From: Rhodobacter capsulatus SB 1003
GTDB taxonomy: Bacteria; Pseudomonadota; Alphaproteobacteria; Rhodobacterales; Rhodobacteraceae
DNA: 32,000 nt
NCBI RefSeq assembly: GCF_000021865.1
Contig: NC_014034.1
Coordinates: 690,001 to 722,000 of the forward strand
Direction: 5' to 3'
The translations under genes were made by a program, and so were the position numbers. Shown piece after piece: positions 1 to 32,000 of the stretch. Numbering within the stretch: the stretch's first letter is position 1; every line of letters begins with the position of its first letter. The notes beneath the pieces were generated by a model, which worked only from the letters and a program-made list of their open reading frames with translations, had not been told where the DNA came from and ran no database searches.

Positions 1-97
1 TGCCCTCCATCAGCAGCGGACGGGCCTGCAGCTCCGCCCCGGCCAATCCGAGGGCAAGCCCGAGCGCGATCAGCGCGGTCCTAGCGGCAAAAGTCAT
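1..97 (-). CDS. 5' end of an exported protein (signal peptide only; gene continues beyond the window start)
   Basis: The reverse complement of 1-97 reads ATG ACT TTT GCC..., giving MTFAARTALIALGLALGLAGAELQARPLLMEG. This has a charged n-region, a hydrophobic core and an AGA/E cleavage-like site. The ATG at 95-97 overlaps the 3' end of the upstream gene (stop 81-83) by 17 nt, so the operon appears to continue. It is too short to appear in the ORF track. Confidence 0.35.
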   Translation of the reverse strand, partial: MTFAARTALIALGLALGLAGAELQARPLLMEG

Positions 98-1193
98 CAA
101 GCGCCCCCCGTGACAAGGTATCTTCCGCCGCGCGCAGCCGCGCGCAGACCGCGGTCAACCGGCCCGCCGCCGCGGCCGAGCCCGCCGCCCGGGCCCGCGA
201 ATAGTAATCGGCCGCCTGGGCGGGGGCATCGGCAAAGCTCAGCCCCAGTTGCGTTTCCACCGTCGGATCGGTGACGGCGGCGTCGTAAAGCGTGCCGAAC
301 AGCAACAGCGCCTCGGCATCGCCCGCCTGCGCCGCGGTCTCGACGAAGATCAGCATCTGGTCGCGCCCCACCCGCTGGCCGCAGGCCCCGGCGGCGCGGG
401 TGATCGCGGTGATGCCGCCCAGCGCGCCCAGCGCCTCGGGCGTGCAGGGATCGGCCTGCCCCGGCGTCGCGGCGGCCGGTTCCGGTGTCGGTGCAGGCGC
501 CGGTTCCGGTGTCGGTCCGGGCGGCGTTTCCGGGGCTGGCGGGGGCTCCACCCCGGCCGAAAACGGCCATTGCTGCTGCAGGTATCGGGAATAACCAAGC
601 CCGAGCAGCGCCGCCAAAACCACCAGCGCCAGCGCGAGCACCAGCCAGAGCCAGCGGCGGCGCCTCGGTTCGGGGGCCGCGATCCCGGCGCTGTCCTGCT
701 CCGTCATCGGCGCGTCGGGCGGCAGCGGCGGCGGCGCGGTCACGCCCGCCTCGGCCTGCCGCAAGGCCGGTTCCGGCCCCTGTGCCGCGCCGGTCCTGCG
801 CGCGACCTGCAGGCCGATGCGCTGCCGGGCCAGATCGAGCGGCTGGATGTCGTTCGGCCAGAACAGATGGCCCTCGACCGGGCCCGCGACGATCCTGACC
901 TGGGTATAGCCCTCGATCTTGTTGACGATTTCCGGGCCGATGGCGATTTCGGCCGCGCCGTCGCGGCGCTGCACCCGGTAGGGGCCGAACAGGTGCCGCC
1001 CGGCCTGCCAGTTCGGCGCGCCAACGGAAATCCCCGCCGGGCCGTCCTGCGCCGAGGGCGCAAGCCAGCGTTCGGAATAGGTTTCGAACACCGAAACCGT
1101 CACCTCGTCGGGCAGCGCCGCGCCGTTTTCGACCCGAAGCAGCGCATGCCCGCCCGCGCCGTGGCCGGGATCGCGCTGAACCGTCAGCGTCAT
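81..1193 (-). CDS. Bitopic membrane protein: cytoplasmic N-domain of unknown fold, one TM helix, Pro-rich spacer, periplasmic Sel1/TPR-like repeats
   Basis: The in-frame ATG at 1191-1193 (residue 46 of tracked ORF 81..1328) forms an ATGA overlap with the srfC-like stop at 1190-1192. The longer tracked start would overlap srfC. RRRRWLWLVLALALVVLAALLGLGY is a positive-inside TM helix, and PPPAPETPPGPTPEPAPAPTPEPAAATP is a spacer. AAQAGDAEALLLFGTLYD...AADYYSRARAAGSAAAAGRL fits the Sel1 repeat pattern. Confidence 0.75.
   Translation of the reverse strand: MTLTVQRDPGHGAGGHALLRVENGAALPDEVTVSVFETYSERWLAPSAQDGPAGISVGAPNWQAGRHLFGPYRVQRRDGAAEIAIGPEIVNKIEGYTQVRIVAGPVEGHLFWPNDIQPLDLARQRIGLQVARRTGAAQGPEPALRQAEAGVTAPPPLPPDAPMTEQDSAGIAAPEPRRRRWLWLVLALALVVLAALLGLGYSRYLQQQWPFSAGVEPPPAPETPPGPTPEPAPAPTPEPAAATPGQADPCTPEALGALGGITAITRAAGACGQRVGRDQMLIFVETAAQAGDAEALLLFGTLYDAAVTDPTVETQLGLSFADAPAQAADYYSRARAAGSAAAAGRLTAVCARLRAAEDTLSRGALDDFCR
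475..522. repeat. Tandem 24-bp direct repeat (2 copies) inside the Pro-rich linker coding region
   Basis: GCCGGTTCCGGTGTCGGT-GCAGGC is followed immediately by GCCGGTTCCGGTGTCGGT-CCGGGC. The 18-nt core is identical. On the minus strand it encodes the duplicated TPEPAPAP/TPEPAAAT segment. Confidence 0.6.
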
Positions 1194-3862
1194 CGCCGCC
1201 CCTCCCGATGCATGCCCTCGAGGATGGCGCCAAGACGCAGGTTCTGTTCGATGTCGATGTCGCCGCCCAGCCCGTCGCGCGCATTCGCATCCATCACCGC
1301 ATCCAGCGCGAAAGCCCAGTCCTCCCACATGTCGCTGGCGGTGGCGCGCGGCGTCGCGGGCAGCCCGGTCACATCATCCTGCCCGGGCCGCCGCGCAAAG
1401 GCGGGACGCGGCGGTCCGACCTCTGGCGTCACCGTCGGACGCGCCGTTTCGGGCAGCGCCGACATGCCCAGCGTGGCGACGAAATCATTGATCATTTCTG
1501 CCGTCAGCACCGCGGCCGTGGGCGCCAGCCGCTCCACCGTCAGGCCGAAATTCAGCTCCGAGAGCCGCTCCGCCATCCGCCCCGACAGCCCGGTCCGGCG
1601 CGCGGCATGGATCAGCTCCGCCACCAGATCGGCGATCGACTGCGGCCGCAGGCCATAGCCGGAGGCCCGCGCCGGATCGTCGCGAAAGGCCTTGATCCCC
1701 TCGATCCAGAGCAGGATCGACTGTTCCGCCTGAAATTCCTCCAGCGTCAGGGTGCGGACCTGCTCGCCGCCGCGTGCCGCCGCCTCCGGCGTGGCGGGCG
1801 CCGGGCCGCCGCCGGGCCGCGCCACCGTGGCGCCGCCCGGTCGCGCCGGGGCCGCCGGACGGACCGGCCCGGCCCCGGCCGAGCCGGTGCTGGCCGCCGC
1901 ACTCACCGCAGAGCCGATGCGGATCGAGCTGGGCACGCGCACGATGTTTTCGGCGATCGCATCCTGATCGACGCCCAGCGCCGAGAGCACCGCGCCGAAG
2001 CGGTGCTGCTGCAGCGCCACCAGCAGATCATCCAGAATCGCGTTGCAGGACTTGCGCTTTTCCTCGATCCGGGTGTGCAGGTCGTCGGCGACGTGATGCG
2101 GCGCAAGTGTCTGCAGCAGATCCTCGACCACCCGTCCCAGCTGCTGCTCGATCTGGCGCAGCTTCTGATCGGGCTTGCACACCCGCGTCAGCGCCTCCAC
2201 CAGATAGCGCACCCCCCCGTCATTGAGCGTCAGCGCCGCATCCCAGGCGCCTTCGGGATCGGCGAAATGGCGCCGCACCGCCGTGGCTTCCAGACAGCCC
2301 TGGCGCAGCTCGGCGATCCGCGCGGCCTTTTCCGGCCGGATCCGCAACTCGCGGCGGTCGTCGTCATAATCGATCAGCCCGTCGACGTAGAAATTCGGAT
2401 TGCGCAGCCAGAAGCAGTTCTGAAACGGCCGGCCCGCGGCCCAGCTGTCCACCCAATTGTCGCTGCCATTCGAGAATTTTTCCAGCAGCGAGGCCTCCAT
2501 GCGGCGCTGGAACCGCGAGGCCTCGCCCCCCGCGGCGGCATTGTCGCCCAGATGCTTGTCGAATTTCGTCAGCACGAAGAACAGGATGCAATCGACCAGC
2601 GCGCGCTGGTCGGGGCGGGCGCCATGGGTGCGCTCGATCCAGGTCGAGACCAGCCGCGGCAGATCCACCGTTTCCATGTTGCTGTCGGGCACGCACAGCA
2701 GCATCGAGGTGATTTCCTGATTTTCGACGTAGCGGTCGAACAGATAGGCGACCTTGCCGCGCAGCAGCAGCCCCGGCAGCGTCTCCGGGTCCTTCAGCGT
2801 GACCTCCAGCGCCTTGTTGAAGCGGTTGCGCGCGCCGGGAAAATCCAGCAGGTCGGTGGTGGCGAACAGCGGATGCGGCACGTCGCGCATCGGCAGCACC
2901 AGTTCCGCCGCCAGCGCGCAGATCCGCGCCCGCGGCAGCTTTGCGCGCAGCCCCGCGCCGGTCAGCACCTCGATCGTCTGCGCGCCCGTCGCCGGGCTCA
3001 GCACATCCGACAGCGTCTTGACGTCAAGGATCGAACTTTCGCGCGGCACCACCGCCTCCAGCCCGACATGGATCTCCTCGGGATGGCCGATCTGCGCCAG
3101 CGAGCCCGCCAGTTCCCGATAGAGCTGCGTCATCGGCGCATGACGGCCCCAGAACACCGACAGGAATTCGGCCCGGTCCTCGGGCGCGAGCAGCGGCGCC
3201 AGCGCCGCGGCCGGGTCGCGGAACGATTTCAGCGCCGCCGCATAGGAACTTTGGCGGGCGAAATTCGTCTCGATGTATTCCGCGATCTCGATCACGTCCT
3301 CGTCGCTCATGCCCGGCAGGGGCTGCGGCTGGCGGCGGGTCTGGAACGTGTCGAGATGGGCGGTCAGATCCGCGGGCTCGGGCGGCGGTTCCGACTTGTC
3401 GCCGTCCATGAAGAAGCTGTTGGCGATCACCCGCGCCAGATCGGCCTCGCTCAGCAGCGACAGCCGGATCGGAAAGCCCGCGGGCACCTCGGGGCGGGTG
3501 CAGGTGAACCGGGTCACAAGCCCGGTGCTTTCGCCTTCGCCTTCCGGGTTCAGCTCGCTGATGTAGTCAAGCCCGGTGGGGCCGAACTGCGCCACGAGGC
3601 GGCCATCGGCGGGCCGGGCCAGAACCGAGACCAGAAAGGACTTGCCCGCCTGCGAGGGGCCGAAGACGCTGACCGACATCGGCGTGCGGGCGGATTTGCC
3701 CAGCCGTTCGGCACGGCGCACCGCGCGGCGCAGGGTGCGCGTCATCGAGCCCTTCTCGGCGCCGACCCGGTCGGCGTTGCTCTGGACGTCAAGCCATCCC
3801 AGCGCCGCACGGCCGAGACCGGCAAGGGTGATGCAACGCTCCGAAATGCTGTCACTGCTCAT
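1190..3862 (-). CDS. srfC: SrfC-family protein ('virulence factor SrfC'), predicted large P-loop GTPase
   Basis: 890-aa ORF. G1/Walker A is VFGPSQAGKSFL (GPSQAGKS = 3638-3661), the G3-like motif is DLLDFPGARN (DFPG = 2834-2845), and the G4 motif is LTKFDK (TKFD = 2558-2569). It has no signal peptide or TM helix. It sits immediately downstream of the SrfB-like gene, as in srfABC loci. The overall sequence pattern is recognised as the SrfC family from memory and has not been searched. Confidence 0.8.
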   Translation of the reverse strand: MSSDSISERCITLAGLGRAALGWLDVQSNADRVGAEKGSMTRTLRRAVRRAERLGKSARTPMSVSVFGPSQAGKSFLVSVLARPADGRLVAQFGPTGLDYISELNPEGEGESTGLVTRFTCTRPEVPAGFPIRLSLLSEADLARVIANSFFMDGDKSEPPPEPADLTAHLDTFQTRRQPQPLPGMSDEDVIEIAEYIETNFARQSSYAAALKSFRDPAAALAPLLAPEDRAEFLSVFWGRHAPMTQLYRELAGSLAQIGHPEEIHVGLEAVVPRESSILDVKTLSDVLSPATGAQTIEVLTGAGLRAKLPRARICALAAELVLPMRDVPHPLFATTDLLDFPGARNRFNKALEVTLKDPETLPGLLLRGKVAYLFDRYVENQEITSMLLCVPDSNMETVDLPRLVSTWIERTHGARPDQRALVDCILFFVLTKFDKHLGDNAAAGGEASRFQRRMEASLLEKFSNGSDNWVDSWAAGRPFQNCFWLRNPNFYVDGLIDYDDDRRELRIRPEKAARIAELRQGCLEATAVRRHFADPEGAWDAALTLNDGGVRYLVEALTRVCKPDQKLRQIEQQLGRVVEDLLQTLAPHHVADDLHTRIEEKRKSCNAILDDLLVALQQHRFGAVLSALGVDQDAIAENIVRVPSSIRIGSAVSAAASTGSAGAGPVRPAAPARPGGATVARPGGGPAPATPEAAARGGEQVRTLTLEEFQAEQSILLWIEGIKAFRDDPARASGYGLRPQSIADLVAELIHAARRTGLSGRMAERLSELNFGLTVERLAPTAAVLTAEMINDFVATLGMSALPETARPTVTPEVGPPRPAFARRPGQDDVTGLPATPRATASDMWEDWAFALDAVMDANARDGLGGDIDIEQNLRLGAILEGMHREGRR

Positions 3863-3871
3863 CTTCTGGCC

Positions 3872-6800
3872 TTAAAACTTGAACACGCCGGTATCGATCC
3901 AGTAGTCATCGGCCGCGCCGAGGGTGTGCAGCTTCAGCACGACCTGATCGCGGCGCACGGTCTGCCCGTCGCCATCCTCGATCTCGCTCACCTCGAAAGC
4001 CTCGCGCGCGGCCTCGCGGCGCAGCGCGGTATCGGGGCGGGTGTCGTCGGGATCGGCGTCGAATTCCGCCCGTTCCAGCGTGACGACCAGCGGCGGCTTG
4101 TGACGCTGCGCCGCCGCATTGGCCAGATCGAGCCGGTAAAGCGGCGTCGTGGTCCAGCGCGGCAGCGGCAGTTGGCGGAACCCCAGATAGATCGGGGTGA
4201 ACATCCGCAGCCGGGCGCTGCCGCCGGTGTCGCGGCCCTGCGGATCAAGCTCGGTGCCGCCAAACAGCACCCGGTCGTCGGGGATCTGCCCCGAGGCGTC
4301 CATCTCGCCGATGAAGACCGCGGTCGAGCGCATCTTGAAGGCGGCGGTGGCGACCTTGAAATTCGGGATCCGCGATTCCGACAGCGCGATCAGCATGCCG
4401 CCCACCGCCACCGTCGATTTCGGATCGCCGATCCGCTGCGAGACCGGATCGCGGAACGGATACCAGCGCCCGGTGCGATAGTCGTTCATCAGGATCAGCC
4501 GATGCGGCGGCACCACCAGCATTTCCTCGAAGATCGTGCGCAGGGCGGGCAGCCGCGACGGCCGCCCGGTCATCAGCACGATATCCACCCCCAGATGGTC
4601 GATCACCTCGGCCAGGTTGCCCAGCGCTTTCTGAAAGGTCTCGCGGGTGATCGCATCGACCTTCTGGCGGTCGCAGTGCAGCACCGTGCCCGCCAGCCGG
4701 AACGTCTCCGCCCCCGAGGCCCGGGCCGGGGTCTCGAGATAGTCGATCAGCGCCGCGGGCAGGCCGCGGGGGCTGTCGTCGGCTGCGCTGTCCTCCTCGG
4801 GGCGGGGGGTCAGGCCCAGCACCGCGTCCAGCGCGATCGTCATCGTGTCGAACTCGCCCGCCCGTTCGCAGGCGCCGATCAGCTCCAGCGCCAGCGGCTG
4901 CAGCACCCGCAGCCCGAACTGGCGCCGCTTTTGCGCCAGCTGCTGGTCCTGGCCGCCGATGTCGCCCGCGAACAGCTCGCGCATCAGGTTCGGCGCGCTT
5001 TTGCCCCCCGCGGCGGTGATGGCGTTTTGCAGCTCGGGCAGGATGATCGAGGCGATCACCCGCTCGACCAGATCGTCGCCCGCGACGCGGAACCCCTCGC
5101 GGAATGTCTGTTCGGGCACCAGCATGCGGTTTTCACGGCAGAAATAGGTCGTCACCATCATGTCGGTGGTGCCGCCGCCAACATCGATGCAGGCCAGCCG
5201 CAGCGAGGGCTCGGGCGGGCGGCCCTTCGCCTGCACCCGCTCGCGTCCCTTCAGCCGCAGGAACCGCTCGATATGGCCGTCGAATTTCTGCGTGATCTCG
5301 GAGTAGAGATAGACCAGCTGGGTGCAGCTCGCCTCGTCCCATTCCTCGGAGACCTCGGGCTTGCGCGACACCGAGCTTTCCGCCCCGGTCAGGCCCAGCA
5401 TCGACCAGATCAGATCGACCGCCCCCTTGGCGCGCGAGCGCATGATCGCCTGTTCCTGGATCGAGGTGGCGGTGGGCAGGGTCAGGATGATCCGGCTCAG
5501 CCGCCGCGGCAGGTCCGATTGCGGCCTGCGCGCCCGGCCCGCGGGGGCGTTCACCTGCACCAGCGCATGGGCGATGATCTCGCTCAGCATGAAGCCGAAC
5601 AGCGACGAGCGGGAAAACCGTGGCCGCCCGGCCGGATCGGTCGAGGTCCGCCCGGGACGGCGCAGCTTGCTGCGTTCCTCCAGCTTGACCTGGGCGATCA
5701 CGTCGCCCGCGGCATTGAGAAACCGCATCGCCGAGCGCGCCGCCCGCGGCAGGTTGTTCGGGTCGGAATGGTTGTGAAAGCGCCAGTCCTGCAGCACCGC
5801 GCTTTCGTCCCACAGATAGCGCTTCGGGCTCGACAGGCCCGAGGCGACCTCGGTGCCCTCGTCCCCGGCCACCAGCCGCAGCGCCTCGGCGCCGATCCGC
5901 ACCGGCGAGGGCCAGATGAACCCGCCGGCGCGATGCGCCCGGCGCAGCTTGGTTTCCTCGATCATGCAGAATTCGGAAAACTCGACCCGGCTTTCGAACA
6001 GGCCCGCGCCGCTCAGCTCCGGCCGCGACAGGTCGCGGATTTCCAGCGGGTAAGAGCGTGCCGGATCCAGCCGGGCCTCGCCGGGGATATGTTCGATCAG
6101 GATGCCGCAGGTGCGCGAATTGCCGATGTCGAGCACCAGATCGACATCGATCGGCGTCACCGCATCATATTCGCCGATCGTGTTGCACAGCCGCAGCAGC
6201 GGAAACCGGATCGCGGTATCGAGCAGACGCAGATAGGCCAGATAGCGCGCCCAATGTTCCAGCCGGTGCGGCAGGTTTTCCGCGGTGATCCGGCGGCCGG
6301 GGCGTTCGGCGCGCTTGTAGGCCAGAAACAGCTCGTCGAGCAGATCCGACACCCAGCCCTGCGGATCGACCTGCTGGCCCGCGGCGTCGGTCTCGACCCG
6401 GCGCAGGAACCAGTCCATCCGCGCCGGATCGGACACGAAGCGGAACTCCCGGCTGTTGAGCGCGTCGCTGCGGTCGGGGGCGGGATAGGAGGCGCCGTCC
6501 TTTTCCGCGCCAAGCGCGGTGTCAAGCGCCAGCTGCACCCGGTGCGTATGCCCGGTTTCGGGGTCGGGCACCGGCAGGCGGACCGTGCGCAGCAGCGCCC
6601 AGGCGGTCGGACCGGGGTCGTAAAGCTCTTCGCCGCCCTCGCCATAGACGCTCTTGCGCCGCAGCACCGGCACCGGCAGCCATCTTTCCAGGAACGGATC
6701 CATCGCCGCCACCGGGCTGACGGAATATTCGTCGTCATCCGCCCGCGCCCCACGCAAAAGCGGCGCATCCAGTTCCTCGTCGCCCGAAAGCGGGATCAGC

Positions 6801-6994
6801 ACCCGCTCCTCCAGACCCGCGGCGATGTCGGGCCGTTCCATCACCCGCTCGATGAAGCGCATCCCGCGCATCTCGATGTCGGACTGGCGAAAGCCGAAAT
6901 CCAGGATCTGCAGCCCGGACCAGGGCACGAGGGTGACCTCGTCGCGCCATTCCGGGACCTTGGCGAGCGGATTTTGACGGTTCAGGCTGCTCAT
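3872..6994 (-). CDS. srfB: SrfB-family protein ('virulence factor SrfB'), Hsp70/actin (ASKHA)-fold ATPase-like
   Basis: The start is the ATG at 6992-6994 (residue 221 of tracked ORF 3872..7654), in an ATGA overlap with the upstream stop at 6991-6993. This gives 1040 aa. The phosphate-1-like motif is VLDIGNSRTCGILIE (DIGNSRT = 6110-6130). The phosphate-2-like motif is ACIDVGGGTTDMMV (DVGGGTTD = 5162-5185). The later LMTGRPSRLP is adenosine-motif-like. Confidence 0.85.
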   Translation of the reverse strand: MSSLNRQNPLAKVPEWRDEVTLVPWSGLQILDFGFRQSDIEMRGMRFIERVMERPDIAAGLEERVLIPLSGDEELDAPLLRGARADDDEYSVSPVAAMDPFLERWLPVPVLRRKSVYGEGGEELYDPGPTAWALLRTVRLPVPDPETGHTHRVQLALDTALGAEKDGASYPAPDRSDALNSREFRFVSDPARMDWFLRRVETDAAGQQVDPQGWVSDLLDELFLAYKRAERPGRRITAENLPHRLEHWARYLAYLRLLDTAIRFPLLRLCNTIGEYDAVTPIDVDLVLDIGNSRTCGILIEHIPGEARLDPARSYPLEIRDLSRPELSGAGLFESRVEFSEFCMIEETKLRRAHRAGGFIWPSPVRIGAEALRLVAGDEGTEVASGLSSPKRYLWDESAVLQDWRFHNHSDPNNLPRAARSAMRFLNAAGDVIAQVKLEERSKLRRPGRTSTDPAGRPRFSRSSLFGFMLSEIIAHALVQVNAPAGRARRPQSDLPRRLSRIILTLPTATSIQEQAIMRSRAKGAVDLIWSMLGLTGAESSVSRKPEVSEEWDEASCTQLVYLYSEITQKFDGHIERFLRLKGRERVQAKGRPPEPSLRLACIDVGGGTTDMMVTTYFCRENRMLVPEQTFREGFRVAGDDLVERVIASIILPELQNAITAAGGKSAPNLMRELFAGDIGGQDQQLAQKRRQFGLRVLQPLALELIGACERAGEFDTMTIALDAVLGLTPRPEEDSAADDSPRGLPAALIDYLETPARASGAETFRLAGTVLHCDRQKVDAITRETFQKALGNLAEVIDHLGVDIVLMTGRPSRLPALRTIFEEMLVVPPHRLILMNDYRTGRWYPFRDPVSQRIGDPKSTVAVGGMLIALSESRIPNFKVATAAFKMRSTAVFIGEMDASGQIPDDRVLFGGTELDPQGRDTGGSARLRMFTPIYLGFRQLPLPRWTTTPLYRLDLANAAAQRHKPPLVVTLERAEFDADPDDTRPDTALRREAAREAFEVSEIEDGDGQTVRRDQVVLKLHTLGAADDYWIDTGVFKF

Positions 6995-8307
6995 CTGGAA
7001 ATCTCGAACTCCGTGCTCCACCGTTTTTCCCGGCCGCGGAAGGTGCCTTCGCGACGCTGCTCGGGCGTTCCCGCCCGGCGCAGCACCACCCCGAAGGACA
7101 GATCGCCCCGGGGGGGCACGTCTGTCAGCCGCGCGACCTGAACCCGGTAGCGTCCCGGAACGGGGGTGTTGAAATGAATGTTCTCGACCGGGTCCTCGAC
7201 CGCGATCAGGGCGGGATAATTCGCATCGACATCCAGCAGCCCGCCACAATCGTTGGGCCTGCGCTGCAGGTCCGCGATCTGCCCCGAGGGGCAGCTGACC
7301 CGAAGATCGACATCGTCCCTGCCGCTCCAGACCAGCGAGATCGTCATCGCGCCCGCCGCGGCCCCGCGCGCCTGCAGCCGCCGGTCCAGATCGGCGATCT
7401 CGCTCTCCGGGGCTGCCGGGGCCTCGGCGCGTTTGCGGGCGTTCAGGCACATCCGTTCGGACAGGGCAAGCCGGTCGGTCAGCTGCGCGATCTCGGCACG
7501 CAGGGCCTCGGCTTGCAGCGCGGGCGCCGTCGCCGCGGCAGGCGCCGGGCAAAAGCCAAGGAAGCCCGGGCGCAGACCGCAGGGCGCGATCAGCAGCCAA
7601 AGCACCGCCGCGATCAGCGCCGCCACGAGCAGCCAGCCCAGAAGCACAAGCCAATGCCCCCAGGGGCGCGGCGTTTCGGGCGGCGGCGGTGCGGCCAGCC
7701 AGTGGGTTTCGGCCGCGGGAAAGGCGGGGGCGGGCAGGGCGGTGGCCGCCATGGCCGCCGCCGCCGCGGGGGGGCGACGGTTCGGCGCCAGCACCGAAAG
7801 CGCCCCGCGCGCGGCGCGCGTGGTATCAAGCAGGCGGCCCCAGTTCACCAGGATCGGGCGCAGACTGCCATCATCCTGACGCAGCGCCCAGATCGCGTCC
7901 TGATCCGGAACTTCGATCGCATTGCGCAGCGCCTCGGCCAGCCAGTAATTGTCGGCGCTGCTCTGCGCCCCGGTCGGCGGCCCGGCCTGCGCCCCGTTCT
8001 GGGCGCTGATCTGATCGGCCAGCGCCAGGATCCGGCCGTGGATCGCCGCCAGCCGGGCGCGGATCTCCTCGGCCTCCGGCCCGGAGAGCGCGGCCAGCGG
8101 CACCGGCCTGCCGGAACAGCCCGGCGGCACATACCATTCGATCCGCGCCCCGCCATGGGTCGAGACCGGCTCGGCGAAGATCGCGGCATGATCGCGGTCG
8201 AGGCGGTCGCAGAGCGTGCCGGTGATCAGCTCCCAGGAGCGCTGGGCGGCAGAGCCGAGCGCCTGCAGGCCTTCCGAGGAGGTGGTGGTGATCAACCCGT
8301 CCGACAT
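6991..8307 (-). CDS. SrfA-position bitopic membrane protein: cytoplasmic N-module, one TM, periplasmic coiled-coil plus DUF2135/YfaP-like beta-sandwich
   Basis: 438-aa ORF with a GGGGAG Shine-Dalgarno sequence upstream of the ATG at 8307. There is no signal peptide (it begins MSDGLITTTSSEG). The TM helix is WGHWLVLLGWLLVAALIAAVLWLLIA (about residues 217-241). The C-terminal MTISLVWSGRDDVDLRVSCPSGQ...GGLLDVDANY...PVENIHFNTPVPGRYRVQV resembles the DUF2135 pattern. The position directly upstream of srfB matches srfA, but assignment to the SrfA family is an inference. Confidence 0.7.
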   Translation of the reverse strand: MSDGLITTTSSEGLQALGSAAQRSWELITGTLCDRLDRDHAAIFAEPVSTHGGARIEWYVPPGCSGRPVPLAALSGPEAEEIRARLAAIHGRILALADQISAQNGAQAGPPTGAQSSADNYWLAEALRNAIEVPDQDAIWALRQDDGSLRPILVNWGRLLDTTRAARGALSVLAPNRRPPAAAAAMAATALPAPAFPAAETHWLAAPPPPETPRPWGHWLVLLGWLLVAALIAAVLWLLIAPCGLRPGFLGFCPAPAAATAPALQAEALRAEIAQLTDRLALSERMCLNARKRAEAPAAPESEIADLDRRLQARGAAAGAMTISLVWSGRDDVDLRVSCPSGQIADLQRRPNDCGGLLDVDANYPALIAVEDPVENIHFNTPVPGRYRVQVARLTDVPPRGDLSFGVVLRRAGTPEQRREGTFRGREKRWSTEFEISR

Positions 8308-8314
8308 CCGCCGC

Positions 8315-10087
8315 TCACTCCCCGCCCGGGCCGGGCGTTGCCGGGACCGTGCCGTCCGGGGCTCCGGCCGGTGCCCCGGGTGCGGGCGCGGCGGGGGCGG
8401 GGGCCGGGGCGGGGGTCGGGGCGGGCGTCGCCGAAGCGGGCGCCACCGTCGGTTGGCAGCTGGCGCGGTCCGGCGTCACGGCGGCGGGGGTTCCGGCCAG
8501 AAACTCGGCCAGACCCGCGGCCGAAAGCGCGAAATTCAGCGTGCGCAGCGGGCCTTGCCGGACGAAGGTGTTCACCCCGAGAACCCGGCCGCAGAAATCC
8601 ACCAAGGGCCCGCCGGAATTGCCCTGCGCCAGCGGCGCCGAATGCAGCAGCGTCTCGGTCGCGCCCTGCAGCGGCTGTTCCGCATTCACCGTGCCATCGA
8701 CGACGACGAGCCCGGGCATCGCCGCGCCATCGCCGCGCAGCAGCGCCTCATAGGCGGCGTCGGTCTCCATCACATCGCCCGGGAAGCCCGCGGCCACGAC
8801 GTGATTGAGCTTGAGCGAGGCGGCCGGATCGGCCAGCGGCAGCGCGGGCAGCGCGGTCGAACCGATCTTCAGCAGCGCGAAATCGGCCCCCACGGCCTCC
8901 AGCGGACCGGCGGTCTTGAGCACCTGCGCCGGTTGCGGCTGCCCCAGCAGCTTGTTCACCACGAAGGCGCCCTCGGGCCCGAGATCCTCGATCACATGCT
9001 GGTTGGTGACGATCAGCCCCGGCCCGACGGCAAAGCCCGACCCGGTCGAGACGCCCTGCGCCCCGGGGGCGATCACCAGCACGGTGGCCGCCTCGATCCG
9101 CGCCAGCAGAGTGTCGGTTTCCGCGGGGGCGCCGGGGGCGGCGGGCAGCAGCGCGCGCTCGGGCGCGGGGGCGACCGGGGAATCGGGCGCCACCTGCCCC
9201 TGTTCGGGCGCCGCGCCGGGCGCCGGAAGCGACAGGCCCTCGGGCGTGCGGTTCCCGGGCAGCACCAGAACGCCATCCTCGCGGCATTGCGCCCCCGCAA
9301 GCGCCTGCCGCAGCGCATCGCGGCGGTCGCGCAGCGCGCCCAGTTCGGTTTCCTGCGCCGCCGAGACATCGGCATCGCGGACCACGCTTTGCGGCGGGAA
9401 CACCCGGGTTCCGGGCAGCAACAGCCAGATCAGCACGAGGCAGAGCAGAACCAGCAGGATCGGCAGCGGCAGCCAGGCCGCCAGCGGCAGCACCGGGCGC
9501 GTCGCGGCGGGCGGCAGCCCCGCCGACATGGCCGGACCCGGCTGCGCGGCATCGGGGATCGGCGGCGGCACCGTCGCGGGCCCCGGCGCCGCCGCGGCAG
9601 GCCCGGCCGCCGCGGCATCGCCGCGCATGAACCCGGCCAGCGCGGGCGCCCCGCCGCGCGGGCGGACGCCCCAGTTCACCAGCACCGGAACGCCGTTGAT
9701 CGCCCGCACGTCGGCCGCCTGCGACAGCGAAAGCGCCGCCCGCACCAGCGCCGCCAGATCCGGCGTCAGCCCCGGATCGGTGGCCAGCGCCTCGATCTTC
9801 GGCAAGAGCCGCAGCAGCCGATCCTCGACCGCGCGGCGCAGCGCCGGGTCCAGATCGGCCAGCGGCCGGGCCTCGCCCGCATGCACCGAATGCCAGGCGA
9901 CGTTCAGCGCCGCACCCGCCGCGCCGCGGCTGACGAAGGGCTCGGCGAAGAGCTCCGCCGCCTCCGCGCCCAGCCGGGCGGTGAGCAGCTCGTGCAGCGC
10001 GGCATGGCGTTCCAGCACCGGCTGCCCGGCGACGGAAAGGCAGTCCTCGGCTTGCAGCGACGACCGGAAAAGGAAATGCTCGGCCAT
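8315..10087 (-). CDS. Fusion protein: SrfA-like cytoplasmic N-module, one TM, periplasmic coiled-coil, trypsin-like (S1/DegP-type, no PDZ) serine protease, Pro/Ala-rich tail
   Basis: 590-aa ORF. The N-module shares LFAEP...W...PL and P[IV]LVNWG blocks with the 438-aa protein. The TM helix is VLPLAAWLPLPILLVLLCLVLIWLLL. The catalytic triad motifs are intact: IVTNQHVI (His364, 8996-8998), GADFALLKI (Asp402, 8882-8884) and GNSGGPLVD (Ser491, 8615-8617). The start ATG at 10085-10087 overlaps the upstream TAA by 1 nt. Confidence 0.8.
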   Translation of the reverse strand: MAEHFLFRSSLQAEDCLSVAGQPVLERHAALHELLTARLGAEAAELFAEPFVSRGAAGAALNVAWHSVHAGEARPLADLDPALRRAVEDRLLRLLPKIEALATDPGLTPDLAALVRAALSLSQAADVRAINGVPVLVNWGVRPRGGAPALAGFMRGDAAAAGPAAAAPGPATVPPPIPDAAQPGPAMSAGLPPAATRPVLPLAAWLPLPILLVLLCLVLIWLLLPGTRVFPPQSVVRDADVSAAQETELGALRDRRDALRQALAGAQCREDGVLVLPGNRTPEGLSLPAPGAAPEQGQVAPDSPVAPAPERALLPAAPGAPAETDTLLARIEAATVLVIAPGAQGVSTGSGFAVGPGLIVTNQHVIEDLGPEGAFVVNKLLGQPQPAQVLKTAGPLEAVGADFALLKIGSTALPALPLADPAASLKLNHVVAAGFPGDVMETDAAYEALLRGDGAAMPGLVVVDGTVNAEQPLQGATETLLHSAPLAQGNSGGPLVDFCGRVLGVNTFVRQGPLRTLNFALSAAGLAEFLAGTPAAVTPDRASCQPTVAPASATPAPTPAPAPAPAAPAPGAPAGAPDGTVPATPGPGGE

Positions 10088-10803
10088 TACGGCGCCTCCT
10101 GCGTTCTGCGCATGATCACCTCTGAGCTGCTGCCGCTTTCGGGTTGGAACGAGGAACAGCTGGCCCGCTCGGCGCCATCGACCCGACAGGTCACCCGGCG
10201 CTGCAGGATTTCCATGTCGTTCGAACAGGGCAGATTGGCGGCCTCCTCGATCACCAGCGCCTGCCCCGGGACGAAGCTGCCGCTGACCGGCCCCTCGCAG
10301 CGGATGCCGTTCGAGCCCCGCATCGTCTCGGTGCCATTGCCCCCGGCGTCAAAGCACACTGTCCATTCCGAAAATTCGGTGATCTCGCCGGTGGCGCGGT
10401 TTTGCGTGCGATAGGGGCTGTCAAGCGCCCAGCAGCCCTGCAGATCGCCCAGATCGGCCTTGTCGATCATGTCCTTGTCCAGCACCGGCGGCGGGTCGGG
10501 CTCCGGTTCCGGCGCCGGTTCCGGCAGCGGCTCGGGGGCGGGCAGGGGCGCTGCGACGGGCGCGGGACAGTCAAGCCCCGCAAGCCGGGCCTCGAGGCTG
10601 CGGATCTCGGCGCGCAGCGCCGCGCTTGCGACGCGGTCCTCGGCCAGCGGATCTTGCAGGATCGTGCCCGGACAGCTGCCAAGCCGCAGGCTGCCGAAGG
10701 GCAGCGCGACCTCGCAGGAGGGAAGCAGCAGCGCCGCCGTTGCGGCCGAGACCGCAAGAAGGGCCGCGCCCCCTACCCAGATCGAGACGATACGCATCGA
10801 CAC
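10087..10803 (-). CDS. Small N-terminally anchored or exported protein with coiled-coil segment, PEP-repeat spacer and Cys-rich C-terminal domain
   Basis: 238-aa ORF starting at GTG 10803, or alternatively at ATG 10797. The N-terminus MSMRIVSIWVGGAALLAVSAATAALLLPSC is a signal anchor or signal peptide, and LPSC is a weak lipobox. It contains ALRAEIRSLEARLAGLDC, then PAPEPLPEPAPEPEPDPPP, then about 120 residues with 6 Cys. I recognise no known family. Confidence 0.6.
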   Translation of the reverse strand: MSMRIVSIWVGGAALLAVSAATAALLLPSCEVALPFGSLRLGSCPGTILQDPLAEDRVASAALRAEIRSLEARLAGLDCPAPVAAPLPAPEPLPEPAPEPEPDPPPVLDKDMIDKADLGDLQGCWALDSPYRTQNRATGEITEFSEWTVCFDAGGNGTETMRGSNGIRCEGPVSGSFVPGQALVIEEAANLPCSNDMEILQRRVTCRVDGAERASCSSFQPESGSSSEVIMRRTQEAP

Positions 10804-10853
10804 GGAACACCCCGCTGCGCCGACGCAAGCGCCGGCATGCCGCCTGTTGCCAC

Positions 10854-12128
10854 TCAGTTGGCGGTGATCGCCTTCGACAGGATCGCCGTGCGTTCCGCCG
10901 TCTGGTTCGGCAGAACCGCCGGGGCGGCGCCACTTGTCACGGCGTCCAGCGCAAACCGGATCCAGGCGCGGGAGGCCTCGGGATTGGCGGTGAAGCCGAA
11001 GCCCTCGCGCAGGTGATGGCCCAGCAGCTCGGCATAGGGTTTCATCTCCGCCGCCGCGAGCGTGGCCAGCGCCACATTCGCCATCGCCGCATCATCGGTG
11101 CGATAGCCCTCGGCGAGGCAGACCCGGCCCGAGACCTGGGTCGCGCTCAGCGTCTTGCCGGAGGCGTCGATCACCTTGCGGATGTCGGCCAGTGTCGCCT
11201 CGGGCGGGCGGGCGGCGGGATCGGCCAGCTTCGCCGAAAGCGCGGTCTTCATCTGGCCGCAAAGCGAGGTGATCAGCGCCTGCGTCGCCCCGACATCCTT
11301 GGCGACCTTTTCGCCATCGGCGGTGGCGAAGGTGCGGGCGAGGCAGAATTGCTCGTCCAGCGCAAGGCCGGGGTTCGGCATCTGCTCGGCCGTGGCCATG
11401 CCGCCATTGCTGGTGGTCAGGACATTGGTCTGGTTGCACAGGTTGTTCATCGAGGCCGCGGGCGGCGACAGATCGCCGAAATCCGGGATCGAATCCTGCG
11501 CGGTGATCGCGGCGGCGGCGGCGGCCGGAGCGGCCACCGGCGGCACCGGAGCGGGCGCGGGCGTTGCGGGCAGCTGCGGCTGGGCATAGGGCGTCGCGGG
11601 GGCCTGCGGATAGGGCGGCATCGGCGTCGGATAGGGGGCGGCGGGGGCCATCGGCGTGCGCTGATACATCGCCGGAAGGCCGCGCCGCCCATAGGGATTG
11701 GCCGCGGCCAGCTGCGCCGCCTCGGCGGGGTTGAGCCGTTCGCGCGCCATCGCATCTTGCAGCAGGGCGCGCTGATCGGCGGTGATCACCCCGTCCTGCA
11801 TCCGCCCGAGCGTGCCCTGAAAGGCCGCGATCGCCGCACGGGTGCGCTTGCCGGGGGAACCATCGACCGGACCGGCGTCGAAGCCGAAATTGTTCAGCGC
11901 CTGCTGCATGTCCTTGTCCGCCTGAACCTCGGCGGCGGGGCGCGCGGGGGCCGCCTTGCGCGGGGTGCGGTGCTGGCGCGGCGGAGGATTGTTCTGCGCG
12001 GCGCCCGCGATCATGGCGCCGATCACCAGACCGGCAAGGCCCGCCCCGAGATCGTCGGCGGCCGAGGCCTGCGGCGCAAGCGCCAGAGAAACTGCCAGGC
12101 CGACATTCAAGAACGATTGTCTCTTCAT
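10854..12128 (-). CDS. Secreted protein with peptidoglycan-binding (PG_binding_1-like) domain, Pro-rich region and unknown Cys-containing C-terminal domain
   Basis: The start is the ATG at 12126-12128 (residue 11 of tracked ORF), preceded by GAGGAAAG. The signal peptide is MKRQSFLNVGLAVSLALAPQASA. MQQALNNFGFDAGPVDGSPGKRTRAAIAAFQGTLG...GVITADQRALL fits the PG-binding repeat pattern. It is the first gene of the minus-strand operon. Confidence 0.75.
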   Translation of the reverse strand: MKRQSFLNVGLAVSLALAPQASAADDLGAGLAGLVIGAMIAGAAQNNPPPRQHRTPRKAAPARPAAEVQADKDMQQALNNFGFDAGPVDGSPGKRTRAAIAAFQGTLGRMQDGVITADQRALLQDAMARERLNPAEAAQLAAANPYGRRGLPAMYQRTPMAPAAPYPTPMPPYPQAPATPYAQPQLPATPAPAPVPPVAAPAAAAAAITAQDSIPDFGDLSPPAASMNNLCNQTNVLTTSNGGMATAEQMPNPGLALDEQFCLARTFATADGEKVAKDVGATQALITSLCGQMKTALSAKLADPAARPPEATLADIRKVIDASGKTLSATQVSGRVCLAEGYRTDDAAMANVALATLAAAEMKPYAELLGHHLREGFGFTANPEASRAWIRFALDAVTSGAAPAVLPNQTAERTAILSKAITAN

Positions 12129-12300
12129 TCTTTCCTCGCCGAAATCGTGTGGTTGCAACCGGATATTAATCCCGGTCGCAGGTCATTCATTTTTCGAAAA
12201 CGCACGCCAAAACTGGCGTTTTACAAAAGATATACAGGCAAAGGGATTCGTGTAAACGGAAAAGGCAAACCGTTTCCGGTTTGCGTTGCGCGTGTTTTAA
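12129..12300 (-). promoter_or_regulatory. AT-enriched leader/promoter region of the srf-type operon with short inverted repeats
   Basis: GC content drops visibly relative to the flanks. Inverted repeats present are ACGCCA-aaac-TGGCGT and AAACGG-N10-CCGTTT. A TAATAT -10-like hexamer lies on the minus strand. No convincing -35 element was identified. Confidence 0.3.
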
Positions 12301-12383
12301 CCGACTGTCGCCCGCGCAAAGCGCGCGCCCTCCGCCGCGTGAAACAAGGCCCGAAACCGGCGTTGCCGCAAGGCGTCCGAAGC

Positions 12384-12407
12384 GGCCGCCCGGACGTCCG
12401 GGCGGCC
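12384..12407 (-). terminator. GC-rich perfect hairpin just downstream of the GGDEF-EAL gene stop
   Basis: GGCCGCCCGGA-CG-TCCGGGCGGCC forms an 11-bp stem beginning 4 nt after the stop at 12411-12413. No clear U-tract follows, so function as an intrinsic terminator is uncertain. Confidence 0.45.
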
Positions 12408-12410
12408 TGC

Positions 12411-15221
12411 TCAGGGACGCGCCAGCAGCGCCGCATCGGGGTTCGGCACATGTCCGGGCTCGCAGCCGAAAAACCGCGCCTCGAAGGCGGATTGCGGCAG
12501 CGGCCTTTCGAACAGATAGCCCTGCCCGTAATCGCAGCCCAGCTCGATCAGGGTTTGCAGCGCGGCCTCGGATTCGATCCCCTCGGCCAGCGCGACAAAA
12601 CCGAATTTCTTCGCCAGACCGATGATCGCCTCGACGATCTGGCGGGCGTCGCCATCGGCCTCGATGCCGCGCACGAAACTGGCGTCGATCTTCAGCGTCG
12701 TCACCGGCATCCGGCGCAGATAGGTCAGGCTGGAATAGCCGGTGCCGAAATCATCGATCGCCAGCGCGATTCCCATCTTGCGCAGGCGCTGCAGCGCCTC
12801 CATCGCGCCCGGGATGTCGACGGCCAGCTGATCCTCGGTCAGTTCGATCTGCAGCCCGAAGGGCGGCGCGACATCGTCCGAAGTCTTCCAGCCCACCCGC
12901 ACCAGCGCCGCATCAAGCACCTCGGCCCAGTCCTGCGCCGCAAGGCTGGAGGCGGTCTGGTTGATCGACAAGGTCCAGTCGGCATGCACCAGCCCCGCCC
13001 AGCGCCAGCGCGCCTGCACCGCCACCGCCCGGCGCAGCACCATCCGGTCGATCGCGGGCATCAGCCCGGCCTTGGCGGCCACCGGCAGAAACGCGCCCGG
13101 CATCACCAGCCCATGCCCGGGCCGGTTCCAGCGCACCAGCGCCTCGCAGCCGCGCGGGCGCTTGTCATCCAGCGCGAAGATCGGCTGGAAATGCAGCTCG
13201 AATTCGTCATTTTCCAGCGCGCTGACCAGCGCCACCCGGGTTTCCAGTTCGCGCAGCGCCTCCGCCCCCATCGAGGGCTCGTAGATCATCACCGCCCGGC
13301 GGTCGGATTTCGCCGCATACATCGCCAGATCGGAATTGCGCAGCAGCGCGTCGCGGCTGTCGCCATGGCGGCCATAGCAGGCAATCCCCGCCGCGGCCGA
13401 GGGCCGGTAATTGTGCAGCCCCGGCAGATCGAGCGGCCGCGCCAGATGGTCCAGCAATTCCGCCGCCCGTCGCAGCGCCGCCGCCTCGTCGGCATTGCCG
13501 ATCAGCACCACGAATTCGTCGCCGCCGATCCGCGCCGCCAGCTCGCCCTCGGTCAGCGCGGCGCGCAGCCGGTCGGCGATCACCGTCAAAAGCAGATCCC
13601 CGGTCTCGTGGCCAAGCGAGTCGTTCACCGACTTGAACTTGTTCAGATCCAGATACATCAGCGCGAAACTTTGCCCCGCGCGCGAGGCGAAGCCGATCCA
13701 GTCGTCGATCCGCTCGGCCAGCAGGCGGCGGTTGGCAAGGCCGGTCAGCTGGTCGAACTGCGCCATGCGCTGGTTGTCGGCCTGGGTCTGGCGCAAAAGC
13801 GTCAGATCGGCCAGCATCGCCACATGGCCCAGATTGACCCCCGCCGCATCGGTCAGCCGGGTGATCCGCGCCCAGCAGGTCAGCTGGCGGTCGTCCTTTC
13901 CGTGCAGCGTCACCTCGCCCTGCCAGCTGCCCTCGGCGCGCGCAAGCACCTGACGCAGCCAGGAGTCGGTCTCGGACATCCCCGCCATGATCCAGCGCGT
14001 GCCGGAGCGCGGCGTCACCAGCGCATCCAGCAGCAGCGCCGGGGTGGCGCCGGGGGCGATGCCGCTCATGCGTTCAAAGGCCGGATTGGTCCGCATCACC
14101 CGCAGCCCCGGATCGGTGATCACGATCGCATCCGAAGATTGCTCGAAGACCCGGTCGGCCAGCCGTTCCACCTCGCGGGTGCGCAATTCCTCGGTGACGT
14201 CGCGGGCCCGGGTGAAGACGCCGATCACCGCGCCGTCGTCGTCGAAGACCGGGCGGCGCTCGGTCAGCAGATGCGCCGGGCGCGGCGTGCCGGGAGGGCC
14301 GTCATGGGGCCGGGTCGGACGCAGCACCGATTCCTCGACGATCAGCGCCGTGCGCCGCGCGATCACCCCGGCCTCCAGCCCGTTCAGATGCCGCGCCAGC
14401 TGCTCGTCCATGAATTGCGACCGCCGCCGCCCCTCGATCTCGGCGGGGATGCGGCCGAAGGGCTGGGCATAGGCCTTGTTGGCGATCACCACCCGGCCCT
14501 CGGTATCTGTCAGCGCCACCGGGTCGATCGTGCTTTCGATCAGAAGCCGCAACAATTCGGGATTGCCCGCAGAGGTGCCGGTTTCGATCGGCAGCAAGAC
14601 CAGCCACCAGCTCGCCCGTTCGGCCTCGGGCGTGTCGGGCGCGGCGACGACATGGGCGTGAAAGCTGTGCCGCGGCCCGTCCGCGCGCCCGATCCGCAGC
14701 CGCAGCGCCACCGCGGGGGCCCGGCTCGCGGCGTCGGGGGGCAGGAAGGCCGCATCCAGCGCCTGGGTCAGCGCCCGCGCCTGGCTGCGCGACAGCACCG
14801 CCCGCAATACGCCCGAGCGCTCGCCGGTGCCGCCATCGCCCAGCAGCGCCCGCGCCGCCGCATTCGCATCGAGGACGCGCAGCCCATGGGTCAGCCGCAG
14901 CACCGGCACCGGCAGCCGGCGCAGCAATTCGCCCGGCAGATGCACCTGTTCGGCCGGATGGTGCAGCGCAAGCTCCAGCGCCGCCGCCTGTTCCGCGCAA
15001 CTCACCCGCAGCCGGTCGAGCGCCGCGCGCAGCTCGGCCTGCGCCGCCTCGGAGGGCGTCGCCGCCTGCTGCGCCAGCGCCGCTTCCAGCGCCCGCAGGC
15101 GGGTCTCGATCTCGGCCATGGGGTCGTTGACGCTCTCGGGCGCCTTCGGAGGCGGACCGGCGGCAGGCAAAAGGGCGGCCAACGGATCCGCGGCGGGGGA
15201 TGAAGGGGGCTTCCAATTCAT
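12411..15221 (-). CDS. PAS/PAC-GGDEF-EAL c-di-GMP turnover protein
   Basis: The start is the ATG at 15219-15221 (residue 53 of tracked ORF), preceded by GAGGAG. This gives 936 aa. The N-terminus is coiled-coil (AEIETRLRALEAALAQQ) and is followed by PAS-like repeats. The GGDEF motif is RIGGDEFVVLI. EAL motifs are CEALVRW, DDFGTGYSSLTYL and EGIESE...GQGYLF. Confidence 0.85.
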   Translation of the reverse strand: MNWKPPSSPAADPLAALLPAAGPPPKAPESVNDPMAEIETRLRALEAALAQQAATPSEAAQAELRAALDRLRVSCAEQAAALELALHHPAEQVHLPGELLRRLPVPVLRLTHGLRVLDANAAARALLGDGGTGERSGVLRAVLSRSQARALTQALDAAFLPPDAASRAPAVALRLRIGRADGPRHSFHAHVVAAPDTPEAERASWWLVLLPIETGTSAGNPELLRLLIESTIDPVALTDTEGRVVIANKAYAQPFGRIPAEIEGRRRSQFMDEQLARHLNGLEAGVIARRTALIVEESVLRPTRPHDGPPGTPRPAHLLTERRPVFDDDGAVIGVFTRARDVTEELRTREVERLADRVFEQSSDAIVITDPGLRVMRTNPAFERMSGIAPGATPALLLDALVTPRSGTRWIMAGMSETDSWLRQVLARAEGSWQGEVTLHGKDDRQLTCWARITRLTDAAGVNLGHVAMLADLTLLRQTQADNQRMAQFDQLTGLANRRLLAERIDDWIGFASRAGQSFALMYLDLNKFKSVNDSLGHETGDLLLTVIADRLRAALTEGELAARIGGDEFVVLIGNADEAAALRRAAELLDHLARPLDLPGLHNYRPSAAAGIACYGRHGDSRDALLRNSDLAMYAAKSDRRAVMIYEPSMGAEALRELETRVALVSALENDEFELHFQPIFALDDKRPRGCEALVRWNRPGHGLVMPGAFLPVAAKAGLMPAIDRMVLRRAVAVQARWRWAGLVHADWTLSINQTASSLAAQDWAEVLDAALVRVGWKTSDDVAPPFGLQIELTEDQLAVDIPGAMEALQRLRKMGIALAIDDFGTGYSSLTYLRRMPVTTLKIDASFVRGIEADGDARQIVEAIIGLAKKFGFVALAEGIESEAALQTLIELGCDYGQGYLFERPLPQSAFEARFFGCEPGHVPNPDAALLARP

Positions 15222-15512
15222 GAAAGGACGCTCCTCGGGCGTCGGCAAAAGCGAGTCGGGTGGATATCTTTGTTCGCCATGAACGGTGAACCGCGACCAT
15301 CTGTCAACTTGGCAGTTTTCGAACGCAAGCGGCGGCTCGCGCAAAAGATGTGCAGAAGGGCTTCTGAAAATCCGCAAAAGGCCGGGTTTCGTCGCATTTT
15401 AGCGAAGAATACCTGGTGTTCCGACCTTGCGGGGCATCGGGGCGGGGCGGGATTCGCAAAGCCTTAGGAAAGCCGCGGCACGCTCGCCTTGGTTGCAAAT
15501 GGGTGCCTTCAG

Positions 15513-17906
15513 ATGTCGGAAACAACTCTTCCCCGGATCTCCTTTCCCCGAAATTCCCTGCGTCGCGTGATGGTGATGACGCTGGGCATGCCGGCATTTC
15601 TGGCGCTGCTGTTCGGGGTGTTCCTGATCGTCGAGCGCTGGACCGCGCTTGGCGATGCCCGGCAGGTGCAGCGGTTGATGGCCCTGGCCGAGGCGGCCGC
15701 GGCGGTGGCGCATGACCAGCAGCTCGAACGCGGCATGACCAGCCTGTTCCTGAACGGCAAGGATGCGGCGGCGCCCGACAAGCTGACCGCGCAATGGGCG
15801 CAGACCGATGCTGCGCGGGCGGCGCTGATCACCCGGGCAGAGACGATCGGACTGGACGGGCTGCCGCCGCAGGTGGCGGCGCTGGTCGCGGAGTTGCAGG
15901 GCGATTTCGACAAGAGCGCCGATCTGCGCAGCGCGGTCGATGCCCGCGCCATCCCCGCGCCCGAGGCGATCGACTATTACACCGAAATGAATGACGACGT
16001 GCTGCAGCTGGTCGAGGTGGTGGCCAGCGCCAGCGCCGATGCCGAGGTCAATGCCCGGATCACTTCCTATGCCGCCTTCATGACGGCGAAGGAACGCGCC
16101 GGGCTGGAACGCGCGCTGGGGGCGGGGGCGTTCCGCAAGGGGACCTTCGACACGGCGGTGCTGCTGAAGATGCGCGCGATGGTGGCGCAGCAGGACCAGG
16201 CTTTGCAGTTCTTCGCCGCTTTCGCCACCGAGGAAGACCGGGCGACGGTGACGCGGCTGCAGGATCTGCCCGCCGCGGCCGAGCTGGCGCGGATGCGCGA
16301 GATCGCATTTCGCTTCCCCGAAACGCAGGATCTTGGCGGGGTGACCGGAGAGGCGTTTTTCGCCACGACGACGGCGCGGATCGAGGCGATGAAACAGCTT
16401 GAAACCGAGATCGGCGCCCATATCGCGGCGGCGGCGGCGGAACGGGCCCGGATGGCGCTGATCGGCTTTCTCGGGTATGGCGCGATCATCGCCGGGGCGC
16501 TGCTGGTGTCGATGCTGACCGGGACGTGGTCGGTGCTGCGCACCGAATCCGACGTCGGCGCGCTGGTGCGGGCCGCCGATGCGATGGCGGGGGGGCAGCT
16601 GGACGTGGTCCTGCCGGAACCGCGCCTGCGCGAGACGGCGCGGATGGGCAGCGCGCTTGACAGTTTCCGGGTCAGCATCCTTGACGGTCAGGAGATCGCC
16701 CGCAGGGCCGAGGAAGAGCGCGAGGCGCATCGTCAGTCCGAGGCGCAGCGCGAGGCGGCGGCGCGGGCGGGCAAGGAGGCGCGGCTGGCGCGCGAGGCCG
16801 AGGCGGCGCGGCTTGAAGCCGAGCGCGACCGTCAGATCGCCGCCGAGATCTCGGCGGTGGTGACCGCCTGTGCCGAGGGCGATTTCTCGCGCCGGATCCC
16901 GCTGGACGACAAGGAGGGGATCCTTGCCCAGATCTGCGCCGGGCTGAACCGGATCGGCGAGATCACCGATGCCGGGATCGCCGAGGTCAACACCGCGCTG
17001 CGTCATCTGGCCGAGGGCGATCTGACCTATCGGATCCGCGACGGCTTCGTCGGCGTCTTTGCCGAGATGGCGCGTTCGGTGCGGGCGGCGAATGACAGCA
17101 TCGCCCGGACCGTGCTGACGATCGAGGCGGCCTCGGTGACGATCGACGGATCGAGCAGCGAGATCAGCACCGCGGCCAATGATCTGGCGCGGCGCAGCGA
17201 GCAGAATGCGGCGATGCTGGAGCAGACCGCCTCGGCGCTGGAGGAAATGTCGGGGTCGATCGGCTCGATGGCGGGGATCGCCAATGACGCCAAGGACCGC
17301 ATGCGCGAGATTTCGCGCCGGGCCGAGACCGGCAATGGCATCGCCACCCAGGCGATGGAGGCGATGGACAGCATCCGCCAGTCTTCCGAACGCATCGCGG
17401 GGGTGTTGCAGGTGATCGACGACATCGCCTTTCAGACCAATCTTCTGGCGCTGAATGCCGGGGTCGAGGCGGCACGGGCGGGCGAAAGCGGACGCGGTTT
17501 CGCCGTCGTCGCCTCCGAGGTGCGGGCGTTGGCGCAGCGGTCCTCCGATGCCTCGCGCGAGATCGCGCAGATCATCGGCACGGCGACGCAGGATGTCGGC
17601 CGCGGCGTCGAGATGGTCGATCAGACCGCGGGGGCGCTGGGGCAGATCGTCGGCACGATCCGCGAGGCGCTGGACCGGATCGAGCACATCGCCGGCGCCG
17701 TGGGCGAGACCGAGGTCGGCATCGCCGAGATTTCCAAGGCGACGACGGAACTGGACCGGGTGACGCAGCAGAATGCCGCGATGTTCGAGCAAACCAATGC
17801 CGCGCTGGGCGCCTTGCGGATCGAGGCCGATGCGCTGGTGGCCAATGTGGCGCAGTTCCGCACCGACAAGGACGAGCTTTCGGCGCCGCGCGGCCGCGCC
17901 GCCTGA
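15513..17906 (+). CDS. Methyl-accepting chemotaxis protein with NIT-like (nitrate/nitrite-type) sensor domain and HAMP domains
   Basis: The ATG at 15513 lies within the tracked ORF, which opens at a TTG at 15489. There is a TM segment MTLGMPAFLALLFGVFLIV. The sensor contains HDQQLERGMTSLFLNG, typical of NIT domains, and is followed by a second TM and HAMP regions. The conserved MCP hairpin is IAFQTNLLALNAGVEAARAGESGRGFAVVASEVRALAQRS. There is no C-terminal NWETF-type pentapeptide. Confidence 0.85.
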   Translation: MSETTLPRISFPRNSLRRVMVMTLGMPAFLALLFGVFLIVERWTALGDARQVQRLMALAEAAAAVAHDQQLERGMTSLFLNGKDAAAPDKLTAQWAQTDAARAALITRAETIGLDGLPPQVAALVAELQGDFDKSADLRSAVDARAIPAPEAIDYYTEMNDDVLQLVEVVASASADAEVNARITSYAAFMTAKERAGLERALGAGAFRKGTFDTAVLLKMRAMVAQQDQALQFFAAFATEEDRATVTRLQDLPAAAELARMREIAFRFPETQDLGGVTGEAFFATTTARIEAMKQLETEIGAHIAAAAAERARMALIGFLGYGAIIAGALLVSMLTGTWSVLRTESDVGALVRAADAMAGGQLDVVLPEPRLRETARMGSALDSFRVSILDGQEIARRAEEEREAHRQSEAQREAAARAGKEARLAREAEAARLEAERDRQIAAEISAVVTACAEGDFSRRIPLDDKEGILAQICAGLNRIGEITDAGIAEVNTALRHLAEGDLTYRIRDGFVGVFAEMARSVRAANDSIARTVLTIEAASVTIDGSSSEISTAANDLARRSEQNAAMLEQTASALEEMSGSIGSMAGIANDAKDRMREISRRAETGNGIATQAMEAMDSIRQSSERIAGVLQVIDDIAFQTNLLALNAGVEAARAGESGRGFAVVASEVRALAQRSSDASREIAQIIGTATQDVGRGVEMVDQTAGALGQIVGTIREALDRIEHIAGAVGETEVGIAEISKATTELDRVTQQNAAMFEQTNAALGALRIEADALVANVAQFRTDKDELSAPRGRAA

Positions 17907-17924
17907 CGCCCCGCCGCGTCGCCG

Positions 17925-20900
17925 TTACACCAGACCGCCAAGGGCGGGGGCGCGTTGCCGGTCCAGATAGTCGCGAAAGGCCGCTTCCTCGAGCGGCGGC
18001 GCGAAGAGATAGCCCTGCAGGATGTCGCAGCCCATCTGCCGCAGCGTCTCGGCCTGGGCCATGGTCTCCACCCCCTCGGCGATGGTGGCCACGCCAAGCG
18101 TGCGGGCGATCTGCACGATCTGCCGCACTAGATCGGCCTCGTGCGTGTCGCGGCGCAGCGCCGCCACGATGCGCCGGTCGATCTTCAGCGCCGCGGGCCG
18201 GATCTCCATCAGCCCGAGGATCGAGGTCTGCCCCGAGCCGAAATCGTCGATCTCGATGTCGATCCCCTCGGCGCGCAGCCGCGCCAGGGTTTCGCGCAGG
18301 TCGCAGCCCTCCTCCTGCCAGTCGCCGGTCTCGCGCAGCTCCAGCGCCACCCGGGTCCGGCCGCGCCCGACCCGCCGCACCGCCGCGGGCAGCGCCGGAT
18401 CGTGCAGACGCCCGGTGCAGACGTTGAAGCTGATCCGTGGCAAGATGATCCCCGTCGTCTCGAGCCGCTCCAGCACCGCGGCGGTCTTTTCCATCATCAC
18501 CCGGTCGATCTCGGGGACGATCCGCAGATCGCGCGCCACCCGCAAGAATGCATCGGGCGTCAGCAGGCCGCGTTCGGGATTGCGCCAGCGTACCAGAACC
18601 TCGACCCCGGCCAGCCGCAGATCCTGCGCCCGGACCTGCGGCTGGAACCAGGGTTCGAATTCGTCCCGCTCGAAGGCGGCGCTGAACTGCGCCGCCATCA
18701 TCCGGTCGAGATGCATCTGCTCGGCCATCGCATGGTCGAAGATCTCGACCCGGTTGCGCCCCGTCGCCTTCGCCCGATAGAGCGCGGCATCGGCGTAAAG
18801 CTGCAATTCCTCGGCCAGATCGGTGATGTTCTTCGCAATCACCACGCCAAAGGAGGCGCTGATCCGGCAGGGATGGCCGCGGTAGCGCAGCGGCTCGTCC
18901 AGCCCCTTGCGCAGCCGCTCGAGCACCTTGCGCGCCCGGACCTCGGTGCTGCCGGGCGCGAGCAGCAGGCAGAATTCGTCGCCGCCAAGCCGGGCGGCGA
19001 AATCATCCGCCTGCAGGCTGCTGCGCATCAGATCGGCGACCCGCATCAGCACCCGGTCGCCCGCCTCGTGGCCCAGCGTGTCGTTGATCTGCTTGAAATG
19101 ATCGAGATCGATCTGGATCAGCACGCAATCGCGCGGCCCGCCCAGCTCTGCCGCGCGCAGGCGGGTCTCGATGTGGCGGTCGAAATAGCGCCGGTTCGGC
19201 AGCCGCGTCAGCCCGTCATGCAGCGCCAGATGCTCGTTTTCGCCGCGCATCCGCTCGGCCAGCGCATAGGCGCGTTCCAGCTCGGCCTCGCGCAGGACAT
19301 CGGGCGTGGCGTCGTAAAGCGCGCCGGTCCAGACCACCGTGCCGTCGGGCTTCGCCTCGGGCAGCGAGGCCGCCATCAGCCAGATCTGCCCGCGTTCGGG
19401 ATGGATGTAGCGAAACCGCATCCGCCAGGGCGTCAGGCTTGCCGCGCTCTGCCGCGTCATCTCTTCCATCGCCACGCGATCCTCGGGCAGGACCCGGTCC
19501 AGCAGGCCGCCGCCAAGCCGGTCGATCGCGGCGCGATCAAGGCCCACAAGCTCGCTGAACCGGCCGCTCGTATAGGGAAAATCGGCGCTGCCGCCGCGGC
19601 TGCGGCGATATTCGAACAGCCCCACCGGCACGATGTCGAGGATCGAGGCGATGCGCGCATGCGCCAGCCGGATCTCCTCGGCGGCGGCGGTGGCCCGGGC
19701 CTCCATCTCCAGCCGGTCGGTGATGTCAAGCGCCTTGCCGAACCAGCGCACCCGCCCGTCGGCCTGCACCGAGGGCGAGGCCCAGAGATTGACCCAGCGC
19801 GTGCTGCCGTCGGGCAAAAGCACCCGATGCCGCGCCTCGACCTGCGACAGCGTCTCGCGCGAGCGTTCGAAGGCGGCATAGACCGCCGCGAATTCCGCGG
19901 GCGGGATGTTGCGAAACACCGCCGGGCCGCCCGCCAGCATGTCGGCCGCGGTGACGCCCAGAAGCTCGACGAATTTGTGGGTGAAATAGGGGAAGGACAC
20001 GATGTCGCCGCTGCGCTGCATCTCGAACAGCGCCCCGGGGACGTTCTGCGCGATCGTGTCCAGCCGTTCATGCGCCAGCCGCAGCTCTTCGAGCGTTTCG
20101 GCCAGCCGCGCCTGCATCGCGCTTTGCTCGGTCACGTCCAGCACCGAGCCGTACCAGATCACCGAGCCGTCGGGCTGGCGCACTGGCATCGAGGACAGCT
20201 GCATCCGGCGCAGGCCCTTTTGCGGATGCAGGAGCCGGTAGAGGATGACGAGCGGCGTCAGGCTGTCGCGCGAGGTCCGGATCGCCTCGGTCAGTTGCGG
20301 GGCATCCTCGGGGTGGATGTTGGCGGCGGCGGCGGCGCCATCGGCCTCGATCGCGGCCCGGGGCACGCCCAGCAGATCGGGCAGACGGGCGCTGAAATAG
20401 GGCAGGTCGATCCGGCCCGAGGGAAATTCGCGGTGTTCGAACAGCGCCCCCGGGGCCTTGTCGGCAAGCGTGTTCAGCCGGTCGCGTGCGATCCGCGCCG
20501 CCTCGGCCGCCTCTGCCAGCCGTTTTTCCGCTTCCTTGCGCGCGGTGATGTCCTGGAACGCGCCGCAGATGCGGACCGGCTGGCCGTCTTCGAACTGCGC
20601 CTCGCCCAGCGACAGCACCCAGATCCGGGTGCCGTCGGCGCGGATCAGCGGCAGCTCGAACTGCCAGGAGGTGCCGTCGCGCATCGCCGCCGCGACCGCC
20701 TCGGTGACCACCGGGCGGGCCTCGGGGGCGTAGAAGTCGATCGCGCTTTCCAGCGGCGGCACCGTGCCCGGCGGCATGCCATGGATCCGGCAGGTCTCGT
20801 CGGACCAGTAGATTTCCTCGCTGCGCACGTCGAGTTCCCAGCAGCCGAAGCCCGCCAGCGCCCCGGCCTTTTCCAAAAGCCCCTGCACCCGGCGCAACTG

Positions 20901-21662
20901 CCCCTCGCGTGCCCTTGTCGCGTCGATGTTGCGGCGCACGCCGTAGATCCATTCCGGCCGTCCCTGCGCGTCGCTGATCTGCAGCCGTCCGACATCGCGC
21001 ACCCAGATCCAGCGGCCATCGCGATGGCGCATCCGGGTTTCGACCTCATACCAGGGGCTTTCGCCGGCGAGATGACGTTGCAACTCGTGCTGGGCCCGCT
21101 GCAGATCGTCGGGATGACACAGCCGCCGCCAGGTGTCGATGCTGGGAAGGGCGAGCTCCCCCGGCCGATAGCCAAGCATCAAGCCCCAATGGTCGTTGCA
21201 GCGCAGGGCGCCGGTCTGCAGGTTCCAGGCCCAGGTGCCAAGCTCCCTGTGGTCGACATAGCGGGCGATCTCGTCGCGTTCGGCCCGGCAGCGGGCCAGT
21301 TCCTCGGCGCAGGCCGCTTCGGTGACGACGGCGCGGCCGGGCTGTGCCGGGCGCGGGCGCAACAGGGTGACATGGCAGGGCAGGACCGGCGCCCCCGCGC
21401 GCGCAACCCCGAGACGCAGCGTCGCCGCCGTCTCCTCCGAGGCGAGCCAATCCGCCATCCGTTTCCGGTCGGGGGGCGCGAAAAGATCCGTCAGCGCCGT
21501 TCCGGCCTTTGGCGCGGCGATCCCGAACAGCCGGGCGGGATCGAGGACGGCGGTGATCCGGCCGGTGGCGTCGAAATCGATCAGGACCGGCGGCGGCGGG
21601 TCGTCGCAGGTCTCTGGTGCGGCTTCTCCTGCGGCACTTCCGAAATCCGGTGCAGTGAGCAT
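17925..21662 (-). CDS. Multi-PAS/PAC-GGDEF-EAL c-di-GMP turnover protein
   Basis: 1245-aa ORF with several PAS/PAC-like repeats (recurring W..S..P....G and DIT.R blocks). The GGDEF motif is RLGGDEFCLLL. The EAL domain has the signature VEVLVRW (EVL variant), plus IDDFGSGQTSI and AEGVET...LQGYLF. Confidence 0.85.
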   Translation of the reverse strand: MLTAPDFGSAAGEAAPETCDDPPPPVLIDFDATGRITAVLDPARLFGIAAPKAGTALTDLFAPPDRKRMADWLASEETAATLRLGVARAGAPVLPCHVTLLRPRPAQPGRAVVTEAACAEELARCRAERDEIARYVDHRELGTWAWNLQTGALRCNDHWGLMLGYRPGELALPSIDTWRRLCHPDDLQRAQHELQRHLAGESPWYEVETRMRHRDGRWIWVRDVGRLQISDAQGRPEWIYGVRRNIDATRAREGQLRRVQGLLEKAGALAGFGCWELDVRSEEIYWSDETCRIHGMPPGTVPPLESAIDFYAPEARPVVTEAVAAAMRDGTSWQFELPLIRADGTRIWVLSLGEAQFEDGQPVRICGAFQDITARKEAEKRLAEAAEAARIARDRLNTLADKAPGALFEHREFPSGRIDLPYFSARLPDLLGVPRAAIEADGAAAAANIHPEDAPQLTEAIRTSRDSLTPLVILYRLLHPQKGLRRMQLSSMPVRQPDGSVIWYGSVLDVTEQSAMQARLAETLEELRLAHERLDTIAQNVPGALFEMQRSGDIVSFPYFTHKFVELLGVTAADMLAGGPAVFRNIPPAEFAAVYAAFERSRETLSQVEARHRVLLPDGSTRWVNLWASPSVQADGRVRWFGKALDITDRLEMEARATAAAEEIRLAHARIASILDIVPVGLFEYRRSRGGSADFPYTSGRFSELVGLDRAAIDRLGGGLLDRVLPEDRVAMEEMTRQSAASLTPWRMRFRYIHPERGQIWLMAASLPEAKPDGTVVWTGALYDATPDVLREAELERAYALAERMRGENEHLALHDGLTRLPNRRYFDRHIETRLRAAELGGPRDCVLIQIDLDHFKQINDTLGHEAGDRVLMRVADLMRSSLQADDFAARLGGDEFCLLLAPGSTEVRARKVLERLRKGLDEPLRYRGHPCRISASFGVVIAKNITDLAEELQLYADAALYRAKATGRNRVEIFDHAMAEQMHLDRMMAAQFSAAFERDEFEPWFQPQVRAQDLRLAGVEVLVRWRNPERGLLTPDAFLRVARDLRIVPEIDRVMMEKTAAVLERLETTGIILPRISFNVCTGRLHDPALPAAVRRVGRGRTRVALELRETGDWQEEGCDLRETLARLRAEGIDIEIDDFGSGQTSILGLMEIRPAALKIDRRIVAALRRDTHEADLVRQIVQIARTLGVATIAEGVETMAQAETLRQMGCDILQGYLFAPPLEEAAFRDYLDRQRAPALGGLV

Positions 21663-21731
21663 TGATGACCCCCAGTGCCCTGCCGGCCGAGGCAGGACCT
21701 TCCCTCCCGCAGAAAAGGGACCATAATTTGG

Positions 21732-21757
21732 TTAATGAAAAATTAACGATTTATTAA
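21732..21757. promoter_or_regulatory. Three phased TTAA half-sites forming two overlapping CtrA-type boxes (TTAA-N7-TTAAC)
   Basis: The sequence gTTAATGAAAAATTAACGATTTATTAACg has TTAA at 21732, 21743 and 21754, each separated by exactly 7 nt. It lies in a conspicuously AT-rich island about 70-95 bp upstream of the ATG (21662) of the 1245-aa GGDEF-EAL gene. Confidence 0.5.
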
Positions 21758-21820
21758 CGCTGCAGGGCGGCAGGGTCTGGGGCGGGGGCTCGCCGCGGCG
21801 GTCCGGCCGTGTCCCGGCTC

Positions 21821-21849
21821 TTGCAAGCCGCGATTGCGGGTTGTAAGAG
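21821..21849 (+). promoter_or_regulatory. Sigma70-like promoter for tRNA-Gly
   Basis: TTGCAA (21821-21826), a 17-nt spacer, then TAAGAG (21844-21849), ending 9 nt before the tRNA 5' end. Confidence 0.4.
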
Positions 21850-21858
21850 GCGACAAGC

Positions 21859-21932
21859 GCGGGTGTTGTGTAATGGTAAGACCCTAGCCTTCCAAGCTAG
21901 AGACACGGGTTCGATTCCCGTCACCCGCTCCA
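21859..21932 (+). tRNA. tRNA-Gly (anticodon UCC)
   Basis: Manual cloverleaf folding. The acceptor stem is GCGGGTG/CACCCGC. The anticodon stem is CTAGC/GCTAG with loop CTTCCAA (anticodon TCC). The T-arm is ACGGG-TTCGATT-CCCGT. The discriminator is T and CCA is encoded. Length 74 nt. Confidence 0.9.
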
Positions 21933-22144
21933 ATCCTCCGATATCTGCAAGCCGGGCCCGCCGCCGTTCCGGATGCCTCGGGCAGAGGCCTTGTGCAGGG
22001 AAACCGGGCCCTTGCGGCCGGGCTGCACGCGCGCGACTCTTCCAATCCGACGCACGGCGGGGCCGGAGGGGGCCTGGGCGAAGGCCTGCGACGCCCCGCA
22101 GCTGCGCAGGGCAAGAGAGCGAACACAAAGCTCTGGAGGAGGAT

Positions 22145-22221
22145 TGGCGATCCCGGGAGGAGTCGAACCCCCGACCCGCTGCTTAGAAGGCAGCTGCTCT
22201 ATCCAGCTGAGCTACGGGACC
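22145..22221 (-). tRNA. tRNA-Arg (anticodon UCU)
   Basis: The reverse complement folds as follows. The acceptor stem is GGTCCCG/CGGGATC with one G.U pair. The D-arm is GCTC-AGCTGGATA-GAGC. The anticodon stem is GCTGC/GCAGC with loop CTTCTAA (anticodon TCT). The T-arm is GGGGG-TTCGACT-CCTCC. CCA is encoded. Length 77 nt. Confidence 0.9.
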
Positions 22222-22264
22222 GCATGCCCCCCTTTTGCGCCAAGCGCGAAAGGCATGCAAGCAT

Positions 22265-22723
22265 TCACAGCGCCCGCGTCATGAAGACCGAGTTCGGATC
22301 GTGCCCATAGCCCTCGAACGGGCCGCATTCGACGAAGCCTTCGGCCAGATACAGCGCCCGCGCCGGGCCGAAACTGTCCTGCGATCCGGTCTCGAGGCTG
22401 ATCCGGGCAAAGCCCAGACGCCGCGCCTCGCCCACCAGATGCACGACCAGCGCCCGCGCCAGCCCCATGCCGCGCATCTCGGACAGCACATGCATCGATT
22501 TCACCTCGGCATGATGGGCGTCGATCCGCTTCAGCGCGCCCATGCCCACCGGCCGCCCCTCGAAGCGCAGCACGTAAAACCAGATCCCCGGCGCCGCCAG
22601 CGCCGAGGCGGGCAGCATGTGGATCGATTCGGGCGGCGTGTCGGCGTGCATCGCCACCGTATGCCGTTCGTGCAACAGCGCCAGATCCGGCGCCAGCGGC
22701 GAAGAAAGGGCGATCTCGATCAT
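22265..22723 (-). CDS. GNAT-family N-acetyltransferase
   Basis: 152-aa ORF. The acetyl-CoA-binding core is VLSEMRGMGLARALVVHLVGEARRLGFARISLET (Q/RxxGxG/A-like), followed by ARALYLAEGF. The start is in an ATGA overlap (22720-22723) with the upstream gene's stop. Confidence 0.8.
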   Translation of the reverse strand: MIEIALSSPLAPDLALLHERHTVAMHADTPPESIHMLPASALAAPGIWFYVLRFEGRPVGMGALKRIDAHHAEVKSMHVLSEMRGMGLARALVVHLVGEARRLGFARISLETGSQDSFGPARALYLAEGFVECGPFEGYGHDPNSVFMTRAL

Positions 22724-24084
22724 GGCTTGCCTCCTGCTGTTTCCGTGTCGCCGCCGTTCTGGCCCGGGCGGGCGGCCAAGTCCAGCCGGGCCAGCGCCGC
22801 ATCCGCCGCGGCAAGGGTCCGGGCGCTGGCCCCCGCGTGCTCGGCCAGAAAGGCCGCGATCGCGGCGCGGTTGTCCTGCGGCGGTTCGGCCAGTGCCGCC
22901 AGCAGCGCCGCCCGGTCGGGCAGGCTTTGCGCCACGCCCGCAGCTGCCGCCTCGGCAAAGGGATATTCGATCGTGTGCACCTGCGGCCCGGTCAGCACCG
23001 GCTTGCCCAGCATCAGGGGCTCGATCACGTTATGGGCGCCCTTCGGGCTGAAGCCGCCGCCGACAATCACCCGGTCGGCCAGCGCGAGGTAAAAGAACAT
23101 CTCGCCCAGGCTGTCGCCCAGAAAGACATCGGGCGCGGTGATCGGGCCGAGGGGCGCCAGATCGGGGCCAAGCGCGGCACTGCGGCGCAGCACGTTCAGC
23201 CCCGCCGCCGCAAGCCCCGTGGCCACCGCGTCAAAGCGTTCCGGCGCGCGGGGGACATGCACGAACAGCGGCGCGGGGCGGTTTTCGGCCCGGGCCCGCG
23301 CGGTGATTTCAGCGATGACGTCGGTGAAAAGCGGCTCTTCCGCCTCGACGCAGCTGGCGAGGGTGATCACCTCGCGCCCGGCGGCAAGGGCGGGGCGCAG
23401 GCGGGCGGCGGCGGCGGGCAGGGCGGGGGGCACCGGCTGGTCAAAGCGCAATTCGCCGGTGACGGTGATCCCGGTCAGCCCCGTTGCGGCGAAACGCTCG
23501 GCCTGCAGACGCGATTTCACGAAGGCCCCGGCCAGCTGCGCAATCACCCGTTGGCGCAGCCGCAAGCCCTTGCTGTCACGGGCAAAACGGCCCTGCGTGT
23601 AGATCGCGTTCGCGGCGAAAAGCGGAACGCCCGCGGCGCGGGCGGCCAGGATCATCGCGGGCCAGATCTCGACCTCCAGCGTCAGGCCCAGCCGCGGGCG
23701 GCAGGCGCGCAGGAACCGGCGCCAGCACCAGCCCATGTCCAGCGGCACCCAGACCACCACGACCCGGCCCGCGGCGATCTCGGGGCCGAAGGCGCGGGCG
23801 GATTCGCTGCGCCCGGCCGGGGTGAAATGCGTCAGCACCACGGTTTCGCCGCGATCAAGCATCCGCCGCACCAGCGCAAGGGCCGAGCGCATCTCGCCCA
23901 AGGAGACCGCATGCACCCAAAGCGCGCCCTGCGGCAGCGCCCGGCGGTAAAAGCCGAAGCGTTCGGGCAGGGCCTGCAGATAGGCGGGGTCACGGCGGCC
24001 GCGGCGCCAGAGATACAGCAGCACAAAAGGCAGGCCGAAAAGCCAAAGCAGCCGGTAAAGCGCCATGAACAGCCGCAGGATCAT
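22720..24084 (-). CDS. 3-deoxy-D-manno-octulosonic acid (Kdo) transferase family protein, paralogue 2
   Basis: 454-aa ORF with an N-terminal membrane anchor MILRLFMALYRLLWLFGLPFVLLYLW. The family signature is LWVHAVSLGE. The C-terminal motif is VGGGFSPKGAHNVIEPLMLGKPVLTGP. The start is in an ATGA overlap (24081-24084) with paralogue 1. Confidence 0.8.
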   Translation of the reverse strand: MILRLFMALYRLLWLFGLPFVLLYLWRRGRRDPAYLQALPERFGFYRRALPQGALWVHAVSLGEMRSALALVRRMLDRGETVVLTHFTPAGRSESARAFGPEIAAGRVVVVWVPLDMGWCWRRFLRACRPRLGLTLEVEIWPAMILAARAAGVPLFAANAIYTQGRFARDSKGLRLRQRVIAQLAGAFVKSRLQAERFAATGLTGITVTGELRFDQPVPPALPAAAARLRPALAAGREVITLASCVEAEEPLFTDVIAEITARARAENRPAPLFVHVPRAPERFDAVATGLAAAGLNVLRRSAALGPDLAPLGPITAPDVFLGDSLGEMFFYLALADRVIVGGGFSPKGAHNVIEPLMLGKPVLTGPQVHTIEYPFAEAAAAGVAQSLPDRAALLAALAEPPQDNRAAIAAFLAEHAGASARTLAAADAALARLDLAARPGQNGGDTETAGGKP

Positions 24085-25370
24085 CGGTCGGTTTTCCTCA
24101 GTGCCAGCAGCTCGCGGGCGAGCGGCGCCAGTTCGGCCCGGGCCGTGGCGACCAGCGCGCGGGCGCGGTCTTGCGCGGTGGGGGCGGTTTCGGCCACCGC
24201 CCGGGCCAGGGTGGCGCCTGCCTCCGGGCCGGGGTCGATGCGCTGCGCGAGGCCCGCGGCGGCGAGATCGGCGTAATCGGTGGCGAAATTATGCGTGACG
24301 GGGCCCGAAAGCACCGGCAGGCCCAGACAGACGGCCTCCCAGGGGTTATGGCCGCCGATGGGGCCGAAACTGCCGCCGATACAGGCGACCCGGGCCAGCC
24401 GATACCAAAGGCCAAGCTCGCCGAAACTGTCGGCCAGATAGACCTGCGTTGCGGCCTCGGGCATCCCGCCCGTGCTGCGCCGGGTGCTGCTCAGCCCGGC
24501 TGCTGTCAGCGCATCCAGGATCGCCTCGGCCCGGGCGGGCAGGCGCGGGGCCAGGATCAACAGCCAGCTCGGGTTCTGCGCCGAAAGCGCCCTGGCGGCC
24601 GCGATCACCACCGCCTCGTCCTCGGCATGGGTGGAGGCCGCAACCCAGATCTTGCGGCCCGAGAGCGCGGCCTGAAACCGGGACAGCTCGGCCGGATCGA
24701 CGCCCAGCGGCGCCGCGGCGGGCTTGAGCGAGCGCATCACCCGCACGCTTTCTGCCCCCAGCGCGCGCAGATGCCCGGCCGAGACCGCATCCTGCGCCGC
24801 GATCAGGGAAAACCGCCCGAGCACATCGCGGTAAAGCCCGCCCAGCCGCGCCCGTTTCGCCGCCGCCCTGGCGCCGATCCGGGCGTTCACATAGGCCAAC
24901 GGCACGCCGCGCGCGGCAGTGTCGCAGATCGCGCCCGGCCACAGATCCTGTTCCGACCAGATCGACAGATCCGGGCGCCAGTGATCCAGAAAACGGCGCA
25001 GGAAATCGGGTCCGTCCAGCGGCAGGAACTGATGCACCGCACCCGCGGGCAGGTTCGACCCCAGCACCTGCGCCGAAGACCGCGCCGTCGAGGTGATCAG
25101 CACCGAGAGGGCCGGGTCCTCGGCCTGCAGCGCGGCGATCAGCGGGCGCAGCGCCAGCACCTCGCCCAGACCCACCGCATGCAGCCAGACCAGCCGCCCC
25201 GCAGGCCGCGCCGCGGTCGGACGGCCCAGCTTTTCGGGCAGGCGCGCGGGATCTTCCTTGCCCTGCTTCAGCCGCCGCGCCAGCACCGCGCGCATCAGCG
25301 GTTGCGCCAGCCGCCGCGCCGCCAGATAGGCGCGCAGCTGCCAGCCGTCATCGGCGGAACGGGCGTTCAT
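24081..25370 (-). CDS. waaA: 3-deoxy-D-manno-octulosonic acid (Kdo) transferase, paralogue 1
   Basis: 429-aa ORF with AAGGAG upstream of the ATG at 25370. The family signature is LVWLHAVGLGE. The C-terminal motif is IGGSFGPIGGHNPWEAVCLGLPVLSGPVTHNF, typical of KdtA/WaaA. Which of the two paralogues is the canonical waaA cannot be decided from sequence alone. Confidence 0.8.
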   Translation of the reverse strand: MNARSADDGWQLRAYLAARRLAQPLMRAVLARRLKQGKEDPARLPEKLGRPTAARPAGRLVWLHAVGLGEVLALRPLIAALQAEDPALSVLITSTARSSAQVLGSNLPAGAVHQFLPLDGPDFLRRFLDHWRPDLSIWSEQDLWPGAICDTAARGVPLAYVNARIGARAAAKRARLGGLYRDVLGRFSLIAAQDAVSAGHLRALGAESVRVMRSLKPAAAPLGVDPAELSRFQAALSGRKIWVAASTHAEDEAVVIAAARALSAQNPSWLLILAPRLPARAEAILDALTAAGLSSTRRSTGGMPEAATQVYLADSFGELGLWYRLARVACIGGSFGPIGGHNPWEAVCLGLPVLSGPVTHNFATDYADLAAAGLAQRIDPGPEAGATLARAVAETAPTAQDRARALVATARAELAPLARELLALRKTDR

Positions 25371-25448
25371 CTTGGCGCTCCTTTCGGGTCCGGGGCGAAA
25401 ATCGCGCGGACCCTAGGGCGGCGGCACGTCTTTGTCCATCCGGCCCGC

Positions 25449-25841
25449 TCAGACGAGGCCAAGCCCCACCGCCGCGACGAAACCGACATTGCACAGCACC
25501 ATCAGCCCGACGGCCAGCGAGCCCAGATCCTTGGCGTCCTTGGCCGCCCGCGACCATTCGGGCGAGATCCGGTCGGTCAGCACCTCGATCGCGGTGTTCA
25601 GCGCCTCGACGGCCAGAAGCAGCGCGAAAAGCACGCCAAAGCCCAAGAAGTGCGCCGCCGACGCACCGAAAAGCGCCAAAAGCCCCAGCGCGACGGCGCC
25701 CAGGATCAGTTCCTGCCGGGCGGCGGTCTCGCGCCAAAGCCGCCCCATCCCGGAGAGCGAATAGCCGGTCGCATCGATCAGATGCCCCAGCCCCGGCCGC
25801 GGCGGCACCACCTGCGGCGCGGGTTCTTCCGGCTTGGTCAT
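25449..25841 (-). CDS. dgkA: Diacylglycerol kinase (prokaryotic DgkA family)
   Basis: Small polytopic membrane protein with the conserved LLAVEALNTAIEVLTDRISPE motif. The tracked ORF opens at GTG 25844. The ATG one codon later (25839-25841) shares 1 nt with the eptA-like stop (TGATG) and follows an AAGGGGGGG Shine-Dalgarno-like run. Confidence 0.85.
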   Translation of the reverse strand: MTKPEEPAPQVVPPRPGLGHLIDATGYSLSGMGRLWRETAARQELILGAVALGLLALFGASAAHFLGFGVLFALLLAVEALNTAIEVLTDRISPEWSRAAKDAKDLGSLAVGLMVLCNVGFVAAVGLGLV

Positions 25842-27508
25842 CACGCCCCCCCCTTGCGGCAGTCGTGGCTCAGATCCAGCGCATCCTTGCGCACCGAGGT
25901 CCGGATGTCGAGCAGGCCCAGCACCGAATGGAAGAGGTTGTCATGCGACACCGCCGCCCCGGATTGCGCCGCCAGACAGGCTTGCGGCACCTGCATCGCG
26001 TCCTGGAAGGCCTGCGACAGCCAGATCACGAAGGGCACCTTGCGCTGTTCGTCAGGCGCCATGAACATCGGCGCGGCATGCAGATAAAGCCCTTTCTCGC
26101 CAAGGCTTTCGCCATGATCCGAGACGAAATACATCGCCGGGATCACGCGGTCTTGCGCCGCCATCATCCGCACCGTCTCGGCCAGCACATGATCGGTCAT
26201 GCGGATCGAATTGTCATAGGCGTTGACGATTTCCTCGGCCTTGCAATCGGCAAAGGCCGAAGACCGGCAATCGGGTTTGAACACCGCCTGATCGGCCGGG
26301 TAGCGCAGGTAATAGGCCGGCCCGTGGCTGCCGATCATGTGCAGGACGAGCACGGTGTTTTCGGTGATCGTCTCCATCCGCGCCTTGATGATCGGCAGGA
26401 AGGCGGCATCGGTGCATTCGCCCCCCGCACAGGCGGCCGGATCCAGCGTCGCATCGACCCGCGTCACCGGGCCCAGCCGTTTCGCCACCTGCTGATCGCC
26501 GGTGTTGTTGTCGATCCATTCCACCTTCAGCCCGGCATGGGCCAGGATGTCGACCAGATTTTCGCGGCCAAGGAAGCGCTTTTGCGCATAGCCCTCGGTG
26601 CCCAGATCGGAAAACATGCAGGGCACCGACACCGCGGTCGAGGTGCCGCAAGAAGAGGTGTCGGTGAAATTCACCACGTCAAGTTTCGCCAGTTCCGGGG
26701 TGGTGTCGCGCCCATAGCCGTTCAGCCCGAAATTCTGCGCCCGCGCGGTCTCGCCGACGAAAAGCACGAAGAGCACCGGCTTTTGCGCCGCCTGCAGCAA
26801 GGGCCCCGGGCGGGCATCGCGGCCATAGGGCGCGGCGGTGATGTCGGCGGTAGCAAAGCGCAGCACGCCATAGCGCGCCATCGCCCGCAGCGGCGCCCCG
26901 GGCTGGAAGGCGGCCAGCATCTCGCGGTGGTTGCGCACGGCGGGGGCGAAGCTGCGGTAATTGCTGACCAGAAGCCCCAACAGCAGCGCCGTCGTCAGGG
27001 CAATCCCCAGCGGCCAGCGCCAGATCAGGCTGCGCAGCCGCACCGGCTTCAGCGGCAGGACGAAGATCAGCGCCGCGGGCAGCACGCCCCACAGCCCGAT
27101 ATCGCGGAAAAACTGCAGCGTGAACAGATGCTTGCTTTCCGTCGTCGTGGTCAGCATGGCGTTCTGGATCATGTCGCGGTCGATCAGCACGCCATAGGCG
27201 GCGCGGAAATGCTCGGCCACGGCGGCGGTCAGGATCATCAGCGCCAGCGCTGGACGCTGCAGCCGGGGCAGGGTGACAAAGGCCATCAGCAGCAGCAAAA
27301 GCACGCTGACCGAGGCGCCAAAGGCCACCAGCGCCACCGGATCCTTGGCGAAGACCCGGAAGATCGCCGACCACAGGCCGCCGTTCAGCGCCAAAAGCAG
27401 ATAGGCCGCGACCAGCAGATTGAGCCCCCAGGGGCTCAGCTGCACCCGCGACGGGGCGGGGGCCCTGCCGGGTCCGGGCGGCGAAAAGGGAAGGGGGGTG
27501 CTCGACAT
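25841..27508 (-). CDS. eptA: Lipid A (or Kdo) phosphoethanolamine transferase, EptA/MCR-like
   Basis: The start is the ATG at 27506-27508 (residue 157 of tracked ORF 25841..27976), preceded by AAGGAGA. This gives 555 aa. The N-terminus has 5 TM-like helices. The sulfatase-type domain contains VLFVGETARAQNFGLNGY, SCGTSTAVSVPCMF, VLHMIGSHGPAYYLRYP, NAYDNSI and YFVSDHGESLGE. Whether the target is lipid A (EptA) or Kdo (EptB) is not decidable here. Confidence 0.85.
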   Translation of the reverse strand: MSSTPLPFSPPGPGRAPAPSRVQLSPWGLNLLVAAYLLLALNGGLWSAIFRVFAKDPVALVAFGASVSVLLLLLMAFVTLPRLQRPALALMILTAAVAEHFRAAYGVLIDRDMIQNAMLTTTTESKHLFTLQFFRDIGLWGVLPAALIFVLPLKPVRLRSLIWRWPLGIALTTALLLGLLVSNYRSFAPAVRNHREMLAAFQPGAPLRAMARYGVLRFATADITAAPYGRDARPGPLLQAAQKPVLFVLFVGETARAQNFGLNGYGRDTTPELAKLDVVNFTDTSSCGTSTAVSVPCMFSDLGTEGYAQKRFLGRENLVDILAHAGLKVEWIDNNTGDQQVAKRLGPVTRVDATLDPAACAGGECTDAAFLPIIKARMETITENTVLVLHMIGSHGPAYYLRYPADQAVFKPDCRSSAFADCKAEEIVNAYDNSIRMTDHVLAETVRMMAAQDRVIPAMYFVSDHGESLGEKGLYLHAAPMFMAPDEQRKVPFVIWLSQAFQDAMQVPQACLAAQSGAAVSHDNLFHSVLGLLDIRTSVRKDALDLSHDCRKGGA

Positions 27509-27519
27509 CTGGTCCGTCT

Positions 27520-27571
27520 CCTTGCGGGTCTTGCCGTCGATCTCGCCGCGCTGCCTTGCGCCAGCCTTACG
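27520..27571. promoter_or_regulatory. Four CTTGC/CTTAC-type direct repeats in the divergent eptA / response-regulator intergenic region
   Basis: CCTTGCG (27520-27526), CTTGCCG (27530-27536), CCTTGCG (27554-27560) and CCTTACG (27565-27571). The second pair is phased at 11 bp start to start, as expected for OmpR/PhoB-family tandem binding sites. Confidence 0.35.
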
Positions 27572-27631
27572 ATCGCGGGCGGGGGCGGAAAAATCCTCGT
27601 CAAAGGACGCGGGCGCGGTTATGCCGGGGGC

Positions 27632-28285
27632 ATGCGTCTGCTTCTGGTCGAAGATACCGCCGATCTGGCCGAGACCCTTGCGCGCCATCTGCGCGCCGAG
27701 GGCCATGCCGTCGATCTGGCGACCGATGTCGAGGGCGCGCGCACGGCGCTGGCGGTCAGCGACTATGCCTGCGTGATCCTGGATCTGGGCCTGCCCGACG
27801 GTTCGGGGCTGGCGGTGCTGCGCGACTGCCGCGACCGTGGCGACCGCACGCCGGTCATCATCGCCACCGCCCGCGACCAGATTTCCGACCGTATCGCGGG
27901 GCTGGATGCCGGGGCCGATGATTACGTGGTCAAGCCCTTCGATCTGAACGAATTGTCCGCCCGCATCCGGGCCCATGCCCGGCGCGCGCAGGGCGTGCCC
28001 GAGGCGCGGATCGTGCTGGGCGAGCTGGAAGTGGACCGGGCGCTTGCCCGGGTCTGGCGGGCGGGGGCCGAGGTGCGGCTGACGGCGCGGGAATGGGCGC
28101 TCTTCGAGGCGCTTTTGGGCGCGCGCGGCCGGGTTCTGGGCAAATCCGCGCTGGAAGAGGCGCTTTACGCCTTTGACGACCGGATCGAGGGCAATGCGAT
28201 CGAGGTCTATGTCTCGCGGTTGCGCGCGAAGCTGGGCCCCGCGGTGATCGAGACCCGGCGCGGTCTGGGCTATGTGCTGCCATGA
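27632..28285 (+). CDS. OmpR/PhoB-family response regulator (PmrA/BasR-like by context)
   Basis: 217 aa starting at MRLLLVEDT (ATG 27632, within the 25865..28285 tracked ORF, whose upstream part is antisense to eptA). The receiver domain contains DLGLPDGSG (phospho-acceptor Asp) and KPF. The winged-helix C-terminus contains LTAREWALFEAL...VYVSRLRAKL...RGLGYVL. Confidence 0.85.
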   Translation: MRLLLVEDTADLAETLARHLRAEGHAVDLATDVEGARTALAVSDYACVILDLGLPDGSGLAVLRDCRDRGDRTPVIIATARDQISDRIAGLDAGADDYVVKPFDLNELSARIRAHARRAQGVPEARIVLGELEVDRALARVWRAGAEVRLTAREWALFEALLGARGRVLGKSALEEALYAFDDRIEGNAIEVYVSRLRAKLGPAVIETRRGLGYVLP

Positions 28286-29514
28286 GCCGCGCGCCGCTGT
28301 CGATCCGCAACCGGCTGTTGCGCGCCGTGCTGGGGGTGGTGGCGCTGGGCTGGCTGGGCACGGTGGCGCTGACCGCGCTTTTCATCGACCGCGAGATGAG
28401 CGAGGGCTTCGACGAGGAGCTGGAACTGGTCGCCGAGACGACGATCCTCGCACTCGAAACCGGCAGCAATCCGGCGGTGCCGCGGCTGGTGGGGGTCTCG
28501 CCCGGGCAGGATCAGCGGCTGTTGCGGATCATCCGCCCCGGCGCGCCCGAACCGGCAGTGCCCTGGGTTTCGCCCGCGGTGGACGGCTATTTCGATCACG
28601 CGGGCTGGCGCGTTTTGCGGCGCAGCGGCGATCACGAAGTGGTCGAGGTGGCGCATAACCAGGCCTGGCGGCGCTCGGAAATGGCCGAGGCGGCGGTGTC
28701 GCTGCTGATCCTGGTCGGCCCGGTGGTGGCGCTGCTGATCCTTGGCATCCGGCGGGCGCTGCGCCGCGCGCTGGCGCCGCTTGACGATCTGGCGGGAACG
28801 ATTGCCGGGCGCGGTCCCGACGATCTTTCGCCCCTGCCCGAGGCCGGTCTGGCGCGGGAATTGCGCCCGCTCGCGCACGGGCTGAACGGCTATCTGGCGC
28901 GGATCGACGATCTGCGCGCGATCGAGCGCCGCTTCGTCGCCAATGCCGCGCATGAGCTGCGCACGCCGATCGCGGCGATCCGGGGGCGGCTGGATCTGCT
29001 GGGCGGGCCGGGGGCGGCGGCGGCGCTGCCGATGCTCGATGATCTGACCCGGCGGGTGGAGCGGCTGTTGCAGCTGTCGCGGTCCGAGGCCGGGCTGGGT
29101 CTGGGGCGCGGCCCCTCGGATCTGGTGCAGGTGGCGCGGCTTCTGGTCGAGGAGGCGCGGCGGCAGGGGGCAGAGGTGCGCTTCGACGATGGCGATGTCG
29201 AAAGCCTGAGCCTGCCCGTCGATGCCGATGCGCTGGCGATCCTGATCCGCAACCTGCTGGAAAACGCGCTGGAACACGGCACCGGGCCGGTGCGGGTGGT
29301 GATTTCTCTGGCCGGTGACGGCGGCGGAGCGGCGCTGATGATCGAGAACCCGACCGCGCAGACGGCCTTTGTCGAGGCGCCCTTTGCCAAGGGGCCGGGC
29401 TCGCGCGGGTTGGGGCTGGGGCTTTCCATCGTCGCGGCCCTGGCGGCGGCGATGGGCGCCAGTGTCGACAAGACCATCCGCGCCGGGCGGGCGCGGGTGG
29501 TGGTGCGGTTTTAA
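28282..29514 (+). CDS. Sensor histidine kinase (HisKA + HATPase_c), cognate to the upstream regulator
   Basis: 410-aa ORF whose ATG is in an ATGA overlap with the regulator's stop. It has two TM segments flanking a sensor loop of about 130 aa. The H-box is FVANAAHELRTPIAAIRG, the N-box is IRNLLENALEHG, and the G-boxes are GPGSRGLGLGLSIV. Confidence 0.85.
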   Translation: MSRAPLSIRNRLLRAVLGVVALGWLGTVALTALFIDREMSEGFDEELELVAETTILALETGSNPAVPRLVGVSPGQDQRLLRIIRPGAPEPAVPWVSPAVDGYFDHAGWRVLRRSGDHEVVEVAHNQAWRRSEMAEAAVSLLILVGPVVALLILGIRRALRRALAPLDDLAGTIAGRGPDDLSPLPEAGLARELRPLAHGLNGYLARIDDLRAIERRFVANAAHELRTPIAAIRGRLDLLGGPGAAAALPMLDDLTRRVERLLQLSRSEAGLGLGRGPSDLVQVARLLVEEARRQGAEVRFDDGDVESLSLPVDADALAILIRNLLENALEHGTGPVRVVISLAGDGGGAALMIENPTAQTAFVEAPFAKGPGSRGLGLGLSIVAALAAAMGASVDKTIRAGRARVVVRF

Positions 29515-30833
29515 AGCCAGCTTTCGACGACGTTGCGCAGGTCGATCCGGGCGCGCAGCTTCGTGGCCAGAAGATAGACGCCGCCGAATTTGCGCTGCAG
29601 AAACAGGCTGTCCACCGGCGGGAAGCGGAAATGATGCCGATGCGACTGCAAGGCCAGGCTTTCGTCGCGCATCCGCAGCGCCAGATCGTTCTGGCCGAAA
29701 TCGTAAAACCCGGGCTGACGCAGGGGCTCGACCGACATCCGGAACATCTCGAGCAGCAGCGCCTCCAGATCCTCGGGCATCTCGGCATGCAGGAAACCGA
29801 TCTCGCGCGCGGCATCGCGCACGCCGGTCATGTCGTCATCGAGCCCCGCGCGTAAAAGCCGCCGATAGCGGTCGGCAAAAGCCTCGGGGAATTCCCGCGT
29901 CGCGCCGAAATCGAGCAAGATCACCCGCCCCGTTGCCGGATCGTAGCGGAAATTGGCGAAATTCGGGTCGGTCTGCATCAGCCGGTAGTCGAAGAGTTCG
30001 CGGAAGATCAGATCGACGATCAGCCGCATCACCCGGTCGCGTTCCGCCTGCGGCGCGGTTTCCAGGCTTTCGATCGGCACGCCTTCGACAAAAGACATCG
30101 CCAGAACCTCGCGCGTGGTCAGATCGGCATGCAGCGCGGGCACGGTGAAATCGGCACTGTTTTCCTTGAGTTGCCCGAACAGCGCCAGATACTTGCCCTC
30201 GCGCTCGTAATCGGCCTCTTCGTGCAGCTGCCGCTTCGCCTCCTCCAGCATCGGCGCGATATCGAGCCCCTTCGGCACGAGGCCCGAAATCTTCATCAGC
30301 GTCGCGACATTGTCGACATCCGAATCGATCGACTTGCGCACGCCCGGATATTGCACCTTGATCGCCAGATCGCGGCCGTCTTTCGTCCAGGCCCGGTGCA
30401 CCTGCCCGATCGAGGCGGCGGCGATGGGATGCACGTCGAATTTCTTGAAATGCTTGAGGAAATCCGGACCCCAAGCGGCGATCAGCACCTTTTTCAGCTG
30501 CGCGGGCGGCATGAAATGCGCCTCGGCGCGCAGCCGGGCCATGATCTGCGACAGCTCGGGCGGCAGCATCTCGCCCGCGTCCATCGACATCAGCTGCCCC
30601 ATCTTCATCGCCGCGCCGCGCATCTGCGCCAGCTTGTCGGCGACCTTGAGCGCGTTTTGCGGCGTCAGCAGCAGATCGCTCATCACCGGGCGCTGGCCGC
30701 GGGCAAGGCTTTTCGCCCCCTCGGCCATCACCGAGCCCGCGATGCTGGAGGCCAGCCCGCCAAGCTTCGCCGCGCGCACGAAACGCGAGGACGGCACGGG
30801 CATGGGTTTCATATCGGGCTTGCGCTCGGTCAT
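29511..30833 (-). CDS. ABC1/AarF/UbiB-family atypical protein kinase-like protein
   Basis: 440-aa ORF containing PIAAASIGQVHRA, LAIKVQYPGV, EADYEREG, MQTDPNFANFRY (HxDxHPGN-like variant) and ILLDFGA. No C-terminal TM helices were seen. Confidence 0.8.
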   Translation of the reverse strand: MTERKPDMKPMPVPSSRFVRAAKLGGLASSIAGSVMAEGAKSLARGQRPVMSDLLLTPQNALKVADKLAQMRGAAMKMGQLMSMDAGEMLPPELSQIMARLRAEAHFMPPAQLKKVLIAAWGPDFLKHFKKFDVHPIAAASIGQVHRAWTKDGRDLAIKVQYPGVRKSIDSDVDNVATLMKISGLVPKGLDIAPMLEEAKRQLHEEADYEREGKYLALFGQLKENSADFTVPALHADLTTREVLAMSFVEGVPIESLETAPQAERDRVMRLIVDLIFRELFDYRLMQTDPNFANFRYDPATGRVILLDFGATREFPEAFADRYRRLLRAGLDDDMTGVRDAAREIGFLHAEMPEDLEALLLEMFRMSVEPLRQPGFYDFGQNDLALRMRDESLALQSHRHHFRFPPVDSLFLQRKFGGVYLLATKLRARIDLRNVVESWL

Positions 30834-30873
30834 GGTCGCTCCGGATTTGGGTTTGGGTCAGATAGGACGGGGC

Positions 30874-31509
30874 TCAGCCCCGGCAAGAGCCGCCGCCGCC
30901 GCAGCCACAGCCGCCGCCCTGGCGCGGCGCATCGCGCAGCACCGGAACCGCCTCGGCCGCATGATCCTGGCCGCCACAGCCGCAGCCGCGCCCACCGCGA
31001 CGGCGCCCGTGGCCATGCCCGCGCCCGTGGTGATGCCCGCCGCCGCCACAGCCGCAACCGCCGTGGTCGTGCCCGTGGTCATGGTCATGGCCGCCGCAGC
31101 CGCCCTGACCGTCGCAGCCCTCGCGGCCGTGATCGCCACAACCGCAGCCCTCCAGATCCTCCAGCCGCATCCCCGCGGCCGAAAGCGCCTCGACGATGGC
31201 CACGGCAAGCGAAGCCGCAGCGCTGGCCGGATCGGTCTCTTCCTCGCTGACCACGGCCAGAACGCCGCGCGCCGCCATCCGGTCGCCGAAAGCCTCGGTC
31301 GCGGCGGCGGAAATCACCGCCGTCATGTCGTCGAACGGATGCGGGGAGGCGGGATCCTCGGCGGGCATCCGCAGCGCCTCGGGCAGGTCGATCCGCGCCA
31401 CTTCCTGCGCCTTGGCCCCCGCCGCGACCTCGTAGATCAGGAACGGGCCGGTCTCTCCGGCCTGGCCGGAAATGGTGCGGAAATTCTGGCTGGCGACAGC
31501 GATGAGCAT
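30874..31509 (-). CDS. NifX/NifB-C-terminal-like (dinitrogenase FeMo-cofactor-binding fold family) domain protein with Cys/His/Gly-rich C-terminal tail
   Basis: 211-aa ORF. The N-terminus MLIAVASQNFRTISGQAGETGPFLIYEV matches the start pattern of NifX-like small proteins. Residues 121-211 are low-complexity and carry four GCGCG motifs plus HDHDHGHDH and HHHGRGHGH runs. Confidence 0.6.
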   Translation of the reverse strand: MLIAVASQNFRTISGQAGETGPFLIYEVAAGAKAQEVARIDLPEALRMPAEDPASPHPFDDMTAVISAAATEAFGDRMAARGVLAVVSEEETDPASAAASLAVAIVEALSAAGMRLEDLEGCGCGDHGREGCDGQGGCGGHDHDHGHDHGGCGCGGGGHHHGRGHGHGRRRGGRGCGCGGQDHAAEAVPVLRDAPRQGGGCGCGGGGSCRG

Positions 31510-31524
31510 GGAAGGATCCTTGAA

Positions 31525-32000
31525 TTACTTGCCCTTGGCCGCGGCTTCAAGATAAAGCGCCTGTTCGGCCGTCAGGTGCAGGTGACAGTCGATCGCATAT
31601 ACCATCCGTCGCGGCGAATTGCGATGCGCCATCGCCTCGAAGGTGCAGCGCTTCTCGGCCCAGCTGGCCCAGGCCTTGCGCATCGCCTCGAAATCATCGG
31701 TCAGGCGCGGCGCCCCCTCGGCGATCTGTTTCGTATAGGGCACATCAAGCTTTTCCGCCCGCGCCTGCATCGCCGCCTCGGCATCCATCAGCCTGTGCCG
31801 CCACCAGCCCACCTCGTCGGTGATGCAGCCCGCCACCAGCGCGGGCTGGGCATCGACCAGATGCGACCGGCAGGCCTCCGAGGATTTGCCGACACAGGCC
31901 AGCTGCTCTGCGGGGGTCGTTGCCTGTGCCATGCAGTCGGCGGTCTGGTTGCCCGCCAGCGCCGCGGCCGGAAAGCCAAGCGCGATCAGAAGCGGAAGAG
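31525..32000 (-). CDS. Exported DUF1311 / LprI-like (lysozyme-inhibitor-like) protein, 5' end outside the window
   Basis: The tracked ORF 31525..31932 stays open upstream to the window edge. The extension reads ..LPLLIALGFPAAALAGNQTADC, a signal-peptide-like sequence. The body has the Cys-containing helical pattern of DUF1311 (W...R...AW..W...RC.FE). Confidence 0.6.
   Translation of the reverse strand, partial: LPLLIALGFPAAALAGNQTADCMAQATTPAEQLACVGKSSEACRSHLVDAQPALVAGCITDEVGWWRHRLMDAEAAMQARAEKLDVPYTKQIAEGAPRLTDDFEAMRKAWASWAEKRCTFEAMAHRNSPRRMVYAIDCHLHLTAEQALYLEAAAKGK

Follow-up and report, generated by a model that had tools for sequence, protein, structure and literature searches.

The operon at the start of the analysed window (32,000 nucleotides of Rhodobacter capsulatus SB 1003, NC_014034.1, positions 690,001 to 722,000) is a lineage-specific, Rhodobacterales form of the widespread Srf cassette. 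The single SrfA is replaced by three membrane proteins, namely g3 and g4, which bear a SrfA-N head on the inner side of the membrane, and g2, which bears SrfA-C. SrfA, overlooked in the original prediction, is present in the operon but split over these genes.

Operon organization and topology

All eight co-directional ORFs on the minus strand, together with the seven gaps and overlaps that separate them, were found exactly where the original prediction had placed them (Table 1). The GC content at third codon positions, 0.76-0.86, supports these frames. The start codon of g2 is GTG, with an in-frame ATG two codons further on. The eight-gene set stands as it was listed but is incomplete: the window edge cuts the operon, and four more conserved genes lie beyond. 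The scan gave no terminator-like site within the 50 nt that separate g1 from g2. Signalling and LPS genes flank the operon in the window, and two PAS-GGDEF-EAL genes and a chemoreceptor adjoin it.

Table 1. Coordinates of the operon genes and of candidate expression signals in the window.
Feature	Position	Strand	Description
g1	10854-12128	-	424 aa; then 50-nt gap to g2
g2	10087-10803	-	238 aa; then 1-nt TAATG overlap at 10087 with g3
g3	8315-10087	-	590 aa; then 7-nt gap to g4
g4	6991-8307	-	438 aa; then ATGA overlap with g5
g5 (SrfB)	3872-6994	-	1040 aa; then 9-nt gap to g6
g6 (SrfC)	1190-3862	-	890 aa; then ATGA overlap with g7
g7	81-1193	-	370 aa; then 17-nt overlap with g8
g8, 5' end	1-97	-	32 codons, signal-peptide-like; gene continues beyond window edge
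Sigma-70-like promoter candidate 5' of g1	12227..12256	-	consensus match only: TTTACA, 18-nt spacer, TATCTT
Terminator-like hairpin of preceding gene, upstream of g1	12265-12284	-	found by scan

The hydropathy scan gave no hydrophobic segment in either SrfB or SrfC, which agrees with their predicted cytoplasmic location. The bitopic or secreted layout proposed for the other products was also supported, as the scan placed one mid-protein transmembrane helix in each of g3 (residues 206-224), g4 (222-240) and g7 (182-200), while the hydrophobic segments of g1 and g2 lie at the N-terminus; the g8 fragment starts with a hydrophobic stretch. In the alignments of g2, g4 and g7, conserved cysteines are confined to the outer domains.

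Distribution of SrfA over g2, g3 and g4

In g2, what was previously described as a Cys-rich domain is SrfA-C, the C-terminal part of SrfA (NF040486 positions 285-423, E 2.1e-11), and it aligns to the corresponding domain of Klebsiella SrfA, with conserved cysteines common to both. The protein can be regarded as a 'headless SrfA', consisting of an N-terminal membrane anchor, a juxtamembrane module (Cys...Cys, coiled coil, Cys), a Pro-rich linker and SrfA-C. The SrfA-N-type heads are located at the N-termini of g3 (approximately residues 1-200, predicted cytoplasmic; NF040486 positions 3-273, E 9.1e-7) and g4 (approximately residues 1-175; positions 4-227, E 3.9e-13), and the transmembrane helix of g4 is followed by a Cys and coiled-coil module. 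The trypsin-like protease expected in g3 was recovered as Trypsin_2 (70.4 bits; residues 349-505, predicted periplasmic). Its triad H364, D402, S491 is intact and at least 90% conserved across 23 aligned g3 sequences, and this serine protease is active-looking as judged from its residues. The DUF2135-like domain proposed for g4 (approximately residues 320-438, predicted periplasmic) was only partly upheld: DUF2135 was undetected in the window copy and matched 12 of the 26 aligned g4 sequences, which comprise the window copy and 25 orthologues, with a best E of 7e-5.

These proteins recur in related loci. g3 was detected in 35 of 43, the remaining eight being those without enough upstream sequence, and g2 lies directly upstream of it in 17 of the 35. 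g4 directly precedes SrfB in 40 of the 41 loci with enough flank, and its architecture was found in 100 of 111 full-length representatives. The SrfA-N heads carry varied periplasmic domains: a protease and a DUF2135-like domain here, SrfA-C in Klebsiella and Rahnella, and vWA in the proteins P0253, P0342 and P0355. The Rhizobium version has a head-only SrfA-N form, a split g7 and also a GH3 hydrolase.

SrfB and SrfC

The family assignment of g5 is firm, since PF07520 matches it end to end with 1153.5 bits in the Pfam profile search. SrfB is, according to its predicted structure, a cytoplasmic Hsp70-fold ATPase, as had been proposed: the best Foldseek matches of the AF2 model (pLDDT 73.8) are ATP-state DnaK structures (E 5.5e-11 and probability 1.00 against the full-length protein). 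SrfB shares with Hsp70/DnaK its phosphate-1, phosphate-2 and adenosine motifs, all of them invariant, and the invariant ASKHA motifs of the SrfB alignment are DxGNSRxCG (289-297), DxGxGTTD (604-611) and TGRPSR (809-814). Unlike DnaK, SrfB belongs to a separate Pfam family, with no Hsp70-family match in the Pfam search and a weak hhalign match to the DnaK nucleotide-binding domain. It is also about 440 residues longer, including an extra N-terminal region of about 280 aa that is modelled as beta-rich, and the operon contains no detectable J-domain, exchange-factor or GrpE-like gene to serve it.

PF10139 likewise covers g6 end to end (1076.1 bits). The GTPase call for SrfC is supported by conserved G1-G4 motifs and by Foldseek matches to dynamin-type GTPases. 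In the alignment, G1 (GPSQAGKS, 68-75), T117 and DFPG (340-343) are invariant, as are T432, K433 and D435 of the G4 motif TKFD (432-435), in which F434 is at least 90% conserved. Helical bundles follow the GTPase motifs in the AF2 model (pLDDT 85.7), and an Arg/Pro-rich disordered loop occupies residues 653-699. The best structural matches are BDLP (E 9.2e-4), Fzo1, mitofusin-1 and IniA, and the model places SrfC, predicted to be cytoplasmic, with the BDLP/mitofusin-like GTPases as a dynamin-superfamily-like protein. The closest structures belong to the group of BDLP (Nostoc), LeoABC (ETEC), DynA (Bacillus), mycobacterial IniA/IniC and mitofusin/Fzo1, with which SrfC shares the order GxxxxGKS, T, DxPG, TKxD and then helical bundles. 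However, it has no sequence-level relation to any solved structure, the Foldseek E is modest and the TM-scores are low (0.16-0.24 on the query). The hydropathy scan gave no transmembrane segment in SrfC, nor was a membrane paddle identified. Therefore, any role in membrane remodelling rests on superfamily analogy. SrfC differs from these dynamins also in its obligatory pairing with an Hsp70-fold protein, and to our knowledge such a partnership has not been described for them.

Accessory and downstream genes

The peptidoglycan-binding domain expected in g1 was found at residues 72-123 (PG_binding_1, E 3.4e-10, Pfam), between a signal-peptide-like N-terminus and a Pro-rich linker that leads to a C-terminal domain without an assigned family. 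In 27 loci a homologue of g1 lies no more than about 10 kb upstream of SrfB, sharing its strand in 15 of them and occupying the other strand in 12; g1 is a loosely associated cluster member with no fixed place in the operon. The g7 protein is composed of an N-domain of about 120 aa (predicted cytoplasmic), a low-complexity linker, its transmembrane helix, a Pro-rich linker and a helical, predicted periplasmic C-terminal domain with four conserved cysteines. The Sel1 repeats once attributed to g7 were not confirmed, as Sel1 matched none of the 25 aligned g7 sequences, among them the window copy, and g7 matched no other Pfam family. No relation of its N-domain to SrfA-N was detected, and hhalign gave none between g7 and g4 beyond the transmembrane helix. 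In each of the 38 loci that extend far enough, g7 comes after SrfC.

The full g8 product is secreted, has a length of about 637 aa and is of the vWA type; the off-window genes g9-g11 follow. In R. capsulatus CP198951.1, g7 is succeeded by products of 637 aa (vWA), 246 aa (ABC_tran), 399 aa (MacB_PCD/FtsX) and 543 aa (FGE-sulfatase), and the same-species downstream genes have 98.4-98.7% DNA identity. The g10 permease has four transmembrane helices and, in the periplasm, a loop of about 225 aa; its MacB_PCD and FtsX matches are weak and fall below the curated Pfam cut-offs. The g11 protein is secreted, has an FGE fold and a long helical tail, and lacks the catalytic Cys pair. The g9 ATPase with its four-helix, loop-bearing permease resembles type VII ABC mechanotransducers (FtsEX-EnvC, MacB, LolCDE), and the secreted, long-tailed g11 resembles EnvC, although it carries an FGE-fold domain instead of LytM.

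Conservation and mobility of the cassette

Nearly all of the 43 related loci, whose hosts are free-living phototrophs and marine Roseobacter-group bacteria, have the gene order g3-g4-SrfB-SrfC-g7, and SrfB identity across the loci is 53-68% (97% in the same-species locus L001). The vWA, ABC, permease and FGE genes also keep their order after g7 across dozens of genera. Co-conservation of the accessory genes with srfBC, which the original prediction had made a test of its idea, holds for most genes; g1 occupies the other strand in 12 of 27 loci, and g2 is adjacent in only 17 of 35.

As in Salmonella enterica, Xenorhabdus stockiae and Rahnella, full-length SrfB and SrfC are adjacent and in the same order, and both SrfA-N and SrfA-C are present. 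In contrast to those srfABC loci, the halves of SrfA are on separate genes in R. capsulatus and SrfA-N is present in duplicate, once with a protease and once with a DUF2135-like domain. Moreover, at least five further genes follow SrfC, whereas the Rahnella locus consists of srfA, srfB and srfC only. The vWA, ABC and FGE genes are missing from such minimal loci (Salmonella, Rahnella) and are therefore not essential to the core. An extended cassette of SrfA, SrfB, SrfC, a bitopic protein, vWA, ABC ATPase, Lol/MacB-like permease and SUMF1/FGE has been reported for Haemophilus and Xenorhabdus (preprint 10.64898/2026.09.18.752743). The R. capsulatus operon matches the downstream half and order of the extended cassette of Klebsiella and E. 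coli. Klebsiella also has a second SrfA-N paralogue upstream of SrfA, and a g7-like protein with the same position and architecture but without detectable sequence similarity to g7. Its SrfA-N heads, however, carry SrfA-C and a domain annotated as tellurite-resistance-like, and glycine-zipper and lipoprotein genes stand where R. capsulatus has the PG-binding protein. The cassette is horizontally mobile and the 12-gene module moves as one unit: the whole module is found on Klebsiella IncFIB plasmids of clinical isolates, a copy of at least 99% identity is carried by an integrase-bearing tRNA-Phe island of E. coli, the flanks on plasmids and island are unrelated, and 33 of 5426 E. coli genomes contain the cassette.

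Possible function

The original prediction held that no molecular mechanism had been assigned to srfABC, which has to be qualified, as a tripartite-toxin reading has been published, and SrfA topology, the neighbouring vWA/ABC/FGE cassette and vesicle export were already proposed in a September 2026 preprint (10.64898/2026.09.18.752743). The proposed trans-envelope machine fits the composition and topology of the gene set. [quoted passage not shown] The energy coupling proposed across the envelope is purely conjectural, as is its direction.

The favoured explanation, with a probability of roughly 0.4, is an Hsp70-like/dynamin-like engine for membrane remodelling whose recruitment is gated from the periplasm. 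SrfB would be docked at the inner membrane by the SrfA-N heads, and probably by the N-domain of g7 as well; ATP use by SrfB would load or activate SrfC, and GTP use by SrfC would drive sealing, pinching or vesiculation of the inner membrane. The interchangeable periplasmic domains may set the time and place by binding or cleaving periplasmic or cell-wall-associated targets, their state being relayed via the single transmembrane helices and Cys/coiled-coil stalks. By analogy with FtsEX-EnvC, the ABC/MacB-like pair could in parallel act mechanically, on the periplasmic side, upon the FGE-fold/coiled-coil or vWA partner. The most likely role would be an accessory response to envelope insult or competition, and not a soluble toxin; this role is the least secure step of the scheme. 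The missing J-domain or exchange-factor partner, the published toxin reading and the minimal loci lacking vWA, ABC and FGE genes are at odds with the favoured explanation. The swarming defect in Salmonella, under FlhDC control (PMC4219756), is not obviously an envelope-damage response.

An unlikely alternative is a system dedicated to conflict or immunity and directed at phage, bacteriocins, contact-dependent toxins or predators, in which periplasmic sensors would detect the invader and the NTPases set the threshold for an effector response. The thematic parts list (GTPase, HSP70 fold, vWA, FGE fold, trypsin) and the variable effector or sensor domains are common to the GTPase-centric conflict systems predicted by Kaur, Burroughs, Iyer and Aravind (2020; PMC7159879); accessory domains are swappable between lineages, and carriage on plasmids and an integrase-bearing island, in few E. 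coli genomes, is of the same tenor. Those systems, however, are cytoplasmic, occur mainly in multicellular prokaryotes and use other GTPase and HSP70 families, without SrfB or SrfC (PMC7159879). Moreover, PADLOC matched neither SrfB nor SrfC to a known defence family, no phage-borne SrfC homologue was found, the operon neighbours in the window are not defence genes, and Salmonella srfABC belongs to the flagellar regulon (PMC4219756). It appears improbable that the Srf proteins are a tripartite toxin exported as cargo, for example in outer-membrane or outer-inner-membrane vesicles, to kill eukaryotic cells, with the ABC, vWA and FGE genes serving export or maturation. E. coli cells that co-express Xenorhabdus SrfABC are cytotoxic, as is each Srf protein when applied singly, and the operon, whose three products form a complex, is insecticidal when injected (PMC6950479); vesicle export with the same neighbouring cassette is argued in the preprint (10.64898/2026.09.18.752743), and the Klebsiella plasmids come from clinical isolates. 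Yet this cytotoxicity stems from E. coli-expressed and isolated proteins, not natural secretion, and the R. capsulatus type of operon occurs in free-living hosts. SrfB and SrfC, large NTPases whose catalytic motifs are conserved and which lack an export signal, have the profile of an engine and not of cargo, the SrfA-type proteins are stably membrane-anchored, and the FGE-fold protein without its Cys pair makes maturation by formylglycine chemistry unlikely.

Comparably doubtful is a module for surface behaviour, controlled by motility or c-di-GMP, that would remodel the envelope or cell wall in swarming, biofilm or differentiation. In Salmonella, mutants in srfB, in srfC or in the whole operon have a swarming defect but swim normally, and the operon is FlhDC-controlled (PMC4219756); the adjoining PAS-GGDEF-EAL and chemoreceptor genes, the PG-binding domain of g1 and the Rhizobium GH3 hydrolase point the same way. 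This neighbourhood is not conserved, however, given the unrelated flanks elsewhere, and a patchy, mobile distribution would be unusual for a core motility function. That the operon is a chance run of unrelated genes, its tight junctions reflecting compact coding in a high-GC genome, is hardly credible, even though bacterial genes often overlap or are separated by short gaps, and g1 and g2 are variably present. Related versions exist in Gammaproteobacteria, and the recurrent gene order across genera, from g3 through to the FGE gene, refutes a chance assembly of the core genes.

The SrfB-SrfC core and the layout of the operon

The R. capsulatus operon is real and conserved. It does not represent a categorically new system but a new form, naturally 'dissected', of one that is already known yet mechanistically unexplained. 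The original prediction described eight consecutive genes on the minus strand (g1-g8), and every gene and all seven junctions proved exact. The GC content of the window is about 0.70, at which raw ORF lists are cluttered; third-position GC singles out the predicted reading frames. The promoter-like site upstream of g1 follows directly on the terminator-like hairpin of the preceding PAS-GGDEF-EAL gene, and no terminator-like site was found in a scan of the g1-g2 gap, which is weakly compatible with a single transcript.

Profile-HMM searches confirmed both members of the core pair. SrfB (g5) matches PF07520 with 1153.5 bits over residues 10-1038 of 1040 (gathering score 27.1) and is 97% identical to the copy of R. 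capsulatus SP108. SrfC (g6) matches PF10139 (Virul_Fac) with 1076.1 bits over residues 20-881 of 890 (gathering score 28.1) and shares 99% identity with an entry called 'putative virulence factor [Rhodobacter capsulatus]'. In SrfB, the ASKHA nucleotide motifs (phosphate-1, phosphate-2, adenosine) are invariant: D289/G291, D604/G606/G608/T609/T610/D611 and G810/R811/P812. Its predicted model (pLDDT 73.8) gave 158 Foldseek matches at E <= 0.001, including full-length ATP-state DnaK (E 5.5e-11, probability 1.00), in keeping with the two-lobed nucleotide-binding fold of ASKHA proteins. Across 62 aligned SrfC sequences, G1 (68-75), T117, DFPG (340-343) and G4 TKFD (432-435) are invariant apart from F434, which is conserved in at least 90%, and the top six Foldseek matches of the SrfC model (pLDDT 85.7) were BDLP (two entries), Fzo1 (two entries), Mfn1 and IniA. 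The structural matches and the conserved motifs thus support the Hsp70-like and GTPase assignments, and the dynamin-type G1-G4 motifs together with the predicted model, in which helical bundles follow the GTPase domain, place SrfC more narrowly within the dynamin superfamily.

At the sequence level, neither SrfB nor SrfC gave a credible match to a PDB chain, whether searched as a single sequence or as a profile, so the fold assignments rest on the predicted structures; the RecA, antibody and MHC entries in these searches were rejected as noise. With low-diversity profiles, hhalign aligned only the adenosine-motif region of SrfB with a single DnaK-NBD sequence (24% probability) and only the P-loop of SrfC with a single dynamin-1 sequence, and both comparisons were set aside as weak. 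Unlike an Hsp70 chaperone system, SrfB has no J-domain or exchange-factor partner in the operon, in whose products neither DnaJ nor GrpE families were matched, and its Pfam family differs. A hydropathy scan of SrfC found no hydrophobic segment. Residues 653-699 form a conserved Arg/Pro/Gly-rich loop (consensus ~RPGxxxRPxRPGRP), predicted to be disordered (pLDDT below 50), which could be a lipid-binding or SrfB-binding segment.

Features of the window and of the adjoining downstream genes (window positions; g1-g11, genes numbered along the minus strand)
Feature	Position	Strand	Description
Promoter-like site	12256-12227	-	upstream of g1
g1/g2 junction		-	50-nt gap
g2/g3 junction		-	TAATG overlap
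g3/g4 junction		-	7-nt gap
g4/g5 junction		-	ATGA overlap
g5/g6 (SrfB/SrfC) junction		-	9-nt gap
g6/g7 junction		-	ATGA overlap
g7/g8 junction		-	17-nt overlap
g2 juxtamembrane module	~10590-10720		predicted periplasmic
g4 juxtamembrane module	~7440-7590		predicted periplasmic
SrfC loop	1766-1906		residues 653-699
g8	partly off window		secreted vWA protein, ~640 aa
g9	off window		ABC ATPase, ABC_tran 73-86 bits
g10	off window		4-TM permease, large periplasmic loop between TM1 and TM2
g11	off window		secreted FGE-fold protein, long helical tail, PF03781 67-77 bits
PAS-GGDEF-EAL gene	12411-15377	-	upstream of srf operon
NIT-domain chemoreceptor gene	15489-17906	+	upstream of srf operon, flanked by the PAS-GGDEF-EAL genes
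PAS-GGDEF-EAL gene	17925-21662	-	upstream of srf operon
tRNA-Gly(TCC)	21859-21932	+	~10 kb from srf cluster
tRNA-Arg(TCT)	22145-22221	-	~10 kb from srf cluster
Kdo-transferase gene	22720-24084	-	tandem paralogue
Kdo-transferase gene	24081-25370	-	tandem paralogue, 4-nt overlap
EptA-like gene	25841-27976	-	phosphoethanolamine transferase
ORF	30874-31509	-	211 aa

Division of SrfA and the other envelope proteins

SrfA was sought as an N-terminal head, a TM helix and a C-terminal domain on one protein with at least 150 bits to NF040486, and no single protein reaches this cut-off over the whole 438-position model. Partial matches were obtained with g4 (49.6 bits, E 3.9e-13, model positions 4-227), g3 (28.6 bits, E 9.1e-7, positions 3-273) and g2 (43.9 bits, E 2.1e-11, positions 285-423). 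Since the N-terminal part of the model lies on g4 and g3 and the C-terminal part on g2, SrfA is divided, not missing. Each of the two paralogous SrfA-N heads is followed by one TM helix and then by an outer domain of its own, and the SrfA-C domain of g2 stands alone on an N-terminal anchor. The three adjacent genes srfA-srfB-srfC of the Salmonella type were not found in the window; SrfB and SrfC are adjacent here too, but an SrfA-N/DUF2135-like fusion, not SrfA, lies upstream of SrfB.

The trypsin-like protease of g3 is a Trypsin_2 domain (70.4 bits against a cut-off of 27.6), whose triad residues H364, D402 and S491 are each at least 90% conserved, and the peptidoglycan-binding domain of g1 is present as PG_binding_1. 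DUF2135 (PF09906) gives no match at E <= 1 in the g4 of the window and matches 12 of 26 aligned g4 sequences (best E 7e-5); the outer domain of g4 is tentatively classed as DUF2135-like. The Sel1 repeats proposed for g7 did not hold: none of 25 aligned g7 sequences matches Sel1 at E <= 1, and no other Pfam family was detectable in any of them. In the g7 protein, a linker connects a conserved N-domain of ~120 aa to the TM helix, beyond which a Pro-rich stretch leads to a helical outer domain; four cysteines are conserved in the latter. Kinship of the g7 N-domain with SrfA-N was rejected, as hhalign aligns the TM helices only, and a weak match of g7 to NF040486 (E 0.0027) was discounted, as it spans the linker and TM region.

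The predicted topology is backed by the hydropathy scan, and in the alignments the conserved cysteines are restricted to domains predicted to be periplasmic. A periplasmic juxtamembrane module is common to g2 and g4, in the order Cys, ~10 residues, Cys, coiled coil and then a Cys-Pro/Gln-Pro motif; this arrangement suggests that the two proteins may form disulfide-linked hetero-oligomeric stalks.

The extended cassette, its conservation and mobility

Of the genes after SrfC, the window covers g7 in full and g8 up to codon 32 (signal peptide only); the rest of g8-g11 was read in R. capsulatus CP198951.1 (98.4-98.7% DNA identity) and in at least 35 related loci. Downstream of g7 these loci carry four further conserved genes on the same strand, which in CP198951.1 follow g7 directly and encode the vWA, ABC ATPase, permease and FGE-fold proteins. 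All components of the extended Srf cassette were thus found: SrfC is followed by the bitopic g7, the secreted vWA protein g8, the ABC ATPase g9, the MacB/FtsX-like permease g10 and the FGE-fold protein g11. The g9-g10 topology fits a type VII ABC transporter, but the permease matches (MacB_PCD 21.7 bits, FtsX 16-18 bits) are all below their cut-offs. A catalytic Cys pair near the C-terminal end of the domain is a hallmark of FGE. No cysteine was found in this part of the domain in the two copies of g11 checked (L006 and L002); a catalytic FGE role was rejected because the pair is absent, and such a protein is more likely to be a binding module.

In CP198951.1, two ORFs take the place of each of g3 and g4 (3737-6872 of that locus), and 74 gap positions occur over 13.5 kb. 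The window and SP108 have whole copies of the two genes; the breaks resemble assembly indels or decay in this one strain rather than a feature of the locus. After the FGE-fold gene of CP198951.1 lie a 265-aa ORF with no Pfam match (19280-20077) and, from 20257 onward, a giant protein (more than 2281 aa) built of ALTTAQ repeats.

Forty-three loci from Rhodobacterales and one Devosia were fetched via SrfB (53-68% identical; 97% in the same-species locus). The expectation that the accessory genes accompany srfB-srfC stood for g4, which is directly upstream of SrfB in 40 of the 41 loci with enough flank, for g7, which follows SrfC in all 38 such loci, and for g3, detected in 35 of 43 (the remaining eight have too little upstream sequence). 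It failed in part for g2, adjacent in 17 of 35 loci, and for g1, a homologue of which is nearby in 27 loci and lies on the opposite strand in 12 of those. SrfA-N adjoins SrfB-SrfC in every locus examined. A search of 1.84 billion representatives with the g4 N-domain returned only 269 clusters; among 111 full-length top matches, 100 have the g4 architecture and six the SrfA architecture, and in other proteins SrfA-N is fused to vWA. The varied partner domains thus point to a small family of cytoplasmic heads on interchangeable periplasmic domains.

Srf genes are widespread: at 90% identity, the candidates scored form at least 3323 clusters of SrfC and at least 2084 of SrfB. Of the 144 plasmids that carry these genes, 114 come from Klebsiella. 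An annotated Cereibacter plasmid carries the same 12 genes. On Klebsiella IncFIB plasmids the order is a 'tellurite resistance domain protein', which also contains SrfA-N (own HMM, E 1.8e-12), canonical SrfA, SrfB, SrfC, a g7-like bitopic protein, vWA, ABC ATPase, permease and SUMF1/FGE. A copy at least 99% identical to this 17-kb module is present in 28 E. coli chromosomes, and in E. coli ET490 it lies inside a tRNA-Phe island with an integrase and IS elements. Rahnella, in contrast, has srfABC only. Rhizobium leguminosarum pRL10 encodes a g3-type head without protease, a g4-type protein, SrfB, SrfC and a split g7; its vWA/ABC/FGE genes are replaced by genes for a GH3 glycoside hydrolase and for several hypothetical secreted proteins. 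This variant and the HTH plus ImmA/IrrE pair that it adjoins lie at 7895-8762 and 9769-23424 of the pRL10 locus.

Possible mechanism and role

The srf genes have carried the label 'virulence factor' for about 25 years without a mechanism, and searches of the literature available here on SrfB, SrfC, srfABC, their Pfam accessions and the family names yielded no paper that defines one for this gene set, as the original prediction had supposed. Part of the framework was already published in 2026. A September 2026 preprint assigns to SrfA a pseudokinase-like N-domain and, beyond a TM helix, a lipocalin-like C-domain with four Cys, models SrfA as a platform for SrfB which SrfC joins afterwards, records Lol-like ABC, vWA and SUMF1 neighbours and proposes toxin export in vesicles; it makes no mention of Hsp70, dynamin, protease or DUF2135 variants (10.64898/2026.09.18.752743). 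Conflict systems of GTPases, HSP70, vWA, FGE-fold and trypsin domains were predicted by Kaur et al. 2020, who do not mention SrfB or SrfC (PMC7159879).

From the established parts list, predicted topology, conserved order, folds and cassette mobility, we propose an engine-and-adaptor scheme, to which as a whole we give a probability of about 0.4. The SrfA-N heads, and probably the N-domain of g7 too, would tether SrfB to the inner membrane, where SrfB may load or activate SrfC, and SrfC would remodel the membrane. The periplasmic domains would gate or target this remodelling, for which they would bind or cleave partners in the periplasm or linked to the cell wall, and the ABC/MacB-like pair may act mechanically, in the manner of FtsEX, on the vWA protein or the FGE-fold/coiled-coil one. 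A bolder extension, which we regard as rather unlikely, is that the Srf cassette represents an unrecognised class of envelope machine, a prokaryotic Hsp70-dynamin system of membrane repair, vesiculation or immunity. In such a machine the Hsp70-fold ATPase would load the dynamin-like GTPase onto the inner membrane at sites marked by the bitopic proteins. The outer, periplasmic parts of these proteins (protease, DUF2135, lipocalin-like, vWA) would sense or attack an intruder or lesion, with SrfA-N as universal adaptor head and the R. capsulatus operon as a naturally 'dissected' form that has one periplasmic function per gene.

Several roles may be considered for the engine-and-adaptor scheme. 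Envelope repair or vesiculation is one candidate and surface behaviour another; in Salmonella, srfABC is under FlhDC control and mutants swarm poorly (PMC4219756). A role in immunity or competition is also a candidate and is favoured by the mobility of the cassette and its domain swapping, but PADLOC-DB 2.0 gave no match for SrfB, SrfC, g1, g2 and g4 and matched only g3, through its generic protease domain, and g7, weakly, and no SrfC homologue was present in the phage collection searched. The reading of the Srf proteins as toxins can draw on Xenorhabdus, whose SrfA, SrfB and SrfC co-immunoprecipitate, and whose SrfABC, expressed in E. coli, and isolated proteins are cytotoxic (PMC6950479). 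It is, however, weakest for free-living phototrophs, which are among the hosts here, and for proteins that resemble conserved NTPase engines.

The Srf proteins are recast here from 'toxin' to testable machine, with an Hsp70-fold ATPase and a dynamin-like GTPase as the putative core pair, SrfA-N as a reusable cytoplasmic head of interchangeable periplasmic domains, and an envelope-spanning cassette of 8-12 genes with three NTPases as the unit. The core pairing of an Hsp70 fold with a dynamin-like protein, joined by a third, ABC-type NTPase, is part of a cassette present on many Klebsiella plasmids. A role in membrane repair, vesiculation or immunity would bear on plasmid-borne fitness traits in Klebsiella and on the bacterial use of dynamins. 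R. capsulatus is genetically tractable and not a pathogen, and its protease, DUF2135 and SrfA-C functions lie on separate genes and are therefore each individually deletable.

Surroundings of the operon

The adjacency of the GGDEF-EAL and chemoreceptor genes upstream of the operon may be coincidental, because the neighbourhood differs in other loci. The GC content around the srf, GGDEF-EAL and MCP stretch is not distinctive. Two tRNA genes lie farther upstream, and the 211-aa ORF has good coding statistics and no Pfam match. The Kdo-transferase paralogues and the EptA-like gene that adjoins them look like an LPS-core modification cluster.

Follow-up and report, generated by a model that had tools for sequence, protein, structure and literature searches.

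The window analyzed here, a 32,000-nucleotide stretch of the Rhodobacter capsulatus SB 1003 genome (NC_014034.1:690001-722000), carries a minus-strand gene cluster that includes srfB (3872..6994, 1040 aa, Pfam SrfB 1153 bits, true start at 6994) and srfC (1190..3862, 890 aa, Pfam Virul_Fac 1076 bits). The srfABC genes are widespread, being found on hypervirulence-type Klebsiella plasmids and in Salmonella, Yersinia, Pseudomonas, and many environmental Proteobacteria, and we know of no accepted mechanism for their products. Directly upstream of srfB lie the genes for p438 (6991..8307, 438 aa) and p590 (8315..10087, 590 aa), two minus-strand open reading frames (ORFs) whose coordinates match exactly those given in an earlier, sequence-only reading of this DNA. 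They are flanked by the genes for p238 (10087..10803) and, on the far side of srfC, the bitopic protein p370 (81..1193, 370 aa from the ATG at 1193), both again on the minus strand. The p238, p590, p438, srfB, srfC, and p370 genes form one tightly packed, partly overlapping operon: the p238 stop overlaps the p590 start (TAATG), p590 and p438 are separated by 7 nt, the p438 stop overlaps the srfB start (ATGA), and the srfC stop overlaps the ATG at 1193 of the p370 gene (ATGA). At the head of the cluster, a minus-strand gene (10854..12158) encodes a peptidoglycan-binding-domain protein (PG_binding_1, E 3.5e-10); it was found in 5 sources only, R. capsulatus among them, and is a lineage-specific accessory, with a peptidoglycan-binding-domain protein at the same position of a Cereibacter plasmid by annotation. 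Long plus-strand ORFs over these genes (e.g., 7174-8808 and 8216-10414) were set aside as antisense artefacts, being Arg/Gly/Pro-rich in a 70% GC genome.

Our comparisons confirm that p438 and p590 share a homologous N-terminal module of ~150 residues (p438 aa 1-162, 7822..8307; p590 aa 1-145, 9653..10087). A direct BLASTP comparison of the two modules gave 22.7 bits (E 0.032, 26% identity over 130 residues), and Smith-Waterman alignment of residues 1-170 with 1-150 gave a score of 66, as against 33.3 +/- 5.8 for 2000 composition-preserving shuffles (z=5.7), none of which (0/2000) reached the real score. When the two ortholog families (43 and 40 input sequences, drawn from related loci) were compared with hhalign, they aligned over 138 columns with 98.9% probability (E 1.8e-17). 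This alignment recovered FAEP, PL..L plus helix, and P(V/I)LVNWG, that is, all three blocks on which the sequence-only reading had based its block-by-block alignment, and the similarity it described is thus borne out by the shuffle control and profile comparison alike. In addition, both proteins match the N-terminal half of the NCBIfam family SrfA_fam (NF040486), p438 over positions 4-227 (E 3.9e-13, 49.6 bits) and p590 over positions 3-273 (E 9.1e-7, 28.6 bits), at scores that fall far short of the curated cut-off of 150 bits. Separate AF2 models of the two modules (pLDDT 90.1 and pTM 0.84 for that of p590) have an identical order of secondary-structure elements and agree at 110 of 138 aligned positions (80%), so that the predicted folds also correspond. 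Given the outcome of the shuffles and of the profile-profile alignment, we reject chance or low-complexity sequence as the origin of the similarity.

The two modules, which we call the A-type (p438) and B-type (p590) SrfA-N handles, are nevertheless only ~27% identical between families, and cross-family HMM scores amount to 25-55 bits vs 160-250 bits within a family. Canonical Klebsiella/Rahnella SrfA scored 37.7/51.1 bits with the A-type HMM vs 15.5/28.9 bits with the B-type HMM, by which measure the p438 handle is nearer to canonical SrfA-N than is that of p590. The handle duplication is old, since in a neighbor-joining tree the B-type clade (96% bootstrap) already takes in a 309-aa protein of Rhizobium. 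Such age and divergence, together with the handful of positions invariant across both families (E46, P47, W58, P151, and W156), would suit a scenario in which the homologous modules have become subfunctionalised and serve different partners in different sub-complexes, the A-type binding SrfB, for example, and the older B-type binding SrfC, the downstream bitopic protein, or a target outside the operon. We regard this scenario as doubtful: the common invariant motifs (FAEP, W, and P.LVNW) and the shared predicted fold are what one would expect had a common function been kept, and the p590 and p438 genes hold strict positions in one operon.

A Foldseek search with the p590 N-module was led by kinases (OspG, CDK4/6, Abl, PknA, and NleH), none of them a significant match (E 0.2-3, TM scores 0.3-0.37). 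The invariant columns in the N-module alignments are E46, P47, W58, L86, P151, and W156; in neither family did we find an invariant Lys or Asp, or catalytic Lys, HRD, or DFG motifs. We tentatively describe the handle as an alpha/beta module with a remote likeness to kinases and no catalytic role, the kinase match itself being statistically not significant. Given that minimal kinases such as OspG and NleH are the best matches and that the handle is kept while the heads vary, the module might be pictured as a sensor or pseudokinase in its own right, which would bind a small ligand or nucleotide in the cytoplasm and control the periplasmic head of the same polypeptide across the membrane, much as in one-component transmembrane signalling, with SrfB and SrfC acting in parallel rather than as docking partners. 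We consider this very improbable in view of the missing kinase residues, the strict linkage to srfB, whose start codon overlaps the preceding stop, and a preprint in which AF3 gave no ATP binding (10.64898/2026.09.18.752743).

Beyond the handle, each protein continues as the sequence-only reading had outlined, with a Pro/Ala-rich stretch and a single transmembrane (TM) helix, and then diverges completely. In p590, the SrfA-N-type module is followed by a Pro/Ala linker, the TM segment, a juxtamembrane helix, the protease, and a Pro/Ala-rich tail. Hydropathy analysis of the two proteins gives one peak each (3.03 and 2.78); in p590 the strong hydrophobic segment lies at aa ~204-226, and the juxtamembrane helix (aa ~240-270) has a conserved Cys at its end. 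The HtrA-like S1 protease domain spans aa ~326-540 (8468..9112), matches Trypsin_2 over residues 349-505 (E 3.5e-19), and displays the triad motifs H364 (TNQH), D402 (DFALL), and S491 (GNSGGP), which are kept in at least 80% of 40 orthologs; the protease head that had been claimed for this protein is therefore upheld. Its closest solved relatives are HtrA2 (E 1.5e-9), HtrA1, DegP, and MarP (3k6y), with E-values extending to 1e-5. No PDZ family was detected in p590 by a Pfam scan at E<=0.1, and the sequence after residue 540 is Pro/Ala-rich. The protein also falls far under the cut-offs of the NCBIfam HtrA-type models, and it scores 49.7 bits with the MarP family NF033740 (cut-off 250 bits). 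We therefore describe the p590 head as a PDZ-less HtrA-like serine protease, predicted to be catalytically intact.

This protease has the trypsin fold and the TNxHV, D(F/I)ALL, and GNSGGP motifs in common with HtrA/DegP/DegS and MarP (Rv3671c), and, by its predicted topology, it resembles DegS and MarP in that an inner-membrane tether holds the protease domain outside the cytoplasm. It differs from HtrA/DegP in the absence of PDZ domains, and from all of them in that its gene sits in an NTPase operon. Its anchor is also distinct, being a single TM helix placed after a ~200-residue SrfA-N handle and linker, whereas MarP has four TM helices and DegS a short anchor.

In p438, the SrfA-N-type module leads into a disordered linker (165-212), a TM helix (a hydropathy segment at about 218-242 and a helix at 216-240 in the AF2 model), a long Cys-bracketed juxtamembrane helix at 260-295, and a beta-sandwich. 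The latter ('C438' domain, aa about 319-438, 6994..7353) is modeled by AF2 with eight strands within 321-436 at pLDDT about 80-94. Its Foldseek matches are to beta-sandwiches and are weak (E about 6e-3), and profile matches were obtained to subtilase C-terminal domains (5fax, E 0.018; 1wmd, E 0.093). The head had been described as DUF2135-like, a label it does not earn directly: the isolated domain has no Pfam match at E<=10, and on this ground we rejected its assignment to DUF2135 itself. What speaks for the label comes from a homologous repeat in P0056, a distant homolog. This repeat overlaps Pfam P_proprotein (1.8e-8), PPC (7e-6), and DUF2135 (PF09906, 4.9e-4), the last at a sub-threshold 20.6 bits (cut-off 22) that covers the first 22 of 48 model positions. 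The head is thus comparable to P-domain/PPC/DUF2135-type modules in size and all-beta architecture but differs from them in having no Pfam match of its own, even though homologous repeats elsewhere are recognised by P_proprotein and PPC. It is P-domain/PPC-like and probably a binding module, and its motifs (L.W...DDLDL.V.CP.G, LDVDAN, DPVENI, and G.Y.V.V) define a family missed by current models. We recovered 33 full-length p438 homologs, and the same architecture occurs in 125 of the best 150 clusters at 50% identity. The p438-type beta-sandwich also recurs, as tandem arrays alongside C-type lectin domains, in giant proteins that are probably located at the surface.

The gene just upstream of p590 had escaped the sequence-only reading, as had a segment common to all three anchors. 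Its product, p238, consists of an N-terminal TM anchor, a Cys-bracketed juxtamembrane helix, a Pro-rich linker, and a lipocalin-like SrfA-C domain, with no N-module. It matches SrfA_fam positions 285-423 (E 2.1e-11), the SrfA-C part, which is matched by neither p438 nor p590. The usual single SrfA is thus spread over three genes here, given that SrfA-C sits on p238 and the N-modules on p438 and p590. The TM/helix segment of p238 aligned with that of p438 at 96.4% probability (E 1.1e-9) and with that of p590 at 93.1% (E 3.3e-7), and the p438 and p590 segments aligned weakly with each other (39%). Bearing in mind that TM segments can inflate profile scores, these profile alignments indicate that the TM/juxtamembrane segment is common to p238, p590, and p438. 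Its cysteines are C243, C253, and C287 in p438, C269 in p590, and C29, C43, and C78 in p238. The K+R counts around the TM display a weak positive-inside bias (2.1 vs 1.6 in the p590 family and 1.2 vs 1.0 in the p438 family), so that the positive-inside rule says little about topology here.

As for the remaining products of the operon, SrfB contains the motifs DIGNSRT (aa 295) and DVGGGTTD (aa 609), from which it is likely an ASKHA (actin/Hsp70-like) ATPase, and SrfC has a Walker A motif (GPSQAGKS, aa 68-75), which marks it as a putative P-loop NTPase. Sequence searches of both proteins against the PDB returned nothing meaningful. The p370 protein is predicted to comprise a cytoplasmic beta-rich domain, a TM helix with RRRR on its N side, and a periplasmic Cys-containing helical domain, and it has orthologs in Klebsiella and Rhizobium as well. 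It does not resemble SrfA-N, its hhalign probability against the N-modules being <1%. A 415-aa ORF 3' of srfC was considered as a third SrfA-N paralog and rejected: its SrfA_fam match (E 0.003) covers only the TM/linker, its hhalign probability against both N-module families is <1%, and its Smith-Waterman scores are at the level of shuffled sequences. PADLOC assigned the Srf components to no defence system, yielding only a generic protease-domain match and a weak PD-T4-6 match (E 6.6e-4) to the gene downstream of srfC. A literature search on SrfB with vWA and on SrfC with dynamin found nothing relevant beyond 10.64898/2026.09.18.752743.

With regard to other genomes, the order p238-p590-p438-srfB-srfC-p370 occurs in about 40 Rhodobacterales genomes, on a Cereibacter plasmid, and in an unclassified Pseudomonadota metagenome-assembled genome, with orthologs of p590 at 40 loci, of p238 in 41 sources, and of p370 at 39 loci. 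Across about 40 genomes, the protease-type and beta-sandwich-type genes keep a fixed place immediately 5' of srfB, and incomplete contigs from a distant lineage known from metagenomes also have protease-type and p438-type genes followed by srfB. Rhizobium pRL10 displays a reduced form, in which an A-type and B-type pair lies upstream of srfB and the B-type protein is headless. The heads seen on a SrfA-N module plus TM are the lipocalin-like SrfA-C of canonical SrfA, the trypsin-like protease, and the P-domain-like beta-sandwich, to which a vWA domain plus beta-sandwich (P0188) and a TerD-like domain (Klebsiella plasmids) can be added, and in Ruegeria and Rhizobium there is none. Word-indexed homolog searches were of no use for this census (6 matches for the p590 N-part and 16 for the N-module alignment). 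For the exhaustive search of representative sequences, a profile restricted to the N-module had been intended, but HMMER kept 437 positions; the best 150 clusters are therefore biased toward the p438 architecture, and the census of heads is qualitative. The design of a common handle with a variable head put forward in the sequence-only reading is well supported and proves to be wider than was seen then. These comparisons suggest that SrfA is better viewed as an adaptor family than as a single 'effector'.

Canonical SrfA (NF040486; Salmonella STM1593 and Klebsiella WP_048985037.1) resembles p438 and p590 in its SrfA-N module, disordered linker, single TM, and juxtamembrane Cys, and in the location of its gene directly upstream of srfB-srfC. 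The canonical single-SrfA locus of Klebsiella and that of Rhodobacter also have the same downstream bitopic protein and a common downstream cassette (vWA, ABC ATPase and permease, and SUMF1/FGE). However, canonical SrfA is one gene whose handle bears the lipocalin-like head, whereas here the handle is duplicated, each copy has a foreign head, and SrfA-C resides on the separate, handle-less p238. A preprint presents an AF3 model in which canonical SrfA-N sits on SrfB, followed by SrfC, and takes the conserved Cys pairs of SrfA-C to argue for a periplasmic location (10.64898/2026.09.18.752743); the docking proposed below leans on this model.

We propose, with a probability of roughly 60%, that p590 and p438 are paralogous, bitopic SrfA-derived adaptors of the inner membrane, whose handles dock on SrfB/SrfC and so couple these NTPases to periplasmic heads. 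The N-in/C-out topology, hetero-assembly, docking on SrfB/SrfC, and direction of coupling are what we infer. Each SrfA-derived copy would have kept the handle, single TM, and juxtamembrane helix while its lipocalin-like head was replaced, the canonical SrfA-C head surviving on the p238 anchor. The three anchors may come together in the inner membrane by way of their TM segments and Cys-bracketed helices, which are homologous, and the p438 and p590 handles would dock in the cytoplasm onto SrfB (as an ASKHA-type ATPase) and SrfC (as a P-loop NTPase). Cycles of these NTPases could thereby be coupled to periplasmic proteolysis and ligand binding or, in the alternative direction, periplasmic events could be reported inward. 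Candidate partners are the downstream bitopic protein, the vWA protein, the MacB/Lol-like ABC transporter, and the FGE/SUMF1-domain protein.

Experimental work has treated SrfABC differently, that is, as a toxin, the Xenorhabdus stockiae proteins being reported as cytotoxic and insecticidal (PMC6950479), and vesicle export has been argued for Srf (10.64898/2026.09.18.752743). If what has been proposed for Xenorhabdus, Haemophilus, and Salmonella SrfABC applied here, the SrfA-type proteins would be parts or cargo of a vesicle-released tripartite toxin, with the protease and beta-sandwich supplying toxicity and target binding against another cell; the co-occurrence of the beta-sandwich with lectin domains would agree with this. 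We judge it unlikely for the present locus, as the bacteria with the three-gene form are free-living phototrophs and marine members of the Roseobacter group, p238, p590, and p438 are bitopic with a large signal-less N-domain, their partners are large cytoplasmic NTPases, and the cluster has accessories of envelope type (the peptidoglycan-binding protein, the MacB/Lol-like ABC transporter, and vWA).

Returning to the adaptor model, our data suggest a modular design for the poorly understood Srf system, namely a machine that spans the membrane and whose heads can be exchanged. More tentatively, and with less confidence than we place in the adaptors themselves, Srf might be not a secreted tripartite toxin but an unrecognised class of NTPase-driven trans-envelope machine, in which interchangeable SrfA-N handles plug a variety of periplasmic effectors (protease, binding beta-sandwich, lipocalin, vWA, or TerD-like) into one cytoplasmic motor made of SrfB (actin/Hsp70-like) and SrfC (P-loop). 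Such a machine could serve in envelope surveillance, defence, or remodelling, and the three-anchor form of Rhodobacterales would then be a naturally 'exploded' version that exposes its subunit logic. It is the handle duplication, the swappable heads, including a protease, and the separate SrfA-C anchor that recast SrfA as a family of adaptors.

The same view flags a Klebsiella virulence-plasmid protein, WP_048985035.1, as a mis-annotated member of this putative family. Annotated as a 'tellurite resistance domain protein' and encoded upstream of srfA, it starts with a module resembling SrfA-N (E 8.6e-11 with the B-type HMM and 7.7e-7 with the A-type HMM) and continues with one TM and a beta-rich head at the C-terminus, and its gene adjoins a second SrfA-N gene and srfB, as in Rhodobacter. 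Its head, which is TerD-like by eye and by annotation and has no Pfam match, differs from those of p590 and p438, and the second SrfA-N protein at that locus is of the canonical lipocalin type, unlike in the Rhodobacter pair. In the neighbor-joining tree, the handle of WP_048985035.1 falls outside the B-type clade.

The first 12.2 kb of the window, whose GC content is ~70%, are occupied by a minus-strand gene cluster encoding, in transcription order, a PG_binding_1 protein (10854-12158), the 238-aa anchor p238 (10087-10803), the 590-aa protein p590 (8315-10087), the 438-aa protein p438 (6991-8307), SrfB (3872-6994; Pfam PF07520, 1153 bits), SrfC (1190-3862; PF10139, 1076 bits), and p370, another bitopic protein (81-1193). 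Packing is tight, with partial start/stop overlaps running to srfB and srfC: the p238 stop codon shares TAATG with the start of p590, p590 and p438 are 7 nt apart, and ATGA overlaps link p438 to srfB and srfC to the p370 gene. This arrangement is conserved. Essentially all of the ~40 Rhodobacteraceae/Paracoccaceae loci with enough flanking sequence have the order p238-p590-p438-srfB-srfC-p370, which is also found on a Cereibacter azotoformans plasmid and in one Pseudomonadota MAG; in a distant metagenomic lineage sampled by partial contigs, protease-type and p438-type genes are followed by srfB. The sequence most similar to p438 is that of a hypothetical protein from Rhodobacter capsulatus SP108 (84% identity).

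The sequence-only reading had proposed that p590 and p438 share an N-terminal handle fused to different heads. Plain BLASTP between the two proteins is marginal (22.7 bits, E 0.032). Smith-Waterman alignment of the N-terminal 170 versus 150 residues scored 66, against 33.3 ± 5.8 for shuffles (z=5.7; 0 of 2000 as high). Orthologs were gathered from 41 related genome loci; when the two resulting families were compared profile to profile, the probability was 98.9% (E 1.8e-17, 138 columns). HMM searches between the families were reciprocal, at 25-55 bits; both proteins also match the N-terminal half of NCBIfam SrfA_fam. In addition, the AF2 models (pLDDT 90.1 and pTM 0.84 for p590 residues 1-165; pLDDT mostly 80-97 for the p438 module) show the same order, beta-beta-alpha-alpha-beta-beta-beta-alpha-alpha-beta-beta, with identical secondary-structure states at 110 of 138 aligned positions. 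Shuffled controls, family profiles, and predicted element order thus agree that the alignment is real. Foldseek listed OspG, CDKs, Abl, and NleH for the module, without statistical support, echoing the kinase-like claim made for SrfA-N. Kinase catalytic residues are not conserved in either module family, and we consider it very unlikely that the handle is an autonomous ligand-sensing pseudokinase.

Each protein has one strong hydrophobic segment, as expected from the single TM helix previously assigned to it. In the AF2 model of p438, a disordered linker (165-212) leads to a TM helix (216-240) and then a long helix (260-295). An N-in topology is suggested by the ~200-residue N-domains that lack a signal peptide, by heads that are extracytoplasmic in type and contain Cys, and by the Arg-rich N-side flanks of homologs such as Klebsiella SrfA and Rhizobium 421; the positive-inside statistic is weak in the p590 and p438 families.

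C-terminal to the TM segment, the two proteins carry distinct heads. That of p590 is an S1 protease, as anticipated, with a Trypsin_2 domain (E 3.5e-19) and an intact triad whose motifs (TNQH364, D402FALL, and GNS491GGP) are kept in at least 80% of 40 orthologs. Among solved structures, it is closest to HtrA2, HtrA1, DegP-like proteases, and Mycobacterium MarP (E 1.5e-9 to 1e-5), yet p590 has no PDZ domain, ending in a Pro/Ala-rich tail, and does not have four TM segments. The C-terminal end of p438 is modeled by AF2 as an eight-strand beta-sandwich. This head has no Pfam match of its own, and its family is covered by no dedicated Pfam model; Foldseek returned only weak beta-sandwich matches (DUF4425, MmpS5; E ~6e-3), and the family profile weakly matched the subtilase C-terminal domains 5fax and 1wmd. 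The same domain forms tandem arrays of 3-13 copies in giant proteins of up to 2505 aa (P0056, P0098, P0111, P0148, and P0177), three of which contain C-type lectin domains, two of these three with N-terminal zinc ribbons. The module is mobile and probably extracytoplasmic. In one giant protein, one of the repeats coincides with P_proprotein (1.8e-8), PPC (7e-6), and a sub-threshold DUF2135 match (4.9e-4). Given these matches and those to 5fax and 1wmd, the p438 head is best described as a P-domain/PPC-like module with at most a remote resemblance to DUF2135. The sequence-only interpretation holds in part: its modularity, with homologous handles and several heads, is strongly supported, docking and topology are inferred, and the DUF2135-like label is dropped.

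In the third anchor, p238, the SrfA_fam match falls on the C-terminal half of the model (positions 285-423, E 2.1e-11), the lipocalin-like domain SrfA-C that a 2026 preprint describes for canonical SrfA (10.64898/2026.09.18.752743). Its N-terminal TM and Cys-bracketed helix are homologous to the corresponding segments of p438 (96.4%, E 1.1e-9) and p590 (93.1%, E 3.3e-7). Canonical SrfA unites handle, TM, helix, and lipocalin head in one gene; in R. capsulatus it is therefore represented by three, one for an anchor that bears the canonical head but no handle and two for anchors that join a handle to a foreign head. With no SrfA-C domain and scores well under the NCBIfam SrfA cut-off, p590 and p438 are SrfA-N-domain paralogs outside that family as NCBIfam defines it. 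Proteases, paralogs, TerD, and alternative SrfA-N architectures are all absent from the main text of the preprint, and our literature search found no other relevant paper. An exported-toxin/vesicle model derives from work on Xenorhabdus and from the preprint; we regard it as improbable.

Heads vary among relatives. In the Pseudomonadota MAG, the second adaptor has gained a vWA domain before the beta-sandwich. The p438 ortholog is headless (~270-330 aa; handle, TM, and helix) in Ruegeria, Tropicibacter, Cribrihabitans, Sedimentitalea sp., and others (loci L023-L029, L031-L036, L038, and L042). On Rhizobium leguminosarum pRL10, the protein with the p590-like (B-type) handle is a headless 309-aa product without protease (L047:6769-7698), and the second adaptor retains its beta-sandwich. 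Some lineages thus appear able to do without the periplasmic heads. A Klebsiella pneumoniae protein (WP_048985035.1; NZ_CP045662.1, L048:6337-7482) has one TM between an SrfA-N-like module (E 8.6e-11) and a beta-rich head, which looks TerD-like and has no Pfam match. It is annotated as a "tellurite resistance domain protein" and lies directly upstream of canonical srfA; a srfB homolog occurs in 114 Klebsiella plasmids, among which the upstream gene was read in this one. The Cereibacter three-anchor and Klebsiella loci share a downstream cassette (bitopic protein, vWA protein, ABC ATPase and permease, and SUMF1/FGE-domain protein). An exhaustive HMMER search returned 7887 proteins at E<=1e-3; with the profile spanning full-length p438, beyond the N-module, the p438 architecture was found in 125 of the best 150 50%-identity clusters.

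In a neighbor-joining tree, all B-type handles, including that of Rhizobium, form one clade (96% bootstrap), so the handle duplication appears to predate the Rhizobiales/Rhodobacterales split; by HMM score, canonical SrfA-N is closer to the p438 (A-type) handle. Subfunctionalised handles, each with a different partner, are a less favored but conceivable explanation. We favor, at roughly 60% probability, a trans-membrane adaptor set that couples cytoplasmic NTPases to periplasmic protease and binding modules. SrfB contains ASKHA-type phosphate motifs (DIGNSRT and DVGGGTTD) and SrfC a Walker A motif (GPSQAGKS); sequence searches detected no solved homolog for either. The anchors would assemble through their shared TM/helix segment, and the handles may dock on SrfB/SrfC, as an AF3 model proposes for canonical SrfA-N (10.64898/2026.09.18.752743). 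The cluster is a variant of a known, poorly understood system; its main value is that SrfA can be seen as a family of adaptors whose heads can be swapped, and that nature supplies a version in three subunits with which to dissect the Srf machine.

At the cluster's ends, the opening PG-binding-domain protein has a signal-like segment at its N-terminus; only 5 of the 44 sources yielded homologs, R. capsulatus among them, and the Cereibacter plasmid has a protein annotated with a PG-binding domain at the same position. In 39 related loci, as well as in Klebsiella and Rhizobium, the p370 gene accompanies the Srf cluster. It probably starts at the ATG at 1193, overlapping the srfC stop. The p370 protein shows no SrfA-N likeness; its beta-rich cytoplasmic domain is followed by a TM, flanked by RRRR on its N-terminal side, and a helical, Cys-containing periplasmic domain with a faint Sel1 match. 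Long antisense plus-strand ORFs (1208-7141, 7174-8808, 8216-10414, and 10626-15203; up to 1977 aa) have Arg/Gly/Pro-rich translations without family matches; they are not genes but artefacts that stem from a GC content of 70%.

The remaining genes, which appear unrelated to the Srf cluster, encode PAS-GGDEF-EAL proteins, a NIT-MCP chemoreceptor, Kdo transferases, an EptA-like protein, a histidine kinase, and an ABC1 kinase. The NIT-HAMP-MCP chemoreceptor (15489-17906, plus strand) lies between two large minus-strand PAS-GGDEF-EAL proteins (988 and 1245 aa; span 12411-21662), and strain SP108 has the same neighbors. At 22720-25370 and 25841-27976 (minus strand), two tandem Kdo-transferase (Glycos_transf_N) paralogs with overlapping ends adjoin an EptA/EptB-type phosphoethanolamine transferase; together they look like a small LPS-core modification cluster.
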